From assembly GCA_001004665.1 (NCBI GenBank), contig LCRO01000001.1, positions 483 to 64,482 on the forward strand: a stretch of 64,000 nucleotides of DNA, written 5' to 3'. Position numbers and translations under genes: made by a program. Shown piece by piece: positions 1 to 64,000 of this stretch. Under the pieces are notes generated by a model. The model saw nothing but the letters and a program-made list of their open reading frames with translations. It was not told where the DNA came from and did not search any database. The stretch is from Candidatus Adlerbacteria bacterium GW2011_GWA1_54_10. Lineage in GTDB: Bacteria > Patescibacteriota > Minisyncoccia > Phycocordibacterales > SBAW01. Each line of letters opens with the position of its first letter. The stretch's first letter is position 1.

Positions 1-1358
1 AAAGCGAGGCCGCCGCCGCGGAGCATCTGTCTGCCGCCAAAGCGAGCGACGCCGGACATCGCACCGCCAATCCAGCCGGTCGCTTTCTGCGCCAGCCCGT
101 TGCCTTGCTGGACTACCCAGTCCGCGGCTTTGAGGCCGACGTAAAGGAGTACAACGACGAATGCCATGCGGATAAAAACCCCCGCAATAAGCGCGCCGAA
201 TACGACATCGCCCGGCGATCCGGGGGCGCTCTGCGCGCCCGCCAGCGTCGAGAAGATGTTCTTTCCCTGCTGTCCGTCCATCATTTGCGTAAGGAATGTG
301 GTCAGCAGAAGGAACATAAATAGAAATATTGCGGGATAAAAGGAGAATTTGATCAGGTAGTCCTGCCACGTCTTATAAAACGCCTCGGTCTGCTTGAGCG
401 TTTTGGATACAAGCGCGAGAGGCGATGCTATTATCACGAACCATAAAGCGACTACCCGCATCAGGAACTTGAGCCCCACCTGAAGGAATATGAAGAAAAG
501 CCCGTAAAGTATGAGTCCGAGGGATATGGAGACCACGCTAAATAGAATGACCCCGCTCCAAGTGCCTTTTGCCGCCAGTTTTGCGGATTCGAAACTGCCG
601 GCGCCATAAAGTTTTTGCACTCCGACCGCGTTCATTATGGAGGCTGAAAGGTCTTTGGCGTTTCCGGGGCCGATCCCGGGCGTGCCCGCTGGAACTGGAA
701 TACTGTTATAAAACTGCACTGCCAGTATATTGCCCGCGTCTATTACGACGCGCGTTATAAAGAAGCTGAAGTTTACGATAAGCGCTATCGCTATGACCCA
801 TGCGAGCCGCCGCATGGTGCCAGCGGTCTCGGCGCCCAGCATTATCTCGAATGCAATGTATATAAGAATAAATATGAACGCCATGTTCGCGATGTCGCGA
901 ACGACAGTCCACGCGTCGGTTAAAAACTGTAGGGCATATGCGCTGCTATCTAAGGAAAGTTGGACGATAAGGCCGAGGAAGTATGCGCCGATGAACGCCA
1001 GATAACTTCCGATGCCCGGGAACAACCAGTAAACCATCGCCGCGACGCAATTCGGGAATCGTATGATGAGATTGCAGCGAAAGTCGGTGTCGGTGTTGCC
1101 AGTATCAATACTCGCCACACCCGGATCATTTTGAGCCGCTTTTGTTGGGTCAGAGGGATTATCTAGAACATTACAGTTAACTTGTAGTCCGCCGTTATCT
1201 GGGAGGACAACGCTTCCACCGAGGGCTGTACATGCAGATCGCGCTATACCGTATCGAATACCGGCCTCCGCGTTTGGAGTAAAAATATATAGAGCAAAAA
1301 TTGCCGCAAAGACGACCAAAGTCGCGCCCAGAATATTATTTTTCCTACCTAAACGCAT
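1..1358 (-). CDS. Polytopic integral membrane protein, 3'-truncated at window edge (start ATG at 1358..1356). Candidate TrbL/VirB6-like conjugation/type IV secretion channel protein.
   Basis: Reverse-strand translation is open from 1358 to position 1. It begins MRLGRKNNILGATLVVFAAIFALY, a signal/TM segment, and has at least 6 further hydrophobic helices (e.g. FLGLIVQLSL, MAFIFILIYIAFEIM, LAWVIAIALIVNFSFFITRVVIDAGNILAVQFY, VILFSVVSISLGLILYGLFFIF, VVALWFVIIASPLAL). It is absent from the ORF track only because no stop falls in the window. The family assignment rests on topology and on a TrbL-like loop pattern and is tentative. Confidence 0.55.
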   Translation of the reverse strand, partial: MRLGRKNNILGATLVVFAAIFALYIFTPNAEAGIRYGIARSACTALGGSVVLPDNGGLQVNCNVLDNPSDPTKAAQNDPGVASIDTGNTDTDFRCNLIIRFPNCVAAMVYWLFPGIGSYLAFIGAYFLGLIVQLSLDSSAYALQFLTDAWTVVRDIANMAFIFILIYIAFEIMLGAETAGTMRRLAWVIAIALIVNFSFFITRVVIDAGNILAVQFYNSIPVPAGTPGIGPGNAKDLSASIMNAVGVQKLYGAGSFESAKLAAKGTWSGVILFSVVSISLGLILYGLFFIFLQVGLKFLMRVVALWFVIIASPLALVSKTLKQTEAFYKTWQDYLIKFSFYPAIFLFMFLLLTTFLTQMMDGQQGKNIFSTLAGAQSAPGSPGDVVFGALIAGVFIRMAFVVVLLYVGLKAADWVVQQGNGLAQKATGWIGGAMSGVARFGGRQMLRGGGLA

Positions 1359-3543
1359 TGCATCGTTGTAATTCCGCGGCGGTTTGCTGGTTTAGCGCGG
1401 CCATGCGCGACTGCAGGGCTGCGCGGTCCTGCAGTGTCTGCGTTACGTCTGTTTGTGACATGATTTCTCCCCGTGCTTGCGTGGCTGCATATTCGCGCGC
1501 CACGGATTCGACATCCGTCATGGAAGCGATATATAACACGCGGGTCTGCAGGTCCTGCAGCTTCGCTATCGCCGAATTGGCGCGCGCTATTTGCGCGTTC
1601 TGCCCGTCAATTTCGGAATTAAGCGAATTCTGCTCCGCAAAAGCCGCCGCCGCGTTCTGCGCCGCCTGTAGCTGTCGCGCCATCGAGGTTGCGGTGGAGG
1701 ACGCCGTTTCCCAGCAGTTGACCAATTGCTGGAGCTGTCCCTGGGCGTGGCTCAAGTCGGCAATGCTCCCCTGCGCCGCCGCGCCGAACTGCTGGGCTAG
1801 CACCACGCTCCCCTGCATTCGCGTAAGCAGCGCCTGCCCCTCTGCCTGTGCCTGCTGTTGTTCAGGAGTCAGGTAATCGCCCTGATATCCGCCGCTCCCG
1901 CCGCTCCCGAGCGTGGAGAGTCCCTGTGTAAGCGAACGGGTCATAAGCTGTTGTATCATCGCCGAGATTATCTCGTCGAAATAATTCGCAAGCTCCAGCT
2001 GGTGAAAGCTCGTCTGAAGAGTAGTCTCGAGGGAGCTTTCGACTATTTTACCCGGCGTCGATATTTCCCTGTCGCAAACGCGGCTACCGTTAACAAGCCG
2101 GCAGTTCTTCTCTTTTGTAACCGCAATAAAGCCCCCCGGCGAGAGATTGCGGTTAGCTTTATTGACGGCATTTTGCTGGGCCGTCTGCAAGCCCGCCTGC
2201 GCATAGAAGTAAGCTCCGTAAGGATTGTTTGTCGGCATCGTGGTAAAGGAAAGCAGTCCCTGCCAGCCTCCCTGCGAGAAGTCGCCGTTCATGAAGCCGT
2301 TGATGTTGCGAATGACGCCGGAGAGTGTGCATGACGGGGCGCTGCGGCGCGCGTAGCTCTGCGCGACGGCTATGCGCACCTGTAGCTGGAACGGCGAGCA
2401 CATGAACGAGAGTGCACTGCCCCTTATAAATTCGCTGGCCGCCTGGTCGGCCACGTTGGTGAAAAAGCGCTCGTAATTGGTAACGAAAGACGGCTTGCCC
2501 TGATATCCGGAATTTATCCAATTGACTATGCTCGCGGTCATCTGCTGTAGAGCGGCTTTGGCTATAGTGCGCGTCAGGCAGTCCTGCAGATCCTTGAATT
2601 GATTCTGGGAAAGTTTGCGGTTGGAATTTATGTCATATACGAGCACAAAGCCTACGCCGAGCGCCGCGGCTCCTTCGAGTGCCGATTGCCCCGTGCCGCC
2701 AAGCACTCCGAACACCTGCGAGGCAAGGCATGCGCCCGCAGTCGCGCCCAAAATACCAAGCCCGAGCCCTAAATTTCCGCTCTGTCTCTGCCCTTCTTGA
2801 GTCATCCCGCCGGGAAGCACCGAAACTGTCCCTCCCGTGCCGCTCTGATTAAGCTGGTCCGCGGTACGCGGGACAAAAGTAGTAATGGAACCGCCGCCGC
2901 CAATGTCATTGCCGCTCCCGCCGCGTGCCGGCGGACCGAGCCACTGTGCGTAAGGCACGTAAGAAGTCTCTTTAAGCGGCGTCTGCGTGACAATATTTTG
3001 GCCTCCGCCGTCAATCGTAATATTTTCTTCCGTTCCTCCTGTAGTACCGCTTTGAATAATGGTGCCCGTAAGGATCTGTCCGTTTAAGGTGCCGGTGAAC
3101 GTATTGCCGATAATCGTACCGGTTATATATGCTCCCGAATCGGCAGTGCCGGTAAAGTTGTTTCCGGAGCCAAGCGTGCCGGTAATCATGACACCCGTGC
3201 TTGTTATTCCCGTAAACGTGCCATCCGCGTTAAGTGGAATATTGGTTTGCGCGCCCGCTCCTGCCCCCGTGGTTCCGCCACCGTCGCCGCGCGTTGCCGT
3301 TCCACGCCCCGCCCCGCCTATATCATTTGGAATATTTGTTTGTGTGCCGCGCGTGCTGGTCGCGGAGCGCCCGGCGCCCGAGCCGAACTCTCCGCCCGTT
3401 GTTGCTCCTCCACCCGCCCCTCCTTTCCAGAAAAATAGATACCACAAAAAACCTATGACAAGAACGAACAAAATCGCCGCGAGTACGATAATAATGATGC
3501 GTCGGCTCCGATTCGAGTTCATGAATTTAGAAAGATGCTCCAT
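1345..3543 (-). CDS. Large membrane-anchored protein with an N-terminal TM helix, Gly/Thr-rich tandem repeats of the form (F/I)TGT(L/I)xG (beta-helix/adhesin-like), and a C-terminal Gln/Ala-rich coiled-coil.
   Basis: 732-aa ORF overlapping the downstream membrane-protein gene by 14 nt. N-terminus RRIIIIVLAAILFVLVIGFLWYLFF. About 250 aa of GGAGGGATTGG...FTGITSTGVMITGTLGSGNNFTGTADSGAYITGTIIGNTFTGTLNGQILTGTII repeats. The C-terminal 200 aa have a heptad-like Q/A-rich sequence. Confidence 0.6.
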   Translation of the reverse strand: MEHLSKFMNSNRSRRIIIIVLAAILFVLVIGFLWYLFFWKGGAGGGATTGGEFGSGAGRSATSTRGTQTNIPNDIGGAGRGTATRGDGGGTTGAGAGAQTNIPLNADGTFTGITSTGVMITGTLGSGNNFTGTADSGAYITGTIIGNTFTGTLNGQILTGTIIQSGTTGGTEENITIDGGGQNIVTQTPLKETSYVPYAQWLGPPARGGSGNDIGGGGSITTFVPRTADQLNQSGTGGTVSVLPGGMTQEGQRQSGNLGLGLGILGATAGACLASQVFGVLGGTGQSALEGAAALGVGFVLVYDINSNRKLSQNQFKDLQDCLTRTIAKAALQQMTASIVNWINSGYQGKPSFVTNYERFFTNVADQAASEFIRGSALSFMCSPFQLQVRIAVAQSYARRSAPSCTLSGVIRNINGFMNGDFSQGGWQGLLSFTTMPTNNPYGAYFYAQAGLQTAQQNAVNKANRNLSPGGFIAVTKEKNCRLVNGSRVCDREISTPGKIVESSLETTLQTSFHQLELANYFDEIISAMIQQLMTRSLTQGLSTLGSGGSGGYQGDYLTPEQQQAQAEGQALLTRMQGSVVLAQQFGAAAQGSIADLSHAQGQLQQLVNCWETASSTATSMARQLQAAQNAAAAFAEQNSLNSEIDGQNAQIARANSAIAKLQDLQTRVLYIASMTDVESVAREYAATQARGEIMSQTDVTQTLQDRAALQSRMAALNQQTAAELQRCNAFR

Positions 3544-4409
3544 GCGATCCCCAGGTCTTCTTTATTGAAAATTATACCGCCCGTTCGAAGGCTTTCGGCG
3601 ACATTTGTCAAAAGGCGCGCCTGCTCGCTCATCAAGGAGCGATAACGCTGGTATCCGCTTAAGCCCCGGAGCGGATCGCCTTGAACCAGTCTCATGTCTC
3701 CCAGCGCCTCCGCTATGTGCAAAAAATTGTTAGTCGCCTGCAAATGTAATGGAACAAGAGTGCTCGGCACGGAGAGCCTTGCAAGGTCGCGGGCGAGCGC
3801 GGCGTAGTGCCCGCTTATCGCTTCCAGCGTCTCTATCTCCGTCTCGGAATTGTTGTCCACGGCAAGCGCGAACGCGCGAAAGGCGCTTTCCGAGTTAGCC
3901 TGTGCGTGAGCGCCGAATGTTCCCATGACCTCATTGCCGTATGCACGGAGGGTTTGTGGCGAGGAGGCAACTGCTGCAAGGTCGGCCGCGGTATAAAGCT
4001 CCGGCGCCAGCGTCTCCATGCGCGCGAGGGCATCCCCAACTATCTCATCCTGCGTGGGGATGTCGCCGCCAAGGCCTTCGGTCCTGGCGGCCGTGAGCTT
4101 TATAAGTAGCGAACGGGCCACGGTGGAGGTCATGTTGTCGCTTTTCGCGGAGTCAAGGAGATCCTCTATTTCGCCTTCCGATATGGGCTCCGGCAGAGAT
4201 GCGAACGCGGCGCCGCCCTGCACGTCCTCGAGCATATGTTGCCAGTCCTCCTCTGCACCCTCCGTGGCGCCGGTGCTCACGGCGAGAGAGCCCACATCAT
4301 TTTTTGGCGCGGCCGCGTAGTCGGCCGCAGCGACAAGAGAGCCGGCGACCAGCAGTGAAGCGGCGATGAGGGAAAATTGCCGGCTGGGGAGATACTCCCT
4401 TAGGCTCAT
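3519..4409 (-). CDS. Secreted or signal-anchored alpha-helical protein of unknown function; first gene of the minus-strand operon 4409..1.
   Basis: 296-aa ORF. N-terminal signal/anchor SRQFSLIAASLLVAGSLVAAADYAAA. Overlaps the next gene by 25 nt. Acidic and helical composition. Confidence 0.55.
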   Translation of the reverse strand: MSLREYLPSRQFSLIAASLLVAGSLVAAADYAAAPKNDVGSLAVSTGATEGAEEDWQHMLEDVQGGAAFASLPEPISEGEIEDLLDSAKSDNMTSTVARSLLIKLTAARTEGLGGDIPTQDEIVGDALARMETLAPELYTAADLAAVASSPQTLRAYGNEVMGTFGAHAQANSESAFRAFALAVDNNSETEIETLEAISGHYAALARDLARLSVPSTLVPLHLQATNNFLHIAEALGDMRLVQGDPLRGLSGYQRYRSLMSEQARLLTNVAESLRTGGIIFNKEDLGIAWSIFLNS

Positions 4410-4431
4410 AATAATAGTATATTATGAAAAA

Positions 4432-4749
4432 ATGCACCCCGTATCCCGATTTGCAATAATTATTGCTCTTGTAGCCGGACTTTCCGCTCCCTTGCACGCC
4501 TCGGCGCTCGGATTTTCCTTCGGCGGCCGTGTCATATCAATTCCGGTACCGTGCTTCGGGTTGCCGGGATTCTTCGGGGTAGCGATTATTCCGGCGGGAC
4601 GCTTCTCCCCGTTCTATGTATGGGGTCCGGGAACCATAGGACTGCCCCCTCTTCATCCCGGCCAGCAGATATTAGGCATTTACGACCTGCCGCTACTGTG
4701 CAACGGCGTTCCCGGCTTCCGCATCCAGTACGACGGCGTCAGTATTTAG
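4432..4749 (+). CDS. Small secreted protein (about 105 aa) with an N-terminal signal peptide; hypothetical.
   Basis: Internal ATG of ORF 4366..4749 gives MHPVSRFAIIIALVAGLSAPLHASALGFSFGG..., a classic signal peptide with an AXA site. Gly/Pro-rich mature part. Sits between divergent operons. No recognisable family. Confidence 0.35.
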   Translation: MHPVSRFAIIIALVAGLSAPLHASALGFSFGGRVISIPVPCFGLPGFFGVAIIPAGRFSPFYVWGPGTIGLPPLHPGQQILGIYDLPLLCNGVPGFRIQYDGVSI

Positions 4750-5479
4750 AAAGCGCAAGCCACTGCGCGAGCCCGATGTCCTCCGCGCGTGCGTTCTCCG
4801 ACACCCCGACACTCCGCAGAATGTCCGAATGTTTTAAGGTGTTTTTTAGCTGTTTGCGTTTTTGGGAAAATCCCGCCCGCACAAGCTCGAAAAACTTTTT
4901 TTCGTGTGTGGCTCTCTTAAAATTTTTTCTCGATATGTTTTTGACCGCCAATATGGCGGAATCGACTTTCGGCGCGGGATAGAACGCGCCTCGCGGAACA
5001 GTTTTTATTATTTTGGGCTCACCGTACACCTTTACGGAGAGAGAAAGTACGGATTCTTTTTTGCCTCGCGCTATGCGCTCGGCAACTTCCTTTTGCACCA
5101 AAAAAACCAGGAGCTTGGGCTGCAGCTTTGCGGACAAAAATTTTTTCAGCAATGCGCCCGTGATATAATATGGAATATTCCCGGCCACTTTATATTTCCC
5201 TAATTGATATGATATATCATATCGCAAGACATCCCCTTCTATAATTTTAAATTTTTTTTTATTTTTAAATTTTTCTTTCAGAATCGGTATCAAACGCGCA
5301 TCTTTTTCGACCGCAATCACTTTTGCTCCGCGCGCAAGCAGAACTTCCGTGAGTGCGCCGTCGCCCGGCCCCACCTCGAGAACAGAATCGCCCTTTTTGA
5401 CTTCTGCCGCATCGGCGACCGCATTCAAATAGAATGCGTTATGCAGGAAGTGTTGCCCGAGCGACTTTTTTAATTTCAT
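4739..5479 (-). CDS. rsmA: 16S rRNA (adenine1518-N6/adenine1519-N6)-dimethyltransferase RsmA/KsgA.
   Basis: LGQHFLHNAFYLNAV signature N-terminus. SAM-binding motif VLEVGPGDGALT. 246 aa. Confidence 0.9.
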   Translation of the reverse strand: MKLKKSLGQHFLHNAFYLNAVADAAEVKKGDSVLEVGPGDGALTEVLLARGAKVIAVEKDARLIPILKEKFKNKKKFKIIEGDVLRYDISYQLGKYKVAGNIPYYITGALLKKFLSAKLQPKLLVFLVQKEVAERIARGKKESVLSLSVKVYGEPKIIKTVPRGAFYPAPKVDSAILAVKNISRKNFKRATHEKKFFELVRAGFSQKRKQLKNTLKHSDILRSVGVSENARAEDIGLAQWLALSKY

Positions 5480-7389
5480 TCCAAATATATTGTTTTACCG
5501 ATTCTTTCCGGGGATTCGGATAGTACCAGATTTTCTGGAATGTCCTCAAGAAATTGGGAGGGGCAGGAAGCGTTTTTCTGGCCGAAAAGTGTTCTATAGG
5601 ACGCATATGTCAGGTAAACTTTTTCCTTGGCGCGCGTCAGGGCGACATACATGAGACGACGCTCCTCCTCTTTGTCCTCCGCCTCTCCATCGAGCCTATC
5701 GTGCGGGAAAAGCCCTTCCTCAAGCCCTGTGATGAACACGACCGGGAACTCAAGCCCCTTTGCCGCGTGGACGGTTGTAAGCTTGACCGCATTCTTCTCC
5801 TCTTTTATCTCGTCCTGATCGCCCGCAAGAGCCGCCGCCTCCAGAAACTCCTCCGTTGTTTTGTGGCGGGAGGCGAGCGATGCGAGCTCGCGCAGATTCT
5901 CGAGGCGCTCCTGCCCCCCTCCGCCATATGGATCGTCTTCTTTATAGAAGCGCTCCATTCCGCTCTCTCTAATAACGAATTTAATCAGCTCCTGCGGCGG
6001 CATCTCTCGCGCGGCGACGCGCACGCCAACGAGTAATTTTTTAAAGTCCGCCGCCCTCTCGCCCGGAGGCCGGCCCGAGAGCAGTTTTAACAGCGTTACC
6101 TTGCCGATGCCGCGCGGCGGCACATTGGCGATGCGAGCCACGTCGCCCGCGGTATCGTACAGAGCCGCGCGGATAAACGAGAGCGCGTCCTTGACCTCCC
6201 TGCGCTCGAAGAAGCGCGTGCCGACGACCTGATACGGAATTTCCGCCGCCAGAAAACGCTCTTCCAGAACGCGCGACTGGAAATTCGCGCGGTAAAGCAC
6301 GGCAAAATCGCGGGGCTCTCTCCCTTGTTCCATTTTCTCGCGCACGGCGCGCGTTACGAACGCCGCCTCGTCGGCCTCGTCGAACGCCTGATAAACGGAG
6401 AGAGGATCTCCGTCGCCGTTTTTCGTAAAAAGATTTTTTTCGGGTCGGAATGCGTTTTTGACTATGACCTCATTCGCAGCCGCGAGAATTGTCTTGGTAG
6501 AGCGGTAATTTTCCTCCAGCTTTACCGTCCGACCGCCCGGGAATATTTTATCAAACGATAAAAGATTGCGCACTCGCGCCCCCCTCCAGCTGTATATACA
6601 CTGGTCCACGTCCCCAACCGCGCAGATGTTCTCTCCGGGGCCGACAAGAAGCCGCGCCAGACGCGCCTGTATTTTGTTGGTGTCCTGATACTCGTCAATA
6701 AGCATGTAGCGCCAGCGTTTATGCAGTGCCCCGCGCACCTCGCCATGCTCTTCGACAATTTGCACGGCGCGCAGAAGCAGGTCGTCGAAGTCGAGCGCTC
6801 CCTCGCGACGCAAGGCCGCCTCGTACAGAATCCACGCCCGCGCGATAGCTTTGTCGCGCGGTCCGCCAGCCGGCGGATCCACGCCCGCGGCAAACTCCTC
6901 GGCCGCTATACCCTCTCCCTTGCTGCGGCTTATAACGGCAAGCGCTGAACCAGCGCCCAAATCCTCCGCGCCGGTTTCCCTGAGCGCACGCTTTATCTCC
7001 CGCAGTGAGTCGGCACGGTCGTAAACGACAGGCCGGCGCTTGAGGCCGAGCAACCGATAATTTTCTTTAATAATAGTAAGGCCGAGCGAGTGGAAGGTCG
7101 CTATAAACGGCGCGGAGTTAGGGTGACTCCCTAGACTGGGGCTCCCTAAGGCGTCGTCTTGATTCGTCAGACCTTCGCGCACCCTATCGCGCATCTCTCC
7201 CGCTGCCTTATTGGTAAAGGTGACCGCAAGGACCTGCTCCGGCTCGGCTCCCCTCCTGATAATTTCCTTAATGCGCTCGGTTATAACCCTGGTTTTGCCC
7301 GCTCCGGCTCCCGCCAATACGAGCAGGGGCCCCTCTGTTGCCAAAACAGCCTTTCTCTGCTCTGGGTTGAGGTCGGTGAGATGGTCCAT
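5476..7389 (-). CDS. pcrA: ATP-dependent DNA helicase, UvrD/PcrA (superfamily 1A).
   Basis: Walker A AGAGAGKTRVIT, motifs TFTNKAAGEM, DEYQDTN and VHAAKGLEFPVVFI. 637 aa. Confidence 0.9.
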   Translation of the reverse strand: MDHLTDLNPEQRKAVLATEGPLLVLAGAGAGKTRVITERIKEIIRRGAEPEQVLAVTFTNKAAGEMRDRVREGLTNQDDALGSPSLGSHPNSAPFIATFHSLGLTIIKENYRLLGLKRRPVVYDRADSLREIKRALRETGAEDLGAGSALAVISRSKGEGIAAEEFAAGVDPPAGGPRDKAIARAWILYEAALRREGALDFDDLLLRAVQIVEEHGEVRGALHKRWRYMLIDEYQDTNKIQARLARLLVGPGENICAVGDVDQCIYSWRGARVRNLLSFDKIFPGGRTVKLEENYRSTKTILAAANEVIVKNAFRPEKNLFTKNGDGDPLSVYQAFDEADEAAFVTRAVREKMEQGREPRDFAVLYRANFQSRVLEERFLAAEIPYQVVGTRFFERREVKDALSFIRAALYDTAGDVARIANVPPRGIGKVTLLKLLSGRPPGERAADFKKLLVGVRVAAREMPPQELIKFVIRESGMERFYKEDDPYGGGGQERLENLRELASLASRHKTTEEFLEAAALAGDQDEIKEEKNAVKLTTVHAAKGLEFPVVFITGLEEGLFPHDRLDGEAEDKEEERRLMYVALTRAKEKVYLTYASYRTLFGQKNASCPSQFLEDIPENLVLSESPERIGKTIYLE

Positions 7390-7474
7390 GAAGGCAGTCT
7401 ATCCTTTTAATCGTTATTTTTCAATGTTTTTTGGTACCGATCTTCATGTTTTCCACAGACGGCAAACGAAGTAG

Positions 7475-7504
7475 TTGACTATTCGGAAGCCGACTGGCTA
7501 TAGT
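7475..7504 (+). promoter_or_regulatory. Candidate sigma70-type promoter (TTGACT-18-TATAGT) in the pcrA / LysM-M23 divergent intergenic region.
   Basis: ttgact at 7475-7480, an 18-nt spacer, and tatagt at 7499-7504, read directly from the sequence. Confidence 0.35.
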
Positions 7505-7528
7505 GGGCACATACGGATACGGTGAGCT

Positions 7529-7557
7529 GAAAAGTGGCTCTATAGAGCCACTTTTTT
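7529..7557 (+). terminator. Rho-independent-terminator-like hairpin followed by a T-run (aaaagtggctc-tata-gagccactttttt), immediately downstream of the candidate promoter. Possible short sRNA end or leader attenuator.
   Basis: Perfect 9-10 bp stem, 4-nt loop and a 6-T run at 7550-7556. Lies about 35 nt upstream of the LysM-M23 start codon. Confidence 0.4.
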
Positions 7558-7590
7558 GCGGAAGGCGACAGAATTCAGGGTAAAATCACT

Positions 7591-8607
7591 TTGGACCCAA
7601 CATCTTTAGATCCCAAAAAGCGAATACGCTACAGTGCCGCGATCGGCATTGCACTCTTGGCGTTGGGGATACCCCTTTTGGCTTCCGCAAGTGTTTTTAC
7701 AGAATGGCTGCGAGGGTTCGGGGAGGCGGCCAGCGCCTCTTCTCTAAAGCTTAATTCCCAAACAATCCCTATCCTTGCTCCTGCCACAAATATTGATCCG
7801 CACCCGACAGGCGGCGGCGATATAGCCATTGTCGGAGGCTCGGCTCTCCTGCCCCAAGGCGGCCCGTCGGGGACCCTTGCCGACATCACCGAGAGCATGG
7901 AGTCTGCACAAATCAGCGTATATACGGTGCACCGCGGTGACACCCTTTCCGGTATCGCTGGAATGTTCGACGTCTCTGTCAACACCATAATGTGGGCGAA
8001 CGACTTAAAGAACGGGAAAATTCAGGAGGGACAGCAACTGGTGGTCCTTCCGATAACCGGGGTGCGCCATACAGTGGTCAAAGGGGAAACGCTGCAGTCC
8101 ATAGCCGAAAAATACAAAGCGGACGGGGATGAAATAGCTGGATTTAACAATATTGACGGCGCAAGCCTTGCGGTCGGGGAGGTGATAATTATCCCCGACG
8201 GGGAGATAACGCCGCGCTCGACTTCTCCGGCGCGCACTGGCGGCAACCGCAATGTCGTCGGATATTACGCCTGGCCCATGCAGGGCGGCGTGATAACCCA
8301 AGGACTCCACGGTTACAACGGTATAGACATAGGAGCTCCTTCCGGTACCGGCATTCTCGCCGCTGCCGCCGGCACTGTGATAATCGCCCGCGATAGCGGG
8401 TGGAATGGTGGCTATGGTAAATATCTCGTAATCAAGCATGATAACGGGACGCAAACGCTCTACTCGCACGCGAGCCGACTCTATGTCTCTGTGGGAGAGC
8501 GCGTGGGGAAAGGCGCCGTAATAGCCACGGTTGGCTCGACAGGAAAATCAACGGGCCACCACCTGCACTTCGAGGTTCGCGGCGCGGCGAATCCGTTTGC
8601 AAGATAA
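7591..8607 (+). CDS. Cell-wall peptidase with two LysM domains and a C-terminal M23 (LytM) metallopeptidase domain.
   Basis: LysM repeats YTVHRGDTLSGIAGMFDVSVNTIMWAN and HTVVKGETLQSIAEKYKADGDEIAGFN. M23 motifs GIDIGAPSGTGILAAAAGTV and GHHLHFEV. N-terminal signal/TM segment. Confidence 0.85.
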   Translation: MDPTSLDPKKRIRYSAAIGIALLALGIPLLASASVFTEWLRGFGEAASASSLKLNSQTIPILAPATNIDPHPTGGGDIAIVGGSALLPQGGPSGTLADITESMESAQISVYTVHRGDTLSGIAGMFDVSVNTIMWANDLKNGKIQEGQQLVVLPITGVRHTVVKGETLQSIAEKYKADGDEIAGFNNIDGASLAVGEVIIIPDGEITPRSTSPARTGGNRNVVGYYAWPMQGGVITQGLHGYNGIDIGAPSGTGILAAAAGTVIIARDSGWNGGYGKYLVIKHDNGTQTLYSHASRLYVSVGERVGKGAVIATVGSTGKSTGHHLHFEVRGAANPFAR

Positions 8608-8700
8608 ATTTAGCGTCTTCCGATAAAGCTTGATTTTTTCTCGCAGGGTGGTTTAATTTAATAATGGTTCCGATGCCCGGGGCCTTCAAGCATGGGAGGT

Positions 8701-8877
8701 TCTTTTTAGCATGTTAAAAAACCGGCGCGAAGTTTTACAGGCCATTGCAGTCGCCACCGGGGTTCTGGGACAAGTTCCCCAGCAGGCCGACGCCGACGCA
8801 GTGAAACCGCTCACGATGTACGATGAGTTTGAGCGGGACTATCCTCGGCCGCCAATGTTGGCCTCGGCCATTATGTA
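8701..8877 (+). CDS. Possible small protein (58 aa); hypothetical.
   Basis: ATG-initiated ORF MLKNRREVLQAIAVATGVLGQVPQQADADAVKPLTMYDEFERDYPRPPMLASAIM. It ends 25 nt before a strong terminator. No family recognised. Confidence 0.2.
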
Positions 8878-8901
8878 GTTGGTTGAGAAGCCGAACCGTC
8901 G

Positions 8902-8937
8902 CACCAATTTTCCTGTTGGAAGATTGGTGCTTTTTTT
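8902..8937 (+). terminator. Rho-independent terminator (caccaat-N14-attggtg followed by TTTTTTT).
   Basis: 7-bp perfect stem and a 7-T run, downstream of the LysM-M23 gene and small ORF. The downstream comM gene converges from the minus strand. Confidence 0.6.
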
Positions 8938-9000
8938 GGAATGCTTTAACGGACTGATGCGTAGCGTATAACCAAGCTATAGCAGGGTTATATACTACAT

Positions 9001-10617
9001 CTAGCTTTTCTTCTCGCGGTACTGGAGCGCTTCCAATATGTGCGAATCGTTGACGTCCGGCGATCCGTCGAGGTCCGCGATGGTGCGCGCCACTTTTATT
9101 ACGCGATGGTAGGCGCGCGGCGATAGGGAAAAGCGTGCGCCCGCTTTCTCCAGCGTGGCGCGCACCGAGCCCGTGAGCGGCACCAAATCATCGAGCTCGC
9201 GCGGCGAGAGATCACTATTTAGCTTGAGCGAAGTCGAAGCCTTGGTTTTATCCGTCGCTTTGCTCTTTTTAAATCTTTCCTTCTGTGCTGCGCGTGCGTT
9301 TAGAACGCGTTCGCGCGCGTCGCGCGTCTCGCTCCCCTGCACCGCGCGTCTTCCGAGCTCCTGAAGCTCGACCGGTCCCATCACGCTCCAAAGATCTATG
9401 CGATCGGCTATCGGTCCCGAAAGCTTGCGGCGGTACTTCTCGAGCGCGAACGGGCTACATGTGCATTCGATCTCCGGATGACCATAGTTGCCGCACGGGC
9501 ACGGATTCATCGCCGCGACAAGCGTAAAGCGCGCGGGGAAAAGAGCGGTGCCTTTGGCCCGCGCGATCGCTATAACGCGGTCCTCAAGAGGCTGGCGCAG
9601 AGCCTCGATGACGCGCCGCTCGAATTCCGGGAACTCGTCGAGGAAAAGTACTCCCCTGTGCGCTAGCGTCGCCTCGCCGGGACGCGGATTTGCGCCGCCG
9701 CCTACAATGGAAACATATGAGGAAGTGTGATGCGGCGCGCGAAACGGCGGCATCGTCATAAGCTCGTCCATGAGTGCGCCGGCTACCGAGTGTATGCCGT
9801 TTACTTCGAGTGCCTCGTCAAAGGTAAGCGGCGGCAAAATCGAGGCAAGCGCCCGCGCGAGCATGGTCTTGCCCGTCCCCGGTGGACCCGAGAGCCCCAT
9901 GTTGTGGCCTCCTGCCGCGGCGATAACAGCCGCGCGCTTTGCCGAAGCTTGTCCGCGTATGTCCTCGAATGCGAATTGCGATTCGCCGAAATCCGCTTCC
10001 AGTTTGGTTTGCGGCATGGGCTGGATTTTAAGGTTCGACCTTGAGGAGCCTTTTTTTAAGGTCAAACCTTGCGGGGTTTGGGTCAGGCGCCTCTGTTTCG
10101 TATTTACGTGCCCGACGACATCGAGGAGCGACCCCGCCCCGTAAATGTCTATGCCGTGGATGAGCGCCGCCTCGCGCGCATTCTCCAGCGGGACAAAAAT
10201 TCCGCGCTTACCCCTTTTCTTCGCTTCGGCGACGAGCTGGAGTATCCCGCGCACGCCGCACAGCCGCCCGTCAAGGGACAGTTCGCCTATGAAAAGATAC
10301 GGCTCCGGGTCGAAGCGTATGTCGCCTGCCGCCAGCAGATATGAGAGCGCAATGGGCAGGTCGAACATCGGCCCCTCCTTTTTTAAGTCCGCAGGCGCGA
10401 GTGATATGACAGTTTTTTCGTTTTTTACTTTCGGGGACTTAAAACCGCTGTGCTTTATAGCCGATGCGACCCTGTCCCGCGCCTCTTCCACAGCCTTATC
10501 CGGCAGGCCGACAATATCGAATTTGTGCAGTTGGCCCCCGGATATATCCGTCTCGACCGTTACTATATGCGGCGATAAAAGCGAAGTCTGCGCCCCGTAC
10601 ACTCTCGCGTACTGCAT
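9001..10617 (-). CDS. comM: Mg-chelatase-like AAA+ ATPase ComM/YifB. Carries an in-frame palindromic insertion encoding ...LTLKKGSSRSNLKIQP... in the linker.
   Basis: N-terminal Lon-like domain (DIVGLPDKAVEEARDRV), Walker A GPPGTGKTM, sensor and C-terminal ChlI-like region. 538 aa. Confidence 0.85.
   Translation of the reverse strand: MQYARVYGAQTSLLSPHIVTVETDISGGQLHKFDIVGLPDKAVEEARDRVASAIKHSGFKSPKVKNEKTVISLAPADLKKEGPMFDLPIALSYLLAAGDIRFDPEPYLFIGELSLDGRLCGVRGILQLVAEAKKRGKRGIFVPLENAREAALIHGIDIYGAGSLLDVVGHVNTKQRRLTQTPQGLTLKKGSSRSNLKIQPMPQTKLEADFGESQFAFEDIRGQASAKRAAVIAAAGGHNMGLSGPPGTGKTMLARALASILPPLTFDEALEVNGIHSVAGALMDELMTMPPFRAPHHTSSYVSIVGGGANPRPGEATLAHRGVLFLDEFPEFERRVIEALRQPLEDRVIAIARAKGTALFPARFTLVAAMNPCPCGNYGHPEIECTCSPFALEKYRRKLSGPIADRIDLWSVMGPVELQELGRRAVQGSETRDARERVLNARAAQKERFKKSKATDKTKASTSLKLNSDLSPRELDDLVPLTGSVRATLEKAGARFSLSPRAYHRVIKVARTIADLDGSPDVNDSHILEALQYREKKS
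10027..10072. repeat. Palindromic mini-element copy 1 (tttaaggttcgaccttgaggagcc-ttttttt-aaggtcaaaccttg), in-frame inside comM.
   Basis: Inverted repeat aaggttcgacctt / aaggtcaaacctt. 22/23 nt identical to the copy in pnp. Encodes GSSRSNLK on the coding strand. Confidence 0.7.
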
Positions 10618-10725
10618 TAAACAACTCTAGCATGAGTTCTTCACAGCGAGCGAAGCAAAAGTTCCTTGCGGAGGAGTAGGGGTCGTGTTCATCTCTCCGG
10701 AGCGAGGAATCTTTTGCAAAGCGAG

Positions 10726-11082
10726 CTACATATGCTCTTTGCAGGTGCGTGCGGCGGGGTTTGCCTCGAGACGATCCTCTCCTATCGGCTCGCCGCAGAC
10801 CTCGCACACGCCGTACGTTCCTTTTTCTATTTTCCCCAACGCCTCGTTTATCTCGCGCAGGCGAATTTCCAGCTGGTTTGTCTCCTCGCGCCTCTCCCCG
10901 TATTCTTCCAGCTTGTCGGCCGCCTCATTGCTGTCCTGGATGGGGCTCATGGTCTCAAGACTGCCTCCGGTCGCATCCCAGTCGCCAGGTACGCTCGGAT
11001 TCTCGCGTCCCAATTCTTTAAGCTGGCCCTCGACCACGCCCCTCTCCTCCTCGAGCTTTTGCTTAAAGTATTCAGTATTCAT
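10726..11082 (-). CDS. dksA: DksA/TraR-family C4 zinc-finger transcription factor.
   Basis: Coiled-coil N-terminus and a C-terminal CEVCGEPIGEDRLEANPAARTC four-Cys finger. 118 aa. Confidence 0.75.
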   Translation of the reverse strand: MNTEYFKQKLEEERGVVEGQLKELGRENPSVPGDWDATGGSLETMSPIQDSNEAADKLEEYGERREETNQLEIRLREINEALGKIEKGTYGVCEVCGEPIGEDRLEANPAARTCKEHM

Positions 11083-11106
11083 GCAAAAGAGTATATCAAA
11101 TCCGCG

Positions 11107-12267
11107 TTACTGCGCGAGCGGGACTATGGGGGAGCTCGAGAGGCGGGATATTACTTCGCGCAGGGTGTATTCGTTGGTCGTTATCAGTATCGTATTGCGG
11201 GACAGGAAGGTCCATAGCAACAATATATCGCCGCCCTCGTTCTGAATGACGCGCGCATCGCGGTTCTCTACGATTTTGTCGGTAAAACCGGACGACAGGA
11301 CCGCACTCGGAGACGTTGAAGAATTGGTTAAAGTCTTCTGTTCCGCCGAAGGAGTTGCCGCACGCAGAGGAGCCTTGCGATCGAAAAGCGGCGAAAGGTC
11401 GCCCTGCATCGTGCGTTCCCACGCGAGCATGCCCGAGAACCCTTGCTCGTATGAGTCGACGCGCAAAATGAGAAGCGGCTGATTCTCGTCAAAAATATGT
11501 ATGCCAAGCAGATATGCCGGCTCCAGAGTCCGCACTAATTCCCCAGGCAGATAGGGTGCGAGAATATCAAGAAGCCGCGGCGCGGTAAGAAGCTCGGGCA
11601 CGCCGTCCTCCTGCTCCGCGGGAGTGGCGGGATACAGCCGCGCCACAGATCCAAGGGAAAGTGACTCGCCCTTGCGCGCCGCGTCGAGTTTTTGAATCAA
11701 AGCCGCGCGCGTATCCTCTCGCGCTACCTCGATAATGGTCGTATCGTCCACAAAGATAAACGGTGCCTGCAGTTGCCCTGCTATGGGTACAGAAGTATCG
11801 CGCGTCAGAACGAGATACAGCGCCCCCGCCGCCGCGGCTAGCAACAGAATCCCGCCAATAGTGAGAGCGGTCCTTTTGAGAAGCGTGTTTTGTTCCGGAT
11901 GGGGTGCCGCTTCTTTTTGCGAAGTTCCGCCTTGCGCCCTCCTTTCGGCCTCCGCGGCCGCGACGGAAACTACCGATACGTTTTTCTGCTCGATGACCCT
12001 CTCGATGTCTCTTTGATAGGTTTGTATCGGCTTTACGCCGTCCTCCCGCGCGGGCGAAGCGGCAGAGCCCAAGGGCGACGCCTTGGGGAGCCCCGGTGTT
12101 AAGGCGTCGCCTTGAATGCCGTCCGCTGGCTTCAGCGTAGCTTTTTGCTCTTGTTCCAAAAGAGCCCCGGCATTTACCCGCTGGGCGCTATCGGGTGAAA
12201 CCGATTCCTTTTTTGGAAGCAGGATTTTATCAAGATCTATCTTGTCTCCGCCCGTTTGGTCCGCCAT
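11107..12267 (-). CDS. Hypothetical membrane-anchored protein.
   Basis: 386-aa ORF with a central TM segment LTIGGILLLAAAAGALYLVL and no recognisable domain. The 5' end overlaps the pnp 3' end, so the true start may be an internal Met. Confidence 0.45.
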   Translation of the reverse strand: MADQTGGDKIDLDKILLPKKESVSPDSAQRVNAGALLEQEQKATLKPADGIQGDALTPGLPKASPLGSAASPAREDGVKPIQTYQRDIERVIEQKNVSVVSVAAAEAERRAQGGTSQKEAAPHPEQNTLLKRTALTIGGILLLAAAAGALYLVLTRDTSVPIAGQLQAPFIFVDDTTIIEVAREDTRAALIQKLDAARKGESLSLGSVARLYPATPAEQEDGVPELLTAPRLLDILAPYLPGELVRTLEPAYLLGIHIFDENQPLLILRVDSYEQGFSGMLAWERTMQGDLSPLFDRKAPLRAATPSAEQKTLTNSSTSPSAVLSSGFTDKIVENRDARVIQNEGGDILLLWTFLSRNTILITTNEYTLREVISRLSSSPIVPLAQ

Positions 12268-14431
12268 TGTTTTCTGATGTCTTAAGCCCCTTGCGAAACG
12301 CGAATTCCGGATCCGCGGCTTTTATGGAGAAATTGATCCGGCCCTTCTCGTCTATCTCTTTTATCATAACCCGCACTTTGTCCCCAACAGAGACCGCTTC
12401 AGAGATCTTTCCGATGCGGAACGGCGCGACTTCGGAAACATGAACAAGCCCCTCGGCATCCTTTGACGGCCCTATCTTGACGAATGCGCCGAAATCCATA
12501 AGCCGGGTCACTTCGCCCTCGTAAACTTCGCCGGGCATATACTCCTTTACTATCTGTTCTATCATCTCGCGTGCTTTTTGCGCCGTGCCGCTTTTGCCCG
12601 TGATATAGACCGAGCCGTCATCCTCTATAGTGATGTCATCCACGCCTGCGGAGTCCCTTATTCCGTTTATAGTTTTGCCTCCGCCGCCGATGACAAGCCC
12701 GATCTGGTCGGGGCGCACGCGCATTGAGATTATCTCCGGAGCGCGCGGGCTTAACTTGGCGCGCGGGGCGGGTATCTCCTTTTCCATAAGGTCCAAAATC
12801 TGCATGCGCGCGGCGCGCGCGCCTTCAAGCGCTTCCGTCAATATCGGCACCGGCACGCCGCCGAGCTTGATGTCCATTTGAATGGCCGTTACCCCGCCGC
12901 GCGTGCCGGCGACCTTAAAGTCCATGTCGCCATGGCTGTCTTCCGGACCCTGAATGTCGGTAAGAATTTTATAAACATTCGCGCCTCTCATCATTAAACC
13001 CATCGCTATTCCCGCGACCGGCGCTTTTATGGGGACGCCGCCGTCCATAAGCGCGAGAGTCGAAGCGCAGGCCGAACCCATCGAGGTACTGCCGTTGCTG
13101 GCAAAGCATTCCGAAACGAGGCGGATTGTGTACGGGAACTGCTCCTGGCTCGGCAGGACAGGCTCAAGCGCCTTTTGTGCGAGCGCGCCGTGTCCTATGG
13201 CGCGGCGATTGATGCCGCCCATCCTCCCAGTCTCTCCACCCGAGTACGGAGGAAAGTTGTAATGATGCATAAAGCGCCGCTTCTCCTCCTGCGATTCCAT
13301 GGTATCGACGAGCAGGGAGTCGCCGGGTCCGCCCAAAGTAAGCGCGGTGAACACATGCGTGCCTCCGCGGTAGAAGATACCCGAGCCGTGGAGAACGGGA
13401 GAGATGCCGCCGGCTTTTGCAAAAAGCCGGCGTATCTCGCCCATGCCGCGCCCGTCGGCGCGCTTGCCCTCCTCTATCGCCCCGCGATGTATTTCTTCGT
13501 CTATTTTGTCCTCGAAGTATCTGTCCGCGATCTTAAGGTTCGACCTTGAAGAGCCCTGGTCTGAGGTCGAACCTTGGGTTTCAAGCGCCCCGGCCTTCTC
13601 CAGCCACTCCTTTTTAAGCGCGTAAATATTTTTCTTTCCCGCCTCGCCGCAGAAGACCGTCTCTCCAAGGCGAGGGGCGAACTCCGCCTTGAACAATTCG
13701 GTAAGTGCGGTGGACAATTCGGGCTCCGGCGCGGGGCGCTTTTGCTTCCCGACCTCTGCGATTATGTCCTCTTGCCATGCGAGCAACTTGGAGTGCTCGG
13801 CGACCGCGCTCTCGAACGCCGCCGCTATCGTTTTTTCGTCCGCCTCCTTCGCCGCGACCTCTACCATGTTTATTGTCGTGTCTTTTCCGCAGGCAAGTGT
13901 ATCGAGCGAGGCTCTGTCGCGCTGTTCGTAAGTCGGATTAATCACAAAGGCGTCGCCTTGAGAAATCAGTCCGATACGCACGGCCGCGACGGGCCCGTTC
14001 CACGGGATATCGGAGGTCGCAAGAGCAAGAGATGCCGCGTTTACCGCCACCTGCGCCGGGTCGTCCTCATCAAGCGAGAGCACGGTGATTATGACCTGTA
14101 CCTCGTTGCGGATGTGGCCTGGGAAAAGCGGGCGGATGGTGCGGTCGACGATGCGTCCGGAGAGTATGGCCTCTTCGCTGGGCCTCCCTTCGCGGCGCAT
14201 AAAGCGCGAACCGAGTATGGCGCCAGCCGCATAGAAGCGCTCCTCATAGTCTACGGTGAGCGGAAAGTAGTCGATGTCGTCGCGCGTCTTTTCGGACATG
14301 ACCGCGGTTGCGAGGACCGTGGTGTTTCCGTAGCGCAGTAGGCACGAGCCGCTTGCGTTCTCCGCCAGATCGGTAAACTCGGCGGTCATGGTTTTGCCGC
14401 CGATGTCTATGGAATAACTTTTGCTTTGCAT
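12230..14431 (-). CDS. pnp: Polyribonucleotide nucleotidyltransferase (PNPase). Carries an in-frame palindromic insertion encoding ...ETQGSTSDQGSSRSNLKIADRY...
   Basis: Two RNase PH domains, a KH domain and an S1 domain. N-terminus MQSKSYSIDIGGKTMTAEFTDLAENASGSCLLRYGNTTVLATAV. 733 aa. Classic rpsO-pnp neighbourhood. Confidence 0.92.
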   Translation of the reverse strand: MQSKSYSIDIGGKTMTAEFTDLAENASGSCLLRYGNTTVLATAVMSEKTRDDIDYFPLTVDYEERFYAAGAILGSRFMRREGRPSEEAILSGRIVDRTIRPLFPGHIRNEVQVIITVLSLDEDDPAQVAVNAASLALATSDIPWNGPVAAVRIGLISQGDAFVINPTYEQRDRASLDTLACGKDTTINMVEVAAKEADEKTIAAAFESAVAEHSKLLAWQEDIIAEVGKQKRPAPEPELSTALTELFKAEFAPRLGETVFCGEAGKKNIYALKKEWLEKAGALETQGSTSDQGSSRSNLKIADRYFEDKIDEEIHRGAIEEGKRADGRGMGEIRRLFAKAGGISPVLHGSGIFYRGGTHVFTALTLGGPGDSLLVDTMESQEEKRRFMHHYNFPPYSGGETGRMGGINRRAIGHGALAQKALEPVLPSQEQFPYTIRLVSECFASNGSTSMGSACASTLALMDGGVPIKAPVAGIAMGLMMRGANVYKILTDIQGPEDSHGDMDFKVAGTRGGVTAIQMDIKLGGVPVPILTEALEGARAARMQILDLMEKEIPAPRAKLSPRAPEIISMRVRPDQIGLVIGGGGKTINGIRDSAGVDDITIEDDGSVYITGKSGTAQKAREMIEQIVKEYMPGEVYEGEVTRLMDFGAFVKIGPSKDAEGLVHVSEVAPFRIGKISEAVSVGDKVRVMIKEIDEKGRINFSIKAADPEFAFRKGLKTSENNGGPNGRRQDRS
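13533..13577. repeat. Palindromic mini-element copy 2 (ttaaggttcgaccttgaagagccctggtctgaggtcgaaccttgg), in-frame inside pnp.
   Basis: Inverted repeat aaggttcgacctt / aggtcgaacctt. Encodes GSSRSNLK, identical to the comM peptide. Confidence 0.7.
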
Positions 14432-14583
14432 CTTCGCGTTGGCGAAGCCCGCGGATTTCAGATTTCAAACTTTCGCTTGAAACCTACCTATCCGCGCGCT
14501 TCGCGATTATCTTTTAATCCGGTCCAAACCGATAAAACTGTAGCAAAAAAATAGGCCCGGCGCCATAAAAAACGCAAGTGATG

Positions 14584-15213
14584 TTATTCTTCCTCGCCCG
14601 ACATTCTTATCGCCGGATCGTCGTCCTCGCGCGGCTCGTTATTGCTTTCCGCTCCGTTACCGTTTGGCTTGCCTCCGAATCCGGGTATCCATCCGCGGCC
14701 GCCGCGGTATCCTATGAGATAGTTTTTCGGGTCCTCGCACATGTCTATAAAGTCGTCCGCCGCCTCGCGCAACTGACCCGACGCCGATTTGCTGAAGGCG
14801 ATGACCTCCACCTGTATTCCGTACGTATATTTAAGGTACTCGACCAGCGGAACGAAATCTCCGTCGCCGGTCGCCAGAATAACGGTGTCCAGCTTCTGCG
14901 CCATCGCTATTGCGTCTATCGCCATGCCGATGTCCCAGTCGGCCTTTTTTGCGCCGCCGGCAAAGACGCGGATGTCCTTGACCCGTGTCTCAATACCGAG
15001 TTTGTTGAGCGCCTCGAAAAATCCCTTCTCGTCCTCGCTCTCCGTCCTTATAACGTAAGCCATGGCGCGTATCAAGGTGCGGCCTGCAAGCGCCTCCTTT
15101 ACCACCTGTCCGAAGTTCACCTTCGCTTTGTAAAGATTTTTTGCGCTGTGATAAAGGTTCTGCGTGTCTATAAAAATGCCGACGCGCTGGCTTTTGTGCT
15201 TGATTATAGCCAT
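14584..15213 (-). CDS. NYN-domain (LabA/PIN-like) protein; putative RNase.
   Basis: RVGIFIDTQNLYHSA ... ILATGDGDFVPLVEYL motifs typical of the NYN/LabA family. Gly-rich acidic C-terminal tail. Located between rpsO and pnp. Confidence 0.7.
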   Translation of the reverse strand: MAIIKHKSQRVGIFIDTQNLYHSAKNLYKAKVNFGQVVKEALAGRTLIRAMAYVIRTESEDEKGFFEALNKLGIETRVKDIRVFAGGAKKADWDIGMAIDAIAMAQKLDTVILATGDGDFVPLVEYLKYTYGIQVEVIAFSKSASGQLREAADDFIDMCEDPKNYLIGYRGGRGWIPGFGGKPNGNGAESNNEPREDDDPAIRMSGEEE

Positions 15214-15265
15214 ACGAAAAACAATCTAGTTTTTAAAAAATAGAACCAGGCTTCAGTATACCAAA

Positions 15266-15532
15266 TTATTTCTTCAGCCCCAGTTTTTTGACTATTGCGC
15301 CATAGCGCCTTTTGTCCTTGGTCTCCAAATATTTAAGATGCGAGCGGCGGTCTGCCACAATTTGCAAGAGGCCGCGCCTCGAATGCTTGTCTTTGGCGTG
15401 CTTTTTAAGATGGCTCGCAAGCTCGTCTATGCGGCGCGTAAGTAGCGCGATCTGTACCTCGGAAGATCCGGAATCCTTATCGTGAACCGCGGATTCCTTG
15501 ATTATTTTGGTCTTTTTCTGCTTGGTAAGCAT
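15266..15532 (-). CDS. rpsO: 30S ribosomal protein S15.
   Basis: 88 aa with GSSEVQIALLTRRI...LSHLKKH...KDKHSRRGLL S15 signature. Confidence 0.9.
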   Translation of the reverse strand: MLTKQKKTKIIKESAVHDKDSGSSEVQIALLTRRIDELASHLKKHAKDKHSRRGLLQIVADRRSHLKYLETKDKRRYGAIVKKLGLKK

Positions 15533-15599
15533 GAAGGAATAGTATCACGGCTATCTTAAAAACGCAAGAGCCGGCGACCGACTTCATTAAAACAAAGTA

Positions 15600-16505
15600 T
15601 TGTGCGACACTAAACAAATGAAAGATCTGAAGTTCTTCAAAAACGAATTTCTTGAATATTTGGAGATCGAAAAAGGCCGGTCGGTAAAAACGGTAGAGAA
15701 TTACGATAGGTATCTTGTCCGCTTCCTGTCGCATGCCAATGTCGGCAAGCCGGATGAGATAAGCGAAAAAGTTATCCGCGAGTTCCGCCTGCATTTGAAC
15801 AGACAAAATCTAAAACTAAAAACTCAAAACTTCTACCTGATCGCCTTGCGCGCCTTTCTCAAATTTTTACGCAGGCGCGAGATCGGAAGTTTGAATCCGG
15901 AGCGGATAGAACTTGCAAGGATAGGAGCACGCGACCTCGATTTGATATCCTCCGACGAACTCGATCGCCTGATGCGGGCCCCAACGGGCGGTACTCTGGT
16001 TTCTTTCCGAGGCCGGGCCATATTGGAGCTCTTATTTTCTACCGGTTTGCGCGTCTCGGAACTTTGCCGGCTCAATCGAGACTTGGATCTGTCTCGCGAC
16101 GAGTTCTCTGTCCGCGGCAAGGGCGAGAAGGTACGCGTCGTTTTTCTCTCCTCCGCCGCCAAGAAGGCCGTCAGGGATTACCTAGACAGGCGCGGCGACA
16201 TTGACGAGGCGATGTTCGTCCAAATGGCCAGAAATGCCGGCGATGGCGATTTGCGGATAACACCGCGCAGCGTGGAGCGCCTTGTCAAACACTACGCCGT
16301 CAGGGCGGGCATCACGCGCAAGGTCACTCCGCACGTAATAAGGCATTCTTTCGCGACCGACCTGCTTGAGAACGGCGCCGATCTCCGCTCGGTGCAGGCA
16401 CTGCTCGGCCACGCCAACATAGCGACGACGCAGGTTTACACGCATGTCACTGACAGACACCTGCGCGAGGTTCATAAAGCCTTCCACGGCAAAAGAAGAA
16501 AATGA
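15600..16505 (+). CDS. xerD: Tyrosine site-specific recombinase XerC/XerD family.
   Basis: N-terminal SAM-like domain (FLEYLEIEKGRSVKTVENYDRYL). Catalytic motifs RHSFATDLLENGADLRSVQALLGHANIATTQVYTHV. An alternative start at 15618 is possible. Confidence 0.85.
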   Translation: MCDTKQMKDLKFFKNEFLEYLEIEKGRSVKTVENYDRYLVRFLSHANVGKPDEISEKVIREFRLHLNRQNLKLKTQNFYLIALRAFLKFLRRREIGSLNPERIELARIGARDLDLISSDELDRLMRAPTGGTLVSFRGRAILELLFSTGLRVSELCRLNRDLDLSRDEFSVRGKGEKVRVVFLSSAAKKAVRDYLDRRGDIDEAMFVQMARNAGDGDLRITPRSVERLVKHYAVRAGITRKVTPHVIRHSFATDLLENGADLRSVQALLGHANIATTQVYTHVTDRHLREVHKAFHGKRRK

Positions 16506-17308
16506 AACTTGTATCTTGGAACGTCAACGGACTGCGGAGCGTGCATAAGTGCGGACTGTTTGTGCCGTTCGTGCGGGAAATCCGTCCCGACATTTTATGC
16601 TTGCAGGAGACAAAAGCCGAAAAGGGCCAGGCGGAGATCGACTTGCCGGAGTTTGAGGAATATTGGAACTCCTCGACGCGCAAGAAGGGCTACTCCGGCA
16701 CCGCGATTTTTGTAAAAAAAGAGTTAAATCCGAAAGCGGTCGTACTAGGCCTTCCGGAAGATATCTGCAAAAAATATAAATTGCATGATGACGGTTACGG
16801 CGACCCGAACACCGAGGGGCGCGTTATGGCGGCAAAGTTTAATGACTTCTGGCTCGTCAACTCTTATACGCCCAACTCGAAGCCCGACCTTTCGCGCCTG
16901 AAGCTCCGGCACGAGCGGTGGGACCCCGCATTTCTGGAATATCTGCGGAGGCTCAATAAAGAAAAGCCAGTGATTTTCTGCGGCGACCTCAATGTTGCAC
17001 ACACGCGGAACGACTTGGCGAATCCAAAAGAGAACGAGGGCGAGCACGGATTTACCAAAGAGGAGCGGGAGGGCATTGATAAAATAGTAGAGGCTGGCTT
17101 TATAGACTCGTTTCGGCATTTTGTCCCCTCCGGCAACGGGCACTATACGTACTGGGCACCGTGGCGGATGTTGCGCGAACGCAACATCGGTTGGCGCATC
17201 GACTACTTTTTTGTATCAAAGCGTTTGTTGCCCAAAGTTGCAAAAGCGGAAATACTTCCCCATATCTTGGGTTCCGACCACTGCCCTATTGTGTTGGAAT
17301 TACGCTAG
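16502..17308 (+). CDS. xth: Exodeoxyribonuclease III (AP endonuclease, Xth family).
   Basis: MKLVSWNVNGLRS ... LCLQETK ... GDLNVAH ... SDHCPI motifs. 268 aa. Confidence 0.9.
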   Translation: MKLVSWNVNGLRSVHKCGLFVPFVREIRPDILCLQETKAEKGQAEIDLPEFEEYWNSSTRKKGYSGTAIFVKKELNPKAVVLGLPEDICKKYKLHDDGYGDPNTEGRVMAAKFNDFWLVNSYTPNSKPDLSRLKLRHERWDPAFLEYLRRLNKEKPVIFCGDLNVAHTRNDLANPKENEGEHGFTKEEREGIDKIVEAGFIDSFRHFVPSGNGHYTYWAPWRMLRERNIGWRIDYFFVSKRLLPKVAKAEILPHILGSDHCPIVLELR

Positions 17309-17330
17309 TGAAGTAATATGAAAATTGAAA

Positions 17331-17356
17331 ACCGCCCTTCCGAGCGGAAGAGCGGT
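17331..17356. terminator. GC-rich hairpin (accgcccttccg/cggaagagcggt) between convergent xth and cca. T-rich run on the minus strand; likely bidirectional terminator.
   Basis: Stem of about 10 bp with one mismatch. The minus-strand reading is followed by ttttcaatttt. Confidence 0.4.
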
Positions 17357-17611
17357 TGTGCGCTGGTATTTCCTAAACTGGGAGAGAAGCTCCTACCTAG
17401 CTAGCGTGTCCGCGAACCACATTTTTGAACTAAAAGCGGGGGTTCGCACAGTAGCATCGGGGTGACAATGAATTTGGGAAATAGCGCACTATGCGCGCAT
17501 TGGGCAGCTACCCTACTGGCAAAGTGGATAGTTACACCTAATGAATGAAAGAACTAATGTTCCGAGTTTTCGCTCATGACGAGCTTTGACCAGGAAATCC
17601 GTCTGGAATGA

Positions 17612-17700
17612 TTGTAAAGGACATAAAGGACATTGTAAAGGACATTATCCACACAATGTCCTTTATACGAAATATTTCTTCTGGATGTCCTTTATCTCCT
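17612..17700. repeat. Cluster of AAAGGACAT direct and inverted repeats (three direct taaaggacat, two inverted atgtccttta) at the 3' end of cca.
   Basis: Read directly: gtaaaggacataaaggacattgtaaaggacattatccacacaatgtcctttatacgaaatatttcttctggatgtccttta. Further copies at 19446-19470 (perfect palindrome ataaaggacat-tttt-atgtcctttat) and 19911-19933 (two direct copies). Confidence 0.6.
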
Positions 17701-19165
17701 GATTCTCCGCTTCCTGTTTCTTTTCCTTGCCGCCCTCTCCAAGCTCGCGGAGGCTGTTATCCTTTTGCTTCGACAGTTCCCCTGCCCTTTTTTCTAAATA
17801 CTCCTCTGTATTTTTTGCCGGGTCATCCAGCACCTCTTCCAGCAAGGCGTGTAATATCCATCCGATTCTAGGACCTGATGGTTCACGTGTAACATCCATC
17901 AGGCGTTTCCCGTCAATTTTAAGCATTCCTACTGAAACGGGGTCTCGGAGAGCCTGTTCTATCATTGATTGATACTTTCGCAGGCGAAACGGCTGTTCTT
18001 TTGGCCTACCAGTGCCTACGCGGTCGCATATTCTAAGATTGACAAGATCCCAGACATGCTCTTTCCCTACATTTGTGATTATACGCCGAACGGCGGAAAG
18101 TGTTATCTTATCCGGATCGCTGAAAAACATGTGCCAACGTACGAGACTTGTTACATTAGTAACGATTTCACGTGAAAACTTGAGCTCATCGAGCCTCTTC
18201 TTGGCTATTTTTGTTCCGACTATCTCATGACCATAGAAAGTCCAGTCTTTTTTATCTTCCGCAAAACGCCTACTCTTTGGCTTTCCCAGATCGTGGAAAA
18301 GCGCCGCGAGTCGCACTTCAAGCTCCCATCCCTTGTCGGCGGCATGTTGTAGAGAGCGCAGGCTGTGCTCAAAAACATCGTATCTGTGAGCCTGATTTTG
18401 CTCGATATCCACTGCCTCCTCTAGCTCCGGCACAATGTATCTCAATATACCTATTTCGCGGCTTAAAATAAGGGCTTTCATGGGCTGTGGAGAAAGAATA
18501 ATGCGCACGAATTCATCTCGTATCCTCTCCTTTGAGATTTTTTGGAGCTGTCCCGCGCACCTTTCCATGGCGGCTTGGGTCTCTGGCTCTATGGCAAAGT
18601 CCAACTCGGCGGCTATACGCACCGCCCTCAATATCCGCAAGGCATCTTCCTCAAACCTGGCTGTAGGATCCCCCACCGCACGGATCGTTCTATCGGATAT
18701 GTCCTTTATACCGTCATAAAGGTCAACGAGTTGTCCTTTAGATGGGCTATAGGACATGGCGTTTACCGTAAAGTCTCGGCGTTTAAGGTCATCTTCGAGC
18801 GTTCTGCCCCACTCCACCGTATCGGGCCGGCGCGCATCGCTGTATTTGCCCTCCAGCCTGTACGGCGTCACTTCTATTATTCGCAAACTCTCATCTGTAA
18901 CTTTGTCGCGCTCTTCCATAGCCTCTGGAGAAGGTGGGTTTACTACCCCTACTGTCCCGAATTCGTTGGTATAAAAGGTGTTTTCAAACAAATTTTGTAT
19001 CTGGTCGGGACTGGCGCTGGTCGTTATGTCCCAATCTTTGGGCTTGAGCCCCAAGAGGATATCCCGCACGCATCCGCCTACTATCCATGCCTCGAAGCCT
19101 GCCCTTTCGAGCGAGCTGACGACTCGCACCACTTCCGGCGGTATTTGGCTGGGGCGCAATTGCAT
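17663..19165 (-). CDS. cca: tRNA nucleotidyltransferase (CCA-adding enzyme) with HD domain.
   Basis: Pol-beta NTase head GGCVRDILLG...DWDITT, HD motif LAALFHDLGKP. 500 aa. Confidence 0.85.
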   Translation of the reverse strand: MQLRPSQIPPEVVRVVSSLERAGFEAWIVGGCVRDILLGLKPKDWDITTSASPDQIQNLFENTFYTNEFGTVGVVNPPSPEAMEERDKVTDESLRIIEVTPYRLEGKYSDARRPDTVEWGRTLEDDLKRRDFTVNAMSYSPSKGQLVDLYDGIKDISDRTIRAVGDPTARFEEDALRILRAVRIAAELDFAIEPETQAAMERCAGQLQKISKERIRDEFVRIILSPQPMKALILSREIGILRYIVPELEEAVDIEQNQAHRYDVFEHSLRSLQHAADKGWELEVRLAALFHDLGKPKSRRFAEDKKDWTFYGHEIVGTKIAKKRLDELKFSREIVTNVTSLVRWHMFFSDPDKITLSAVRRIITNVGKEHVWDLVNLRICDRVGTGRPKEQPFRLRKYQSMIEQALRDPVSVGMLKIDGKRLMDVTREPSGPRIGWILHALLEEVLDDPAKNTEEYLEKRAGELSKQKDNSLRELGEGGKEKKQEAENQEIKDIQKKYFV

Positions 19166-19207
19166 TGGCTAATTCTAACAGATAAAGCTAATATTGATTC
19201 ATAGCTT

Positions 19208-19279
19208 GCTCCCGTGGTGAAATGGATATCACGCGACGCTTCGGACGTCGAATTTCGGGTTCGAGTCCTGACGGGAGCG
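19208..19279 (+). tRNA. tRNA-Arg (anticodon UCG).
   Basis: Acceptor gctcccg/cgggagc, D-stem gtga/tcac, anticodon stem cgacg/cgtcg with loop cttcgga, T-arm tcggg-ttcgagt-cctga. Folded by hand. Confidence 0.55.
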
Positions 19280-19310
19280 CAGGAATGGGATATAATTATT
19301 TTTAGAAATT

Positions 19311-19381
19311 GCGGCCATGGTTAAGTGGTATAATGCGTCCTTGCCAAGGACGAGTTGGGAGTTCGATTCTCCCTGGCCGCA
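19311..19381 (+). tRNA. tRNA-Gly (anticodon GCC).
   Basis: Acceptor gcggcca/tggccgc, anticodon arm cgtcc-ttgccaa-ggacg, T-arm gggag-ttcgatt-ctccc. Confidence 0.7.
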
Positions 19382-19513
19382 CAAAAAGGCGATAAAAGAC
19401 ACCCAAATCGCTTGTTTCTGTGGAAAAGACTGTGAAGATGTGCATAAAGGACATTTTTATGTCCTTTATGGTTACTATAGTAACGATTTGTTTTCACGTG
19501 AACCGTATTATAT

Positions 19514-19909
19514 ATGTCCAAGACAGCTAAGCGTCAAACAGGCGATATTGGGGAAGGAGTAGCTTGCCACTGGCTAGAGAATAGGGGATATAAGGTAATC
19601 GAGCGCAATTATTTAAAGCCGTGGGGCGAGATAGATATAGTAGCGGAGAAAGCAAAAAAGCTCTATTTTGTGGAGGTAAAGTCAGTTTCACGTGAATCTT
19701 TTGCCAAATTGGGTTCACGTGAAATGTATCGGCCGGAGGAAAATGTTCATCCATCGAAGCTCAAAAGGCTCCATCGAGCGGTCCAGACCTATTTACTGGA
19801 TAGGAAAGTGCCAGAAAATAGGCCCTGGCAGATAGATGTTGTCTGTGTGTACTTAAACTTTGAGGACCGTAAGGCCCGCGTGGAGGTTTTGGAGAATGTG
19901 ATCCTGTAG
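19514..19909 (+). CDS. yraN: YraN/UPF0102-family endonuclease (restriction-endonuclease-like fold).
   Basis: GDIGEGVACHWLENRGYKVIERNY ... GEIDIVAEK ... YFVEVK pattern. 131 aa. Confidence 0.75.
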   Translation: MSKTAKRQTGDIGEGVACHWLENRGYKVIERNYLKPWGEIDIVAEKAKKLYFVEVKSVSRESFAKLGSREMYRPEENVHPSKLKRLHRAVQTYLLDRKVPENRPWQIDVVCVYLNFEDRKARVEVLENVIL

Positions 19910-19949
19910 CCTAAAGGACATCTAAAGGACATATGATAGAGTGTGCGAA

Positions 19950-20020
19950 CGGGCTGTAGTACACCGGTAGTATGCGTGCTTTGGGAGCACGAGAACTGGG
20001 TTCGATTCCCAGCAGCCCGA
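19950..20020 (+). tRNA. tRNA-Pro (anticodon UGG).
   Basis: Acceptor cgggctg/cagcccg, anticodon arm cgtgc-tttggga-gcacg, T-arm ctggg-ttcgatt-cccag. The D-arm pairing is imperfect in my hand fold. Confidence 0.55.
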
Positions 20021-20023
20021 ATT

Positions 20024-21163
20024 TTACCGCCCGTCGAGGGCGGAGATGAGTTGTGCAGTAAGGCCGGGGACGACCGTGGCGTTAAAAAGCGCAGCTTTTG
20101 CCGCAAGATCGCCGGAGAGAAGCCCTTTTATACCCCCGTGTCCCGCGCTTTTCAGGCTCTCATCAATGTGGGAGAGAGTTATGGCGCGCAGATCGCGCTC
20201 GCCAGTAGAACCTTCAAGTATTGCGGTCGAAATTATCCCGCCGAGCCTGCCGCTTTTAAGTGGTACTGCGGCTCCGCCCGAAGAACCGCTTTGGGAGAGT
20301 ATTGTGCCGCCTATGGAAAAAAGGTCAATGTCGTCCGCCGTGCCCTCGAAGGAATAAAGGCGGGTTAGATAGGCGAGCGCCGAGCTTGCATAAAGGTTGG
20401 TTGCTATCGTCTCGCCGGAAAGAAATCCGGCCGGATAGGCGGCAAGAAGTATTTGTTCGCCAAGCGTCCGCTCGCCTATGTCAGGCTCAAGAGCAGGGAA
20501 GTGGGAAGGCAGGGGATTTTTGGGGTTATACGGGCCGGTAATAAGCAAAAATGCATAATCCCTCTCGCCCGTGCCGAGGGCCCGCTGCTCTGCAATTTGG
20601 GGGGCGTTCTCCGCCACCCATGTAGGCGGGAGATAAAGCAGGGCGGCGCGGTATTGCGGCTCGGCTGGGCTCCCAGCGCGCACGATGCAGTCAATATTAC
20701 CGGGCATGCCGTAGTCGCGCAAAAGGAAATATTGCGCGACGTGTGCGGCTGTCAAAATTACGCCGCGGCTGTCCACGATAACGCCGCTGCCGGAAATGGG
20801 GTTGAGATAGCCGCCGCGCAGTGTGGTGCAGACAATATTTATCAGCGCCGCGCGCGTTTCGGTATTTAACTGTGAGAACGACTTCGCGGGCGCGTCGGCA
20901 GGCTCCAGCGGTTCCGGGATTTTCGCCGCGGGAGTGACAGAAGGCAACTCCTCGCCCGCTTGCGGAGAGGTGTTGCCTTGAGGGGCTGTAAGTTGCGGCT
21001 CCGGCTCTTGCATGGTTACTCGCGTTGTCGTCGCTATATCCTGCGTCGGCGCTGGAGCTTGGGTCACCACCTGCGGTGCCGCGCCAAAAAGCGTAGCAAT
21101 TGCAACAATCACTACGGCAAAAAACCTTGCCACGGCGTCAATTAATCCGTAGATAAATTCCAT
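20024..21163 (-). CDS. Secreted trypsin-like (S1 family) serine protease.
   Basis: N-terminal TM/signal VVIVAIATLFGAAPQ. His motif GVILTAAHVAQ. Ser motif GSSGGAAV. 379 aa. Confidence 0.7.
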   Translation of the reverse strand: MEFIYGLIDAVARFFAVVIVAIATLFGAAPQVVTQAPAPTQDIATTTRVTMQEPEPQLTAPQGNTSPQAGEELPSVTPAAKIPEPLEPADAPAKSFSQLNTETRAALINIVCTTLRGGYLNPISGSGVIVDSRGVILTAAHVAQYFLLRDYGMPGNIDCIVRAGSPAEPQYRAALLYLPPTWVAENAPQIAEQRALGTGERDYAFLLITGPYNPKNPLPSHFPALEPDIGERTLGEQILLAAYPAGFLSGETIATNLYASSALAYLTRLYSFEGTADDIDLFSIGGTILSQSGSSGGAAVPLKSGRLGGIISTAILEGSTGERDLRAITLSHIDESLKSAGHGGIKGLLSGDLAAKAALFNATVVPGLTAQLISALDGR

Positions 21164-21250
21164 GATTAGAAGTATTATACTAAATTGAGTTTTTCCGCCC
21201 TAGCGGACTAGCGGGCTTGCCCGCCGAAGTCACGCTATGGCGGGACGAAG

Positions 21251-21321
21251 GCGGGATTAGTTTAGTGGCAAAACGACAGTTTTCCAAACTGTAGTCGGGA
21301 GTTCGATTCTCCCATCCCGCA
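21251..21321 (+). tRNA. tRNA-Gly (anticodon UCC).
   Basis: Acceptor gcgggat/atcccgc, anticodon arm acagt-tttccaa-actgt, T-arm gggag-ttcgatt-ctccc. Confidence 0.65.
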
Positions 21322-21408
21322 CACTTCGACTCGAGGACTCGCTCAGTGTAAACACTGAGCCATAGTAAAGTGGAGAAGTACCCCGAGTTCTATCGAGGGG
21401 CTCCTAAT

Positions 21409-21663
21409 ATGAAATGGTTTGTATACATAGCACAAGCGGCTTCTGGTTATTACTATGTTGGGATTTCTCCTAACCCGAAAGAACGTATAATTTGCCATAA
21501 TGCCGGCGCTGGTTCTCAAATGGCAAGACAGCACGGGTCTTTCGAGTTAGTGTATTCTTCCGCACCCTTTCCAAATAAATCTGAGGCTCGAAAGCGTGAA
21601 ATACAACTCAAAGGCTGGAGTAAAGAAAAGAAATTGAAGTTGATAAAAGGCGAATGGAAATAG
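21409..21663 (+). CDS. GIY-YIG nuclease-superfamily protein (UPF0213-like).
   Basis: WFVYIAQAASGYYYVGISPNPKERIICHNAG...FELVY...LKGWSKEKKLKLI. The start is taken at the internal Met (MKWFVYI) of ORF 21370..21663. Confidence 0.7.
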   Translation: MKWFVYIAQAASGYYYVGISPNPKERIICHNAGAGSQMARQHGSFELVYSSAPFPNKSEARKREIQLKGWSKEKKLKLIKGEWK

Positions 21664-21815
21664 GTGAGCCCGCGCGCCATTAGCTTCGTTCAAAAAATGT
21701 TCGGATTTCGGCTCCCCATTTTTCCAAGGCATTTTATCGAGTAAGGAGACTTGAGTGGGACACCAAACCAAAAGCCCCCGTTCGGGGGCTTTTGGTTTTC
21801 CGGAATTTTTAGGAT

Positions 21816-22088
21816 TTACTTTACCGCCTCTTTAAGCGCTTTTGCGGGCTGGAACTTGGGCACGCGCATCGCCGGCACTTGCACCGAAGCGCCCGTGCGC
21901 GGGTTGCGGGCCGTGCGAGCGGCGCGCATTTTGGTCTTGAAGATGCCGAGGCCCGCCACCGAAACTTCCTCGCCCTTGCGCAAGCACCCGACGATGCAGT
22001 CTATCATCGCCTCGACGGCGCGCTCGGCGTCGGCCTTGGTGGTTCCAAGGACGCCGTGGACCTTTTCCGCAATGTCCTGCTTGTTCAT
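21816..22088 (-). CDS. hup: DNA-binding protein HU.
   Basis: 90 aa. MNKQDIAEKV...GLGIFKTKMRAARTARNPRTGASVQVPAMRVPKFQPAKALK signature arm. Confidence 0.9.
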   Translation of the reverse strand: MNKQDIAEKVHGVLGTTKADAERAVEAMIDCIVGCLRKGEEVSVAGLGIFKTKMRAARTARNPRTGASVQVPAMRVPKFQPAKALKEAVK

Positions 22089-22197
22089 AGATTAAAAGGT
22101 TACTATTAAAAGCCTCCGTAGTATACCTCCTCCAAAAAAGCCTGCAATAGAGCCATCCCCAAATGCGGCGGTCCGTCCAAAACCGCCTTGCCGACCG

Positions 22198-23727
22198 CTA
22201 TCTTGCGAATTCTATTGCCCTTGTCTCCCTTATCACGTTCACTTTTATCTCTCCCGGATACTTAAGCTCGTTCTCGATGCGGAGGGCTATCTGCCGCGCC
22301 AGCTCGCGCGCGGCGAAGTCCGACATTTCTTCCGGTTTGACGAATATCCTAACCTCGCGGCCTGCGGAAATGGCGTAGGATTTTTCGACGCCTGGGAAGG
22401 AGTTCGCTATCTGCTCAATGTCCGATAGCCGCTTTAGATACTGCTCGACGCTGTCGCGCCGCGCGCCCGGGCGGCCGCCGGAGATGGCGTCCGCCACCTG
22501 CACTATCACCGATTCCACAGTTTCGTAGGGGTACTCTTCGTGATGCGCCTGCATCGCCTTTATGACTTCCTCGCTGACGCCGAATTTTTGCAGGATGCGG
22601 CGGCCTATCTCGACATGTGTGCCTTGCACCTCGTGGTCAAGCGCTTTACCTATGTCGTGGAGGAGCGCTCCGGCGCGCGCCACGGCCGGGTTTGCGCCGA
22701 GCTCCTCGGCTATCATTCCGGAGAGGTGGGCCATCTCGATGCTGTGCTGAAGCACGCTTTGCCCGTAGGACGTGCGGAAGTGGAGCCTGCCCAAAATCTG
22801 CAAAAGTTTGGGGTCGAGATTCAAGACGCCGGCCTCGAAGGCCGCCTGTTCGCCCTTTTCCTTGATTATTTTATTGACCTCCTGCTTGGCCTTCTCTACC
22901 AGCTCTTCTATTTTTGCGGGCTGGATGCGCCCATCTATTATCAAATTCTCAAGCGCGACGCGCGCGACCGCGCGACGCACGGGGTCGTATGACGAAAGCA
23001 CTATGGAACCCGGCGTGTCGTCGATAATGACCTCAACGCCGGTCGCGCGCTCGAACGCCTTGATGTTGCGGCCTTCCTTGCCGATTATCTTGCCCTTAAG
23101 GTCGTCGGAGGGAATGGTGATTGCCGTCGCCATTGTGTCGCTTGCGACGGAATTCCCCATGCGGTGTATTGCGGTCGTCAAGATCTCGCGCGCCCGCCTC
23201 TCCAGCTTCTCCCCGCTCTCGCGCTCGAGCTTTTGCAGGCGGACCATAAAATCGTCGCTCATCTCGCGCTCAAGCTCCGCATAAAGACGCTCCTTAGCCT
23301 CGTCTTTAGTAAGCCCCGCGACTTTGGCAAGCGCGCCGGCGCGCTCCTCGAGCAGCTGCTCGGCGCGCTCTCTGATGGATTTAACGTCCTCGATGCGGGC
23401 TTTTACCGCCTCTATTTCACTGTCGAGTTCGCCCTGCTTCTTGTCTATCTGCTCCTCGCGCTTGAAGACGCGCTCCTCGGCGCGCGTCAGCTTTTCTCCC
23501 TTTTCCTTGAGAAGTTCTTCGCCGACCAGTGAGGCCCTCTTGGCCTCCTCCTGCGTGACCTCGGTTATTTTTTTAGCCTCCTCGCGCGCATCGAGGAGCA
23601 TCTGCTTAACCTTGACTTCTATCGAGCCCTTACGCGATAGGACAAGCAACCAGCGGAATACGTAGCCAATGACGGCGCCACCCAGCCCCGCGGCCCCGAG
23701 GAGCAAAAACAATGTGGTTAATGACAT
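22198..23727 (-). CDS. rny: Ribonuclease Y (membrane-anchored KH + HD endoribonuclease).
   Basis: N-terminal TM helix, long coiled-coil, KH domain (LKGKIIGKEGRNIKAFERATGVEVIIDD), HD domain (LLHDIGKA). 509 aa. Confidence 0.9.
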   Translation of the reverse strand: MSLTTLFLLLGAAGLGGAVIGYVFRWLLVLSRKGSIEVKVKQMLLDAREEAKKITEVTQEEAKRASLVGEELLKEKGEKLTRAEERVFKREEQIDKKQGELDSEIEAVKARIEDVKSIRERAEQLLEERAGALAKVAGLTKDEAKERLYAELEREMSDDFMVRLQKLERESGEKLERRAREILTTAIHRMGNSVASDTMATAITIPSDDLKGKIIGKEGRNIKAFERATGVEVIIDDTPGSIVLSSYDPVRRAVARVALENLIIDGRIQPAKIEELVEKAKQEVNKIIKEKGEQAAFEAGVLNLDPKLLQILGRLHFRTSYGQSVLQHSIEMAHLSGMIAEELGANPAVARAGALLHDIGKALDHEVQGTHVEIGRRILQKFGVSEEVIKAMQAHHEEYPYETVESVIVQVADAISGGRPGARRDSVEQYLKRLSDIEQIANSFPGVEKSYAISAGREVRIFVKPEEMSDFAARELARQIALRIENELKYPGEIKVNVIRETRAIEFAR

Positions 23728-23775
23728 AAAGAAAGATCATAAAATTTGATATGAAACGGACACTGCAATAATGCC

Positions 23776-24381
23776 CTATTTTTTTCCTTTGTGCAAGAAT
23801 ATCTCGTCTATGATTCCGTACTTTTTGGCCTCCTCCGAGGTCATGAAGAAGTCGCGCTCCACATCTTTCTCTATCTTCTCCATGGTTTGTCCCGTCGCCT
23901 TAACGAGAATTTTGTTGAGACGATCTCTCGTCGCCACGATGTGCTTGGCGGTTATCTCGATGTCGGTGGCCTGCCCCTGCGCGCCGCCCCATGGCTGGTG
24001 TATCATCACCTCCGCATTGGGGAGAGCGAAGCGCTTGCCCTTCTGTCCGCCCGCGAGCATTATCGCGGCGCCGGAGGCGGCGATGCCGACGCACACTGTC
24101 GCGACATCCGGCTTGATGTAGTTCATCGTATCGAGCATCGCCAAAGTGGCCGTTACGGAGCCGCCCGGGGAGTTGATGTAGATTTGGATGTCTTTTTTCG
24201 GGTCCTCGCTCTCCAAGAACAGGAGCTGGGCGATGATGAGATTCGCCGTGTTGTCCTCGATGGGGCCGCCGAGAAAAATTATCCGCTCCTTAAGGAGCCG
24301 CGAATAAATGTCGAACGCCCGCTCGCCATAGGGCGACTTCTCCACGACCATAGGAACGAGCTGATTGCTGAAAGTTTGCAT
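23776..24381 (-). CDS. clpP: ATP-dependent Clp protease proteolytic subunit.
   Basis: [38 protein letters not shown]...[10 protein letters not shown] ... Ser-His-Asp triad context. 201 aa. Confidence 0.92.
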
Positions 24382-24593
24382 GGAAGTAGTTTAGCCTTGA
24401 CTCTCTGACTTATCAAGCGCATTCTCGAGTGCAGATAGTTTCATGGAGGTCGATATGACAACCAGGCAGGAACTCGATGTCTTGTTTCTGGACATCAAGA
24501 CGTATGACAGGCTCGTAAGCGCGGCGATAAAAGCCGGGGCCAATATTTTAGAATACAATCGCATAACGGACGGCGAACGCTTGCCCGCTCTTT

Positions 24594-25502
24594 TTATTTG
24601 TGTTTCTCACCCTCCAGAAGCTTCAAAACTTTTTCGTTGCGGAGGACGGTTTCGATATGGATGCGCAGTAGGTCGCGCTTGGCGTCCGGGAAATGCTCAA
24701 GGGCGCGCTTTACTTCCGTCTCTGCCGCGTCTTTGTCCGGCTCTATTTTTTCCTCCTGCGCTATCTTATTGAGGACGAGCTGGAGCTTGGCGCGCCTCCG
24801 CGCGCTCTCGCGCAGCTCGCTGCGCATCGTTTCTTCCGTCTTGTTTATTTTTACCAGGTATTCGTCGAACGAAAGCCCGAAACGCTTAATATCCTCGCGC
24901 ATTTGCGCCAGAATTTTTTCCTGCTCGCTCTCGATGAAAACTCGCGGCACTGCAACGGCCGATTTCGCCATGAGCGAGTCAATTAGCTTAGCGCGCCGTG
25001 CGCTGTGCGCCATGTACTCTCGAGCCTTCTGCTCCTCCTTTGGGGACGGCGGCGGATCGGACTTTGGCAATTCTCCCGCGTATGGCTCCTGCGGTATTTT
25101 CTCGTGCAGTTCCATCCAGTTGCGCGGGAGGGTGACTTCTGGGAGCGCGCATACGCGCACTGAAATACCCACAGGATTACCCGTTGCGAGCTTTGTAATG
25201 CGTATTTCCGGCCGGCCTACGGCATCAATTTTGTGAGCCGCGATGAGCGCGGGATAAAAGTCTTTTATAAAAAATTCCACGGACTCTTCCAATACGGCGA
25301 TCTCCCCGGCCTTTTGCAGGGCGATCGCGCGAGGCACCTTGCCGGGGCGGAATCCTGGCAGTTCCAAATGTTCTGCGATGTGCGCGAGGGCGCGGTCGCG
25401 ATAGGACGCGACTGCCTCGAAAGGTATTTCGCCCGCAAACTCGACTTCGGACTCGGGAAGATTTTTTAGAGAAAGATATTTCGCCAGTTCCTCATGAGAC
25501 AT
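24594..25502 (-). CDS. tig: Trigger factor (short form, ribosome-binding plus chaperone arms).
   Basis: GFRPGKVPRAI ribosome-binding motif. Immediately upstream of clpP as in the canonical tig-clpP arrangement. 302 aa, shorter than typical, with a reduced PPIase region. Confidence 0.7.
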   Translation of the reverse strand: MSHEELAKYLSLKNLPESEVEFAGEIPFEAVASYRDRALAHIAEHLELPGFRPGKVPRAIALQKAGEIAVLEESVEFFIKDFYPALIAAHKIDAVGRPEIRITKLATGNPVGISVRVCALPEVTLPRNWMELHEKIPQEPYAGELPKSDPPPSPKEEQKAREYMAHSARRAKLIDSLMAKSAVAVPRVFIESEQEKILAQMREDIKRFGLSFDEYLVKINKTEETMRSELRESARRRAKLQLVLNKIAQEEKIEPDKDAAETEVKRALEHFPDAKRDLLRIHIETVLRNEKVLKLLEGEKHK

Positions 25503-25511
25503 CCGGCGATA

Positions 25512-25784
25512 TTACAACGATTGTTCCAGATTTGAAAACTCTCCTTCGATATTCGCATCTCCGGTTGCGTTCAAGTCCGCCTCGATGTTGCGGAGCTCGT
25601 CCGAGGATGAGTCCGCTGATGCGCCGCTCTCACTTACTACCAACTCGTTCTGCGACTGCAGTATAAAGAAATATGCCCCGCCGGCTGCGAGGAGCAGGAC
25701 AACGATGATTATGCCGATTATCGCACCGACGCCCCCGCCGCTGTGCGGCTGGGGCGTCGGGTCCATGATAGGGGCGGCTTCCAT
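25512..25784 (-). CDS. Small membrane protein, hypothetical.
   Basis: 90 aa with one TM segment GAIIGIIIVVLLLAAGGAYFFIL and an acidic C-terminus. Confidence 0.4.
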   Translation of the reverse strand: MEAAPIMDPTPQPHSGGGVGAIIGIIIVVLLLAAGGAYFFILQSQNELVVSESGASADSSSDELRNIEADLNATGDANIEGEFSNLEQSL

Positions 25785-25788
25785 AAGA

Positions 25789-26400
25789 TTATTCTACATC
25801 CGCACCCGCGCCGACCTCCAGTCTTATGCTGCGGATAACTGCCATGAGGGATCGCGCCGCTTGCCGCAGAGCGTCCTGCGCCGCTTCAATTGCCGTGCGC
25901 ACCGCGCCCATATACTCCTTCGGCGTAGGACTCGCGAGCGCCGCGTCAAAGGCCGCGCTGACCGCGAGTCCTTTCTCCGCGGCGACCTCGATATCGGCGT
26001 CGGCCCGCGCAAGCAGGTCTGTCGAGCTCGCCATGGCAAGGCCCTGCACCTTCAGCTTCCCTATCTGCGTTTCAAGCCGCATGGAAGCGTTTTCCAGTTT
26101 GTCTACCGAGCGGTCGAAGTGCTCGAGAATGTTGCCCAAATGCATTTGGGCCTTCTCCCCCCAGCGCCCGCGCGCCTTTTCCTTGATCTCTCCCTTGTGT
26201 TCGCTTATCGCGCTCTTGATTTGTTCTACACGCGCTTTGACCGTAGTCGAGGCATCGCCCCGAGCGTCCAAATTTATTTTTTTAATAACCGGCCCGAGCT
26301 TTATTGTCGACGATGCATTTACCGAAGCCTCGGTTCTCGCGCCGGCAAGGGCTGGCGCGGCGAGCCCCAAGATTGCGAGATAAATAATCAACTTTTTCAT
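25789..26400 (-). CDS. Secreted coiled-coil protein, hypothetical.
   Basis: Signal peptide MKKLIIYLAILGLAAPALAGA. Helical Ala/Glu/Lys-rich body. 203 aa. Confidence 0.45.
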   Translation of the reverse strand: MKKLIIYLAILGLAAPALAGARTEASVNASSTIKLGPVIKKINLDARGDASTTVKARVEQIKSAISEHKGEIKEKARGRWGEKAQMHLGNILEHFDRSVDKLENASMRLETQIGKLKVQGLAMASSTDLLARADADIEVAAEKGLAVSAAFDAALASPTPKEYMGAVRTAIEAAQDALRQAARSLMAVIRSIRLEVGAGADVE

Positions 26401-26471
26401 ATGCTTGCCTGCAATTATATAATAAGAAGCCCGCCGTCTATGACGGCGGGCTGTTCATAACCTTACGATGC

Positions 26472-27011
26472 TTACTTGCCGAACTTTTGCCGATACAGTT
26501 CGAGACCCTCCTTTATTGCGCCCTTCGCGGCCTCTTTACCGTCGAATCCGGTAACCATTACCTCTTTATCTTGCAATTTTTTGTATGTTGAATAGAAGTG
26601 CTCTATTTCCTTAAGCGTATGCTTGTTGATGTCGCCGAGGTCTCTTGTCTCGGCCCAACGCGGGTCGTCCTTAGGGACAGCGATTATTTTGTCGTCGCGC
26701 TCGCCAGAATCCACCATATGCATTATCGCAACCGGCCGCGCCTTTACCAAGATACCAGGCAGAATGGCGTAGGTGGTTAAAAGCACCACATCAAGCGGGT
26801 CATTGTCGTGCCAATAACTTTGTGGAACGAACCCGTAGTCGAATGGGAAATCCTGTGCGGTATGAGCGACTCGGTCGAGCGCGATGATACCGGTCTTTTT
26901 GTCTATCTCGTATTTGTTTTTCGAGCCCTTGTTAATCTCGACGATAACATTGAACTCGTCGGGAGTTTTATCACCTGCCGAAATTTCGTGCCACAAATTC
27001 ATATTTATCAA
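26472..27011 (-). CDS. ppa: Inorganic pyrophosphatase (family I).
   Basis: EINKGSKNKYEID...DRV..FPFDYGFVPQSYWHDNDPLDVVLL motifs. 179 aa. Confidence 0.9.
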   Translation of the reverse strand: MINMNLWHEISAGDKTPDEFNVIVEINKGSKNKYEIDKKTGIIALDRVAHTAQDFPFDYGFVPQSYWHDNDPLDVVLLTTYAILPGILVKARPVAIMHMVDSGERDDKIIAVPKDDPRWAETRDLGDINKHTLKEIEHFYSTYKKLQDKEVMVTGFDGKEAAKGAIKEGLELYRQKFGK

Positions 27012-27013
27012 AA

Positions 27014-28225
27014 CTACTTCGTTTCTTTAGTTTCCGCAACTTCTGTTCCCGTTTCTTTAGGCTCGCCGCTCTCGTCAGCCTCGGCGACTTTTTCGCCGCC
27101 TATAGACTCTATGTCTATGCGCCATCCCGTAAGTTTGGCCGCAAGGCGCACGTTCTGCCCGCCGCGGCCTATCGCCAGGCTCTGCTGGTCCTCGGCGACC
27201 TTGACTGTCGCCTTGTGCTCCCCATCGTCTATGTTTACGGAAAGAACGCGCGCCGGCGATAGCGCTTCCTCGATGAAGGCCTTTGGATCCTCCGACCACT
27301 CGACAATGTCGATTTTTTCGCCGCCGAGCTCCGATGTTACGGTCGAAACGCGCACCCCGCGCTGGCCCACCAGGGAGCCGACAGGGTCCACATGCGCATC
27401 CGCCGACGCGACTGCGACCTTCGAGCGGCTGCCGGCCTCGCGCGCGATGGCCTTAAATATAACGGTGCCGTGCGCCGCCTCGGGAGCCTCCATCTCAAAA
27501 AGTTTTTTGAGAAAGTCCGGATGCGCGCGGCTGAGCCTCAAGTAAATGCCGCGCGGCGACTCCTCCACCTGGTACAGAAGCGCGCGAATGCGCTCGCCCT
27601 GCCGGTACCGCTCGCCTGGTATCTGCTCCTCGTAAGGCAAAATGCCGGTCGCGCGGCCAAGGTCCACGTAAAGGTTGCCGCGCTCCATGCGTTGCACACT
27701 GCCGGAGATTATCTCTCCTTGGCGCTTTCCGAACTCCGCCACGACAGCGGTCTTCTCCGCCTCGCGTATCTTCTGGATTATGACCTGCTTTGCGGTCTGC
27801 GCCGCTATGCGGCCGTAGTCGTCTCTCGCCTCAAGAGGGAAGATAAGCTCGTCGCCGACGGACGCATCGCGCTTTATAAGTTTGGCGTCAGCCAGAGTAA
27901 TGTGCTGTTCCTCGCTGAAGCGCGGAAGTGGAGCAATAGGGTTGCCGTCCGCGTCGAGTTCCGGTTCTTTTGGGGATTCCTCTCCCTCCTCCTCGTCGGC
28001 AAAACGCACGGTCGTTTCGTCCGCCACCGTTTTTATCTGCGAAAATTCCGTCTTGCCGGAGTTAAGGTCCACATGCGCGCGGATGACTTGCCCCTTTTTG
28101 GCGTACTCTTTTTTATACGCGGTCGCGAGCGCCATCTCCATGGCCTCTACAACCTTGGCGCGCGGAATGCCGCGCTCATCCTCGAGCTCACTTAGTACGG
28201 AATTGATGACTTTTAAATCAAACAT
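27014..28225 (-). CDS. nusA: Transcription termination/antitermination factor NusA.
   Basis: N-terminal NusA domain MFDLKVINSVLSELEDERGIPRAKVVEAMEMAL, S1 and two KH domains. 403 aa. Confidence 0.9.
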   Translation of the reverse strand: MFDLKVINSVLSELEDERGIPRAKVVEAMEMALATAYKKEYAKKGQVIRAHVDLNSGKTEFSQIKTVADETTVRFADEEEGEESPKEPELDADGNPIAPLPRFSEEQHITLADAKLIKRDASVGDELIFPLEARDDYGRIAAQTAKQVIIQKIREAEKTAVVAEFGKRQGEIISGSVQRMERGNLYVDLGRATGILPYEEQIPGERYRQGERIRALLYQVEESPRGIYLRLSRAHPDFLKKLFEMEAPEAAHGTVIFKAIAREAGSRSKVAVASADAHVDPVGSLVGQRGVRVSTVTSELGGEKIDIVEWSEDPKAFIEEALSPARVLSVNIDDGEHKATVKVAEDQQSLAIGRGGQNVRLAAKLTGWRIDIESIGGEKVAEADESGEPKETGTEVAETKETK

Positions 28226-28337
28226 GATATCTTCGGTTCGCTTTTAAAAGGAGAACCGCCCTCTCGGGGCGGTTTCCAGACTATATTATCCTACTGCGGT
28301 CCATGTATAAAGTCAAACATTCTTATATAATGCAACC

Positions 28338-29762
28338 ATGTACGCGGAGGAGGCGCTTAGGGATTTTTTAATTGATGTGGGACTTGTGTCGAAAAGTCAA
28401 ATGGAAGTCCTTGGCGGCGAGAAGGTTTCGCGGTCGCTCATTGAGCGGGGAATACTATCCGAAGACGAACTATGCAAGGCGCTCGCGCACGTGCACGGCA
28501 TACCTTTTATCGAGCTCGACGTGGACGATATTTCGCAGGACGCACTTGCCGTTATACCCGAGCCGCTCTCGCGGGGACATTCGATAATAGGATATCGAAT
28601 GTCGGAAAACAAGCTCGAGGTTGCCCTGCTCGACCTTGTCGCGCTTGAGGAGCTGGAATTTTTGCGTCCGCGTTACAAAATTTTGCCGCGCCTGACCGAC
28701 AAAGAATCGATAAAACGCGGACTTCTTGCGTATCAAAAGTATCTGCGCGGGAAATACGGCAAGGCGCTCAAGGAGGAGGGTGACCCCGATCGCATGGCGC
28801 GGCATCTGCTCGCCCACGCGCTCGCGCAGGGCGCGAGCGCGGCGCATTTAGAGCCCGGCGATTCCGGTGTCTTAGTGCGCCATCGCATCAATGGCGCCTT
28901 GCGCGACGCGATTCTGCTTCCGCAAAGCATGCAGACGGCTCTGGAGGGTATATTCCCCAAAGACGGATGGATAGCGGTGGACATCGGCGTCGGCTCGGAC
29001 ATCAAAGTGCGCGTAGCGCGCCCTGGCGGAGGAAAGATCGTTCTCAATCTGCGCGGTGCCGCTTTTGAGCCTCTTGGGTTTCATGGCGAGGCGCTCGAGC
29101 AGTTAGAGCGCGCGGTTTCGCGCCGGCACCTGCCTGCGCAGGCAGGCGGAGTCGTCGCAATAGAGGGCGAGGGCAAGTCTATGCTTTTGAGAACCATAAA
29201 AGAGATCGTTTCGGCGCCCGATATTTCGATCGCAGATGTCGGCTCTTCCGCCGCGGCGCGCGTCGCGCTTAAAGCCGATCCGGACGTTATATTTATGAAC
29301 GGCATGCGCGACAGCGAGAGCGCCGCTCTCGCCGCAAGCGGCGCGGCGCGCGGCATATTCGTCGTCGTCGCGGTCGAGGGTGGGGGGTTGATCGGGGAGG
29401 CGCTTATAGTTCGGCAGGCGCTGGCGCGCAGGCTCTGCCAAAAGCAATTTTTTGACAAACGGCCTCTATCGCGGCTTGAGCAGAATGCACTCGAGCCTCA
29501 TGCAGATTTCATCCGCGTGCTCTCCGCGCTAAAAGAAGAGGGTGTTGTAGGAAAAGAAACGCCTTGGAAGGAAGTCAAATTCGCGCGCGCCGTGCCCTGC
29601 AGCGAGTGCCGCGGAGGATATGCCGGCGACATAGGCCTGCAGGAGGTTTCCGCCGGCGGAACTCGCATAGGCCTTAATTTGGCGGAAGACGGTCTCTTCA
29701 AGTCCGCGCAAGGGCAGACGAGCCTCGAGGAGGTATTGTCCATGCTGTATGATGGCAGGTGA
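28338..29762 (+). CDS. PilB/GspE-family (type II secretion / type IV pilus assembly ATPase) paralog with degenerate catalytic motifs. Putative pseudo-ATPase with an N-terminal MshEN/GspE_N-like domain and a C-terminal zinc-ribbon.
   Basis: Family motifs retained: DIKVRVARPGGGKIVLNLR (RvS...GEk.VlRiL), ADPDVIFMNGMRDSESAALA, RQALARRLC, C-terminal CSECRGGYAGDIGLQEV. Walker A reads AIEGEGKSM instead of GPTGSGKTT. The Walker B Asp/Glu and His-box residues are not recognisable. Confidence 0.65.
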   Translation: MYAEEALRDFLIDVGLVSKSQMEVLGGEKVSRSLIERGILSEDELCKALAHVHGIPFIELDVDDISQDALAVIPEPLSRGHSIIGYRMSENKLEVALLDLVALEELEFLRPRYKILPRLTDKESIKRGLLAYQKYLRGKYGKALKEEGDPDRMARHLLAHALAQGASAAHLEPGDSGVLVRHRINGALRDAILLPQSMQTALEGIFPKDGWIAVDIGVGSDIKVRVARPGGGKIVLNLRGAAFEPLGFHGEALEQLERAVSRRHLPAQAGGVVAIEGEGKSMLLRTIKEIVSAPDISIADVGSSAAARVALKADPDVIFMNGMRDSESAALAASGAARGIFVVVAVEGGGLIGEALIVRQALARRLCQKQFFDKRPLSRLEQNALEPHADFIRVLSALKEEGVVGKETPWKEVKFARAVPCSECRGGYAGDIGLQEVSAGGTRIGLNLAEDGLFKSAQGQTSLEEVLSMLYDGR

Positions 29763-30592
29763 TGAACAGATTCCCCAAGTCGCGGCGCATAGTGATAGCC
29801 AACTGGAAGATGTATTTGGAATCTCCCAAGGAGGCGGTTAAGTACGCGCAAAATTTGCGCAAAAATGCGAGAAATTTCAATGGAGTGGAAGCATGGATAG
29901 CGGCGCCGTTTACTTTGATACCAGTCGTGGCACAGGCGCTAAAAAATTCGAGCATAAAAATAGGTGCGCAGACGGCGTCGCCTTTCAATGCCGCGCAAAG
30001 TGGAGTGCATACAGGCGAGGTATCGGCGGCGATGCTCAAAAATGCCGGAGCCGGCTTTGTGCTTGTGGGACACTCGGAACGTCGGGCAATGGGCGAGTCG
30101 GAAGAAACCGTGCGTGAGCAGTCAGTGCGCGCGCTTTCCGCGGGGCTTACCGCAGTTCTCTGCGTAGGGGAGGCGGAGCGCAGTGCGGAGGGCACACACT
30201 TTGGATTTATAGAATCACAGTTGCGGTCGGCGTGCGAGGGACTGCAGGCGTATGCGGGGCGGGCGGCTGTCGCGTACGAGCCGATATGGGCCATTGGCAA
30301 GTCGGCAGAAGACGCCATGAGCCCGCCGGAAATTCAGGAAACGGCCATCTTCATAAAAAAAGTCCTTTCGGATGCGCTCGGCCGCAGCGCCGCCGCAAAA
30401 ATTCCGATACTGTACGGCGGTTCCGTAGACCGGGCTAACGCAAAAGCGATAATGGAGGAGGGCGGCGTTTCTGGATTTCTGGTCGGGCACGCTAGCGCTA
30501 AGCTGGATTCTTTTGTAGAAATACTGAAAGCCGTTCGACCGCTTCGACAGGCTCAGGGTAAACAAGCTCGCGGTAAGCATGCCGGAAATTAG
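29759..30592 (+). CDS. tpiA: Triosephosphate isomerase.
   Basis: IVIANWKMY, GAQTASPFNAAQSGVHTGEVSAAML, VGHSERR, GEAE motifs. 277 aa. Confidence 0.92.
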   Translation: MMNRFPKSRRIVIANWKMYLESPKEAVKYAQNLRKNARNFNGVEAWIAAPFTLIPVVAQALKNSSIKIGAQTASPFNAAQSGVHTGEVSAAMLKNAGAGFVLVGHSERRAMGESEETVREQSVRALSAGLTAVLCVGEAERSAEGTHFGFIESQLRSACEGLQAYAGRAAVAYEPIWAIGKSAEDAMSPPEIQETAIFIKKVLSDALGRSAAAKIPILYGGSVDRANAKAIMEEGGVSGFLVGHASAKLDSFVEILKAVRPLRQAQGKQARGKHAGN

Positions 30593-31715
30593 AGACATCA
30601 AAGACGCGGACATAGAGAACAAGCGCACATTGGTTCGCGTCGATTTTGACGTCCCTATCGCGGAGGGCCGCATCCTGGACGACGTGCGCATCAAAGCTGT
30701 CATTCCAACTCTTGAGCTGCTACACGAGAGCGGTGCCGCAAAAATTACTCTCATAGCGCACCTCGGCCGCCCCAATGGAAAAACAGTCGAGTCGCTACGT
30801 CTTGTACCCGTAGAAGCGCGCCTGCGCGAGCTGACGAAAGTGCCGTTTGAAATGCGGGAAAATCTGCGCTTCGACCCGCGCGAGGAGGCTAATGACGAAA
30901 ACTTTGCAAAAGAGTTGGCGGCGCTTGGCGATATATATGTAAACGAGGCCTTCGCCGACAGCCATCGTGCGCACGCCTCGATCGTGGGCGTACCGAAATT
31001 CCTTCCATCATATGCGGGCCTGCGCTTTATGAAGGAGGTCGATAAGTTGCGCGAGGCGCAGACACCGCCGGTAGGCTCCGTGGCCGTCATCGGCGGAGCA
31101 AAATTCGAGACTAAGGAACCGCTCTTGCGCAACCTGCTATCCGCGTACTCGCAGGTCCTGCTTGGCGGAGCGCTGGCAGACGACGTACTAAAGGCGCGCG
31201 GCATGCCAGTAGGCGAGTCGCTTGTAGCGGAAGTTGGCGTGCCGACGGAGCTTGCGGGTAGCGAACGCATTCTCGTACCGGCCGATGTGTATCTCGAGGA
31301 AGAGGACGACAAGGGGAGCGCCCGGGCGGCAATGACCGGCGATGTGCGCAAGGAGGAGCGGATAGTGGACATAGGCCCCTCCACGGCCGCGACATGGGCG
31401 CAAAAAATTTCCGAGGCTCCTTTCGTGCTTTGGAACGGTCCCATGGGCATTTACGAGGAAGGATATCGCGCTGGCACGGATGCTCTGGCTGTAGCGCTCA
31501 TCAAGGGCGGCGCAAGGGCAATAGTTGGAGGCGGCGACACTCTAGCCGCTTTGCGCTCCATACAAGATTCTACCTTAAAACAAGGTTCATCGAGGCCGGA
31601 CCTTGATGAAATCGAAAAAAGCGGCCGTATTTTCTTTTCAATGGGCGGCGGGGCAATGCTTAAATATCTCGCCGAGGGCACTCTTCCGGGGCTTGAGGCT
31701 TTGACAAGACGCTAG
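30579..31715 (+). CDS. pgk: Phosphoglycerate kinase. Carries an in-frame palindromic insertion encoding ...STLKQGSSRPDLDEIEKS... near the C-terminus.
   Basis: RVDFDVP, IAHLGRP, GGAKFETKEP, GGGDT and SMGGGA motifs. 378 aa. Overlaps tpiA by 14 nt in a different frame, so it is not a fusion. Confidence 0.92.
   Translation: MPEIRDIKDADIENKRTLVRVDFDVPIAEGRILDDVRIKAVIPTLELLHESGAAKITLIAHLGRPNGKTVESLRLVPVEARLRELTKVPFEMRENLRFDPREEANDENFAKELAALGDIYVNEAFADSHRAHASIVGVPKFLPSYAGLRFMKEVDKLREAQTPPVGSVAVIGGAKFETKEPLLRNLLSAYSQVLLGGALADDVLKARGMPVGESLVAEVGVPTELAGSERILVPADVYLEEEDDKGSARAAMTGDVRKEERIVDIGPSTAATWAQKISEAPFVLWNGPMGIYEEGYRAGTDALAVALIKGGARAIVGGGDTLAALRSIQDSTLKQGSSRPDLDEIEKSGRIFFSMGGGAMLKYLAEGTLPGLEALTRR
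31581..31608. repeat. Palindromic mini-element copy 3 (caaggttcatcgaggccggaccttgatg), in-frame inside pgk, in opposite genomic orientation to copies 1 and 2 but the same coding orientation.
   Basis: Core ggttcatcgaggccggacctt matches the reverse complement of the comM/pnp core ggctcYtcaaggtcgaacctt at 16/21 positions. Stem caaggttc/ggaccttg. Encodes QGSSRPDLD. Confidence 0.55.
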
Positions 31716-31823
31716 ACTAGTTTTCGCGATCGCAATCCACAGATTTTTGTGTAATTTTCGGGTGCGGGGAACGAGGCTAGTCCCTATACTATAGGGACCT
31801 TTATAAATTAATATTTATTTTCC

Positions 31824-33992
31824 ATGCCCCGCACAGAAGCTCCCATGCCTGTATCCATTGTCAAGCGCGACGGGCGCACAGTGCCATTTAATTCCGACAA
31901 AATAGCCATGGCGCTGGAGCGTGCTTATGCGTCTTTGGGACAGGAGCGCCCGGACATGGTCGCGATAATCACGAACGCAATCGCAGGCTCCCTTGCGGAG
32001 CGCAAGGAAACACCGACTGTCGAAGAGGTGCAGGACATGGTGGAAAAGTCCCTTCTTACCATGCGGGAATTCGAGGTCGCCAAGGCGTACATGCTGTACA
32101 GAGAGCAGCATTCCGCGATGCGGCGCTTGCGCGGCGAGCAAGGCGGGGGGATGCTTGTCGAGAAATACCTGGGGAATGCCGACTGGCAGGTCAAGGAAAA
32201 CAGCAATATGGCCTTCTCTCTGCAGGGACTCAACAATTACGTCGCTTCCGACATCAGCAAGCGCTACTGGCTGGAGTCCATTTATCCCAAAGAGGTGCGC
32301 AGGGCGCATGAGGGAGGAGACTTCCACATGCACGACTTGCAGACGCTGTCCGTATACTGCGTCGGGTGGGACCTCATGGACCTTCTTATGCGCGGCTTCG
32401 GCGGTGTCCCGGGCAAAGTGTCGAGCGCGCCGCCGAGGCACTTCCGCAGCGCCTTGGGACAGGTAGTCAACTTTTTCTACACCCTGCAGGGCGAGGCGGC
32501 GGGGGCGCAGGCATTCTCGTCCCTCGATACCCTGCTCGCGCCTTTTATCCGCTACGACGGCTTGACTTATGACGAGGTCAAGCAGGCCCTGCAGGAGTTC
32601 GTATTCAACCTTAACGTTCCGACTCGCGTAGGTTTCCAAACGCCGTTCACCAACGTTACGCTCGATGTTGTCGTGCCGGAGTCCTTGCTCGGCACGCCGG
32701 TGATTCGCGGAGGCAAAATGCAAAAGGAATGCTACGGCGAATTTCAGGACGAGGTTAATACTTTCAATCGCGCATTCGTCGAGATACTGCGCGACGGCGA
32801 TGCCTCCGGAAGGGTATTTACCTTCCCGATTCCTACATACAACATCACCCGCGACTTCAATTGGGACAACCCGGCCCTGGAGCCTCTGTGGGAGGCCGCG
32901 GCGAAGTACGGGATCCCGTACTTTTCCAATTTCGTCAGCTCGGACATGAATCCGGAGGACGCGCGCTCTATGTGCTGCCGCCTGCGCATAGACAACCGAG
33001 ACCTAGTCAAGCGCGGCGGGGGGCTCTTCGGAGCGCATCCGCTTACGGGCTCGGTCGGCGTCGTAACCATCAACATGCCGCGCCTCGGGCTCATATCCAA
33101 AAACGAGGAGGATTTCTTCGCAAGGCTCTCGCGCCTGATGGAGACGGCAAAGACGAGCCTCGAGATAAAGCGCAAAATGCTCGAGCGCCTTACGGAAGGC
33201 GGGCTCTATCCGTATACCCGGTACTATCTTGGCAAGATCCGCGAGCAGAACGGCTCATACTGGATGAATCACTTCTCCACCATAGGTCTAGTCGGAATGA
33301 ACGAGGCAACGCTCAATTTGTTGGGCAGTACAATCGCCGAGCAAAGGGGAAGGGAGTTCGGCGAGCGTGTGCTTTCCTTCATGCGCGAGAAACTTTCCGA
33401 TTTTCAGGAGGAAACAGGCAACTTGTACAACCTTGAGGCGACGCCGGCCGAGGGCGCGGCGTACAGACTTGCGCTCATTGACCAGAAGCAGTTTGAGAAC
33501 GCCCGTTTTGCAAACGGGGCGGGAAAGGATGTCCAGCACCCCTTCTACACCAACTCAACGCACCTACCCGTCAATTATACCGACGACATATTCGAGATAC
33601 TTGAGCTTCAGGACAATCTGCAGACCAAGTATACGGGCGGCACGGTGATACATTTTTTCATCGGCGAGCGAGTGAAGGACCCGCGCGCCGTGCGCGAGAT
33701 GGTGCGTATCATCTGCAACAATTACCACTTACCGTACTTCACCATCACTCCGACGTTCAGCGTCTGCTCTTCGCACGGTTATCTTGCGGGCGAATGCCAG
33801 CGCTGCCCGACCTGCGGCGCTACCTGCGAAGTTTACTCGCGCATAGTCGGATACCTGCGGCCGACGGCGCAGTGGAACCAGGGTAAGCTCGCGGAATTCG
33901 GCATGCGCGAGACCATCCCGAGCGAGAAGGTCGGCTCTCCCTCCCATGCGGATGCGGCTCTCAATCCTGTAGGCGAGGCGGTATGCGCATAG
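31824..33992 (+). CDS. nrdD: Anaerobic ribonucleoside-triphosphate reductase (class III RNR).
   Basis: N-terminal ATP-cone (VKRDGRTVPFNSDKIAMALERA). Glycyl-radical C-terminus with CQRCPTCGATCEVYSRIVGYLRP. 722 aa. Confidence 0.9.
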   Translation: MPRTEAPMPVSIVKRDGRTVPFNSDKIAMALERAYASLGQERPDMVAIITNAIAGSLAERKETPTVEEVQDMVEKSLLTMREFEVAKAYMLYREQHSAMRRLRGEQGGGMLVEKYLGNADWQVKENSNMAFSLQGLNNYVASDISKRYWLESIYPKEVRRAHEGGDFHMHDLQTLSVYCVGWDLMDLLMRGFGGVPGKVSSAPPRHFRSALGQVVNFFYTLQGEAAGAQAFSSLDTLLAPFIRYDGLTYDEVKQALQEFVFNLNVPTRVGFQTPFTNVTLDVVVPESLLGTPVIRGGKMQKECYGEFQDEVNTFNRAFVEILRDGDASGRVFTFPIPTYNITRDFNWDNPALEPLWEAAAKYGIPYFSNFVSSDMNPEDARSMCCRLRIDNRDLVKRGGGLFGAHPLTGSVGVVTINMPRLGLISKNEEDFFARLSRLMETAKTSLEIKRKMLERLTEGGLYPYTRYYLGKIREQNGSYWMNHFSTIGLVGMNEATLNLLGSTIAEQRGREFGERVLSFMREKLSDFQEETGNLYNLEATPAEGAAYRLALIDQKQFENARFANGAGKDVQHPFYTNSTHLPVNYTDDIFEILELQDNLQTKYTGGTVIHFFIGERVKDPRAVREMVRIICNNYHLPYFTITPTFSVCSSHGYLAGECQRCPTCGATCEVYSRIVGYLRPTAQWNQGKLAEFGMRETIPSEKVGSPSHADAALNPVGEAVCA

Positions 33993-34669
33993 GGGGTTTC
34001 CAGGGGAGCTCGCTCATCGATTATCCCGGCAACGTTTCCGCGGTCATATTTACCATAGGATGCAACTTCCGCTGTCCCTACTGCCACAACCCGGAGCTTG
34101 TGCTCGAGACTCCGGAGCGCGAGATACCGTCGGAGGAGATAATCAAGTTCCTCGATTCGCGGAAAGGGGTTTTGCCGGCCGTAGTTATAACGGGCGGTGA
34201 GCCCACCATGCACGATGACCTGCCGGACTTCGCGCGGAGGGTAAAAAGCCTCGGATACCTGGTCAAGCTCGACACCAACGGGACTAACCCCGCCATGCTT
34301 AGGAAACTGATTGGGGAAAAACATGTAGACTATGTGGCCATGGACATAAAGGCGCCGCGAGAAAAGTACCCGCAGATCGTAGGGAGCGCTGTCAACGCCG
34401 CGGCCATTCGCGAGTCTATAGATTTTCTACTCTCCAACACCGTGGATTATGAGTTCCGCACGACCATTGTCCGCTCCCAACTCTCCCCCGAGGATCTAGA
34501 GCAGATAGGGGTCGAAATAGCTGGAGCGAGGCGATATTTCCTGCAGGAATTCTTGCCGGGGAAGACCCTGCATCCGGCATTCCGTAACAAACTCTCTTAC
34601 GGACGTGGGGAACTTGAAAACATTGCAGAGTCGCTTAAAAAACATGTTACACATTGCGAAGTCCGATGA
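33983..34669 (+). CDS. nrdG: Anaerobic RNR activating enzyme (radical SAM).
   Basis: CNFRCPYCHNPEL radical-SAM cluster motif. Adjacent to nrdD. 228 aa. Confidence 0.88.
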   Translation: MRIGGFQGSSLIDYPGNVSAVIFTIGCNFRCPYCHNPELVLETPEREIPSEEIIKFLDSRKGVLPAVVITGGEPTMHDDLPDFARRVKSLGYLVKLDTNGTNPAMLRKLIGEKHVDYVAMDIKAPREKYPQIVGSAVNAAAIRESIDFLLSNTVDYEFRTTIVRSQLSPEDLEQIGVEIAGARRYFLQEFLPGKTLHPAFRNKLSYGRGELENIAESLKKHVTHCEVR

Positions 34670-35852
34670 TAACGGCAGACTTTATTTAGACTACGCCGCA
34701 GGCGCGCCGCTCTCCACCTTTGTTGCCGCACAGATGGCGCAGGCGAGCACCATTCATGGAAATCCATCCTCGCTTTACGAGGAGGGGAGAGCGGCGCGCG
34801 CGGCTCTCGAGGGCGCAAGAGAGTGCGTCGCGCGCGCGCTTGGCGCGCGCGCGAGCGAAATAATATTCACCGGCTCGGGTAGCGAGTCGGACGCCCTGGC
34901 TCTGTGCGGTGCCGCGCGCGCTCTCTCTCGCGTTGGGCGACACATAATCGTGTCTTCCATAGAGCATAAGGCCGTGCTCAAGTCGGCGCGCGCGCTGGAG
35001 AAAGAAGGATTTTCCGTGAGCTATCTGCCGCCGGATAAAGAAGGATACATAAGCCCAGACACGCTCGCTCGCGCCGTGCGCGCGGACACTGTTCTTGTTT
35101 CTGTAATGTACGCGAACAACGAGATAGGCACGGTGGAGCCTGTGCAAAAACTTGTCGATGCCGTCCGTGCGCGCGCGCCTCGCGTGCTCTTCCACACCGA
35201 CGCATGCCAGGCGCCCGGCCAGTTGCCTGTAGACGTGAACTTGCTCGGGGTAGACCTCATGAGCGTCAACGGATCAAAGGCTTACGGACCGAAAGGAATC
35301 GGCGCTCTTTTTGTGCGCGAGGGCGTGCGTCTCGAGCCCATAGTGCATGGCGAGCAGGAGATGGGCATTCGCGGCGGGACTGAAAGTGTCTTATTAGCTG
35401 CCGGGCTTGCCGCGGCGCTTAATGAGTCGGAGGCTCTGCGCAAGATGGAAGCTCCTCGGCTGGAGCGCCTGCGCGACCTGCTTATATCGCAGGTCGAGTC
35501 GCGCATAAGCGGGGCGCGTCTGCACGGTCCAAGGGAAAACCGCCTGCCCAGCAACGTGCATTTTTCCTTCTCCGGAGTCGAAGGCGAAGCCATGCTGCTT
35601 ATGCTCGATGCGCGCGGCATTTCGTGCGCGACTGGCTCGGCGTGCAACTCCCTCGACCTCGCGCCGTCGCACGTTCTGCTCGCCATAGGTGAAGATCCGG
35701 AGCTTTGCCACGGCTCTGTGCGCATGACGATAGGGCGCGCGACAAGCGAGGAGGACATTTTTCGCGCAACCCGCGAGCTCGAGGATGTGGTCGCGCGCCT
35801 GCGTTCTATTTCTGCGTTAACTATTATGAAGCAAAACTGTTTTGAGAAATAA
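34605..35852 (+). CDS. iscS: Cysteine desulfurase (class V aminotransferase, IscS/NifS-like).
   Basis: YLDYAAGAPLS, HIIVSSIEHKAV, SVNGSKAYGPKGIGALFV (PLP-Lys context), ATGSACNS (catalytic Cys). The true start may be the internal Met at 34644. Confidence 0.88.
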   Translation: MGNLKTLQSRLKNMLHIAKSDDNGRLYLDYAAGAPLSTFVAAQMAQASTIHGNPSSLYEEGRAARAALEGARECVARALGARASEIIFTGSGSESDALALCGAARALSRVGRHIIVSSIEHKAVLKSARALEKEGFSVSYLPPDKEGYISPDTLARAVRADTVLVSVMYANNEIGTVEPVQKLVDAVRARAPRVLFHTDACQAPGQLPVDVNLLGVDLMSVNGSKAYGPKGIGALFVREGVRLEPIVHGEQEMGIRGGTESVLLAAGLAAALNESEALRKMEAPRLERLRDLLISQVESRISGARLHGPRENRLPSNVHFSFSGVEGEAMLLMLDARGISCATGSACNSLDLAPSHVLLAIGEDPELCHGSVRMTIGRATSEEDIFRATRELEDVVARLRSISALTIMKQNCFEK

Positions 35853-36267
35853 ATACAATATGAACACTCAAACACCGTGGGCGTACACGGAAACTGTCAA
35901 AGACCACTTCTTCAGTCCGCGCAATTTTTTGCGGGACGGGGAAAATTTTGATTCGGACGGCACCGGTGTCGTCGGAAGCCCCGCGTGCGGGGACGTAATG
36001 ATGGTCGCGATACAAGTCAGGGATAACCGCGTCGCCGCGTGCAGATGGAGGACTTTCGGCTGTGCGTCCGCCATCGCTTCTACTTCCATGATGTCGGTAA
36101 TGGCTACCGAGGACGGCGGTATGCCGCTTACTCGCGCAAAACGCATTAAACCGGAAGAAATTTTGGAGCGCCTCGGCGGTCTGCCGGAGCGCAAATTCCA
36201 CTGCTCGGTCTTGGGGCAGGAGGCCTTGCGTGAAGCGGTACTCGATTATGAGGCTTCGCATGAATAA
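35842..36267 (+). CDS. iscU: Fe-S cluster assembly scaffold IscU/NifU (N-terminal-domain type).
   Basis: VGSPACGDVMMVAIQV...RTFGCASAIASTSM three-Cys scaffold motif. 141 aa. Confidence 0.85.
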   Translation: MRNKYNMNTQTPWAYTETVKDHFFSPRNFLRDGENFDSDGTGVVGSPACGDVMMVAIQVRDNRVAACRWRTFGCASAIASTSMMSVMATEDGGMPLTRAKRIKPEEILERLGGLPERKFHCSVLGQEALREAVLDYEASHE

Positions 36268-36949
36268 CGAATATAGACCTTACATAGTATACGCGAAGCG
36301 GCGCGAGACGCCGACTGTAGTTGAGCTCTCGCTCGAGCCGCAGGATGGCGTTCGGCCGGATTTCATACCGGGGCAGTTCGTCAATATTTCCCTTCCGGAA
36401 GTCGGGCCTGAAGCGAAGTCCTATACCATAGCAAGCACTCCGCTCGATGAGCTCATTGTCGTTGCCGTACGCGAGGCCGGCGATTTTTCGCAAGCACTAT
36501 GTGGACGGAAAGTGGGAGAAGAAGTCTTGCTTTCGGAGCCGCTGGGCTATTTTTATCCGGAGGATGCCCAAACACCGCGCGTCTTTGTGGCCGGCGGGAT
36601 AGGCGTAATGCCATTCGTTTCCATCGCGCGCGCCGGCAGCGGCGCATCGACAATACTTCTTTACAGCAATCGCGCCGCGCACGATGTTCCTTTCCATGCC
36701 ATGTTGTCGGAGCTGGAGCGGGAGAATAAAAATTTTTCGGTCAAGCATTTCATCACGCGGGAGAACAGTCCTCTCCATGGCGCAGTAAACGGCCGCATCG
36801 GTCCGGAGCATTTGGCGCGGGCCCTACAAGATTATCCGGAAGGTAATTTCTTCCTCTGCGGCTCCATAATCTTTGTCCGGGATATGCGCTTAGTCCTCAA
36901 GGATCTTTTTGTGCCGGAAGAGAGGATATACACAGAGTCTTTTTTCTGA
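36230..36949 (+). CDS. FAD/NAD(P)-binding oxidoreductase (ferredoxin-reductase-like fold).
   Basis: FAD-binding RxYS-like motif KSYTIASTP. NAD-binding VFVAGGIGVMPFVS. 239 aa. No Fe-S motif, so the specific function is not assignable. Confidence 0.6.
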   Translation: MKRYSIMRLRMNNEYRPYIVYAKRRETPTVVELSLEPQDGVRPDFIPGQFVNISLPEVGPEAKSYTIASTPLDELIVVAVREAGDFSQALCGRKVGEEVLLSEPLGYFYPEDAQTPRVFVAGGIGVMPFVSIARAGSGASTILLYSNRAAHDVPFHAMLSELERENKNFSVKHFITRENSPLHGAVNGRIGPEHLARALQDYPEGNFFLCGSIIFVRDMRLVLKDLFVPEERIYTESFF

Positions 36950-36977
36950 CCGTCGCTACTTGATATAGTTACAGAAT

Positions 36978-37445
36978 ATGAACAAAGCATATTTGGCCAC
37001 TGCGGCTCTCCGCATTGTGCTGGGCTGGTACATGTTATTTGCCGGCATAGAAAAAATTCTTGATCCCGGCTGGACGGCACAGGGTTTTCTTATGGGAGCC
37101 AAAACATTTCCCGAGTTTTATGCATGGTTCGCCGCTCCAGCCCAGTCGTGGTGGGTGGATCCGCTCAACGCGTGGGGCATAACTTTGATAGGGGTCGCCC
37201 TGCTCCTAGGCGTCTTCGTGCGCCCGGCCGCGCTCGCGGGCGCCGCGCTTATGTTCCTATACTATTTCCCGCAGGTGACATATCCGTTCACTCTGCCGCA
37301 CGGATTCATTGTCGATGACCACATAATAAACGCCGCGGCGTTCCTGGCAATCGCATTCTCTCCGATGGCGCGGCGCTACGGGCTCGCCCAAAAACTGCAG
37401 GAAACTTTTATTGCGCGCATTCCGCTTATCCGCTCGCTAGTTTAG
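36978..37445 (+). CDS. DoxX-family membrane protein.
   Basis: LRIVLGWYMLFAGIEKILDPGW and further TM helices typical of DoxX. 155 aa. Confidence 0.7.
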   Translation: MNKAYLATAALRIVLGWYMLFAGIEKILDPGWTAQGFLMGAKTFPEFYAWFAAPAQSWWVDPLNAWGITLIGVALLLGVFVRPAALAGAALMFLYYFPQVTYPFTLPHGFIVDDHIINAAAFLAIAFSPMARRYGLAQKLQETFIARIPLIRSLV

Positions 37446-37768
37446 AATTCCGGTGCTGTAGCGAATGTGCGCGGCAAGAGATGAAAATGCACGTGAGGTA
37501 CGTCCTTCCCGACTATGGATACTTGCACAAGGTCGGCTCCGTGATTTTCTTTCAATTCCCGAGCGAGCCGTTTCGTTGCGCGGAAAACATGATCTGAAAG
37601 TTCGTCCGGCATTTCATAAAACCAGCGATAGTGCGTTTTTGGAATGAGGAGCGAATGTCCCGGCGCTTTAGGGTGGATATCCAAAAACGCCAGCACTTCC
37701 TTGTCCTCATATACTTTGGTCGATGGAATCTCGCCTGCGACAATTTTGCAAAAAACGCAGTCTTGCAT
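37442..37768 (-). CDS. HIT (histidine triad) family hydrolase.
   Basis: MQDCVFCKIVAGEIPS... and the HxHxHxx motif VHFHLLP. Start placed at Met-130 of the 237-aa ORF 37442..38155. The upstream 129 aa are Arg/Ser-rich low complexity, with no support as coding. Confidence 0.75.
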   Translation of the reverse strand: MQDCVFCKIVAGEIPSTKVYEDKEVLAFLDIHPKAPGHSLLIPKTHYRWFYEMPDELSDHVFRATKRLARELKENHGADLVQVSIVGKDVPHVHFHLLPRTFATAPEF

Positions 37769-37785
37769 GCCGTATACTATAGCAA

Positions 37786-39543
37786 ATGGCGCAATACAAA
37801 TTACGGGAGCGGCGGCATGAGAATTTGCTTGACGATCTGTTGCTTGCCCGAGGCGTCGCGCCGGAGGAGAAAGAAATTTTTTTGAATCCCGATTTCGAGC
37901 GCGACTCACATGACCCGCTTTTGCTCCCCGATATGGGGTGTGCGGTCGAGCGGATACTGTCCGCGAAAAAAAATAACGAAAAAACGGCGGTTTGGAGCGA
38001 CTACGACTGCGACGGCATACCTGGCGGCGCGATGCTCGCGGAATTTTTGCGCACGCTCGGTATGCAGGTCGTCCATTACATCCCGCATCGGCATGAGGAG
38101 GGGTACGGTTTGAATGTATCGGGCATAGACAAGCTGAAGAAGCAAAACGTATCACTTATCATTACCGTCGACTTGGGCACTGCCGACCATGGATGCATTT
38201 CGCATGCGAAAAGTGAAAATATCGACACAATAGTTACCGACCATCACCTGGTGCCGATGGCAAAACAAGCCGAGACGAGCATTGCGCAGCGCGACGGCGC
38301 GAGCATAGCAAATTTCCAGCAGGAAATTATGCGCGCGAGGCGAGGCTTGGTTTTGCCGGAGGCTTTAGCGGTCATTAATCCAAAGCGTGCAGACAGCAAG
38401 TATCCGTTCCCCGACCTTTGCGGCGCGGGGGTCGCGTGGAAGCTGATACAAGCGATATTGCAAAAAATTAGAGCGTCGGGGCAACCCTTCGACTACGCTC
38501 AAGGTAAAGAAAAATGGCTTTTGGATTTGGTCGGGCTCGCGACGCTCTCGGACATGGTGCCCTTGCTGGGAGAGAATCGCATGCTCGCGCATTTTGGCCT
38601 GCGCGTCCTGCGCCGAGCGAGGCGCCCCGGTCTTTCGGCGCTCTTTAGCCTTCTGCGCATTAAGCCCGCAACTCTCACAGAGGACGACGTCGGCTTTATG
38701 ATATCGCCGCGCATAAACGCCGCATCGCGAATGGACTCTCCCGAGCTGGCCGCGCGCCTGCTTATAGCGCGCAGCGCAGAGGAAGCGCTCCCGCTTGCCA
38801 AGGAACTCGACAAGATCAATGACGAGCGCAAAGGGCTTGTCGCGGCCACGGTCAAAGAGGTCAACAAGCGCCTCAACCTTGCCGGAGCGGTGGGCGACCT
38901 AGTGGTGATGGGGAGCCCAAGTTGGCGTCCGGGCATACTGGGCCTCGTGGCTAACTCGCTGGTAGAGCATCGCGGCGGCACGGTGTGCTTGTGGGGGCGC
39001 GAAGGGGGCGAGATGATACGCGGCAGCTGCCGAAGCGGCGAAGTCAATATAGTGGAGCTGATGGGCGAGGCGGGCGGGCTCGAGGAGTTCGGAGGGCACC
39101 GGGGGTCGGGCGGATTTTCGGTCGGCGAGGGGCAGGTACACGAGCTTTCGGCGCGATTCTCCGCCGCGTACGAAAAGGTTCGCGCGCAAACGAGCGCGGC
39201 GCAGGAAATATTTATAGACCGCGAACTCGATCTTGCCGAGGCGTCTCACGCGCAAAAAAATCTGGAGCGCCTCGCTCCGTTCGGGATCGGTTTTGAAAAG
39301 CCGCTGTTTATCTTCCCTGGAGTTTCCATAGGAGGCATTCGTGCATTCGGCAAACAGCAAAATCACTTGGAACTGCGTCTCTCGCGCCACTCGACCCCGC
39401 TTGGGATAAACGGCATAGCATTTTTCTCGGGTATTGATTCTTTTTCCAAAAAAATTGCGGCGGGAGACAGCGCCGACATAGTGGGGCACATAGAGCGCGA
39501 TTGGCGCGGTGCCCCACGTCTGCGCATCGTTGATGTTATTTGA
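37786..39543 (+). CDS. recJ: Single-stranded-DNA-specific exonuclease RecJ.
   Basis: DHH motifs VWSDYDCDGIPGGAML and ITVDLGTADHGCISHAKSENIDTIVTDHH, plus a DHHA1 region. 585 aa. Confidence 0.88.
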   Translation: MAQYKLRERRHENLLDDLLLARGVAPEEKEIFLNPDFERDSHDPLLLPDMGCAVERILSAKKNNEKTAVWSDYDCDGIPGGAMLAEFLRTLGMQVVHYIPHRHEEGYGLNVSGIDKLKKQNVSLIITVDLGTADHGCISHAKSENIDTIVTDHHLVPMAKQAETSIAQRDGASIANFQQEIMRARRGLVLPEALAVINPKRADSKYPFPDLCGAGVAWKLIQAILQKIRASGQPFDYAQGKEKWLLDLVGLATLSDMVPLLGENRMLAHFGLRVLRRARRPGLSALFSLLRIKPATLTEDDVGFMISPRINAASRMDSPELAARLLIARSAEEALPLAKELDKINDERKGLVAATVKEVNKRLNLAGAVGDLVVMGSPSWRPGILGLVANSLVEHRGGTVCLWGREGGEMIRGSCRSGEVNIVELMGEAGGLEEFGGHRGSGGFSVGEGQVHELSARFSAAYEKVRAQTSAAQEIFIDRELDLAEASHAQKNLERLAPFGIGFEKPLFIFPGVSIGGIRAFGKQQNHLELRLSRHSTPLGINGIAFFSGIDSFSKKIAAGDSADIVGHIERDWRGAPRLRIVDVI

Positions 39544-39547
39544 AAGC

Positions 39548-39970
39548 ATGGAGAAAATAATTATCTACACCGACGGGGGGGCGCGGGGGAATCCTGGACC
39601 CGCGGGCATCGGCGTGGTGATTCAGGACGAAAATGGAGAAACGCTGAAAGAAGTTTCCGGATATATCGGTGAGACTACTAATAATCAGGCCGAGTACGAG
39701 GCGCTTGTACACGCCCTGGGGGAAGCAAAAAAAATTTTTGGCGCAAAGCTGCGCGAGATGCAAATAGAAGTGCGCATGGACAGCGAACTTGTGGTGCGCC
39801 AGCTCTCCGGGCTTTACAAGGTCAAGGAGCCCGGGCTCAAAGAGCAGTTCGCGCGCGTCGCGAGGATACGGCTTGAGGACGCCCCTAATATCATTTTTAC
39901 CCACGTGCGCAGGGAAAAAAATAAGCAGGCTGACAAGCTGGTGAACAAAGCGATTGATGCGGCGCAATAA
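39548..39970 (+). CDS. rnhA: Ribonuclease HI.
   Basis: IIIYTDGGARGNPGPAGIGVVI ... TNNQAEYEALVHAL ... D-E-D-D active-site pattern. Start taken at MEKII inside ORF 39509..39970. Confidence 0.85.
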   Translation: MEKIIIYTDGGARGNPGPAGIGVVIQDENGETLKEVSGYIGETTNNQAEYEALVHALGEAKKIFGAKLREMQIEVRMDSELVVRQLSGLYKVKEPGLKEQFARVARIRLEDAPNIIFTHVRREKNKQADKLVNKAIDAAQ

Positions 39971-41294
39971 ACTCGTTCTACTGTTTTTGCTCGCCGCGAC
40001 GATTTTTGTTTTTCGCATTGAATTCTTTTTGCAAAGCGAGCGAGAGCGCTCGGTCGCGCCGTATATAGGACCGGCAGTTGTCGAGGGAGAGGTCGCGGGC
40101 GACCCCGAGCGGCGCGCGTCAAGCCTGCATGCGCAGATAGAAGTCTCCAGGGTAAATAACGGGCCAGCGGCCGGAAGACTGCTTTCGATATTTCCACCCG
40201 GGGCCGCGCTCTCGTACGGAGACCGCGTTACAGTGCGCGGAAAAATAGAATTGCCGGAAGCGTTCGAGACGGATACGGGCAGAGTCTTCGATTATTCCGG
40301 CTACCTGCGTGCGCACGGAGTTTCGGCTCTCATGCAAAATGCGACATTGGTAAAGCGCGAAGCAGGAGGATGGTCCGTGCAGGTGGCGCTGTATGGACTA
40401 AAGCACTCGTTCGAGCGCGCGATAGAACGCGCTCTGCCCGAGCCGCAAAGCTCGCTACTCCAAGGAATAACTCTCGGCGAGAGGCGCGGCATATCCGAGG
40501 AACTCAATCGGGCGTTCGTAGTTTCCGGACTCGTGCACGTGGTCGTGCTCTCCGGCTATAATATCTCCATAGTCGCGCTGGCGATTTTTTATTTGTTCGG
40601 TTTTTTGCCGCGTCGCGCCGGGCTTTTCGCGGGCGCATTCGCGATGATTTTATTTGTCCTTATGATAGGTGCCGGAGCGACAGCCTTGCGCGCACTCTTA
40701 ATGGGCCTAATAGGGGTGCTCGCGCAACTTTTGCGGCGGCCTCGTCTTGCACTGCGCAGTCTCGGAGCGGCTGGCGCGGCGATGTTCCTCTGGAATCCGG
40801 CAGTATTTTACGATCCTTCTTTCGTACTCTCGATGCTTGCGACCTTCGGCCTTATCACGCTCGCCCCGTCGGTTGAGAAAATATTTTCTTTTCTTCCTGA
40901 ATGGGGAGTTCTACATGCACGCTCCATCGCCGCTTCGACCGTTGCCGTGCAGATCTATATTCTGCCCGCACTCCTTTATTACATCGGCGTACTTTCTTTT
41001 GCCGCACTGCCGGCCAACATGGCGGCGCTGCCCGTTGTCGCTGGCGCGATGTTCGGCGGCTTTATTACCGGCATTTTGGGAATGATAAACGGCACGCTGG
41101 CGTTCCTGCCCGCGCTCTTGACCAATATGCTCTTGCGCTGGATCGAGTTCGTCGCCACAACGGCCGCGTCATTTCCGCTCTCATCAACCGTTATTCCCGC
41201 ATTCCCAATGTGGGCTGCAGTAGTTATTTATGTGCCACTGACTTTTATTGCGACGAGGCTTTATCGAAGCGCTTCTCCATCACGCCCCAATTAA
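39954..41294 (+). CDS. comEC: ComEC/Rec2-family DNA internalisation channel (competence domain only).
   Basis: DUF4131-like N-terminal domain, then the competence domain with AFVVSGLVHVVVLSGYNISIV and multiple TM helices. 446 aa. No C-terminal metallo-beta-lactamase domain. Confidence 0.8.
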   Translation: MMRRNKLVLLFLLAATIFVFRIEFFLQSERERSVAPYIGPAVVEGEVAGDPERRASSLHAQIEVSRVNNGPAAGRLLSIFPPGAALSYGDRVTVRGKIELPEAFETDTGRVFDYSGYLRAHGVSALMQNATLVKREAGGWSVQVALYGLKHSFERAIERALPEPQSSLLQGITLGERRGISEELNRAFVVSGLVHVVVLSGYNISIVALAIFYLFGFLPRRAGLFAGAFAMILFVLMIGAGATALRALLMGLIGVLAQLLRRPRLALRSLGAAGAAMFLWNPAVFYDPSFVLSMLATFGLITLAPSVEKIFSFLPEWGVLHARSIAASTVAVQIYILPALLYYIGVLSFAALPANMAALPVVAGAMFGGFITGILGMINGTLAFLPALLTNMLLRWIEFVATTAASFPLSSTVIPAFPMWAAVVIYVPLTFIATRLYRSASPSRPN

Positions 41295-41838
41295 GATTTT
41301 TGAAGAACGCGTCAATATATTTGCCCTTGCCCTGCGCGCCGCAGTCAAGAATGTACGCATGCTCCCAGACGTCGAGCGCCAAAATGACGGGCAATGTTAC
41401 AAAATGTCCCCGATGCTGCTCTCCCGAAAATCCCATGTGGAAAATTTTCGCCTCCGGATCGAAGTAAAGCAGGGCCCACCCGGGGCCGCGCATAAGGCCG
41501 ACGTTTTTCATAAACGCGATGACCTGCCCGAAGGAGCCGTACTGCTTCTCAAGCGTTGTCTTGAGGGAGCCCCCGGAAATTTCTCTCGCCCCACCCTTCC
41601 ATTGCGCGAAATAGAGCTCGTGGAGCCGCATTCCGCCGAATTCGAACGACAGCCGCCGCTCAAGCTCCGACAATGCATGCGCATTTTCCTCCGGATCGGC
41701 CATTAGCTTCCCCATGAGCGCGATCATACCGTTGAAATTTTTTACGTAACCCTCATATAGCCCGAGATGTTCCTCGACGGATTTTTGCGAAATACCATCG
41801 AGCGCGGGCAAGTCGAACTTTTTTTCTAAATATTGCAT
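41245..41838 (-). CDS. sodA: Fe/Mn superoxide dismutase.
   Basis: FDLPALDG N-terminus. Metal-binding DVWEHAYILD motif. ORF extends to 41901 but the SOD-like start is MQYLEKKFDLP at 41838. Confidence 0.85.
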   Translation of the reverse strand: MQYLEKKFDLPALDGISQKSVEEHLGLYEGYVKNFNGMIALMGKLMADPEENAHALSELERRLSFEFGGMRLHELYFAQWKGGAREISGGSLKTTLEKQYGSFGQVIAFMKNVGLMRGPGWALLYFDPEAKIFHMGFSGEQHRGHFVTLPVILALDVWEHAYILDCGAQGKGKYIDAFFKNLNWGVMEKRFDKASSQ

Positions 41839-41901
41839 ATGCCTTAAGAGTAGCAAAAATACACTTAAAAATAAGGTGAATTTGGGGATATCCGAACCCA
41901 C

Positions 41902-42174
41902 TTGCGCTGTATTATGGATTGTGATATAATAGTAAAAGGTCCGCAGGAGGGGAGAGAAATGAAGTTTTTTGTTATTGTTACGGTCGCGGCCATATTTGGG
42001 TTGGCAATCGGCTTCTCGCCGATTGCGCCGGCGTTGTTAGTTACGTTCTTGCTGGTTCACAAACCAGCGCGAGCGGAAGTTCCTCCGCCGATACAGTTTA
42101 TCGACCGAAGTAAAAAAGGACCGCGGCTGGACTACAAGCCGCGCATCTGGTCGTCAGCGAGGGAGTATGCTTGA
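41902..42174 (+). CDS. Small membrane protein, hypothetical.
   Basis: Contains MKFFVIVTVAAIFGLAIGFSPIAPALLVTFLLV TM hairpin. 90-aa ORF; the start is probably at the internal MKFF. Confidence 0.3.
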   Translation: MRCIMDCDIIVKGPQEGREMKFFVIVTVAAIFGLAIGFSPIAPALLVTFLLVHKPARAEVPPPIQFIDRSKKGPRLDYKPRIWSSAREYA

Positions 42175-42177
42175 TGT

Positions 42178-42846
42178 ATGCTCCCGCCACCCAAAAGCGC
42201 TCCGATATTGATTGTCGGCGCGCTTTTTTTATTTTGTGTCGCTGTTTGGAGTATTGCACTTGCACCCGCGTCCGATGCGGTCAAAAAAATCGACGCGCGC
42301 GTGTTCGGATCGCCGACCGACGAAAGCCGCACGCGCATGGACGTTCTGCTTGCGGAGCACATAGGCGGACCGGAGCTCGCAAAAAGGAGCAAAACATCCG
42401 GCTGTGCCGTGCGAGGCCCGTTTCCGGACCGCGCATGCACGCCCGGCTCGGTGTTCGAGAGCGCGACGACAAGCGTGATATGCGTTTCCGGCTACACCAA
42501 AAAGGTGCGCAGTGTCTCCGATAAATTGCGCAGGCAAATTTACTCCTCGTACGACATAGCGTATCCACAGCCCACAGGCTCTTACGAGCTCGACCATCTT
42601 ATCCCGCTCGCGCTCGGCGGCGACAACAGCACCGCGAACCTGTTCCCCGAGGCGGCGGAACCCGCGCCGGGGTTTAAAGAAAAAGACGTTGTGGAAGTCT
42701 ACTTGTACGAAGAGGTTTGCGCCGGCCGGCTCCCGCTTGCGGCGGCGCAGAGGCAAATAGCCGCGGACTGGCTCTCCGTTTACAAAGCGTTGGACCCCGC
42801 TGTCGCCGCGCGGATAAAACAAAAATACAGGAGCTGGTCGAATTAA
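42178..42846 (+). CDS. Membrane-anchored protein with a C-terminal HNH-nuclease-like motif; putative extracellular nuclease.
   Basis: N-terminal TM ILIVGALFLFCVAVWSIALA, Cys-containing middle region, and YELDHLIPLALGGDNSTANLFPE, which matches the HNH His-Asn-His core. Confidence 0.55.
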   Translation: MLPPPKSAPILIVGALFLFCVAVWSIALAPASDAVKKIDARVFGSPTDESRTRMDVLLAEHIGGPELAKRSKTSGCAVRGPFPDRACTPGSVFESATTSVICVSGYTKKVRSVSDKLRRQIYSSYDIAYPQPTGSYELDHLIPLALGGDNSTANLFPEAAEPAPGFKEKDVVEVYLYEEVCAGRLPLAAAQRQIAADWLSVYKALDPAVAARIKQKYRSWSN

Positions 42847-43085
42847 ATAACGCCAGCCTCTTTGAGCGCCTTATAAGCGCCTTTTTTTTGGAGGGTGCGC
42901 ATGCCCTTGGTAGAAAGCGTCAGCGCCACCGTGCGACCGAGCTCCGGCACGAAGATGCGTTTTTTCTGCAGGTTGGCCTTCATCCGGTATTTGCCGGAAG
43001 GATTGAATTTGGTTGCGCGAATGCGGTTGCTGTATTTGCCCGCAACCTTCGAGCTTTTTTTGGTGATGGGGCAGATTTTGGCCAT
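42843..43085 (-). CDS. rpmB: 50S ribosomal protein L28.
   Basis: 80 aa. MAKICPITKKSSKVAGKYSNRIRATKFNP... L28 signature. Confidence 0.88.
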   Translation of the reverse strand: MAKICPITKKSSKVAGKYSNRIRATKFNPSGKYRMKANLQKKRIFVPELGRTVALTLSTKGMRTLQKKGAYKALKEAGVI

Positions 43086-43165
43086 GTTTTTTAAAAAGAC
43101 GACACCTTGCGGCTTGCCGAAAGGTGTCGCCTTGACGGCTCGAATGGTATCATGTTTCCAATCGT

Positions 43166-43804
43166 ATGCAAATAGATATTGTCTTTGGGATAGTCATACT
43201 CATTTTTTCCGTGATACTACACGAAGTAGCGCACGGCTATATGGCGAATTATCTCGGCGACCCAACTGCGCGGCTTATGGGGCGCCTGACCCTTAACCCG
43301 TTTCCGCACATAGACCTGCTCGGCTCAATAATTTTGCCTGCCGTGCTTGTAATCGCCGGCTCGCCGCTCCTTATCGGCTATGCCAAGCCCGTACCGTATA
43401 ACCCGTACAATCTTCGCGGGCGCTTCGGCGAGGCACTAGTGGCATTTGCCGGCCCGGGGACGAACATCCTGCTTGCGGTAATATTCGGCCTGCTCATACG
43501 AGTCTTCGGGGCGGGGCTCGACTCGGGGCTCCTTGATGCGCTTGCGACCATTGTTTACATAAACATGCTGCTCGCGCTCTTTAACCTGATACCCATACCT
43601 CCGCTCGACGGCTCCAAGATACTGTCCGGCATACTGCCGGAGGCGCTCGGGCGCGCGTATGACAGCTTCCGCTTCAACTTCGAGCAGTTGGGGGTCCTGT
43701 CCGGCACGCTCCTTATATTGATAGTATTCTACTTCCTTGCGCCGTACTTTTTTGTCTCCATTTTACTACCGATATTCAGATTTTTGACAGGAGGAGGATT
43801 TTAG
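43166..43804 (+). CDS. Site-2-protease-class zinc metalloprotease (peptidase M50).
   Basis: HEVAHGYMA HExxH in a TM helix and LFNLIPIPPLDGSKIL (NxxPxxxLDG) motif. 212 aa. Confidence 0.85.
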   Translation: MQIDIVFGIVILIFSVILHEVAHGYMANYLGDPTARLMGRLTLNPFPHIDLLGSIILPAVLVIAGSPLLIGYAKPVPYNPYNLRGRFGEALVAFAGPGTNILLAVIFGLLIRVFGAGLDSGLLDALATIVYINMLLALFNLIPIPPLDGSKILSGILPEALGRAYDSFRFNFEQLGVLSGTLLILIVFYFLAPYFFVSILLPIFRFLTGGGF

Positions 43805-43845
43805 GGTAACTTTTCCTTAACGCGCGCCGCGCGTTTTCTTTAGAA

Positions 43846-44253
43846 ATGGCACGAATATCCCAGCTTGCCCGCAAGGGACGCAAACAATTTAACCGGAAAT
43901 CGAAGGCGCCGGCGCTCCAGCGCGGCTTCAACACGCTCAAAAATCGCCCGGTCTTCTATCCATCGCCCTTCAAGCGCGGAGTATGCACTAAAGTAACTAC
44001 GACGACACCGCGCAAGCCCAACTCCGCCATACGTAAAATAGCGCGCGTGCGGCTTACCAACGGGCAGGAGATAACGGCTTATATTCCCGGCGAGGGGCAC
44101 AACCTGCAGGAGCACTCGGTGGTCTTGGTCCGCGCGGGGCGAGTCAAGGACATCAATGTGCGCTACCAGATAGTGCGCGGCAAGCTCGATGCCGCGGGCC
44201 TAGAGAAGCGCCGCGTGTCGCGCTCGCGTTATGGCGGCAAGAGGCCGAAATAA
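43846..44253 (+). CDS. rpsL: 30S ribosomal protein S12.
   Basis: [48 protein letters not shown]-type signature. Heads the str operon. Confidence 0.95.
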
Positions 44254-44287
44254 TCCTTCGACAAGCTCAGGATAAATTAAGAAATTT
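44254..44287 (+). repeat. Conserved intercistronic motif copy (ccttcgacaagctcaggataaattaagaaatttATG) upstream of rpsG.
   Basis: One of four near-identical intergenic segments in the ribosomal operon; the others are at 51342, 52634 and 54949. Confidence 0.7.
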
Positions 44288-44758
44288 ATGCGCAGACCCG
44301 TAAAAAACAGAAACATCGTCGGCTCGGACCTTAGATATAATTCGACCAAAGTCGAGAAGTTCATCAATTCGCTCATGTGGAGCGGCAAGAAGTCGACCGC
44401 GCGCAAAGTGGTGTACGACGCATTCGATATTGTTAAGGAAAAAACCAAGACGGAAGACCCGCTAGAGATATTCGAGACGGCTTTGCGCAATGTCGGACCG
44501 CAGATGGAGGTGCGTTCGCGCCGCATCGGCGGCGCCAACTACCAAGTGCCCCGCGAGGTGCGCCCCGAGCGCAAGCAGGCGCTTGCGTTCCGGTGGATAC
44601 TCACGGTCGCGCGCGGCGGCAAGAGGGGGCCCATGGCGGAAAAATTGGCCGCGGAGATAATCGCCGCGGCCAATAATGAAGGCTCGGCTGTAAAGAAAAA
44701 AGAAGATACCCACAAAATGGCCGAGTCCAACAAAGCCTTCGCCCACTTCGCGTGGTAG
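44288..44758 (+). CDS. rpsG: 30S ribosomal protein S7.
   Basis: 156 aa S7 signature ([15 protein letters not shown]...), positioned between rpsL and fusA. Confidence 0.95.
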
Positions 44759-44788
44759 ATCGCCCCCAATATTTATAGGATTTTACTT

Positions 44789-46939
44789 ATGCCAACACGG
44801 GACTATCCGCTCGAAAAAGTTCGCAATTTCGGTATCATCGCGCATATAGACGCGGGCAAGACGACTACGTCCGAGCGCGTGCTTTTTTATACCGGTAGCC
44901 AGCATAAAATCGGCGAGGTGCATGAGGGCGAGACGACGACCGACTGGATGGAGCAGGAGAGAGAGCGCGGCATCACGATAACCGCGGCGGCTATCACCTG
45001 CTTTTGGAGCAAGACCGGAGAGACCGATAAGAAAGATATATCCAAGAAGTACCGCTTCAATATTATAGACACGCCGGGGCACATAGACTTTACAGCCGAG
45101 GTGAAACGCTCCATGCGCGTCCTAGACGGCGCGGTCGTCGTCTTTGATGGCGTGGCTGGCGTCGAGCCGCAGAGCGAGACCAACTGGCGCTATGCCGACG
45201 AGGCCCAGGTGCCGCGGATCTGCTTTATAAACAAGCTCGACCGCATGGGCGCGTCTTTTGAAAAATCCTACGCGTCCATTCTGGACCGGCTCTCAAAAAA
45301 CGCAGTGCGGATGCAAATGCCGATAGGCGCGGAAGAAAAGTTCGAGGGCGTCATAGACCTGCTTTCGATGAAGGCGTACAAATTCGAGGGCAGGATGGGA
45401 GAGGATGTTGTCGAAACGAAGATTTCGGAGAGTTATAAGAACGATGCCGCCGCGTACCGCGCGGAGCTTGTCGAAAAAATAGTCGAGCAGGACGACCGAC
45501 TCCTGCAGGATTATCTGGAAGGCAAAGAGCCGACGATGGATCAGTTAAAGACCACACTTCGCAAGGCGGTCATAGACAACAAAATTTTTCCCGTATACAC
45601 GGGCTCGGCTCTTAAGAACAAGGGCGTACAGTTGGTGCTCGACGCGGTGGTGGATTATCTCCCTTCCCCACTCGAGATACCGCCGGTAAAAGGCATCAAT
45701 CCCAAGACCGGCGAAGAGGTGGTGCGCCATGCATCCGACGAGGAGCCGTTCTGCGCGCTCGCCTTTAAACTGCAGGCGGACCCATTCGTCGGTCAGCTTA
45801 CTTTCTTCCGAGTGTACTCCGGTACCATAGAGGCCGGTTCGTATCTTTACAACTCGACCACGGGCCAGAAAGAGCGGCTCGGCCGCATTGTGCGCCTGCA
45901 GGCGAACCAGCGCGAGGAAGTGAAAAAAGTTTACGCCGGCGAGATAGCGGCGGCGGTGGGGCTTAAGGACACTAAGACCAGTCACACGCTTTGCGACGAG
46001 AACAGCCCGATAGTCCTAGAGCAGATAAAATTCCCCGAGCCTGTCATATCCCTACGTATCGAGCCGAGGACCAAGGCCGACCAGGAGAAAATGGGCATCG
46101 CGCTAAAAAAGCTCTCCGACGAGGACCCGACCTTCAAGGTTACGACAGACCCCGAGACCTTGGAGACGCTTATCTCCGGCATGGGCGAGCTCCATCTGGA
46201 AATTCTGGTTGACCGCATGAAGCGCGAGTTCGGCGTCGAGGCGGACGTGGGCAAGCCGCAGGTCGCGTATCGCGAGACCATCCAAAAAGAGACCGAGGCG
46301 GAGGGCAAGTACATCAAGCAGACCGGCGGCCGCGGTCAGTACGGACACGTGCGGCTGCGCCTCAAGCCGCTTGCGCCCGTGGTGGAAGGCAAGAAGATAA
46401 GCAAGAACACGACGCGCGAAGAGCACTTCGAGTTCGTCAACAGCATAAAGGGCGGGGTTGTGCCGCAGGAGTACATACCCGCGGTCGAAAAGGGAGTGCG
46501 CGAGGCGATGGAGCGCGGCATCGTGGCGGGCTTCAAGATGGTGGACATTTCCTGCGAGCTCTACGACGGCTCCTATCACGATGTCGACTCTTCGGAAATC
46601 GCCTTCAAGATTGCGGCGTCAATGGGTTTTCAGGACGCGGCCAAGAACGCCAGACCCGTTCTGCTCGAACCGATAATGAAAGTTGAGGTCGTCGTGCCGG
46701 AGAAGTTCATGGGCGATATCACCGGCTCCCTAAACAGCAAGCGCGGGCAGATAGAGGGAATGGAGGAACGCGGCCTCGCGCGCGCCGTCAAAGCCAAGGT
46801 TCCGCTTGCGGAGATGTTCGGCTACACGACCGCATTGCGGAGCATGACCGAGGGCCGAGCTTCCTTCACTATGGAGTTCGACCACTATGAGGTCGTGCCT
46901 CCAAACGTTGCCCAGACGATAATTGCGGCGAGGAAATAA
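44789..46939 (+). CDS. fusA: Elongation factor G.
   Basis: G-domain motifs [21 protein letters not shown]; domains II-V. 716 aa. Confidence 0.95.
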
Positions 46940-47016
46940 ACCGCGCCGCGGCTTGTCAAAATTCGTAAGATATGGTAAGGTAATTACTCCTTATAAATTA
47001 AGGATTTATTGCTATT

Positions 47017-47985
47017 ATGAAAAATAAAGCATACAAAGCCATTTTTTCCATAGTGGCCGGCGCGGCATTTTTGTTCGCCGCCGCCCCCGCCTTTGCGCAG
47101 TATCAGAACTGGTATCCCTATTATTCTTCATCGTATCAGCCCTCGTACTCATATCAGAATTGGTATCAGTCCAACTGGTACGACCCGTACGCATACGGCG
47201 ATTATTCATACGGATGGAATGACTACTATCAACCGTCCGTTCAATATGACTATTGCTATTACGCGCGCGATTGTTACAACTACGGGACGCTCTCAATCGC
47301 GAATGTAAGCGGTCCAAACTCGCTTACCGTCGGACAACAGGGAACATGGACCGTGCGCGTCAGCGGCTCAAGCGGCTATCTTTCTTATTCGGTTATATGG
47401 GGCGACGAGCAGATAAACCCCTATATGCAATCCGCCAGCGCACAGCAGATGTCTTCTTCCGGAACATTCACCCACACATACCGGCAAGCAGGGACATATT
47501 CGCCGCGCTTTACTGTAACTGACTCTTACGGACAATCGCAGAGCGCGAGCGCTACGGTGACCGTATCAGGCGGCGGGACCATTTGCGGAACGACTTACAG
47601 CTATCCTGTCGGAAATTCTATTTACTGTCCGCTCCCGCCACCTGTATCAGGAAATTTTTCTGCCATCCCGACCTCCGGCGCGGCGCCGCTTGCGGTGATA
47701 TTCGGCATTCAAGGCAGTTTCTCATTCTATACCATTGACTTCGGCGACGGACAAACTACGAATGGCGCTATTTTGGATACCGACTGCTCGGTCGCGGGAC
47801 GCTGCACGAGTACTCACACCTACGCCTCCGCCGGAACCTACACCGCGATACTGTATCAAGGCGGCAAAACGTCAACGCAGCCGGTGCGGACGCTAGGTAC
47901 GGTAACCATAACGGTATCCGGCGGATACGGCGGCGGCTGGTATTGCGGTTACTATCCCTGGCTGTGCTACGGGTGGCAGGAATAA
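47017..47985 (+). CDS. Secreted protein with a Tyr/Trp/Ser-rich low-complexity N-region and two PKD-like domains; hypothetical. Inserted between fusA and tuf.
   Basis: Signal peptide MKNKAYKAIFSIVAGAAFLFAAAPAFA. Then YQNWYPYYSSSYQPSYSYQNWY... Then PKD-like WGDE...HTYRQAGTYSPRFTVTDSYG and IDFGDGQTT...HTYASAGTYTAIL. Confidence 0.7.
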   Translation: MKNKAYKAIFSIVAGAAFLFAAAPAFAQYQNWYPYYSSSYQPSYSYQNWYQSNWYDPYAYGDYSYGWNDYYQPSVQYDYCYYARDCYNYGTLSIANVSGPNSLTVGQQGTWTVRVSGSSGYLSYSVIWGDEQINPYMQSASAQQMSSSGTFTHTYRQAGTYSPRFTVTDSYGQSQSASATVTVSGGGTICGTTYSYPVGNSIYCPLPPPVSGNFSAIPTSGAAPLAVIFGIQGSFSFYTIDFGDGQTTNGAILDTDCSVAGRCTSTHTYASAGTYTAILYQGGKTSTQPVRTLGTVTITVSGGYGGGWYCGYYPWLCYGWQE

Positions 47986-47992
47986 GAATTTG

Positions 47993-48021
47993 CTTGCGGC
48001 TTTTGGCGCTGTTTGCTAATA
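47993..48021 (+). promoter_or_regulatory. Candidate sigma70-type promoter for tuf (TTGCGG-17-TAATAT).
   Basis: Hexamers read directly. 80 nt upstream of the tuf start codon. Confidence 0.3.
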
Positions 48022-48101
48022 TGAGCTTCAATCGCGTATGGGCGTGGTCATGTCGTGTTCGCTGTCATTAATCATTAATTGTAAATCGTAAGTTTATCTA
48101 T

Positions 48102-49295
48102 ATGGCAACATTCGAGAGGGCGAAGCCGCACATAAACGTCGGCACCATAGGACACGTCGACCACGGAAAAACGACGCTCACTGCGTCTATTCTCCACGTA
48201 CTCGACATGGCAAAGGCAGAGGGTTATGGCGCGCGCGTCGAGGGAGTCGAAGGCATTGACAATGCACCCGAGGAAAAGGCTCGCGGAATAACCATCGCTC
48301 TCCACCACAGCGAATATTGGACTCCGGAACGGCACTACGCGCACATCGATGCGCCCGGTCACGCGGACTACATCAAGAATATGATTACCGGCGCGGCCCA
48401 GATGGACGGCGCGGTTTTGGTGGTTGCTGCAACCGACGGCGCAATGCCCCAGACTAAGGAGCACGTTCTCCTTGCTAAACAGGTGGGCGTCCCGAAGATC
48501 ATCGTCTTCCTCAACAAAGTGGACATGGTCGATGACAAAGAGATGGTTGACCTTGTAGAGGCGGAGGTAAAGGAGCTCCTCGCGAAACAGGGTTACGCCG
48601 ATTCGCCGGTCATAAAGGGCTCGGGGCTTAAGGCGCTTGAGGCGAAAGACCTGAACGACGAATGGGCGCAAAAAGTGCTCGAACTCGTCAAAACCATAGA
48701 TACTTACATCCCCACCCCGCAGCGTGACGTCGATAAGCCTTTCCTCATGCCAGTCGAGGACATCTTCTCGATCGAGGGCCGCGGCACCGTGGTTACGGGC
48801 CGCATCGAGCGCGGCAAGGTTAAGGTAGGTGAGGAAATAGAGATAATCGGGCTCCATCCGACGCAGAAGACGACAGTCACCGGCATCGAGATGTTCAACA
48901 AATCCCTCGATGAGGGACTTGCCGGCGACAACGCGGGCATTCTCCTGCGCGGCACAAAAAAAGAAGACGTCCACCGCGGGCAGGTGCTAGCCAAGCCCGG
49001 CTCCGTAACACCGCATAGCGAGTTCGAGGGCGAGGTATACGTCCTTAATAAGGATGAGGGCGGCCGACACACGCCTTTTTTCTCCGGTTACAAGCCCCAG
49101 TTCTACGTGCGCACGACAGATGTCACCGGCGAGGTAACTCTCCCTTCGGGAGTCGAGATGGTCATGCCGGGCGATACCATAACCTTCAAGGTCAAACTCG
49201 TGGCGCCCGTGGCTCTCGAGGAGCAGACACGCTTTGCGGTCCGCGAGGGCGGCAAGACTGTTGGCGCGGGAGTGGTTACTAAGATAATAGCTTAA
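48102..49295 (+). CDS. tuf: Elongation factor Tu.
   Basis: [24 protein letters not shown] motifs. 397 aa. Confidence 0.97.
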
Positions 49296-49669
49296 TGGCG
49301 GCAACAAAAGTTAAAAAAACAACTGTGCCGAAGCGTAGCCGCAAGGTTGCCGCAGAAGTTGCCCCGCAACGCTTGCGCATCAAAGTGCGGGCGTACGAGC
49401 ACAAGGTGCTTGATGCGTCGGTCAAGCAGATACTCGACACCGCATTGCGTTACGATGCAAAAGTCGCGGGTCCGATACCCCTGCCGACGGAAATAAAAAA
49501 ATATACGGTCAACCGTTCAACCTTTATCTACAAAGACGCGCGCGAGCAGTTCGAGATGCGCGTGCACAAGCGCATCATCGACATTCTCGACCCTTCCCCA
49601 AAAGTTATCGAGGCTCTTACCAATCTCTCGCTCCCTTCCGGCGTTACGATAGAAGTTAAGATGTTGTAA
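49295..49669 (+). CDS. rpsJ: 30S ribosomal protein S10.
   Basis: QRLRIKVRAYEHKVLDASVKQILD...GPIPLPT S10 signature. ATG overlaps the tuf stop codon. Confidence 0.92.
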   Translation: MAATKVKKTTVPKRSRKVAAEVAPQRLRIKVRAYEHKVLDASVKQILDTALRYDAKVAGPIPLPTEIKKYTVNRSTFIYKDAREQFEMRVHKRIIDILDPSPKVIEALTNLSLPSGVTIEVKML

Positions 49670-49804
49670 TTCGGTGCGCGTTTTTTTTGCTTGCTTGCTT
49701 GCGCGCCGCGGCCGGCTCGTGTATATTCCTTGTAACGCAGAAATAGCGTTGCCGATGTCCCTCCGGGCCTGCCTGCCGGCAGGCAGGGACCAATGACAAC
49801 TTGT

Positions 49805-50416
49805 ATGAAATTCATTCTTGGAAAAAAGGATAAAATGCTCACCGTATTTACGGAAGACGGGCGCGCGCGAGCGGCGACCGTGGTTATAGCGGAGCCCGCC
49901 GTGGTAACGCAGGTAAAGACGGTTGAGAAAGACGGCTACAGGGCGGCGCAGATAGGCTCCGGTTCTACAAAAGAATCGCGGGTCAATAAGGCCCAGCTCG
50001 GGCACGCCAGAGGCAAGGCCTTGAGGCATTTCCGCGAGATTCGACCTCGCGGAGAGGCGCCGGAAGTCGGCAGTGCCATAGATGTATCTGTTTTTTCTCC
50101 GGGCGACACGGTGGAGATTTCCGCAATATCCAAAGGCAAAGGGTTCCAAGGCGTTGTTAAGCGCCACGGCTTCCACGGAGGTCCGCGTAGTCACGGACAG
50201 AAACACAGCGAGCGGGAGCCCGGAGCCATCGGCGGCTCTGGTGGCCGCGCAGGCGGCAGGGTTGCCAAGGGCATACGCATGGCGGGCCGCATGGGTGCAG
50301 AGCGCGTGACGGTGCGCAATCTGTCGGTCCTGCAGGTACACCCGGAAACGAACGAAATGGTAATCTCCGGCGCGATACCGGGCCGGAGAGGAACGCTTGT
50401 TGAGATAAAAGGTTAA
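49805..50416 (+). CDS. rplC: 50S ribosomal protein L3.
   Basis: MKFILGKK... L3 N-terminus (internal start of ORF 49793..50416). Confidence 0.92.
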   Translation: MKFILGKKDKMLTVFTEDGRARAATVVIAEPAVVTQVKTVEKDGYRAAQIGSGSTKESRVNKAQLGHARGKALRHFREIRPRGEAPEVGSAIDVSVFSPGDTVEISAISKGKGFQGVVKRHGFHGGPRSHGQKHSEREPGAIGGSGGRAGGRVAKGIRMAGRMGAERVTVRNLSVLQVHPETNEMVISGAIPGRRGTLVEIKG

Positions 50417-50421
50417 AAATT

Positions 50422-51057
50422 ATGGAAGCGAAAGTTTACAACATGCAAGGCAAAGAGGCGGGAAAAATCGAGTTGCCCGAGAATATTTTCGGCTTGAAGT
50501 GGAACGCCGATTTGATTCATCAGGTAATTACCTCGATGCAATCCAACGCGCGCGCGGGCACGGCGCACACAAAGGGCCGCGGCGAGGTGCGCGGCGGCGG
50601 GCGTAAGCCCTGGCGCCAAAAGGGTACCGGCCGCGCGAGGCACGGCTCTCGGCGCTCGCCGATATGGCGGGGAGGAGGGGTCGCGCACGGTCCGCGTGCG
50701 GAAAAGGACTATTCCAAAAAAATAAGTCGCTCCATGCGCCGGAAGGCTTTGTTCGTCGCGCTCTCGCGCAAATTCAAGGACGGGGAAATCGTTTTTATGG
50801 ATTCGCTCTCGTTTAAGGTGCCCAAGGCAAAACAGGCTCTCGCGTTTCTTTCCGCGCTCAAAATAAGTAGAAAGAGAAATGCCGCGCTTGTAGCCCTGCC
50901 CGCGGCGCATATGCCGACGGCGCGGAGCTTCAGCAATTTCGGCAATGTTGCGGTAGAGGATGTCCGCAACCTCAATCCGGTCTCCGTATTCTCCAAAAAG
51001 CAGTTGATTATTGCAGACCCCAAAATAGCGATAGATATTTTCTCTAAAAAGATATGA
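50422..51057 (+). CDS. rplD: 50S ribosomal protein L4.
   Basis: L4 signature, 211 aa, correct operon position. Confidence 0.92.
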   Translation: MEAKVYNMQGKEAGKIELPENIFGLKWNADLIHQVITSMQSNARAGTAHTKGRGEVRGGGRKPWRQKGTGRARHGSRRSPIWRGGGVAHGPRAEKDYSKKISRSMRRKALFVALSRKFKDGEIVFMDSLSFKVPKAKQALAFLSALKISRKRNAALVALPAAHMPTARSFSNFGNVAVEDVRNLNPVSVFSKKQLIIADPKIAIDIFSKKI

Positions 51058-51341
51058 TCAAGCATCCGTCAAAAATCCTGCTCTCGCCGCGCGTTACGGA
51101 AAAGGGCGCCCACCTCTCCGAGCGCGACTGCTATGTCTTTAACGTCTCCCCGTTCGCGAACAAGCGCGAGATATCGAATGCGGTACGCGAGATATTCAAA
51201 GTGAAGCCGCGGCTTGTGCGCATCGCCCGAGTGGCGCGCAAAAAAGTGCATGCTCGCGGCAATAAAAAAGGTGGCATGACCGCAGGCGGCAAAAAAGCCT
51301 ACGTATATCTTAAAAAGGGCGACAAAATTGAGATAATTTAA
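51054..51341 (+). CDS. rplW: 50S ribosomal protein L23.
   Basis: 95 aa, L23 pattern, overlaps the rplD stop codon. Confidence 0.9.
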   Translation: MIKHPSKILLSPRVTEKGAHLSERDCYVFNVSPFANKREISNAVREIFKVKPRLVRIARVARKKVHARGNKKGGMTAGGKKAYVYLKKGDKIEII

Positions 51342-51377
51342 CCATTCGACAAGCTCAGGGTAATTTTAAGAAAAATT
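51342..51377 (+). repeat. Conserved intercistronic motif copy (ccattcgacaagctcagggtaattttaagaaaaattATG) upstream of rplB.
   Basis: Shares ttcgacaagctcaggRtaaatt with the other copies. Confidence 0.7.
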
Positions 51378-52220
51378 ATGAAGACCTACAAGCCATACAC
51401 CAAATCGCGCCGGCATTTCTCGACGACGACTTTCAAGGGGAAGCTCACGGCACAGGAACCCTATAAGCCGCTCACAGCCGGCCGCAAACGCCATGTAGGC
51501 CGAAGCAACGGTCGCATAAGCGTCCGCCACAAGGGCGGCGGGCACAAGCGCCTTTTCCGCGACATTGATTTTTCGTACCAGAAGCGCGTGCCCGCGCGGG
51601 TAGAAACGGTGGAATATGACCCGAACCGCTCCGGATTCATCGGCCTGCTCCTTTATCGCGACGGAGAGAGACGCTATGCTCTTCTACCGCAGTCGGTAAA
51701 AGCTGGGGACGCTATAGAAACCACGGAGTCCGCGCCCGTATCACCAGGCAACCGCCTGCCGCTCAAGGGCATACCGATAGGCGCGTTCGTCTACAACGTG
51801 GAGCTCAAGCCGGGGCAGGGCGGCAAGATGGGCCGAGCCGCGGGCGCCAACATCGAGGTCCTCGCTCGCGACGTAGGATATGTGGATCTTAAAATGCCAA
51901 GCTCGGAGGTCAGGAAAGTCCTTGAAACATGCTGGGCGACAGTAGGACAGGTAAGCAATGAGGAGCATCATTTGGTGAAAATCGGCAAGGCGGGGCGCTC
52001 GCGCTGGATGGGGGTGCGCCCCACGGTGCGCGGCAGCGCGATGAATCCGGTGGACCATCCATACGGCGGCGGCGAGGGAAGAAGCGGTCGCGGATTGCGT
52101 CGCGCCAAAACCCTTTGGGGCAAGCCCGCCGGCAAGGGACAGAAGACAAGGCGCCCGAAGAAATATTCCAATTATCTGATAGTTTCCCGCCGCAAGGTCG
52201 GCAAGCGCAAGAAGTCGTAA
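51378..52220 (+). CDS. rplB: 50S ribosomal protein L2.
   Basis: 280 aa with [18 protein letters not shown] and [21 protein letters not shown]2 signatures. Confidence 0.95.
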
Positions 52221-52288
52221 AGGCTTGCCTGAAGCGGGTATTTTTAGTACTATCTTTGAATCCCGCTCCGCGGGATTTATTTAAGGAT

Positions 52289-52633
52289 ATGTCACGATCG
52301 CTAAGCAAAGGCCCATATGTAGACGGGAAACTCCTCAAAAAAGTGGGGGGCAAAAAGCCGGACGATGCCGGCGTAATTAAGACGTGGGCGCGGCGCTCGA
52401 TGATACCACCCGAGTTCGTGGGCTTTAAATTCGGCGTATACAACGGCAGGCAGCATATCGAGGTATTGGTTACCGAGGACATGGTCGGACACAGGCTCGG
52501 CGAATTTTCTCCAACGAAGAAGTTCCTCCGCCATGGCGGCAAGATACAGAAGGAGCTTGAGCAAAAGCAAAAGGAGGCGGAGATAGCGGCCGCGCAGGCG
52601 GCCAAGACGGCCTCCGATGCGGCAAAGAAATAA
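52289..52633 (+). CDS. rpsS: 30S ribosomal protein S19.
   Basis: [19 protein letters not shown] ... [17 protein letters not shown]. Start at the internal Met of ORF 52115..52633; Lys/Ala-rich C-terminal tail. Confidence 0.92.
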
Positions 52634-52668
52634 TACTCCGACTTTGCTCAGGATAAATTAAGAAATTT
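52634..52668 (+). repeat. Conserved intercistronic motif copy, diverged (tactccgactttgctcaggataaattaagaaatttATG), upstream of rplV.
   Basis: The 3' half gctcaggataaattaagaaatttatg is identical to the rpsG copy. Confidence 0.6.
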
Positions 52669-53028
52669 ATGCAAGCCTCAACCGCAAAACTAAAGAACTA
52701 CAGACAGGCGCCACGCAAAGTGCGCCTTATCGCCGATACGGTCCGCGGCAAGCGCGCGGACCGCGCGCTAGGCCTCCTCTCGTTGCTCCCCAAGCGCGGC
52801 GCAGAGTCCATGGCAAAACTAATACGCTCCGCGGTGGCGAATGCAAACATGCCTGCAAGCGATCTTTATATTTCGAAGATAGAAGTAGGCGGAGGAGTGG
52901 TCTTCAAACGTCTTATGCCCCGAGCGCGTGGCCGTGGCAGCCAGATAAGAAAAAAGGCTTCTCACATCACGCTTTCGCTTTCAAAAAAATCGGACCCGAA
53001 ATCACAAAAACATGAGCAAGGTAGTTAA
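52669..53028 (+). CDS. rplV: 50S ribosomal protein L22.
   Basis: 119 aa L22 signature in the expected position. Confidence 0.9.
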   Translation: MQASTAKLKNYRQAPRKVRLIADTVRGKRADRALGLLSLLPKRGAESMAKLIRSAVANANMPASDLYISKIEVGGGVVFKRLMPRARGRGSQIRKKASHITLSLSKKSDPKSQKHEQGS

Positions 53029-53683
53029 TCCATTTTCGCATCGTCTCGGTATTCTTCGCGACTGGCGGCATCGCTGGTTTGCCACTGGAAGGGGATACCA
53101 AGACAACCTAAAGGCGGACATCCTTCTGCGCGAATTTTTGCAGAAGGAGCTGCGCGGGATGTATATCGGCGGTATCGAATTGGAGCGCAGCCGCGGCGCT
53201 TTGCGCGTCATCATCAAGACTAGCCGGCCTGGCCTGATAATCGGACGCTCCGGCGAGGGTTCGATGAAGCTCAAAAATTCCATCATGCGATTTTTGCAGA
53301 AGCGCGGCCTCAATGTGCCGGAGCTTCGGCTCGATGTGGAGGAGATACGCTCGCCCGAGAGCAGCGCGGCAATAGTGGCGTACATGGTCGCGGAGGGTCT
53401 TGAGAAGCGCCTTCCTTTTCGCAGGGTGCTCAAACAGACTGTGGAAAAGGTAATGGCGAATCGCGATGTCAAAGGCGTGCGCGTCGGCATATCCGGAATG
53501 CTGGGCGGCGGCAGTATGTCGCGCACCGAGCATCTTAAAAAGGGGCGTATACCACTGCAGACCCTTCGCGCCGACGTCGACTACGCGCGCGAGCGCGCGA
53601 ACTTGCCGCTCGGCGTCATAGGCATCAAGGTTTGGATATACAAAGGCGACGTGTTCGCCGATAAGGGCAAGGGCTCCAAATAA
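53012..53683 (+). CDS. rpsC: 30S ribosomal protein S3.
   Basis: KH domain and S3 C-terminal domain. 223 aa. Confidence 0.92.
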   Translation: MSKVVNPFSHRLGILRDWRHRWFATGRGYQDNLKADILLREFLQKELRGMYIGGIELERSRGALRVIIKTSRPGLIIGRSGEGSMKLKNSIMRFLQKRGLNVPELRLDVEEIRSPESSAAIVAYMVAEGLEKRLPFRRVLKQTVEKVMANRDVKGVRVGISGMLGGGSMSRTEHLKKGRIPLQTLRADVDYARERANLPLGVIGIKVWIYKGDVFADKGKGSK

Positions 53684-53687
53684 AAAC

Positions 53688-54107
53688 ATGCTATTCCCGA
53701 AAAAAGTAAAATTCCGCAAATGGCACACAATGCGCCGCAACCCCAAAAAGGCAAAGGTCGCTACGCGTGGCGTTGCTGTTTCCTTCGGCAGTCACGGTCT
53801 TAAGGCGATTACCCACGCGCGCGTGCGCGCGCGCCAGATAGAGAGCGCGCGCAAGGTCATAGCGCGCAATTTGGGAAAGACAGGCAAGCAATGGGTGCGC
53901 ATCTTCCCCGATCATCCCTACACGCAGAAGCCTCCGGAGGTAAAGCTGGGCAAGGGCAAGGGCGACCCTGTAGGCTACGAGGTCGAGATATGGCCGGGGC
54001 GGATACTGTTTGAGGTTGATGGCGTGCCAGATGGGCAAGCGATCGAGACCCTGATAAAGGCCGGCAAGAAGCTCCCGCTTAAGGTTGCCGTGGTATCAAG
54101 GCGTTGA
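53688..54107 (+). CDS. rplP: 50S ribosomal protein L16.
   Basis: 139 aa L16 signature. Confidence 0.92.
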   Translation: MLFPKKVKFRKWHTMRRNPKKAKVATRGVAVSFGSHGLKAITHARVRARQIESARKVIARNLGKTGKQWVRIFPDHPYTQKPPEVKLGKGKGDPVGYEVEIWPGRILFEVDGVPDGQAIETLIKAGKKLPLKVAVVSRR

Positions 54108-54108
54108 T

Positions 54109-54309
54109 ATGAAAAAACTCGACCTTACAAAGCACACGCAGGAAGACCTGAATAAGCTCGTCGCGCAAAAACGCGAGGAATTGCGGGCCTTGCGTTTTGC
54201 CGTAGCCGGCAGTAAAAATCGCAATGTCAAACTGGCGCGCGTCTTGCGCAAGGAAATAGCGCGGGCGCTGACAAGGTTAAGCCTTAACGCCAGGACTCCC
54301 AAGGTTTAA
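54109..54309 (+). CDS. rpmC: 50S ribosomal protein L29.
   Basis: MKKLDLTKHTQEDLNKLVAQKREELRALRF. Start at the internal Met of ORF 54085..54309. Confidence 0.85.
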   Translation: MKKLDLTKHTQEDLNKLVAQKREELRALRFAVAGSKNRNVKLARVLRKEIARALTRLSLNARTPKV

Positions 54310-54321
54310 CCTTTAACTCAC

Positions 54322-54561
54322 ATGGAAACTAAACTAAAAGAATTTAAGGGCGTTGTCGTGTCGGATAAAATGCAGAGCACCGCTGTGGTCGCCGTCTCGC
54401 GCTATGTCAAGCACCCTAAGTACAAAAAATACATGAAGAAAACCACTCGCCTTATGGCGCACAATGCGGGTGGCCGCGCCAAAGTGGGGGACAAAGTTAC
54501 CGTACGCTCCTGCCGCCCGCTGTCCAAAACCAAGCACTTCGAGATAGTGTTCGAGCAGTAA
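54322..54561 (+). CDS. rpsQ: 30S ribosomal protein S17.
   Basis: 79 aa S17 signature. Confidence 0.9.
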   Translation: METKLKEFKGVVVSDKMQSTAVVAVSRYVKHPKYKKYMKKTTRLMAHNAGGRAKVGDKVTVRSCRPLSKTKHFEIVFEQ

Positions 54562-54567
54562 ACATTT

Positions 54568-54948
54568 ATGATACAAGACCGATCTCTCGTGAATATTACC
54601 GACAACTCCGGCGCCAAGATAGGACGCATTTTCAAAATACCCGGTTCGTCTAAAAAACGGTATGCGGAAATAGGCGAGGTCGTCATCCTATCGGTGCAGA
54701 CCGCGGAGCCGCGCAAGCAGATAAAAAAGAAGGACATTCTGCGCGCTGTAGTGGTGCGACAACGCAAGCCCTTCCGCCGCCGCGACGGCTCCTATGTTCG
54801 ATTTGATGACAATGCGGTCGTCATAATCGAGGGCGCCGGCAAGAATCCCAAAGAGCCGCGCGCAGGGCGCATCTTCGGACCCATACCGCGCGAATTGCAG
54901 GAACTCGGATACCAGACGATTATTTCCCGCGCCCCCGAGGTTGTTTAA
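54568..54948 (+). CDS. rplN: 50S ribosomal protein L14.
   Basis: MIQDRSLVNITDNSGAK L14 N-terminus. 126 aa. Confidence 0.93.
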   Translation: MIQDRSLVNITDNSGAKIGRIFKIPGSSKKRYAEIGEVVILSVQTAEPRKQIKKKDILRAVVVRQRKPFRRRDGSYVRFDDNAVVIIEGAGKNPKEPRAGRIFGPIPRELQELGYQTIISRAPEVV

Positions 54949-54988
54949 CCATTCGACAAGCTCAGGGTAAATTTTCAGGAAAAAACTT
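54949..54988 (+). repeat. Conserved intercistronic motif copy (ccattcgacaagctcagggtaaattttcaggaaaaaacttATG) upstream of rplX.
   Basis: The 5' 25 nt are identical to the rplB copy. Confidence 0.7.
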
Positions 54989-55219
54989 ATGAACATGAAA
55001 TTACACGTAAAGAAAGGCGATACGGTTACAGTGATAACCGGCAACGACAAAGGCAAGAGCGGCAAAATTCTCCGTGTGTTTCCGAAGGACAATCTTGTGC
55101 TTGTCGAGGGTGTCGGCATGCGCAAGAAGCATGCAAAGCCGCGACGTGCTGGACAGCGGGGGCAGATTGTAGAAGTACATCATCCCATACAAGCGTCCAA
55201 CGTTAAGGCAAAAAAATAA
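54989..55219 (+). CDS. rplX: 50S ribosomal protein L24.
   Basis: KVKKGDTVTVITGNDKGKSGKIL KOW motif. 76 aa. Confidence 0.9.
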   Translation: MNMKLHVKKGDTVTVITGNDKGKSGKILRVFPKDNLVLVEGVGMRKKHAKPRRAGQRGQIVEVHHPIQASNVKAKK

Positions 55220-55222
55220 AAA

Positions 55223-55774
55223 ATGGAACTGATACAGCAAAAGCAAAAAAAGGCATTCGAAGCGCTCAAGAAGGGGTTTGAGTGGAAAAATGCCATGCAA
55301 ACGCCACGCATAGAAAGGGTAGTGGTTTCCGCGGGCATCGGCAAGTTTATGAAGGATAAGAAAAAAACGGAACTCATCGCCGACCGTCTGGCAAAGATAA
55401 CTGGACAAAAGGCGGTGCCTCGGGGCGCCAAAAAGTCCATAGCGAGCTATAAGACCCGCACCGGCGACACGGTAGGCTATCAGATAACTCTGCGCGGCAA
55501 AAGGATGCAGGACTTTCTTAACAGGCTTATCCATATAGCCTTGCCGCGCACCAAGGATTTCAAGGGCTTGCGATCCGCCGGCATAGACGAGATGGGCAAT
55601 TACACGCTCGGCATGCGCGAGCATGCCGTCTTCCCCGAGACCTCCGACGAGGAGCTGAAGGACGTCTTCGGCATCGGCGTAACGGTCGTAACTTCCGCCA
55701 AGGACAAAAAAATCGCCAAGGCCTACCTCCAACACCTCGGCTTCCCGTTCAAGAAGGACGTTTCGCAAAAATAA
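55223..55774 (+). CDS. rplE: 50S ribosomal protein L5 (last ribosomal gene in the window; rpsN/rpsH/rplF are not found downstream).
   Basis: 183 aa L5 signature. Confidence 0.92.
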   Translation: MELIQQKQKKAFEALKKGFEWKNAMQTPRIERVVVSAGIGKFMKDKKKTELIADRLAKITGQKAVPRGAKKSIASYKTRTGDTVGYQITLRGKRMQDFLNRLIHIALPRTKDFKGLRSAGIDEMGNYTLGMREHAVFPETSDEELKDVFGIGVTVVTSAKDKKIAKAYLQHLGFPFKKDVSQK

Positions 55775-55948
55775 CGTTATATATTGGCCTACAAGGATAT
55801 TTCCTTGGTCGGTCTCAAAACTTCATAATTGTTCCTGAGACGTTAAGTCTTGCCTATCGAGACGTAACCACTGGGGTACCATCGGAGGAAACTAATTCCA
55901 TATTTTGGGCTCACTCTCTGTTGATAGGCAGATGCCTTTCCTTAATTC

Positions 55949-57901
55949 GTGGTGGTACAATTTAGGTGTAGATTTCATACAACTATGCCTCCCCAACAAC
56001 CCAACCCTGTCCCTACTACTCCGGCTAGTCCACCTCAGTCTTTCACACCGTCCACTCCTCCCAAACATCATCATTCGTATTGGTTATTAATTGCCGCTGG
56101 TGTAGCAATTGCTATTTTGACGTATCTTGGAATAAGCCAAGTTACTTCCGCCCCGGTGTCTATCTTTGCTCTGTTTACTAATCCAGAAATGGGTGGATAT
56201 GCACTATTCCTGCTTCCTGCTGTAGTGGTTAGTCTTATATTGATTTTAATTAGCTGGCGATGGGGACGGAATATATACAGAAAGGAAAATAGACCGGTGC
56301 AGGGATTTTTCTTCGGCACGTCGCTGTATCTACTCCTCGTCTTTTTAGCGCTTGGAATTACAAATGTACTACTTGTTGGTTACGCACATACAGTGGCGGA
56401 TGATGTTTCCTTTGCAGTAGGATTGATATTCTCTATCTTTTTTATTACTTCCATACAGATTTTATACGTCGGTCTGCTTATCTGCATGGGGCTTCTTATT
56501 TACTCAACCCGCTCATCTCCAGAAGAACCATCTCAGGCACCTTCTCCATTAGCCATACAGTTTCGTTATGCGGTTATGGGGGTCATGATTATTTTTGCGC
56601 TCTATATATTTGGGCTTGCCGCACCGATTGCCACTGCTACCCACCAGCAATGGCTTTGTAATTTGGTATACAGCAGTCGAGCAAAAGCAGACTGTCTTCT
56701 TAACACTTCTGCTATCGCGGCCTCTGAGAATGCCGCTCAAAATTCGGGTAACTCAGGGACTTTTACTATTGTTAAGACTGACTACAAACAAATTAAAGAC
56801 CTCCACGAGGTAGGAGGAAAGTTGGCCTACGCATTTGAAAATAATGATGGCACTTCGGGGGTGGCATATGATGGCCAGGTGGTGAGTGGTGCTTATCAAA
56901 AAGTGGGTATTCTGCCGATTGCAGAGGTTGGAGGAAAACTCGCGTATGAGGCATACAAAGGCGATAAAGAAATTATCGTTTGGGACGGACAGGAGTTTGG
57001 GACATCTTATAACCGGGCAAGCCAACCAACTGATATAGGCGGCAAGCTCGCTTTTGTAGCGGAAATAGGAAAAAAATATTTTGTGGTGTACGACGGAAAA
57101 GAATATGGTAGAGAGGCCGACGGGGCGGGGAGACCCACGTCAATACAGGGGAAGCTTGCCTACGCTGCCGATACGAATATTAATGGCGGGCAATATGTAG
57201 TATTTGACGGAAAACAAGTGGGTGGCCGCTATGGCAGAGTCGAGTGGATAAAAGATGAGGATGGTCACTTGGTGTTTGAAGGGGTAAATGGAAATGGAAC
57301 CTTGCTCGTGGTCGACGGAAAAGAGTATGGCTTTGGATATGGGCAAATACAAAACCATGTTTTGATTGATGGGAAACTCGCCTTTTCTGCCCAAAAGGAT
57401 GGCAAGACAGTCATTGTCTATGAGGGCACAGAAATCGGCACAGGCTCCTCATATGAGGCTGGACCCTATAACATCAAAGGCCAACTTGCGTATATTGCTG
57501 CAAATCCCGACGGAACCTCCCAGCTTATGGTAGGAGGACAAGCGGTTGGGCCGGTTATGTCAGGAAGTGTCCGCAATGTGGATGTTTCAAAGGGCGGGAG
57601 AGTGGTTGTACAGATTGATGACGGTAGCAAGCAATGCAGAGGCGTAGTGCACGGTCCAATATATCTTGATGGGGAAAAAGTATATGAAGGCTGTAGCAGC
57701 AACCCATTCGGCTTTTTTGGAGAGAAATTATTGTTCTGGACACAAGAGGGCGGAGATAAGGCGTTGTGGTACGACGGTAAAAAAATTGGCCAAGGATTTT
57801 ACGGATATAACTACTTCGCAGTGGTGGATGGGAAGTTGGCTATCGCCGCCTTTGCTTCGGCAGGGCAAGGCGTTCAGTACTCCTTGCTTCTTGAACAGTA
57901 G
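55949..57901 (+). CDS. Polytopic membrane protein with a Pro-rich N-terminus, about 6 TM helices and a C-terminal array of about 40-aa tandem repeats (GGKLAY...DGKEYG..Y), resembling WG/KWG-type beta-propeller repeats.
   Basis: 650-aa ORF; a start at MPPQQPNPV (55985) is also possible. TM helices e.g. YWLLIAAGVAIAILTYLGI, GYALFLLPAVVVSLILILISW, LYLLLVFLALGITNVLLVGY. At least 8 repeats of the type IGGKLAFVAEIGKKYFVVYDGKEYGREADGAGRPTSIQGKLAYAAD. Confidence 0.6.
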   Translation: MVVQFRCRFHTTMPPQQPNPVPTTPASPPQSFTPSTPPKHHHSYWLLIAAGVAIAILTYLGISQVTSAPVSIFALFTNPEMGGYALFLLPAVVVSLILILISWRWGRNIYRKENRPVQGFFFGTSLYLLLVFLALGITNVLLVGYAHTVADDVSFAVGLIFSIFFITSIQILYVGLLICMGLLIYSTRSSPEEPSQAPSPLAIQFRYAVMGVMIIFALYIFGLAAPIATATHQQWLCNLVYSSRAKADCLLNTSAIAASENAAQNSGNSGTFTIVKTDYKQIKDLHEVGGKLAYAFENNDGTSGVAYDGQVVSGAYQKVGILPIAEVGGKLAYEAYKGDKEIIVWDGQEFGTSYNRASQPTDIGGKLAFVAEIGKKYFVVYDGKEYGREADGAGRPTSIQGKLAYAADTNINGGQYVVFDGKQVGGRYGRVEWIKDEDGHLVFEGVNGNGTLLVVDGKEYGFGYGQIQNHVLIDGKLAFSAQKDGKTVIVYEGTEIGTGSSYEAGPYNIKGQLAYIAANPDGTSQLMVGGQAVGPVMSGSVRNVDVSKGGRVVVQIDDGSKQCRGVVHGPIYLDGEKVYEGCSSNPFGFFGEKLLFWTQEGGDKALWYDGKKIGQGFYGYNYFAVVDGKLAIAAFASAGQGVQYSLLLEQ

Positions 57902-58219
57902 ATTATCCCCTAGGACGATTCCCTAGGCGTCTACAATCGTCTCAGAACGTTGGGAAGGGGTCAGTGTATGGTTTCCATTATCCCTGCATAGTTTTACTTC
58001 TAGGAGAGGAGGTATTACCATATCGGTACAACTGAATAAAAAGGGCCTAACCCCAATAGCTTAACTGTTGGGCAAGGCCGAAAATCATGAGGCATAGAAA
58101 ACCCGTCATTCAGGGCATGCCTCATGTTATAGGGGGAAACTCCTATAAGGCCGCAAGGCCTCCTGGTGGCGGGCTTTGTGTTTTCTCACCCACCAGAATT
58201 ACTGGAGTAAGAAACAAAA

Positions 58220-58822
58220 ATGGATGCGGTAAAAAAGTGGGTATTAGTTCCGGTTGCATATCTGGTCGGATTCTTAGTTTTATTAATCCTATTGGCCGTG
58301 CTTGGGGTATGGTTGGGTTTTCTTTGGGGACTACTTATAGTAAGTGCGGCTACCCTTGCTTGCGGAGTTTTTTTAATACCGAAGTTGCACCCAAATAAAG
58401 AGAGGAAGAACCTGATGGGCGGAGTGCTGACGCTGCTAGTGTCTATATGGGCAATAGTTGGTGTTGCAAACCTGGGAGCATGGATTATGACTCCTTCGGC
58501 TTCTACATCTGTAGTCCAATCACAGGAAGTTACTCCAGAAGCGAAAGCTGCCGCACAGGAGCAATTAAATAGAGTAATGTCTCTTGCTAAAAAAGCTAGA
58601 CTCATTACCACATATGAGTTTTCAGATAGTGCAGCAGTAGTTTATGCCGACACGGCTTGGTACATACAAACAGTGCAGTTCAAGAAAGATTTTCTTGCAA
58701 AAATAGGTACTCTCAAAAAACAAATCACAGGCTATCAGCATTTCGAGGTACGCGACGCCTACTCCAACGAGAAAGTTGCGGAGATTACATCTTTCGGTGG
58801 TTCGCTTGAAGTTTACAAATAG
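58220..58822 (+). CDS. Membrane protein (3-4 N-terminal TM helices plus a C-terminal soluble domain), hypothetical.
   Basis: 200-aa ORF. WVLVPVAYLVGFLVLLILLAVLGVWLGFLWGLLIVSAATLACGVFLI then GGVLTLLVSIWAIVGVANLGAWIM. No family recognised. Confidence 0.5.
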   Translation: MDAVKKWVLVPVAYLVGFLVLLILLAVLGVWLGFLWGLLIVSAATLACGVFLIPKLHPNKERKNLMGGVLTLLVSIWAIVGVANLGAWIMTPSASTSVVQSQEVTPEAKAAAQEQLNRVMSLAKKARLITTYEFSDSAAVVYADTAWYIQTVQFKKDFLAKIGTLKKQITGYQHFEVRDAYSNEKVAEITSFGGSLEVYK

Positions 58823-59243
58823 TATTCTTTACCCTGACTTACAGAATGTCTCTCTAGACGTCTAGAGACGTCTCAGAACGTTGGAAAGTAAGGGGTTTAT
58901 AGGTTTTATTGGCTGTGGATTACTCCATCGCTAGGACATAGGAACAGGACGGTCGTAAATACCCTCTAAAAAGACTTTGATTGAAGCCATTTTTATATGG
59001 TCATTTTTGACGTATTTCCATGTATATCTGTCCCTAGTTGGAAGTACATGAATGAAAACACCAGATAACTTTTTACAAACAGGTTTGACGAAAGCTAGAG
59101 TGTCAAAGTGTCCTCGCAGAAAGCAGAAATTAAAAATGAATCCCTGGTCGAGCTTGAATCTGAAAGAGCGTGGGAGCAACTTTTCTGCCTTTTACTTGGC
59201 ACGGATAAAACCGAAAAAACAAAGCCATTAAAAAGTAGTCTGA

Positions 59244-59441
59244 ATGACGATGTCAAACTTACACAAAATTGATCCTTGCCCCGGTTGCTGGAACCGACCC
59301 CATGATGACCTAGCTCTAAATTCAGTCTCCAGGTACGGACACGGTTATATATGCGGCGACTGCGGTCAAAAAGAGGCTATTGAGGGTGACTTCATTAGCA
59401 AACAAAATGAGTTCGTCAGAAACTTACTAGCTGGTAGATAA
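59244..59441 (+). CDS. Small zinc-ribbon protein (CxxC...YGHG...CGxC), paralog 1.
   Basis: 65 aa. CPGCWNRPHDDLALNSVSRYGHGYICGDCGQKE. The motif layout is shared with the adjacent ORF. Confidence 0.5.
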   Translation: MTMSNLHKIDPCPGCWNRPHDDLALNSVSRYGHGYICGDCGQKEAIEGDFISKQNEFVRNLLAGR

Positions 59442-59447
59442 AATCCT

Positions 59448-59705
59448 ATGCCAAAAATTACACCTACCGCTGTCCTAGAATTCCTTAAAGAAAATCCTGA
59501 CTTCTGGCGACAAAATCGCAACCGCTGTGCCGGATGTGATAGGTTGCTTGCAAAAGACAGAGTGAAGTGGATGTTGCGTAGTAGATATGGTCACGGTGAA
59601 CTCTGTGGCGCTTGCCGTTACAGAGATGCCCATTATGACTTCATCGGCATACGACGCAGTAAACCCGCTGGCGATAACGTCAATCCTTATGATGAAAAAG
59701 GATAG
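59448..59705 (+). CDS. Small zinc-ribbon protein (CxxC...YGHG...CGxC), paralog 2.
   Basis: 85 aa. CAGCDRLLAKDRVKWMLRSRYGHGELCGACRYRD. Tandem with paralog 1, separated by 6 nt. Confidence 0.5.
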   Translation: MPKITPTAVLEFLKENPDFWRQNRNRCAGCDRLLAKDRVKWMLRSRYGHGELCGACRYRDAHYDFIGIRRSKPAGDNVNPYDEKG

Positions 59706-60114
59706 GGCGTCGGGACGCAGATTCCCTGGCTTTCCCCATGAATGGGACGAAGAGTACGGGTTTACTCAATACCCCAATATGCTTACCGAATTTTGGGCCG
59801 ACTTGTCAGGGTCGGGCCAAAAAGTTCTGGACTTTATCATTCGGCAAACAATAGGCTGGGAAAAAGATGAGGACACAATAGCGCTGTCACAGTTCAGGAA
59901 TGGAATCCGGGGTAAGTGGAACAACCGGGGGACAGGGTTGTCGGGCTCCCAGGTCCGCAGAGCAATCAAGGAGCTTGAAAACGGTGGCTACATCACTGTT
60001 GAACGGAATCAGAATCGACCCTCCACATTTCGTCTGGTGTTTGACGATGAGTTAAAGGAGGGGGAGATAGAGGAGACAAAAGGGGAGGGGGAAGAAGAGC
60101 AACGACTCTTTTGA
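59689..60114 (+). CDS. Winged-helix DNA-binding protein, possibly a phage replisome-organiser / DnaD-N-like or regulator, with an acidic C-terminal tail.
   Basis: Internal Met of ORF 59587..60114, overlapping the end of paralog 2 by 17 nt. FTQYPNMLTEFWADLSGSGQKVLDFIIRQTIGWEKDEDTIALSQFRNGIRGKW...SGSQVRRAIKELENGGYITVER resembles the replisome-organiser N-terminal winged helix. Assignment is tentative. Confidence 0.4.
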   Translation: MMKKDRASGRRFPGFPHEWDEEYGFTQYPNMLTEFWADLSGSGQKVLDFIIRQTIGWEKDEDTIALSQFRNGIRGKWNNRGTGLSGSQVRRAIKELENGGYITVERNQNRPSTFRLVFDDELKEGEIEETKGEGEEEQRLF

Positions 60115-60441
60115 GTCAACTGTGTTCATTAAGGCCACAAACGTATTCATCTTGGCACTAGGGCTAAACAATATGAACGGCCATTTGTAGTCAAAATGGT
60201 ACCCACAATATATAAACAATAAATAATAATCAGAATATAATATACAGTTTTCCATTTTTCCAAAAATGGATAGCTAGTCCTTCTGAAAGGATTTCTGGAA
60301 GAGGAAAAAAGGGGAAATGAACGACTTTTTTCCGACTCCAGAAATCAGAAAAAGAAACTATTCCGGCCTATCCAAAATGACCATAGCCTTACCAACTATT
60401 TACAACTAACCTAAAGTATGGTAAAATATTAACAGCTAGTC

Positions 60442-60615
60442 ATGAACGACCCTGAAGCTTTACGAGATTACCTTATAGCAGACGAAATTCAGCGCATTCA
60501 AGCGCTGTCCCGAGAAGACCTTGTAAGAGAGCTGATTTCTCTGAGGTCGGAAAAGCTAGAAGGTGTCTCACTCGCAGACCTGCTGAAAGTTTGTCAGTCA
60601 AAAAATGGAACATGA
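60442..60615 (+). CDS. Small acidic helical protein (57 aa) immediately upstream of, and overlapping, the serine recombinase start; candidate recombination directionality factor or regulator.
   Basis: ATG-initiated ORF MNDPEALRDYLIADEIQRIQALSREDLVRELISLRSEKLEGVSLADLLKVCQSKNGT. Below the ORF-track size cut-off. No homology assignable. Confidence 0.25.
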   Translation: MNDPEALRDYLIADEIQRIQALSREDLVRELISLRSEKLEGVSLADLLKVCQSKNGT

Positions 60616-62335
60616 TTCTCCACAGCCAGTAAAAAAGAAGGAACGAGGCGCCGAGTATCTGCGTGTTAGTACAGAAGAACAAAATTCCGAGGGGCACTAC
60701 GGTCTCCAAGTCCAAGAAGAGCGCGTAAAGTCCTGGTGCGAATCGCAAGGATATGTGGTCGCCGAGGGGAATATCTACAAGGACGAAATATCCGGCGGAC
60801 TGCCAGTTGAAAAACGTCCCGGCCTCAGTGCATTGTTCGAGGCAGCTAAACGTGGGGAGTTTGATGTCGTGGTGGTGTACAAAACTGACCGCTTGGCTCG
60901 CAACCTCCGCATACTGGTAAACATCATCCATGAACTAGACAGCTTAGGTGTTGCCTTCCGCTCTGTTACGGAACCGTTTGACACCACTACTTCGTTCGGT
61001 AAAGCCAGCTTCAACTTAGTAGGCACTTTTGCTGAGTTGGAAAAGGAAATGATTCGGGAGAGGACGACCAACGGCCGGATAAAGGCAGCCAAGTCGGGAA
61101 AGTGGGTGGGCTCCACTGCCCCTTTCGGGTATGTGGTCAATAAGACCAGCCGTAGGCTGGATATAAATCTGCAAGAAGCCAAGATTGTGAAGCAGATATT
61201 TAAGTGGGCGGTAGACGACAAGCTCGCCGTCCATGAAATAGAGCGCCGATTGAACGCAATGAAGGTGCCGGCGCCGTGGTCGACCAAAATCAAAACCAAG
61301 GAGACACATAACATCTGGCGACCCTTTACCGTGCGGCGCGTGTTGGCCAACGAAACGCACACGGGTACCTTCTACTACCGCAAGTATAAAAAGCCGTTCA
61401 ACGGATTGACCAGCGTCACCGACCCAACCCGCCTCCGGCCTAAAGAGGACTGGATAGAGCAACATTGCGAGCCTATTATCACCGTGGAGATGTACGAGGC
61501 CGCCAAGCGCCAACTTACACACAACCGTGAGTTTGCTAAACGCAACTGCAAGCGTGAATATCTATTCTCCAAAATCATCTGGTGTAGCCAATGCAAGCAC
61601 AAGATGTTCGGGGGATTCCAGCCTGCTAGAGAACTGGGGGCTCATGAGGGTGGCCGCTACTACCACGGCACCTACCGCAAGGACGATGCCCTAGGCAAGA
61701 CAGCACGGTGCCAGTGGTGTCCTAACTACTCCGAGGCACGCCTGGAGCCCATTTGGGATTTTCTCAGAGATATATTGAAGAATCCGAAGAACATGACCCG
61801 ACCTTTGGAGAAATACATCTATAAGGAATCTGACCCTCTGCCGGTCAAGCAACGCCTTCACGATATTGCCCAGGAGCTGGATACCATACGTAAAAGACGC
61901 GATAGGGTGGACGACCTCTACGTCAGCGAACAAATAGACAAGCAAAAGTACAAATCCTATCAAGCGGAGTTTAAGCTCGACGAGCAGAGACTAAAGGATG
62001 AGGATGTCCGCCTCCGCCAAACCTTGTTGAGCAAAAAAGAGATTACCGACCGCCAGAAGGCGGTAGCCAAGGCATACGAGCAAATCAAAGATCGCTTGGA
62101 CAAAGTGTCCTACGAAGAAAAGGCGAAAATCGTCTCCTACTTTGTAGAGCGGGTAGTCCTCCACGCCAAAGACGACCATGTGGAGGTAGCCTTCAAATTC
62201 CCACTGGATGCCGAGACCAAGGAGGGCAAGTCCTTTCCGCTGGTGCATAAAATCCCTACCATCACGGAGAAGGAACGTCGGGCCACCCTTATGCAGTCGA
62301 ACCCTGAAATGTTTACGCCGAAGGTGCTGGTGTAG
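60605..62335 (+). CDS. Large serine recombinase (resolvase/invertase catalytic domain, recombinase domain, zinc-ribbon and coiled-coil); phage-integrase type.
   Basis: Catalytic N-terminus GAEYLRVSTEEQNSEGHYGLQVQ with nucleophile Ser. RPGLSALFEAAKRGEFDVVVVYKTDRLARNLR. Recombinase-domain motif TGTFYYRKY. Cys cluster CSQCKHKMFG...CQWCPNY. 576 aa. Confidence 0.85.
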   Translation: MEHDSPQPVKKKERGAEYLRVSTEEQNSEGHYGLQVQEERVKSWCESQGYVVAEGNIYKDEISGGLPVEKRPGLSALFEAAKRGEFDVVVVYKTDRLARNLRILVNIIHELDSLGVAFRSVTEPFDTTTSFGKASFNLVGTFAELEKEMIRERTTNGRIKAAKSGKWVGSTAPFGYVVNKTSRRLDINLQEAKIVKQIFKWAVDDKLAVHEIERRLNAMKVPAPWSTKIKTKETHNIWRPFTVRRVLANETHTGTFYYRKYKKPFNGLTSVTDPTRLRPKEDWIEQHCEPIITVEMYEAAKRQLTHNREFAKRNCKREYLFSKIIWCSQCKHKMFGGFQPARELGAHEGGRYYHGTYRKDDALGKTARCQWCPNYSEARLEPIWDFLRDILKNPKNMTRPLEKYIYKESDPLPVKQRLHDIAQELDTIRKRRDRVDDLYVSEQIDKQKYKSYQAEFKLDEQRLKDEDVRLRQTLLSKKEITDRQKAVAKAYEQIKDRLDKVSYEEKAKIVSYFVERVVLHAKDDHVEVAFKFPLDAETKEGKSFPLVHKIPTITEKERRATLMQSNPEMFTPKVLV

Positions 62336-62412
62336 CTACATAAAATGGCCTGTCAGGCCTTATCGCTTTTCCCCAGGGGAAGCACTACAATGTGGGTGCC
62401 TAAAGGCTCCTA

Positions 62413-64000
62413 ATGATTAAATACCTCTACATAAAGAACTTCCGCTCTATCAAGGAGCTAGAACTATTCCCCGAAAATCTATGCAGTCTGCTTGGGCCAA
62501 ATAGTGTTGGAAAGACCAATGTATTAAAGGCTCTGGACTTACTGCTTGGGGAATCGTGGGCAACGAAAGGAAAGATTTCGAGGGAACTTTTCAATGACCC
62601 CAACGAGCCAATAGAAATAGAGGCGACCTTTTCAACTCCCATAAAGTATTCGGACAATTACGGACGAGAGATTGTTGCTGAAGGAGTACAGCTCCGTATG
62701 ACTCTTAGGCCAGAGTTAACTTGCAAGGTTTCGACAACACCCGACGGAAAGTTTTTAAGTGAGGATTTTAAAAAGAAGTGCCACTTTATTTACATCCCTT
62801 CTCAAAGAGAACTATCCGACCAGATGAGGGTGACGGGGTGGACATTACTTGGCAAGCTAATGAAAGAGGTGCATGCAAATTATATTGCAGCATATGGTGG
62901 CGATGAGGAAAAATTAAAAGCAGAGTTGAAAGAAATAATTAAACCGGCCAAAGAGTTTATTGAGAAAGATTTCGATCCATCTGCCACCACCTTTAGTAAG
63001 TTTGTTGAAACATTCAAACGCAATTGTGTGCAGAACAGCGTTGGATTGGCAAACAAGTTTGAGCCCGAATTAAATATCTACAACCTCAACTGGTTTTATA
63101 AGACTCTGCAAATTCAAGTAACAGAGAAGAACGGTCAAGTATTTGATGCGGAGGACTTGGGAAGTGGTCTCCAAAATCTCATTCTCATATCAATATTCCA
63201 AACCTACGCCGAACTTATGGGAGGACGGGTAATATTTGGAATAGAAGAGCCGGAAATATATCTTTACCCTCAAGCTCAGCGAGCACTTTACGAAAGTTTT
63301 CAAGAGCTTTCCAAAAATGGCCAAATCTTTTATACCACTCATAATCCTAACTTTGTGAGTGCATTCAGGGCTCATGAAATTGAGATATTGCAAAAAGACG
63401 ATGAAAAAGGTACTTACGTTTTGGATAAAAACTCGGTTATTACGAAGGATTTCTTACAAGATACTCAATATAAGATTTATTCTCACTTCAATACCCATCG
63501 AAACGAAATATTTTTTGCAAAGAAAACACTTCTAGTTGAGGGGCCGTCCGACAAGATTCTTTGGGAAACACTATGCAAAGAAAAGTGGGGGATTGACCTC
63601 AATAGGTCTGGCATATCTATAATCGATTGTAGTGGTAAGGGTGGGGTTATTTACTTTACTGGAGTATGTAAACTACTAGGTTTGAATTACTTTTCCGTAT
63701 GGGATGGCGATGACGAGGCCCCGCATGAGCTACTTGCTGAGGCCCAGACATCCGGACGGGGTTTGGAAATTGAGGGCAACCTCGAAAAGTTCCTTAAATC
63801 CAATTATGCTGACCTTATTTTCAGTAAGGATGAGGCAAAGAAAATCCAGCAAGCTCATGAGTGGGCAGAAAAGACCACAGAATGGCCGGCGGCATTTGAG
63901 CCAGTCAAAATATTCCTTTCCGACCCAGTACCTGTGGTATCTGAAACACCAGTGGTGCCTGCTCAGCCTGTAGAACCAGACCCTCTGGACGATATATTTG
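62413..64000 (+). CDS. OLD-family ATP-dependent nuclease (N-terminal ABC-type ATPase plus C-terminal TOPRIM domain), GajA/PARIS-like anti-phage defence protein; 3'-truncated by the window edge.
   Basis: Translation is open from the ATG at 62413 to position 64000; it is missing from the ORF track because there is no stop. Walker A LLGPNSVGKTNVLKALDLLLG, ABC signature-like LGSGLQNLILISIF, Walker B/D-loop VIFGIEEPEIYLYP, TOPRIM KTLLVEGPSDKILWE...SVWDGDDEA. Confidence 0.8.
   Translation, partial: MIKYLYIKNFRSIKELELFPENLCSLLGPNSVGKTNVLKALDLLLGESWATKGKISRELFNDPNEPIEIEATFSTPIKYSDNYGREIVAEGVQLRMTLRPELTCKVSTTPDGKFLSEDFKKKCHFIYIPSQRELSDQMRVTGWTLLGKLMKEVHANYIAAYGGDEEKLKAELKEIIKPAKEFIEKDFDPSATTFSKFVETFKRNCVQNSVGLANKFEPELNIYNLNWFYKTLQIQVTEKNGQVFDAEDLGSGLQNLILISIFQTYAELMGGRVIFGIEEPEIYLYPQAQRALYESFQELSKNGQIFYTTHNPNFVSAFRAHEIEILQKDDEKGTYVLDKNSVITKDFLQDTQYKIYSHFNTHRNEIFFAKKTLLVEGPSDKILWETLCKEKWGIDLNRSGISIIDCSGKGGVIYFTGVCKLLGLNYFSVWDGDDEAPHELLAEAQTSGRGLEIEGNLEKFLKSNYADLIFSKDEAKKIQQAHEWAEKTTEWPAAFEPVKIFLSDPVPVVSETPVVPAQPVEPDPLDDIF

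Follow-up and report, generated by a model that had tools for sequence, protein, structure and literature searches.

A REPIN-like hairpin repeat, apparently translated, within conserved genes of Candidatus Adlerbacteria and other CPR bacteria

We found that a 64-kb stretch of DNA (hereafter the window) from Candidatus Adlerbacteria, a very small groundwater bacterium, carries copies of a short hairpin-forming repeat, most of them inside protein-coding genes, and that the same repeat occurs across CPR genomes and metagenomes. The family is large and apparently undescribed; our search of the literature on the 13-mer arms and on CPR palindromic repeats found nothing. The explanation we favor, and consider probable though not secure, is an intragenic, apparently translated repeat system of the REP/REPIN type (translation is inferred), which behaves like the Rickettsia palindromic elements (RPEs) without being one of them.

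In the coding orientation the repeat unit begins with a C, after which a 13-nt arm (AAGGTTCGACCTT) and its inverted counterpart (AAGGTCGAACCTT) enclose a spacer of 15 nt, together 41 nt. Each arm is itself a mini-palindrome of 5+3+5 nt. The unit is thus 42 nt long, which replaces the length of about 21-45 bp given in the original prediction. Position -1 of the element was C in 18 of 25 copies. Beyond that position no flank conservation was detected among the 25 copies, and there was no conserved tetranucleotide; the same comparison revealed neither a GTAG nor a CGTC tag at the element ends, and no target-site duplication was found at the flanks. The identical codon choice for Ser, Arg and Leu, all six-fold degenerate, places the similarity of the copies at the DNA level.

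The enrichment expected of a true repeat was present in the window. The core motif GGYTCNTCRAGGYCGRACCTT gave three exact matches (0.04 expected in shuffles), the arm AAGGTTCGACCTT gave seven matches with up to two mismatches (1.4 expected; 0/100 shuffles reached seven), and a relaxed hairpin search gave six (0.15 in shuffles). Eight clear arms were counted in the 64 kb, every one in an inverted pair. Depending on stringency, the window holds 4-7 copies, with 6/7 inside ORFs; the five that are internal to a gene, unlike the one at the rpmC end, share one frame and one orientation. RNA folding predicted stems of 12-13 bp with z scores of -2.7 to -4.1. Across copies, 97.7% of the cells in the stem were paired, with compensatory changes at three pairs. 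No known RNA family was matched at the element sites in Rfam at gathering thresholds.

The copies predicted in comM, pnp and pgk were confirmed at their positions and in frame. The comM copy (10030-10071, minus strand, ORF 9001-10617) reads QGLTLKKGSSRSNL (ComM residues about 184-197) where the ChlI/Lon-like domain is joined to the AAA domain; its predicted hairpin has a stem of 13 bp and a loop of 15 nt (RNA dG -16.7, z -4.1). The pnp copy (13535-13576, minus strand, ORF 12230-14431) reads QGSTSDQGSSRSNL (residues 285-298, approximately) within the variable stretch that joins the two RNase PH halves (hairpin RNA dG -19.5, z -4.0). Over the core quoted originally, these two copies are indeed identical at 22/23 positions. 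The pgk copy (31563-31604, plus strand, ORF 30579-31715) is decayed and reads QDSTLKQGSSRPDL; its long hairpin is lost, and the inserted block probably comprises about 17 aa and extends to about 31613. The translations are QGLTLKKGSSRSNLK in ComM, QGSTSDQGSSRSNLK in PNPase and QDSTLKQGSSRPDLD in PGK. Placement in inter-domain linkers holds for ComM and PNPase, but in PGK the element lies in a loop of the C-terminal domain. In an AF2 model of PGK, residues 331-340 have a mean pLDDT of 54 and no secondary structure is assigned to residues 331-341; the insert is modeled as a low-confidence coil.

The set of three genes was incomplete, since we detected a fourth copy at 54273-54313 (54272-54313 as the 42-nt unit, plus strand) and three hairpins with variant arms. 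The fourth copy lies at the 3' end of rpmC (L29, 54109-54309), in a frame other than that of the comM, pnp and pgk copies, and gives L29 the tail TRLSLNARTPKV and a TAA stop. It has the variant arms AAGGTTAAGCCTT and AAGGTTTAACCTT. The L29 Pfam domain stops at residue 57 of the 66 in the window RpmC, and both the site and the compensated arm variant recur in two other genomes (L013 and L016). Among the variant hairpins, the one at 12072-12113 (minus strand, arms AAGGCGACGCCTT and AAGGCGTCGCCCT) reads QGDALTPGLPKASPL in a hypothetical gene (11107-12267) whose protein has no Pfam domain. Its 16-nt spacer, AACACCGGGGCTCCCC, is similar to the family spacer, and its arm core AGGCGACGCCT equals that of hairpins around a RAYT-like gene of Kaiserbacteria. 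The hairpin at 20941-20979 (minus strand) reads QGNTSPQAGEELPS and lies in the gene of a trypsin-like peptidase (20024-21163), in the part for the N-terminal linker; this hairpin has AAGG..CCTT-type arms and a 13-nt spacer, and its homology to the main family, suggested only by arm ends and architecture, is weaker. The third (43096-43133, no strand assigned) is intergenic, with arms AAGACGACACCTT and AAGGTGTCGCCTT and a 12-nt spacer, between the divergent rpmB (42843-43085, minus strand) and an M50-like protease gene (43166-43804, plus strand). The spacers of the 43096 and 20941 hairpins are alike. Several arm classes, the main one and variant AAGG-N5-CCTT hairpins, coexist in the source genome.

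We compared the orthologous sites in relatives. Adlerbacteria PGKs of ~360 aa lack 17 residues at the site, and the linkers of the shortest ComM and PNPase orthologs are short and plain, so that the residues are not, as would have refuted the original prediction, shared by orthologs in general. The element or decayed forms of it were present at the same linker in 25/120 ComM orthologs and absent from the shortest ones. In pnp, the nearest relative (P0245, 79% identity) is without the element, and the aligned PNPase segment has 61-62 residues in typical orthologs vs. 70 in the window protein; in pgk, what remains in the nearest relative (P0002) is a shorter piece, LSPELRSNLEKS. The linker site of ComM and PNPase is a recurrent hot spot, where the copies found in relatives may be intact, decayed or inverted (inverted in P0206 and P0359), and an SMC copy in L015 is inverted as well. 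On these alignments, the reading of the segments as lineage-specific insertions at permissive loops is supported. None of the refuting conditions that the original prediction named was borne out. Among near-identical strains we found none that differed in the presence of a copy, so mobility was not demonstrated.

The motif was also enriched outside the window. In a scan of genome contigs, 17/19 element matches were in CPR genomes, where about one match would be expected by chance as estimated from the information content of the pattern. The hosts were ComM, UvrA, RecG, UvrD, SMC, GatA, rplC and rpmC, with only 1-3 strict-pattern matches per species genome, counts that rest on less than a whole genome. 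A metagenome scan added more than 120 loci with the same arms, spacers of 5-33 nt and whole units of 31-59 nt. At least 79/125 metagenome copies are inside ORFs of at least 150 aa, in all three phases, and within the subfamily with 15-nt spacers the intragenic copies mostly share one frame and orientation. The arms are nearly invariant over CPR lineages of 43-58% GC, although this invariance in the scanned sets is partly a product of the search patterns used. As far as sampled, the family is limited to CPR/Patescibacteria. Single arms lie between perfect DnaA boxes at four loci (L076, L121, L131 and L090).

RAYT-like genes adjoin the main arms in L027, L122/L109, L058, L043 and L089, and variant hairpins in L090, L060 and L028. 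Their product passes Pfam Y1_Tnp (PF01797, 43.8 bits vs. a cutoff of 23), and its best NCBIfam match is REP_Tyr_transpos (NF047646) at about 47 bits (47.2), below the curated cutoff of 80; the enzyme could be an IS200-like TnpA instead. A PDB sequence search with the protein gave no match. An AGG-N5-CCT hairpin was located within 200 nt of 8/10 RAYT-like genes vs. a background of 5.9% (P about 6e-9), an association that was observed in related CPR contigs only. The Kaiserbacteria RAYT-like gene has CACGAGGCGACGCCTCGTG, the arm core of the window 12072 copy, on both sides, and in 4/4 shown contigs it occupies one fixed chromosomal context, as for single-copy RAYTs. In L155, hairpins are found upstream of, within and downstream of the Y1_Tnp gene and, within 20 kb, only around it, which indicates that dispersal is not universal. 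No Y1_Tnp/RAYT-like homolog was present in the window and the ~8 kb of contig beyond it (~72 kb of the source genome read), and those ~8 kb contained no new element copy. In 1.1 Mb of loci we saw no full-length IS with the arms at its ends.

The two inverted 13-nt REP-like arms, with the short spacer between them, can pair into a hairpin in RNA or single-stranded DNA. In the mechanism we propose, a RAYT-like Y1 (HUH) enzyme may recognize the hairpin on single-stranded DNA and copy or move the element; mobilization by RAYT and selfishness are both inferred. CPR genomes have almost no intergenic space, so the surviving insertions would be those of 3n length, free of stops and located in loops, linkers or gene ends. 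Such inserts would yield a hydrophilic 14-residue loop (QGSTLxQGSxRSNL) or a new C-terminal tail. Both IS200/IS605 TnpA and E. coli TnpA-REP are established examples of enzymes that act in this way (PMC3479197, PMC6006769). With these enzymes the CPR system shares a Y1 HUH enzyme, DNA-hairpin recognition (inferred for CPR) and the lack of target duplication; unlike IS200/IS605, no IS-sized arm-bounded element accompanies the CPR repeat in the 1.1 Mb.

The closest mechanistic kin that we found is the REP/REPIN-RAYT system, with examples in Pseudomonas fluorescens and E. coli (PMC3116915, PMC2817692, PMC5581495), in which the REPIN is a doublet hairpin associated with RAYT (PMC3116915, PMC5581495). 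The CPR arms are 13 nt and the units 31-59 nt, compared to doublets of about 70-110 nt (PMC3116915), and the GTAG or CGTC tetranucleotide usually carried by REPs at one end (PMC3733652) is missing. Tens to hundreds of copies per genome are a criterion of the REP/REPIN class; RPEs are reviewed in PMC10969869. Like REPs and REPINs, the CPR element is a short imperfect palindrome repeated far above chance, an inverted doublet whose arms and spacer fold into a hairpin (singlets also occur), with several repeat classes per genome and, in CPR relatives only, Y1 HUH transposase genes flanked by cognate hairpins. REPs are extragenic by definition, whereas the CPR element is mostly within protein-coding genes and apparently translated. 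It also differs from known REP/RAYT systems in its host phylum, CPR/Patescibacteria, and in an enzyme whose score falls short of the curated RAYT cutoff.

The textbook example of palindromes inserted in frame is the RPEs of Rickettsia, with which the original prediction compared the repeat. The comparison stands as an analogy: both are palindromic repeats in frame in unrelated housekeeping genes of a reduced genome, placing a conserved peptide where the fold tolerates it, with orthologous and decayed copies. It does not extend to family membership, since RPEs are about 100-150 bp and Rickettsia-specific, while the CPR unit is 42 nt in Candidatus Adlerbacteria, a different phylum. To our knowledge no transposase or mobilizing enzyme has been tied to RPEs, whereas the CPR arms are linked to Y1 transposase genes. 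Fungal mitochondrial mobile GC clusters and double-hairpin elements are likewise palindromic inserts of 30-50 nt, in frame in genes of compact genomes, and each double-hairpin arm can form its own small hairpin, as can the CPR arms; they are organellar and have no sequence relation to the CPR element, and we know of no transposase associated with them.

Orthologous copies are better conserved than would be expected of an insert that is merely selfish and decays, unless the copies are young, re-inserted site-specifically or homogenized. In ComM, UvrA and RecG, 25-26 of 26 arm bases are identical and 11-14 of 14 third codon positions are kept, vs. 28-48% identity at third positions in the flanks, whose synonymous sites are saturated; the window comM copy and L022 have a rare spacer variant in common (14/15). 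Together with the compensatory arm changes kept at rpmC in three genomes and the near-invariant arms noted above, these data speak for a functional nucleic-acid signal kept by selection within coding sequence, the peptide being a tolerated by-product. A conserved CPR protein, perhaps a domesticated RAYT, might bind the signal or process it, or the hairpin might act in the RNA by influencing how the mRNA decays or is translated. Published accounts of RAYT-REPIN systems as long-lived and passed on vertically (PMC5581495; 10.1101/2021.07.10.451892) fit this as well. However, many orthologs have a visibly decayed copy or none, the pgk hairpin is lost, the sites are places that would tolerate any insert and show no regular placement with respect to the start or end of the gene, and the search patterns imposed part of the arm conservation; we regard a functional signal as unlikely, although it has to be taken seriously. 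A vertically inherited CPR hairpin-RAYT system, with dual-coding hairpins in essential genes kept at the nucleotide level for a host role in single-stranded DNA/RNA processing or in replication or repair signaling, would explain why the hairpins are conserved at orthologous sites in different CPR families although the flanks are saturated, and it too remains a tentative proposal with the balance against it.

We find it improbable that the repeats are non-autonomous MITE- or PATE-like derivatives of ordinary IS200/IS605-type or other IS, or relics of an unknown route, rather than REPIN-RAYT. The generic Y1_Tnp match, the RAYT model score below cutoff, the resemblance of the 13-nt inverted arms to terminal inverted repeats and the several arm classes in one genome would suit such an origin; the missing target-site duplication, the flanks unconserved past position -1, the fixed context of the Kaiserbacteria gene, the absence of copies from viral contigs and the lack, in the 1.1 Mb, of a full-length parent IS with the same ends would not. 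We give almost no credence to chance or to a conserved functional linker or tag peptide (QGSTLxQGSSRSNL) with codon bias; a shared GSSRSNLK peptide under codon bias was among the possible refutations named in the original prediction. The uniform frame and orientation of the window internal copies and of most 15-nt-spacer intragenic copies are what it would predict, but it is contradicted by the rpmC copy, which is in another frame and supplies a stop codon, by intergenic copies, by the inverted copies in L015, P0206 and P0359, by other subfamilies in all three phases, by identical six-fold-degenerate codons where flanks are saturated, and by counts never reached in shuffles. A DNA uptake sequence (DUS/USS) was considered in view of the many repair genes among the hosts, and rejected; such sequences are one motif at about one per kb, mostly singlets, whereas the arms in the window are all paired and sparse (8 in 64 kb). 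A replication-origin link was rejected, as the DnaA-box density near arms (0.34 vs. 0.28 per kb) was not raised and the window has no box cluster, and a phage vector was rejected because viral contigs gave no match.

On the preferred reading of a REP/REPIN-type system, the CPR family unites REP and RPE traits, being a REPIN-like doublet that is Y1-linked and mainly intragenic in ultra-compact genomes. Orthologous copies are conserved unusually strongly at the nucleotide level, and it may be asked whether the hairpins have taken on a function. The family offers a testable mechanism by which selfish palindromes may colonize coding sequence, and a natural map of insertion-tolerant sites. It also gives conserved proteins (ComM, UvrA, RecG, PNPase, PGK, GatA, SMC and L29) loops that are specific to a lineage, and it calls for caution in the annotation and phylogenomics of CPR proteins.

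The original prediction of an in-frame mini-repeat in comM, pnp, and pgk was correct at all three sites, and Pfam assigned the host ORFs to ComM (ChlI and Mg_chelatase AAA), PNPase, and PGK. In coding orientation, the three copies aligned over 41 nt as an arm AAGGTTCGACCTT, a 15-nt spacer, and an inverted arm AAGGTCGAACCTT, and their conceptual translations are QGLTLKKGSSRSNLK in ComM, QGSTSDQGSSRSNLK in PNPase, and QDSTLKQGSSRPDLD in PGK. The proposed core motif was enriched in the window (3 occurrences vs. 0.04 expected), as was the arm when up to 2 mismatches were allowed (7 vs. 1.4 expected); no shuffle reached 3 or 7, respectively. A two-arm search detected a clear fourth copy (54273-54313) where rpmC terminates, at its 3′ end. 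Its register is shifted by one base relative to the other copies, and it supplies the L29 tail TRLSLNARTPKV and a TAA stop located within the second arm. A relaxed search (AAGGT-N3-ACCTT-like arms, ≤3 mismatches per arm, ≥10 of 13 positions complementary) gave 6 matches in the window vs. 0.15 in dinucleotide shuffles. Variant hairpins found by this search lie in a hypothetical gene (12072-12113; arms AAGGCGACGCCTT, with a spacer resembling the family consensus), in a trypsin-like peptidase gene (20941-20979, within the N-terminal linker), and in the intergenic space separating rpmB from an M50-like protease gene (43096-43133). All five internal intragenic copies in the window share one phase, starting with CAA GGN. 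The 42-nt unit (14 codons) has a sharp boundary, with C at position -1 in 18 of 25 copies; beyond this position the 25 copies showed no conservation and no flank duplication.

The comM, pnp, and rpmC copies form a 12-13 bp stem with a 15-nt loop (RNA dG -15 to -19.5 kcal/mol, z -2.7 to -4.1). Among 21 copies, 97.7% of stem cells were paired, and double changes were seen at three pairs; these amount to two events, one in the rpmC lineage and one in the public locus L011. The pgk copy has lost the stem-loop fold. In this decayed copy (31584-31613) the spacer end TTCATC pairs with the downstream flank GATGAA around the second arm, forming a new single-arm-type hairpin of 9 bp.

Orthologs of all three proteins supported the claim that the segments are insertions. 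Proteins identical to those of the window are encoded on Rifle groundwater contigs LCRP01000001.1 and MEWY01000002.1 (Candidatus Adlerbacteria). Twenty Adlerbacteria-like PGK orthologs (∼360 aa) are missing 17 residues from the stretch that links GGGD to GGGA; the block is likewise absent from solved bacterial PGKs, and the nearest relative (74% identity) carries a shorter related remnant, LSPELRSNLEKS. In an AlphaFold2 model of PGK (mean pLDDT 80), residues 331-340 had a mean pLDDT of 54, and residues 331-341 had no assigned secondary structure. In 120 ComM orthologs (73-78% identity), the inter-domain linker is 45-67 residues long, and the shortest linkers are plain and K/E-rich. The two-arm peptide signature was found in 25 of the 120, intact or decayed (e.g., GLTLAQGSSRSDL, GQTLARGSLRSDL), and one of these (P0206) carries the element inverted, QGSTLKSPELRSNL. 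The aligned PNPase segment is typically 61-62 residues long vs. 70 in the window protein. The closest PNPase relative (P0245, 79% identity) shows no sign of the element, which is intact in P0306 and P0293, decayed in P0253 and P0337, and inverted in P0359. These absent, intact, decayed, and inverted states mark the insertion sites as permissive hot spots at which the element is gained, decays, and is lost. In other CPR genomes, this PNPase linker (window residues ∼283-300) holds a second, unrelated family of inserted peptides, LQ..KGRDE[HR]DPNS.. (P0256, P0271, P0272, P0280, P0309, P0317, and P0323), which suggests another repeat family using this permissive site.

A degenerate 41-nt pattern (18 fixed and 4 two-fold positions; by our own arithmetic ∼1 chance match in 596 Gb) matched 19 stretches in public genomes, 17 of them CPR/Patescibacteria MAGs. 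The central arm positions and spacer were conserved though unconstrained by the pattern, giving AAGGTTCGACCTT-AnnnCARGGCTCYYC-AAGGTCGAACCTT. Shared sites were found in ComM (same linker, three genomes), UvrA (two genomes), RecG (two genomes), and rpmC (three genomes, with the same variant arms); further hosts were a UvrD-like helicase, SMC (inverted), GatA, and the rplC 3′ end. Scanning metagenomes for two exact arms 5-35 nt apart gave at least 120 loci. Among the metagenome matches listed, spacers were 5-33 nt long (modes 10, 11, 14, 15, 30, and 33) and formed distinct subfamilies. Of 125 such copies, at least 79 lay well inside ORFs of ≥150 aa, in all three phases, and several copies supplied the gene's stop codon. 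The palindrome reaches into the flanks in many copies, and single arms also occur at the tip of longer hairpins. No copy was found in viral contigs. One locus (L140, 829-883) has three consecutive arms, in the order arm-G-arm-spacer-inverted arm and with the reading QGSTLDQGSSRSNLQGRTL, which looks like a partial tandem duplication. Single arms GYAAGGTCSAACCTTGY also lie directly between perfect DnaA boxes TTATCCACA (L076 2554-2611; L121 1354-1400; L131 ∼1450-1475; L090 2673-2690), nearly identically in two unrelated contigs; DnaA boxes near arms showed no overall enrichment.

We compared the element with flanking codons in orthologous copies of ComM, UvrA, and RecG. The flanks had 64-85% amino-acid identity, just 28-48% identity at third positions, and a codon match of 27-55% for identical residues, whereas inside the element 11-14 of 14 third positions and 25-26 of 26 arm positions were identical. 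This leaves three explanations for the orthologous copies: an age far below that of the species splits (recurrent same-site insertion), homogenization, or nucleotide-level selection; these possibilities were not separated. The asymmetric spacer points in the direction of its host gene in every window copy and in about four-fifths of copies elsewhere, which may be due to peptide tolerance or to strand-specific insertion. The two are inseparable in the window because gene strand and GC skew switch together at ∼28 kb. The turn point (∼28200; gene orientation minus to plus, with cumulative GC skew) lies at the nusA/pilB-like intergenic gap; no DnaA-box cluster was found there, and it therefore cannot be called an origin.

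Elsewhere in the window, an ∼8.5-kb low-GC island (0.44-0.48 vs. 0.55) interrupts the ribosomal-protein operon by an insertion that separates rplE from rpsH (55900-64000 and ∼2 kb beyond; 5381-13440 of L149/L150). It encodes two hypothetical proteins, a Phage_rep_O-like protein, a large serine recombinase (60605-62335), and an OLD-family AAA/TOPRIM nuclease, and contains a sequence that matches the Rfam LOOT RNA over its full length (RF03000; 58044-58161, plus strand; 79 bits vs. a gathering score of 46).

In one repeat-carrying locus, L027, arms lie on both sides of an ORF of 219 aa whose product has the HUH motif PNHFHLL and the conserved motif YIHLNP. The ORF matched Pfam Y1_Tnp (43.8 bits, cutoff 23), and its best NCBIfam match was the REP-associated tyrosine transposase (RAYT) model (47 bits, under the cutoff of 80). 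By tblastn, homologs were detected in 11 loci, from a set ascertained by the repeat only. An AGG-N5-CCT hairpin with extended stem lay ≤200 nt from 8 of 10 non-redundant RAYT-like genes, usually at a distance of 10-60 nt from the gene's start or stop, vs. 5.9% of gene-sized intervals placed at random in these loci (P ∼6e-9). Arm cores vary by gene (TTCGA, ACTAT, CCTCG, CGACG). One RAYT-like gene is from Candidatus Kaiserbacteria; its chromosomal context is the same in four contigs, and both of its flanks carry CACGAGGCGACGCCTCGTG, which is the arm core of the copy at 12072 in the window. The Y1_Tnp gene of L155 has a hairpin upstream, one inside, and a doublet downstream, with no other hairpin within 20 kb. 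In-frame arm or doublet insertions also occur in a variable loop of RAYT-like genes: KLQGRTLEK, SQGSTLRS, and PKVRPSEFRRSNLG (L027 446-458; L122 649-661; L058 4044-4079). No RAYT-like gene was found in the 64-kb window or the ∼8 kb beyond it.

We found no description of the 13-mers or of such repeats in CPR, within incomplete literature coverage. The suggested analogy to Rickettsia palindromic elements is apt for in-frame insertion in unrelated genes, but membership fails on size and host (PMC10969869). REPINs are inverted REP doublets forming hairpins (PMC3116915) and are associated with single-copy RAYT genes (PMC5581495). The element differs from REP/REPINs in that it is not extragenic and lacks the GTAG/CGTC tag, and the RAYT-like enzyme of related contigs is under the curated RAYT score. 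It resembles them in structure and, in related CPR contigs, in RAYT association, which matches the published description (PMC3116915; PMC5581495). We infer that the element is mobile and translated, and that the enzyme interacts with the hairpin.

Follow-up and report, generated by a model that had tools for sequence, protein, structure and literature searches.

A small in-frame palindromic element within pnp of a Candidatus Adlerbacteria bacterium, a probable member of a translated repeat family in Patescibacteria

The pnp locus and its palindromic element

The window (the whole stretch of DNA that was analysed, 64,000 nucleotides in length) contains pnp, an open reading frame encoding PNPase, with a short palindromic element in its interior (Table 1). 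The aa sequence matches that of the PNPase in a Candidatus Adlerbacteria MAG at 100% identity, and the identical protein is present on 17 contigs from several sources. A check of the window letters located the element where an earlier inspection of the letters (the sequence-only reading) had placed it inside pnp. The ends proposed there, 13533–13577, are slightly off; the best-supported extent is either the 48 nt common with a copy in comM or the 14-codon core. Similarly, the peptide was rightly taken as an insertion, but its limits differ: the core insert in PNPase is 14 codons, or 16 counting a shared KI, and the leading T is part of the flank.

Table 1. Positions in the window of the pnp element, its parts, its host gene and the other hairpins discussed
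Feature	Position	Strand	Remarks
Host gene pnp	12230..14431	-	733 aa; RNase_PH x2, KH, S1
48-nt palindromic element in pnp	13529..13576	-	conceptual translation QGSTSDQGSSRSNLKI, PNPase residues 286-301
14-codon core of the pnp element	13535-13576	-	
First arm of the pnp element	13535-13547	+ strand reading	AAGGTTCGACCTT; near-palindrome in itself, AAGGT-TCG-ACCTT
15-nt loop of the pnp element	13548-13562	+ strand reading	GAAGAGCCCTGGTCT; coding strand is AGACCAG + GGCTCTTC
Second arm of the pnp element	13563-13575	+ strand reading	GAGGTCGAACCTT; reverse complement of the first arm
Sister copy, comM/yifB-like Mg-chelatase-family gene	10024..10071	-	QGLTLKKGSSRSNLKI, residues 183-198
Decayed copy in pgk	31563..31604	+	QDSTLKQGSSRPDL, residues 329-342; arms now unpaired
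L29 copy	54272..54313	+	encodes the last 11 codons, RLSLNARTPKV, the C-terminal tail
Variant with different arm centre	12072..12113	-	AAGG-CGACG-CCTT / AAGG-CGTCG-CCCT; 16-nt loop with GGGCTCCCC
Looser AAGG...CCTT hairpin	20941..20979	-	inside trypsin-like protease ORF 20024-21163
Looser AAGACGACACCTT...AAGGTGTCGCCTT hairpin (family membership uncertain)	43096..43133		intergenic, between L28-like gene and ORF 43166-43804

The pnp and comM elements display inverted arms of 12–13 bp (AAGGTTCGACCTT / AAGGTCGAACCTT) and a 15-nt loop that includes GGCTCYTC. The stem of the pnp element is a perfect 12 bp, or 13 bp if one G-T pair is included. As single-stranded DNA, the pnp/comM element gives a predicted fold of −12 to −14 kcal/mol (z = −2.6 to −3.7). 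The PNPase peptide has a duplicated GS(T/S) motif, which had been interpreted as an internal repeat of the insertion. This is not the case, i.e. QGST is encoded by arm 1 (CAA GGT TCG ACC) and QGSS by the loop motif (CAG GGC TCT TCA); the real internal repeat is inverted, and the second arm, which is in a different frame, reads RSNL. An example of a predicted tryptic peptide that covers the element is AGALETQGSTSDQGSSR. The element does not have the form of an intrinsic terminator: it sits inside an open reading frame and no T run follows the hairpin. A search of Rfam gave no family, introns included, at the gathering threshold, and permissive settings yielded only miRNA/snoRNA noise (E = 5–10).

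The insert falls in the region that separates the two RNase PH domains, as the sequence-only reading had it. More exactly, in the AF2 model it sits in the turn that joins helices 267–287 and 292–321 of the all-alpha domain, with pLDDT <50 at residues 288–293. This place is predicted to be the tip of a helical hairpin in the alpha domain.

Other copies in the window

The repeat finder (family D7) shows an 83% identity over 48 nt between the pnp and comM copies. Both are on the coding (minus) strand of long open reading frames and have the identical reading frame, which bears out the proposal that they are the same element. The comM copy is in the linker from the ChlI N-domain to the AAA+ domain. 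The 12-mer arm occurs four times in the window, all within these two elements (0.18 expected; 0 of 100 shuffles reach 4), and a 23-mer, GGCTCYTCAAGGTCGAACCTTAA, occurs twice (0.00 expected).

At least three more diverged copies are present, so that the 64 kb holds two near-identical and at least five copies in all, compared with about zero in shuffles. The PNPase, ComM and PGK domains continue in one frame on both sides of the element; the long open reading frame that runs through the pnp segment supports the in-frame reading first given for it. A decay series is formed by the pgk copy and by peptides such as GKGQFLRQGAKELSLGSRL in ComM and QGLTLDPALPRLNL in PNPase. The stop codon of L29 (54307–54309) falls within the second arm of its copy, just upstream of the S17 start. 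The variant with a different arm centre is in frame with a hypothetical open reading frame (11107–12267) and gives the peptide QGDALTPGLPKASP. Membership of the hairpin in the protease open reading frame is uncertain because the GGCTCYTC motif is missing. The element count is about 5–7 per 64 kb, a density of ~1 per 9–13 kb.

A Pfam scan of 23 of the ~75 candidate open reading frames in the window showed no Y1/RAYT, IS110 or DDE transposase; the one recombinase that it matched, a large enzyme of the serine type, is encoded at the window end in a prophage-like region. ORF 15600–16505 appears to encode a Xer-type tyrosine recombinase, judging from its sequence and the Pfam annotation of positional counterparts in related loci. 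Competence genes encoded in the window are those for ComEC, ComM and a type IV pilus ATPase.

Distribution and architecture of the family

A 21-nt pattern scan that covered 185,579 species genomes yielded 43 loci. About 33 are from Patescibacteria (~24 genomes), with paired arms in nearly all, and a paired arm was found in none of the 10 non-CPR matches. The family is recovered from many independent studies and from Patescibacteria only. It is also patchy, as it is absent from ~1 Mb of related pnp loci: a PNPase-based metagenome scan of 80 such loci (1.08 Mb) gave just two loosely similar hairpins. Blastn searches of PLSDB plasmids and GenBank phages found no similar DNA, and a paired-arm scan of IMG/VR gave one unrelated match, a high-GC phage that carries four GAAGGTnnnACCTTC palindromes in tandem. 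Literature searches with the arm sequences, the peptides, and CPR together with palindromic, MITE or in-frame elements produced nothing that describes the family. This family of tiny, putatively translated palindromic elements in Patescibacteria (CPR bacteria) is previously undescribed.

The family displays two inverted 13-nt arms, AAGGT-NNN-ACCTT, with mutually complementary centres, and a loop of 10–16 nt; the conserved 8-mer GGCTCYTC adjoins one arm. Element size is ~36–54 nt. Arm plus loop lengths are 36, 37, 40, 41 and 42 nt, mostly not multiples of three, yet all copies are in frame. Arm pairing is 97.7%, double-sided changes are found at three pairs, and the covariation score was reached by 0 of 500 shuffles. 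The covariation is confined to the centre, where arm “dialects” occur (TTCGA, TCCGA, TCTGA), and the outer AAGGT/ACCTT bases are invariant across Patescibacteria classes. Arms were never found singly, always as inverted pairs. There is a preference for C before the arms and A after them, and composite or duplicated copies are seen in P0130, P0161 and L018:7501. The loop is present in both orientations among the copies, and several frames are used.

The arms are stop-free in all six frames. That the whole element is stop-free in six frames was considered and rejected, as this is true for the arms alone and type A has four open frames. Of 47 copies, 38 are inside open reading frames that stay open for at least 40 codons on either side, and these would be translated; every intragenic copy leaves one frame uninterrupted over hundreds of codons to its left and right. 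The reading phase of the arms is skewed (RxxL 44, GxT 24, KVxP 8), with hydrophilic readings favoured, i.e. QG[SP]TL..GSSRS[ND]L or RSDL...RSDL. Host proteins include LeuRS, and genome maintenance makes up ~10 of the 23 host gene families (LigA, UvrB, UvrC, UvrD, RecG, RuvC, SMC, ComM, ComEC, XseA). In scattered lineages, the elements occupy the same loops of PNPase, ComM, LigA, LeuRS, GatC and L29.

Occupied and empty orthologous sites

P0005, the PNPase closest to the one studied here (~80% identity), lacks 16 residues by comparison and shows just “PGS” at the insert site, and ~100 of 120 PNPase relatives show a short ELKDIKPG-type loop there. The pnp segment is an addition relative to close orthologues, as had been claimed. 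The sequence-only reading had named as refuting any orthologues with an equivalent segment but no mobile-element signature. Some orthologues (L018, L132) do carry an equivalent segment, but in the DNA it is the same palindrome, and relatives devoid of the insert are interspersed with them. In other lineages the same PNPase loop holds a second hairpin insert that is unrelated, and the cyanobacterial PNPase structure 8zaw aligns through the insert region without a gap. The PGK segment is missing from 115 of 120 orthologues, which have a fixed-length loop, and the ComM element is present or absent between proteins that are 92%–96.5% identical. Presence and absence were mapped on NJ trees with poor resolution of the deep branches, which serve for qualitative purposes only.

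From three occupied/empty nucleotide pairs (81%–83% nt identity) and one protein pair with 96.5% identity, no insertion boundary or target-site duplication is definable, because the entire linker differs between the two alleles in all four pairs. A CTTAAG-like target at the empty PNPase site is unsupported, as the “LK” codons vary (CTA AAG, CTC AAA, TTA AAA).

At the ComM site, the arms show a 90% identity across 10 genomes (45 genome pairs). The controls are 42.5% for the first seven loop bases and 44.8% for gene-wide third positions, i.e. saturated. When the window is compared with L035, the element has the same base at 14 of 14 third positions, against a 46% background; the high identity is limited to the 42-nt element, and the adjoining linker is unalignable. 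The arm conservation at the ComM site is not predicted by simple neutral decay of junk DNA.

Origin of the element

The pnp segment is probably, if by no means certainly, a copy of a family of translated, RPE/REPIN-like, very small palindromic insertion elements of Patescibacteria. Copies would survive inside protein-coding genes because they are translated. A copy may persist if the full length of the insert is divisible by three, the frame is hydrophilic, and the site is a surface loop or interdomain linker. New copies would come from an enzyme that acts in trans, recognises the hairpin by its conserved AAGGT/ACCTT and, by analogy with REP/REPIN-RAYT and IS200/IS605, probably works on single-stranded DNA. 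Arm complementarity could be maintained by selection or because one arm serves as the template for its partner, and the same permissive loops may be repeatedly hit or refreshed; the occupancy of one loop in scattered lineages requires target specificity or long persistence. Several results count against this reading: the scanned window open reading frames have no transposase, a boundary or target-site duplication is not definable, the lengths are mostly not multiples of three, one loop is occupied in scattered lineages, the distribution is patchy, and the arms at ComM are conserved.

The last of these gives weight to another explanation, in which the hairpin has a host function. It would act in cis, as DNA or RNA, and be a conserved site that a conserved protein binds or processes, functionally comparable to REP/BIME sites. 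Since intergenic space is almost absent from these genomes, the signal would lie within coding sequence, where selection keeps it at orthologous positions. The ComM arm identity, the unchanged third positions shared with L035, the invariant outer bases with covariation only in the centre, and the genome-maintenance genes among the hosts are all consistent with this. Because arm identity is twice neutral across genomes with saturated synonymous sites, the AAGGT-N3-ACCTT stem and GGCTCYTC can be viewed as a sequence-specific nucleic-acid signal kept in genome-maintenance and RNA-metabolism genes and read by a conserved protein. A domesticated recombinase specific for hairpins might use it as its substrate and return to the same loops; alternatively, it might be a host element akin to REPs or uptake signals, pushed into open reading frames by scarce intergenic DNA. 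Both the general and this more specific form are considered unlikely. The presence/absence polymorphism between closely similar ComM proteins, the numerous decayed copies, the lack of the family in most related genomes, and the use of both loop orientations and several frames argue against a maintained signal, and the arm conservation is equally explicable if insertion is repeated and the masters capable of transposition are under constraint. A structure specific to the mRNA strand was also rejected: stem mismatches show no strand bias (G-U wobble, 4 sense and 3 antisense), which is evidence against mRNA-level structure. An uptake-signal-like drive, in which the arms serve the competence machinery as a DNA-uptake or recombination signal and spread by transformation and homologous allele replacement, would account for the same site being occupied in scattered lineages with the whole linker replaced between alleles, for the skewed host genes and arm dialects, and for the company of competence genes in the window. 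It is nevertheless improbable, since the arms occur exclusively as inverted pairs, their density is ~10 times below that of known uptake sequences, and the identity between the window and L035 stops at the 42-nt element; with the linker beside it unalignable, there is no sign of co-transferred flanks.

Two further explanations have very little likelihood. Removal of the hairpin from the mRNA, by an intron-like process or excision by a nuclease plus ligase, was raised as a possibility in the sequence-only reading, and a stable inverted-repeat hairpin is reported to trigger “SOS splicing” of transposons in animal mRNAs (PMC12779559). The open frames that flank intragenic copies, their strong skew to hydrophilic readings, and the lack of an Rfam intron or other family match speak against removal; moreover, most of the hairpin lengths (36–42 nt) are not divisible by three, and excision of the hairpin only would therefore shift the frame. 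Equally hard to credit is that no insertion took place and that the segment is a low-complexity linker of ancestral origin, similar by chance, or an artefact of assembly. The PNPase alpha-helical domain is indeed length-variable, and 8zaw aligns gap-free, but a 48-nt match between unrelated genes has an expectation of 0, the DNA palindrome is conserved where the peptide frame is variable, and close orthologues are empty. With the identical protein on many contigs and the family in many independent studies, this explanation is already contradicted by the repeat identity, the conserved palindrome, the empty orthologues and the multiple sources.

As insertion elements, the repeats would constitute a second system of this kind, independent of the one known earlier, much smaller, and situated within a huge uncultured radiation. 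It is tractable: the recognition sequence is extremely short and well defined, several architectures are available, the same loops in orthologues are recurrently occupied, near-identical alleles with and without the element exist, and the excess of arm conservation over neutral sites is measurable. Core enzymes (PNPase, ComM, LigA, UvrB, UvrC, LeuRS) gain 12–18 residues, and the elements mark insertion-tolerant surface loops. The length heterogeneity that results can confuse orthologue alignments and MAG quality checks.

Comparison with known repeat systems

The Rickettsia palindromic elements (RPE) are ~100–150 bp in length and confined to Rickettsia (Ogata et al. 2000, Science 290:347, as summarised in PMC10969869). 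They resemble the elements found here in being multi-copy, hairpin-forming palindromic repeats in frame within unrelated housekeeping genes, in adding peptide segments at fold-compatible positions, in having no known associated transposase, and in ranging from intact to decayed copies. The present elements are set apart by size (36–54 nt) and by host, and a sequence relationship is not expected. They also differ in that many scattered lineages have a copy in the same loop of an orthologous protein and that the arms are conserved far above neutral expectation.

MITEs likewise have terminal inverted repeats, are multi-copy without transposase coding, and occasionally form in-frame fusions. The elements found here do not exceed the minimum size described for MITEs, and no target-site duplication or parent IS was identified (PLSDB plasmids, GenBank phages and IMG/VR were searched).

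The likeness to REPINs lies in the two inverted short palindromic units with a short spacer that form a hairpin (here 13-nt arms and a 10–16 nt spacer), in long persistence at orthologous positions, in being non-autonomous, and in composite or clustered copies. REP systems have a single-copy RAYT (Y1 HUH transposase) gene in the genome with repeats flanking it; no RAYT gene was found among the 23 Pfam-scanned open reading frames of the window. REPs are extragenic, whereas most copies here are intragenic. REP/REPIN elements are mobilised by RAYT (TnpA_REP) transposases (PMC5581495; bioRxiv 10.1101/2021.07.10.451892), and the REP head is marked by a conserved GTAG or CGTC tetranucleotide (PMC3733652). 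The alignment of the present elements is without GTAG/CGTC, its ends being AAGG/CCTT together with GGCTCYTC.

With the uptake sequences (Neisseria DUS, Pasteurellaceae USS) the elements share a short motif that is tolerated at permissive positions in open reading frames, often as inverted pairs, as well as a genome-maintenance bias and lineage “dialects”. Neisseria DUS are reported to be biased towards genome-maintenance genes, and the host-gene bias seen here resembles that bias. A DNA uptake sequence is a short single motif that occurs ~1 per kb; the arms here are never single and their density is about tenfold lower. The copies here are insertions of 12–18 codons and not recoded existing codons.

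Copies of the element in pnp, comM and the rest of the window

The palindromic segment in pnp (nt 13529-13576) displays 83% identity over 48 nt with the segment at nt 10024-10071 in comM (repeat finder, family D7). The two copies have a 23-nt stretch in common (expectation 0.00 in the window), and the window contains four occurrences of the 12-nt arm, always inside these two elements, with 0.18 occurrences expected. Both lie within long open reading frames, on the coding (minus) strand, and are read in the identical frame. As single-stranded DNA, the elements have folding energies of -9 to -14 kcal/mol (z -2.6 to -3.7). The sequence-only reading had described a palindrome in pnp, which is found at nt 13535-13575, and had taken it for the comM element; the identity, common stretch and matching frame bear this out. 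Its further claim, that the insert carries an internal GS(T/S) repeat, is judged wrong. The finding itself is correct, and the pnp copy is a small visible part of a larger family that is apparently undescribed.

A profile made from the pnp and comM copies located two additional copies in the window, one in pgk, with unpaired arms, and one at the end of the ribosomal protein L29 gene. The L29 stop codon is 22 nt before the S17 start, and the L29/S17 junction of the comparison locus L002 also holds a copy. When arms of the form AAGG-N5-CCTT were sought together with a complementary partner, the window showed six hairpins, among them the variant at nt 12072-12113, versus about zero in 20 shuffles. 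In an unbiased hairpin census (55 in the window, about 13 in shuffles) the element family is the main intragenic class.

Other repeats in the window are separate from this family. A perfect hairpin about 100 nt from the pnp element, at the conserved start of the second RNase PH domain, is unrelated to it in sequence. A different, intergenic palindrome family flanks the CCA-adding enzyme gene on both sides near a tRNA cluster, and may represent operator-like or terminator sites. A conserved intercistronic sequence recurs in ribosomal-protein operons, with a 27-nt identical stretch ahead of the rpsG-like and rplV-like starts; it may act as a common signal for translation initiation or for processing.

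Positions of the element, its copies and other features (window coordinates unless a locus is named)
Feature	Position	Description
pnp element, arm 1	13535-13547	+ strand reading AAGGTTCGACCTT
pnp element, loop	13548-13562	15 nt; + strand reading GAAGAGCCCTGGTCT
pnp element, arm 2	13563-13575	+ strand reading GAGGTCGAACCTT; reverse complement of arm 1
PNPase insert peptide	ORF 12230-14431, minus strand	QGSTSDQGSSRSNLKI, residues 286-301
ComM/YifB-type Mg-chelatase-family ATPase insert peptide	ORF 9001-10617, minus strand	QGLTLKKGSSRSNLKI, residues 183-198
Decayed copy, pgk	31563-31604	reads QDSTLKQGSSRPDL, frame as in pnp and comM
L29 copy	54272-54313	last 11 codons of L29; stop codon 54307-54309 within second arm
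Variant hairpin	12072-12113	arm centre CGACG/CGTCG, family loop motif; in frame, hypothetical protein
Perfect hairpin in pnp	13408-13432	11 bp, 3-nt loop: CGCCGGCTTTT gca AAAAGCCGGCG
Intergenic palindromes	17613-17667, 19443-19470	(C)ATAAAGGACAT...ATGTCCTTTAT(G)
Intercistronic repeats	44242-44291, 51330-51367, 52646-52672, 54937-54974	..CCATTCGACAAGCTCAGGRTAAATT..
DNA-uptake and processing genes	39954-41294, 37786-39543, 28338-29762, 9001-10617	ComEC, RecJ, type II/IV secretion ATPase, ComM
Rfam LOOT RNA match	58044-58161 (+)	79.3 bits, gathering score 46.4
Phage replication-O-like ORF	59587-60114
Large serine recombinase	60605-62335
Carriers of KGRDE[RH]DPNSL	L125:2996-5215, L126:3001-5247	PNPase genes, related CPR genomes; also proteins P0016, P0031, P0032, P0050, P0075, P0077, P0088
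Tandem palindromes	L124:11324-11410	four GAAGGTnnnACCTTCC, about 20 nt spacing

Addition of the element to conserved proteins

The presence of the element is lineage-specific when compared with orthologues. An alignment of PNPase orthologs, the check proposed by the sequence-only reading, shows the insert to be an addition: at this position, a short loop of the ELKDIKPG type is found in most of the 120 closest PNPases (70-81% identity), and P0005, the nearest relative, has "PGS" there and is shorter by 16 residues. The insert had been placed between the two RNase PH domains. In agreement with this, an AlphaFold2 model (mean pLDDT 75) puts it where helix 267-287 of the all-alpha domain turns into helix 292-321, with pLDDT <50 at residues 288-293; this place is a solvent-exposed tip between the two RNase PH domains. 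In PGK, 115 of 120 orthologues have a loop of invariant length without the segment, which is found, among these 120, only in the window protein and, as the remnant LSPELRSNL, in the relative closest to it (74% identity).

The family outside the window

The element is a multi-copy family within and across genomes. One strict 21-nt pattern, GGYTCNTCRAGGYCGRACCTT, was used to scan one genome per species (185,579 species) and gave 43 loci. About 33 are from Patescibacteria (about 24 genomes), nearly all with paired arms; labels include Paceibacterota, Minisyncoccia, Nomura-, Adler- and Moranbacteria, and bins labelled Saccharibacteria. The ten non-CPR loci look like chance matches: paired arms are found in none of them, eight are without any arm-like sequence, and two have a single arm that is contained in the search pattern. 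Plasmid, phage and IMG/VR collections gave no match to the element, no Rfam family matches it, and no description was found in the searchable literature. A high-GC viral contig, L124 (IMGVR_UViG_3300039239_000044), has tandem palindromes that look like iterated operator sites; these have AAGGT/ACCTT half-sites in common with the CPR element and are otherwise unrelated.

Two architectures are seen. Type A, that of the window, is arm, 7 variable nt, GGCTCYTC, arm (loop 14-16 nt); type B is GGCTCCTC, arm, 10-11 nt loop, arm, TTCCCGCC. Long-loop variants have a nested hairpin. Hairpin potential is accompanied by covariation: arm centres are TTCGA/TCGAA, TCCGA/TCGGA or TCTGA/TCAGA, and an alignment of 17 sequences has 97.7% of its cells paired, double-sided changes occur at 3 pairs, and the observed covariation score was reached by 0 of 500 shuffles.

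Reading frames continue through the element. The arms have no stop in any of the six frames (type A has four open frames), and 38 of 47 copies are inside frames open for at least 40 codons on each side, most others being near gene or contig ends. Frame usage is biased (RxxL 44, GxT 24, KVxP 8), with hydrophilic readings dominant. Host proteins, identified by inspection of translated open reading frames, include LigA with two elements (one in the Zn-finger loop, occupied in a second genome too), UvrB and UvrC with two each, and UvrD, RecG, RuvC, SMC, ComM, ComEC, XseA, LeuRS, ArgRS, Fmt, Dus, RluD, GatC and IscS. About 10 of 23 host gene families (LigA to XseA in this list; loci L001, L031, L038, L021, L037, L005, L028/L030, L025, L036, L041) function in genome maintenance, a raw count from a small sample.

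Repeated occupation, conservation and decay

Copies are located in loops and linkers, and some of these sites are occupied repeatedly. On a poorly resolved neighbour-joining tree, the PNPase loop holds element-derived peptides in at least nine scattered places, with readings that include QGLTLTPGSPRLNL, QQDSTLNQGSARSNL and LRSDLNSGSSRSDL. PNPase orthologs with an equivalent segment but no mobile-element signature had been named as evidence against an insertion; orthologs with such a segment do exist, but in two of them (L018, L132) it is the same palindrome as in the window at the DNA level. A second, unrelated hairpin insert, KGRDE[RH]DPNSL, is present in the same loop in at least six scattered lineages. 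This insert spans about 70 nt and, as RNA, folds at -40 to -49 kcal/mol; its apex, AAAGGGAGAGATGAAC..GACCCCAACTCCCTT, is conserved, and its outer stems vary between genomes with complementarity kept.

The same interdomain linker contains the element or remnants of it in about 35 of 120 ComM orthologues, and carriers and non-carriers are as close as 92-96.5% identity. Within single 90%-identity clusters, alternative linker alleles are KTKGQTLARGSLRSDLK versus SKHPKKLM (96.5% overall identity) and GKGQFLRQGAKELSLGSRL versus GKGVTSSKAGGNTSATL (proteins P0128 vs P0393-P0399; P0139 vs P0402). Thus the linker is replaced or rewritten wholesale, rather than by simple gain or loss of the element. Repeated events at one site are evident from composite copies (proteins P0130, P0161) and from an internal duplication in L018.

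Among ten ComM-site copies, identity is 0.90 in the arms, 0.69 in the GGCTCYTC motif and 0.425 in the first seven loop bases, with 0.448 at third codon positions in the rest of the gene. The window and L035 elements are identical at 40 of 42 positions (14 of 14 third positions), and the adjoining linker is unalignable. Thus the arms are held constant over times when neutral sites saturate. Copies range from perfect to decayed; plain decay is seen in pgk and in several ComM and PNPase lineages.

Possible origin of the element

The element seems likely to be a non-autonomous palindromic insertion element that is predicted to be translated. A trans-acting enzyme may copy it by recognising the invariant AAGGT/ACCTT stem ends and the GGCTCYTC motif, probably on a single-stranded hairpin, by analogy with REP-RAYT and IS200/IS605. 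Only in-frame, hydrophilic insertions in tolerant loops would survive, and arm-on-arm templating or selection could keep the arms complementary. The mobile-element reading is reasonable, but no candidate mobilising enzyme, including a RAYT gene, was found in the 64-kb window, in which Pfam scans covered 23 of roughly 75 candidate ORFs. The window holds a prophage-like serine recombinase, a GIY-YIG protein, a YraN-like protein, ComEC and RecJ, as well as a Xer-type recombinase recognised from its ORF sequence and Pfam-annotated positional counterparts in related loci rather than from the window Pfam scan. A LOOT RNA match is just upstream of the replication-O-like and serine recombinase genes, and this end of the window is probably an integrated element. 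Neither a target duplication nor a clean insertion boundary is definable from aligned copies and alleles with and without the element.

The strongest rival, that the hairpin is a selected host signal, would account for the conservation of the arms beyond that of neutral sites and for the apparent bias of host genes to genome maintenance. It is nevertheless unlikely, given the presence and absence of the element between near-identical alleles and the many decayed copies. The stem mismatches are all transitions, with wobble on the sense strand in four cases and on the antisense strand in three; this lack of strand preference does not favour an mRNA-specific structure. Spread by an uptake-signal-like drive, for which the fairly complete DNA-uptake and processing set of the window is pertinent, would explain the same-site spread and whole-linker replacement, but identity is confined to the element itself and we consider such a drive quite improbable.

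Four other candidates were rejected: a terminator (the element is intragenic, without a T run after the hairpin); an excised intron (each copy leaves one frame uninterrupted, frame usage is biased, and most hairpin lengths are not divisible by three); a typical uptake sequence (arms are never single, and density is about 1 per 9-13 kb); and an assembly artefact. In the last case, 17 contigs that derive from several sources encode the identical PNPase, and many studies have yielded members of the family, only from Patescibacteria. A Candidatus Adlerbacteria MAG has a PNPase with 100% identity to the window protein, and the cluster of the window ComM names GW2011_GWA1_54_10 and RIFCSP bins.

Relationship to known palindromic elements

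In function the element is closest to the Rickettsia palindromic elements (RPE), which are in-frame and translated and have no known transposase (PMC10969869). In architecture it is closest to REPINs, long-persisting paired inverted copies of a small palindrome (PMC5581495; 10.1101/2021.07.10.451892). However, it is 3-4 times shorter than RPE and its host is in another phylum-level group, and it has neither the GTAG/CGTC head nor the extragenic location of REPs. The element thus belongs to neither RPE nor REPIN.

Follow-up and report, generated by a model that had tools for sequence, protein, structure and literature searches.

A probable large serine recombinase element carrying an OLD-family nuclease in the last codons of rplE of an Adlerbacteria genome

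Analysis of a 64,000-nucleotide stretch of DNA (the window) from a groundwater Adlerbacteria (CPR) bacterium indicated that the ribosomal-protein super-operon of this organism is interrupted by an element which very probably extends from position 55753 to window-equivalent position 64172, that is, over 8,420 bp (~8.4 kb), and which belongs to a CPR-specific family of elements that are mobilised by a large serine recombinase (LSR). The element is described in window coordinates, and since the window is 100% identical to contig L001, positions past its end were obtained by adding 50604 to the L001 coordinate. The gene run tuf-rpsJ-rplC-rplD-rplW-rplB-rpsS-rplV-rpsC-rplP-rpmC-rpsQ-rplN-rplX-rplE ends in a gene matching Pfam Ribosomal_L5 and L5_C, and the GC content changes from 55.3% at 1-55752 to 45.6% at 55753-64000, falling at the left end of the element, with a third-position GC (GC3) of ~0.70 in host genes versus 0.39-0.64 in the insert. 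All genes of the element lie on the + strand, in the same orientation as the ribosomal-protein operon, and no terminator-like site was found on this strand between 55775 and 58249. These results confirmed the original prediction that rplE is followed by same-strand DNA of different composition with no strong terminator and with the genes it had listed; the 60% GC given for the host was too high. Moreover, on longer contigs of the same population the right boundary was reached, and rpsN-rpsH-rplF-rplR-rpsE-rplO-secY resumed 288 bp after the OLD gene (rpsN at 13728-13913 of L002, then rpsH through secY), so that the element at 45.6% GC has flanks of 55-56% on either side. The break after rplE is therefore real, but the operon is interrupted and not truncated as had been supposed.

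Table 1. Coordinates of the element and of the adjoining features (window or window-equivalent positions).
Feature	Position	Strand	Remarks
rplE (ribosomal protein L5)	55223..55774	+	last 7 codons and stop (55753-55774, KDVSQK*) apparently element-supplied
Inferred attL	55732..55771	+	B arm 55732-50, central AA 55751-52, P' arm GAAGGACGTTTCGCAAAAA 55753-71
638-aa polytopic membrane protein	55985..57901	+	alternative GTG start 55949 (650 aa)
LOOT RNA (Rfam RF03000)	58044..58161	+	79.3 bits vs gathering score 46.4, E = 2.7e-13
200-aa membrane protein	58220..58822	+	ORF; element backbone or cargo
65-aa Zn-ribbon mini-protein	59244..59441	+	CxxC...CxxC; PHROG 6105 (function unknown) E = 1.2e-6
85-aa Zn-ribbon mini-protein	59448..59705	+	ORF; SRYGHGxxCGxC motif common with 65-aa ORF
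RepO-like winged-helix replication initiator	59587..60114	+	Pfam Phage_rep_O E = 1.3e-8; PHROG 'replication initiation O-like' E = 1.5e-12
Conserved 57-aa ORF (orf57)	60442..60615	+	overlaps recombinase start
LSR, 576 aa	60605..62335	+	Resolvase E = 1.7e-38, Recombinase E = 4.7e-16
Class 1 OLD-family ATPase-TOPRIM nuclease	62413..64000, cut by window end	+	full gene 543 aa, ends at window-equivalent 64044
Palindrome and attR P arm	64082-64170		beyond window
Central AA of attR	64171-64172		beyond window
Putative fossil rplE end (K)KQ* and terminator hairpin	64173-64230		beyond window
rpsN start	64332		just beyond window

The junctions were defined by comparison with 80 related species, using attL-type, attR-type and naive rplE ends. 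The usual rplE tail of the clade is FPFKK*, and the element-type tail is KDVSQK*. A 19-nt tail, GGACGTTTCGCAAAAATAA/G, is common to six species (the window species, L011, L012, L034, L091 and L093) with a mean identity of 98%, and the 300 nt of rplE preceding it are 70-87% identical (mean 75%) among the same six, which are scattered among FPFKK* taxa on the rplE tree; in each of them rplE and rpsN are 1.6-11 kb apart. Copies of the P arm GTTTTTSCGGAACAACTGCCAAGAA lie in rplE-rpsN gaps on the + strand, with one reverse-strand match in L068; 15 of 16 copies run into an in-frame stop within at most two codons, often with a terminator hairpin, and these stops appear to be the fossil of the rplE end. 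In the window species the old stop and terminator are found at attR, 8,420 bp further downstream and shortly after the end of the window. In L019 the P arm is directly followed by a DVSQK-type tail, that is, joined to the P' arm in an attP-like internal junction. LSRs leave only a short shared core and no long direct repeats, and it is by such a core that attL and attR, which the original prediction had proposed to look for as direct repeats, are identifiable.

We propose that the LSR recombined attP, TTTTTCCGGAACAACTGCC-AA-GAAGGACGTTTCGCAAAAA, with the conserved 3' end of rplE, where attB would be ...GGCTTCCCGTTC-AA-GAA..., at the central AA, and we infer that this dinucleotide is the one at 55751-55752. 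This attP would form a 19-2-19 imperfect dyad with matches at 12 of 19 positions, including 10 of the 12 outer ones; conservation between species does not extend to the B' side of attB, which is unusual for serine integrases. The insertion lies inside the final codons of rplE and not in the intergenic spacer, and L5 would stay intact because the P' arm of the element encodes a substitute C-terminus, while the original final codons of rplE with their stop and terminator hairpin, along with the promoter-like leader of rpsN, would have been displaced to attR.

The recombinase has a PHROG integrase match (E = 2e-103) and a weak Zn_ribbon_recom match below the Pfam curated cut-off, and among solved structures it is closest to an integrase (9iu2) and SPbeta YokA. 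Its family comprises ~80 CPR clusters, is sharply set apart from other LSRs with at most 31% identity to anything outside, and has an invariant catalytic YLRVSTEEQ motif across its alignment. In every family member examined, orf57 (MNDIEALRDYIIADEIQRIQSLSREEL...) immediately precedes the recombinase gene and either overlaps or abuts its start; it matched no family in Pfam and PHROG searches and is a candidate recombination directionality factor or regulator. The RepO-like protein, in turn, would replicate the excised circle. It is possible, if rather doubtful, that the integrated element no longer excises or replicates and persists as a fixed, domesticated island kept for a useful OLD and surface protein. 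Neither an empty attB nor a circular attP junction was found by exact-pattern search of JGI metagenome contigs and IMG/VR, and every contig recovered for the species carries the element; however, these scans covered assembled contigs and not reads, and the contigs had been retrieved through the recombinase itself and hence could not show empty sites. Further signs of immobility are an in-frame 60-bp deletion within the RepO winged helix in the NCBI MAG version, which hints at decay, and the relatives, most of which keep scars without a recombinase, L014 being the only one of 80 species representatives with an intact LSR. On the other side, the attL and attR arms, the catalytic motif, orf57 and the window version of RepO are all intact, from which we infer that the element may still be mobile.

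The left part of the element appears to hold captured cargo. The 638-aa polytopic protein had no match in Pfam, PADLOC or PHROG, and its C-terminal repeat domain is probably a beta-propeller; its homologues come only from CPR and a small number of archaeal MAGs, the distant ones having WD40/PD40 Pfam domains, and because homologues of 43-45% identity are located in ordinary chromosomal contexts, we regard it as acquired by the element. LOOT RNA is also found in the related elements L093, L092, L096 and L098. The 200-aa membrane protein is 78% identical in its C-terminal part to an 81-aa ORF of the L091 element and resembles L098_307 in its N-terminal TM region. Both zinc-ribbon mini-proteins described earlier as paralogous are present, but their paralogy is weak (56% over 23 aa, E = 0.001). 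The position of the RepO-like gene is occupied in related elements by RepO or Prim-Pol/PriCT. Both the RepO-like protein and the integrase have matches among phage families, phage P2 carries old, and the L093 element encodes a 1,107-aa protein with Peptidase_S74, a tail-spike chaperone domain, all of which could make RepO, the serine integrase and OLD leftovers of a temperate CPR phage, the element being a prophage or phage-satellite remnant. We consider this unlikely, given that none of nine ORFs tested had a capsid, terminase, portal or tail PHROG match, that the family members, at least 10 in number, all measure 8-12 kb and share one small backbone, and that IMG/VR holds no relatives above 34% identity.

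An LSR-mobilised element is also favoured by its relatives. Recombinases 67-69% identical to that of the window (L091, L093/L014) lie in the rplE-rpsN gap, accompanied by different cargo, and those of 51-61% identity (L090, L092, L096, L097, L098) split comM instead, the comM-side P arm in L090 and L092 containing a GGACAACT motif common with the rplE-site P arm. L010 and L014 share a 1.2-kb cargo block at 91% identity, whereas the flanking ribosomal-protein genes are ~71% identical, indicating horizontal transfer. In this lineage the rplE/rpsN junction is a recurrent insertion hotspot, although the original prediction did not know it as a common integration site; the view of a mobile element or defence island inside the super-operon gains support from the shared tail in scattered species with ~75%-identical rplE and from the differing cargo. 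The rplE-rpsN gap is long in most relatives (median 582 bp), a terminator-like hairpin follows rplE in 42 of 69, and rpsN is preceded by a conserved promoter-like leader, so the junction is a natural terminator/promoter and operon boundary in the clade. Had the operon been split in an ancestor and its variable spacer inherited vertically, with the recombinase as an unrelated passenger and the motifs as host regulatory signals, this boundary would be accounted for, but such a history is very improbable in view of the near-identical tail in polyphyletic taxa, the fossil stops after P arms, an attP dyad that has the shared core at its centre, the 10-point GC drop, the cargo differing between species, the transferred cargo block and the comM-targeting sister clade with its related P arm. 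Likewise, relatives do not have the same genes here at native GC but different cargo or none, and although the spc genes adjoin OLD, att sites are identifiable. That a foreign contig was joined to the ribosomal cluster in assembly or binning, as the abrupt GC change in a MAG-derived sequence might suggest, is hardly credible, because nine independent assemblies from different samples (ENA, JGI, NCBI) match the window at 99.9-100% identity over both junctions, which are therefore not artefacts, and ribosomal-protein genes continue on the far side.

For an LSR element seated at such a boundary, the consequences for downstream spc expression suggested earlier would be slight: harm is unlikely because the native terminator, which folds at -21.5 kcal/mol (z = -5), and the rpsN promoter-like leader are kept at attR, where the terminator would insulate rpsN-secY. 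In contrast to this end, the left cargo (membrane protein and LOOT RNA) is probably transcribed by read-through from the ribosomal promoter, as follows from its co-orientation and from the lack of a predicted terminator after the new rplE stop.

The OLD protein matches Pfam AAA_15 (E = 5e-36) and OLD-like_TOPRIM (E = 2.9e-17), has PADLOC Old as best model (E = 6e-50), aligns with the OLD-family endonuclease PDB 6P74 over residues 1-447 (447 residues, E = 7e-45) and contains Walker A GPNSVGKT and TOPRIM VEGPSD / DGDD motifs. No helicase or reverse-transcriptase neighbour was found, and it is a stand-alone class 1 OLD protein, predicted to be an ATP-dependent nuclease with a presumed anti-phage role. 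Like phage P2 Old and Thermus scotoductus OLD (6P74), it combines an N-terminal ABC-type ATPase with a C-terminal TOPRIM and is a stand-alone gene on a mobile element, but it differs in its CPR integrative-element carrier and in a ~60-aa acidic, proline-rich C-terminal tail. The slot between recombinase and attR is a swap site for defence cargo, holding in relatives an NYN/HEC-09-like protein (L091), MerR with DUF4325 (L093), Bub-like E1/ubiquitin-like genes and HigB (L094), CBASS (CD-NTase with Cap15; L092), an SMC-like ATPase (L098) or HTH with M78 peptidase (L090, L096, L097). P2/P4-like prophage and satellite hotspots and defence islands similarly have a fixed slot beside the integrase and att site with varying defence systems, whereas the CPR elements are LSR-based, 8-12 kb long, patescibacterial and seated in rplE or comM.

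As an LSR integrative defence island, the element is of an already known kind. Staphylococcal SCC elements (SCCmec, ACME), which enter the 3' end of rlmH/orfX by CcrAB/CcrC LSRs, are likewise non-phage islands with variable cargo that target the final codons of a conserved gene related to translation, preserve its coding end and accumulate as tandem or composite islands with att-like sites repeated at their borders. The CPR recombinase, however, is unrelated to theirs at family level, is a single gene and not a ccrAB pair, and targets rplE within a ribosomal-protein cluster, and its element adds the RepO-like gene, orf57 and LOOT RNA in a CPR host. With the serine integrases of phages and elements (phiC31, Bxb1, A118/comK, SPbeta/spsM, Wolbachia phage WO) it shares the resolvase, recombinase and Zn-ribbon/coiled-coil architecture, an inferred ~40 bp att site with an imperfect dyad and a non-palindromic central dinucleotide, and integration within genes; a comM/Mg-chelatase-type site, as in the sister clade, is reportedly also a target of phage WO. 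It differs from them in having no phage structural genes, an unconserved B' half of attB across hosts and only a candidate directionality factor, and its relatives in having several attP-like modules in tandem, an arrangement that would not be expected from simple attP x attB chemistry. Finally, L012, L022, L034 and L094 contain arrays of small cassettes of one or two genes that are each closed by a conserved imperfect palindrome and a recombination-site-like motif, which recall integrons but have no tyrosine IntI and no attI/attC, and their sites resemble double-stranded LSR att sites.

Right of the window, the exact look-up of the recombinase returned 24 contigs, and nine loci were fetched. 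The window was 100% identical to the same-species contig L001 (window coordinate = L001 coordinate + 50604), and a second contig, L002 (NCBI GCA_001004725.1), came from the same population. In all fetched same-species assemblies the gene for the ATPase-TOPRIM nuclease OLD ended at the same position, followed by a 288-bp spacer and then by a 61-aa rpsN, rpsH, rplF, rplR, rpsE, rplO, secY, adk and map. Extension of the contig, which the original prediction had proposed for finding the right boundary and the position of rpsN to secY, thus located the operon resuming 288 bp past OLD. Of the earlier claim that the operon is truncated after rplE, the insertion stands and the truncation does not: since the ribosomal protein genes resume past OLD, the super-operon is interrupted by about 8.4 kb. 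An assembly chimera was excluded because nine independent assemblies agree.

On the plus strand of the window, tuf is followed by rpsJ through rplE, and the composition shifts at 55775: GC content falls from 55.3% upstream to 45.6% in the stretch between 55753 and the end of the window; the whole element measures 8,420 bp at 45.6% GC. Most genes of the insert have a GC3 of 0.39-0.46, compared with about 0.70 in tuf, rplB and rplE; its RepO-like gene and its recombinase gene lie between, at 0.58-0.64. ORF calls and Pfam recovered every gene previously listed for the insert, all of them co-oriented with the operon, and the reported lack of a strong terminator after rplE was borne out by a consensus scan, which predicted none on the plus strand between rplE and 58249. 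The 638-aa protein, encoded at 55985-57901 and assigned by database sources to Candidatus Adlerbacteria, combines a repeat domain with about five hydrophobic helices at its N-terminus; distant relatives of it have WD40/PD40 domains, and closer homologues are encoded at ordinary chromosomal loci elsewhere among CPR. Because these homologues are chromosomal, we rejected it as a backbone gene and treated it as captured surface-protein cargo. The membrane proteins of the element had no match in Pfam, PADLOC or PHROGs. The RepO-like protein suggests that the excised element could replicate in a plasmid-like manner. Judged against the window and eight other assemblies, L002 (NCBI LCRP01000001.1) carries an in-frame 60-bp deletion in the winged-helix part of the RepO-like gene, which reflects either polymorphism in the population, the replication gene decaying, or a difference between assemblies. 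Four clustered tRNA genes lie far upstream in the window, and none adjoins the element.

Features of the element, its insertion site and related loci, with their coordinates
Feature	Contig or locus	Position	Strand	Remarks
tRNA cluster	window	19208-21322		Arg-TCG, Gly-GCC, Pro-TGG, Gly-TCC
rplE	window	55223-55774	+	confirmed by Pfam
Central AA of attL (putative)	window	55751-55752
Polytopic membrane protein	window			638/650 aa
Membrane protein	window			200 aa
Two Zn-ribbon ORFs	window			weak paralogues of each other
LOOT RNA (Rfam RF03000)	window	58044-58161	+	79.3 bits, gathering 46.4; model positions 1-121/121
LOOT RNA, sister elements	L093; L092; L096; L098	3591-3716; 5519-5638; 5344-5465; 5310-5426
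Winged-helix (RepO-like) protein	window			Pfam Phage_rep_O
Deletion in L002	window	59923-59980
57-aa ORF	window	60442-60615	+	overlaps start of LSR
Large serine recombinase (LSR)	window	60605-62335	+	576 aa
OLD	window	62413 to window-equivalent 64044		AAA_15 + OLD-like TOPRIM; extends past window end
Palindrome 5' of attR P arm	L001	13478-13556		window-equivalent 64082-64160
Central AA of attR (putative)	window-equivalent	64171-64172
rpsN	L002	13728-13913		61 aa
Slot cargo	window			OLD
Slot cargo	L091			NYN/HEC-09-like protein
Slot cargo	L093			MerR + DUF4325
Slot cargo	L094	3964-7383		Bub-like ubiquitin-like/E1/BubE set + HigB toxin with adjacent M78-peptidase-domain gene
Slot cargo	L092	12424-13959		CBASS CD-NTase + Cap15
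Slot cargo	L098			SMC-like ATPase
Slot cargo	L090, L096, L097			HTH + M78 peptidase
comM insertion	L090	4584-4628 and 13112-13260		also in L096, L097, L098, L092
cas1 and 103-aa ORF	L013	10563-11957		cas1 directly after rplE
MerR/DUF4325 block	L010; L014	4593-5825; 15934-17165		1.2 kb
Tandem att-like modules	L034	8734, 9137, 9571
Tandem att-like modules	L012	7392, 8142, 9112
Tandem att-like modules	L094	7495, 8533, 9661
Tandem att-like modules	L022	10526, 11228, 12054
rpsN leader	L027; L030	9149-9299; 10911-11061		also in L058, L060, L051, L072, L026, L063, L029

The LSR contains an N-terminal resolvase domain (PF00239, E = 1.7e-38, model positions 3-145 of 145, with AEYLRVSTEEQ in its sequence) and a Recombinase domain (PF07508, E = 4.7e-16), and it matched Zn_ribbon_recom weakly (18.3 bits, below the cut-off of 25.3). 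In an 18-member family alignment Y18, R20, S22, Q26 and the YxRVSTxxQ motif were invariant and C327, C369 and C372 nearly so; residues 400-520 are heptad-rich, and SPbeta YokA aligns to the protein over residues 58-466. About 80 protein clusters, with proteins of around 580 aa and 36-100% identity, make up the family, beyond which identity falls sharply to 31% or less; the named members are all CPR (Parcubacteria, Nomurabacteria, Curtissbacteria, Paceibacterota). Members of 67-69% identity (L091, and L093, the same as L014) occupy the rplE-rpsN interval and have the tail and element half-site (P arm) of the window element but other cargo, while an 82% identical member (L094) has the same backbone on a contig that ends before any host flank. 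Members of 51-61% identity (L090, L092, L096, L097, L098) split the comM/Mg-chelatase gene; in L090 and L092 the P arm on the comM side, ...GGACAACTATCCT, has the GGACAACT motif in common with the rplE-type arm. The comM insertion follows the codons for ...GVLFL, and the left part of comM-type elements often carries restriction-modification genes.

These elements have a constant backbone of a replication gene (RepO-like or Prim-Pol/PriCT), a conserved ORF of about 57 aa that overlaps or abuts the recombinase start, the LSR, a variable slot and an att site. By its position, the 57-aa ORF is a candidate directionality factor (RDF). LOOT was detected in five of the ten LSR-bearing family elements scanned, of both rplE and comM type, at 69-90 bits against a gathering threshold of 46.4, and this orphan RNA thereby gains a genetic context in an LSR-bearing element family. 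That LOOT always precedes a homologous gene was rejected, since a weak resemblance of the TM region, in the window and L098, was all that emerged. The variable slot carries a different cargo in most elements; the Bub-like/HigB set of L094 and the CBASS genes of L092 are instances of defence systems in CPR bacteria. In the window the slot is occupied by OLD, with the recombinase upstream and attR and rpsN downstream. OLD matched AAA_15 (E = 5e-36) and OLD-like_TOPRIM (E = 2.9e-17) in Pfam, contains GPNSVGKT (Walker A) and the TOPRIM E/DxD motifs VEGPSD and DGDD, and matched the OLD-family endonuclease structure 6P74 (E = 7e-45), which we take to be the class 1 OLD enzyme of Thermus scotoductus. 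Its best PADLOC model was Old (168 bits), above GajA and AriA, and beside the gene there was no UvrD-like helicase (class 2/Gabija GajB), retron reverse transcriptase or AriB partner. The N-terminal ATPase with Walker A, the C-terminal TOPRIM domain and the stand-alone gene that characterize the class 1 family are all present, and we read the protein as a stand-alone class 1 OLD that is presumably anti-phage.

Just past OLD on the right is a conserved block (L001 13478-13572) made up of an imperfect palindrome and then the P arm GTTTTTSCGGAACAACTGCCAAGAA; other species have it too between rplE and rpsN, a single gap often containing several copies. A stop in the rplE frame (GTAA, ATAA, ATAG and others), often with a terminator hairpin, comes at most two codons after the P arm in 15 of 16 copies, and this matches what follows ...TTYAAGAA in uninterrupted rplE genes, which end in FPFKK. 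In six species (that of the window, L011, L012, L034, L091 and L093) rplE ends in FPFKK-DVSQK, and the 19-nt tail, GGACGTTTCGCAAAAATAA, is identical in all six except for one stop-codon base, with the preceding 300 nt of rplE averaging 75% identity. These six are scattered on the L5 tree beside sisters ending in FPFKK, and all have large gaps. In the relative L019, moreover, a P arm is joined directly to DVSQK-type sequence, an attP-like junction, and rplE itself has a variant tail, K-SAGSQK, that diverges directly after ...AAG. Together, the P-arm flanks, the DVSQK tails and the L019 junction give both sites: we infer that attP is TTTTTCCGGAACAACTGCC-AA-GAAGGACGTTTCGCAAAAA and that attB is the conserved rplE end, ...GGCTTCCCGTTC-AA-GAA.... 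The putative attP is a 19-2-19 imperfect dyad in which 12 of 19 arm positions, and 10 of the 12 outer ones, are symmetric, and the dyad centre falls within the core common to attL and attR, which is CAAGAA and is narrowed to CAAG by the L019 variant. By comparison of loci rather than by biochemistry, these properties agree with serine integrase att sites, which have a short imperfect dyad, a small core and a non-palindromic central dinucleotide; long direct repeats were rejected as att sites, being the wrong expectation for such an enzyme. Within the window the P arm was not present, even with up to 3 mismatches allowed, as expected from the position of attR 170 bp beyond its end.

The predicted junctions are CACCTCGGCTTCCCGTTCAAGAAACAATAAAACCCGCTCGCC for the empty attB and GGTTTTTCCGGAACAACTGCCAAGAAGGACGTTTCGCAAAAATAACG for the circular attP. 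JGI metagenome contigs were scanned with exact patterns for the attB junction (GGCTTCCCGTTCAAGAAACAATAAAACCCGCTCG) and for the attP junction, and IMG/VR for the latter. Neither was found, which is not evidence of absence because the scans covered assembled contigs and exact matches only; the same-species contigs had been retrieved via the recombinase itself, so that empty sites could not appear among them. The related genomes, to which the original prediction had looked for the empty site, provided naive rplE ends and differing gap contents. The palindrome directly 5' of the attR P arm, about 78 nt long, folds as RNA at -31.3 kcal/mol (z = -3.8). Its sequence is conserved in several elements and its single-sequence folds are strong in some copies and weak in others; Rfam gave no match, and RNAalifold neither a consensus nor covariation. 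Possible roles are those of an accessory site, an origin or a terminator.

Before the insertion, by reconstruction, rplE ended in ...FPFKKQ and a stop codon, followed by a terminator hairpin (-21.5 kcal/mol, z = -5; now at window-equivalent 64181-64210), a 157-bp spacer and rpsN. With the insertion, L5 is full-length and its tail is 6 residues longer. The native rplE terminator appears to have been displaced to behind the element and none is predicted after the new stop codon, which makes read-through from the ribosomal promoter into the element plausible. A promoter-like sequence and hairpin are kept before rpsN (L001 about 13650-13715) and, with the displaced terminator, argue that expression of rpsN to secY is largely unaffected. 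The S10-spc-alpha ribosomal cluster can therefore remain unbroken with a mobile element in its middle, the element restoring the L5 C-terminus and using a terminator/promoter boundary already present. This cluster is the source of 16 syntenic marker proteins for CPR phylogeny and MAG curation; for binning and contig breaks it matters that a variable island of shifted GC lies between its rplE and rpsN genes.

Contrary to the earlier view that this is not a common integration site, it is a recurrent hotspot in the clade, with related recombinases at the same site and different cargo. An L5 scan of GTDB species representatives gave 80 Adlerbacteria/Paceibacteria loci, 59-76% identical to the query. 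Where both genes were visible, in 69 loci, rplE and rpsN lay between 25 bp and about 6 kb apart (median 582 bp; more than 1 kb in 22); in L091 and L093, the two relatives whose element is intact, the distance was about 10.5 and 11 kb. Gap contents vary by species and include surface-type proteins (DKNYY, Laminin_G/Fib_succ, PKD, Peptidase_S74), a ParE toxin and a MerR + DUF4325 pair. In 42 of 69 loci the 110 nt that follow the rplE stop contained a hairpin with a T-run (coding control, 1 of 69), and a highly conserved promoter-like leader lies directly upstream of rpsN in many relatives. We therefore conclude that the rplE-rpsN interval is a natural transcription boundary and a variable region in this clade. 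A block with genes for a 241-aa protein of the MerR family and for a 106-aa DUF4325-like one lies in the gap of both L010 and L014 at 91% identity as against about 71% for the ribosomal genes of the pair, and, judged by this comparison, it is direct evidence of horizontal transfer at the site; L010 has no recombinase in its gap. In L013, another Adlerbacteria species, cas1 (Pfam E = 7e-67) precedes a 103-aa ORF, repeat-like ORFs lie downstream of cas1, so that the same hotspot seems to house a CRISPR-Cas adaptation module.

Relatives have, between rplE and rpsN, cassettes of 1-2 genes that are separated by att-like modules, each composed of the palindrome, the P arm, the core, an rplE-stop fossil and a terminator. 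Three such modules stand in tandem in each of four relatives, which is beyond one-shot recombination of attP with attB. The L019 junction supports a course in which elements would have integrated repeatedly into the regenerated rplE end and then decayed; the alternative is that cassettes were mobilised in trans.

Among the 9 ORFs tested, PHROGs identified only an integrase, a RepO-like protein and unknowns, and no virion structural, packaging or capsid-hijacking gene. Searches of IMG/VR found no relative with the recombinase alone and only distant LSRs, 34% identical or less, with the family profile. As there was no close relative in IMG/VR and no phage structural family among the ORFs, a prophage or phage satellite was dropped in favour of a small island that integrates and may also replicate. 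By analogy, the closest counterpart would be the SCC elements at rlmH, which differ in using ccrAB or ccrC at rlmH/orfX, whereas here the target is rplE and the recombinase belongs to a CPR-only clade; the likeness is not membership. Integrons differ as well, having the tyrosine recombinase IntI, attI and attC cassettes, whereas the element has no tyrosine recombinase and its repeats are LSR-type sites. The proposal of a mobile element or defence island inside the ribosomal protein operon is thus upheld by the LSR, the att junctions, OLD and the recurrence in relatives, which support the reading that an integrative defence island, driven by an LSR and belonging to a family specific to CPR, has inserted at one particular AA among the last codons of rplE. 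Compared with known LSR islands, the rplE target and the host group are new and the LOOT RNA passenger is unexpected, and the literature searched contained neither a description of such an element family in Patescibacteria/CPR nor a mention of rplE serving as attachment site. The analysis defines, for these bacteria, a family of small integrative elements together with its att sites, and the compact LSR with its putative 40-bp attP/attB pair might serve as a genetic tool for hard-to-engineer CPR. More speculatively, and with doubt about the whole, the rplE 3' end in Adlerbacteria and related Paceibacteria might be a dedicated landing pad where a CPR-specific LSR family repeatedly deposits elements and att-flanked mini-cassettes, building integron-like arrays of defence, toxin-antitoxin and surface-protein genes that would be read from the ribosomal promoter and insulated by the displaced terminator, with LOOT as an element-encoded component, for example of replication, copy control or excision control.

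The non-coding rpsN leader of the relatives lies immediately upstream of the gene (about 130 nt), and its identity is 85-93% between species that share about 70% in their coding genes. It consists of TTGACT-N17-TATAT, then a AGCCCnnnnGGGCTCCTTTTTT hairpin, then a helix-rich segment (CTGTTAGGTGCCGC...GCGAGGCAnACCnnCAG...), and differences among variant copies look compensatory. It had no Rfam match and may be an undescribed r-protein leader; the host of the window has only the promoter-like part and the first hairpin (L001 13650-13727). Finally, a perfect or near-perfect palindrome is centred on the rplE stop in L010 (GTTTAAAAAGAGCTAGCTCTTTTTAAAC), L015, L025, L026, L063, L024 and L060, where the tails are FPFKKS or end in N or SN and CAATAAGAAAGCAGAAGT-like sequence follows; either a host hairpin or a scar left by a second type of element could account for it.
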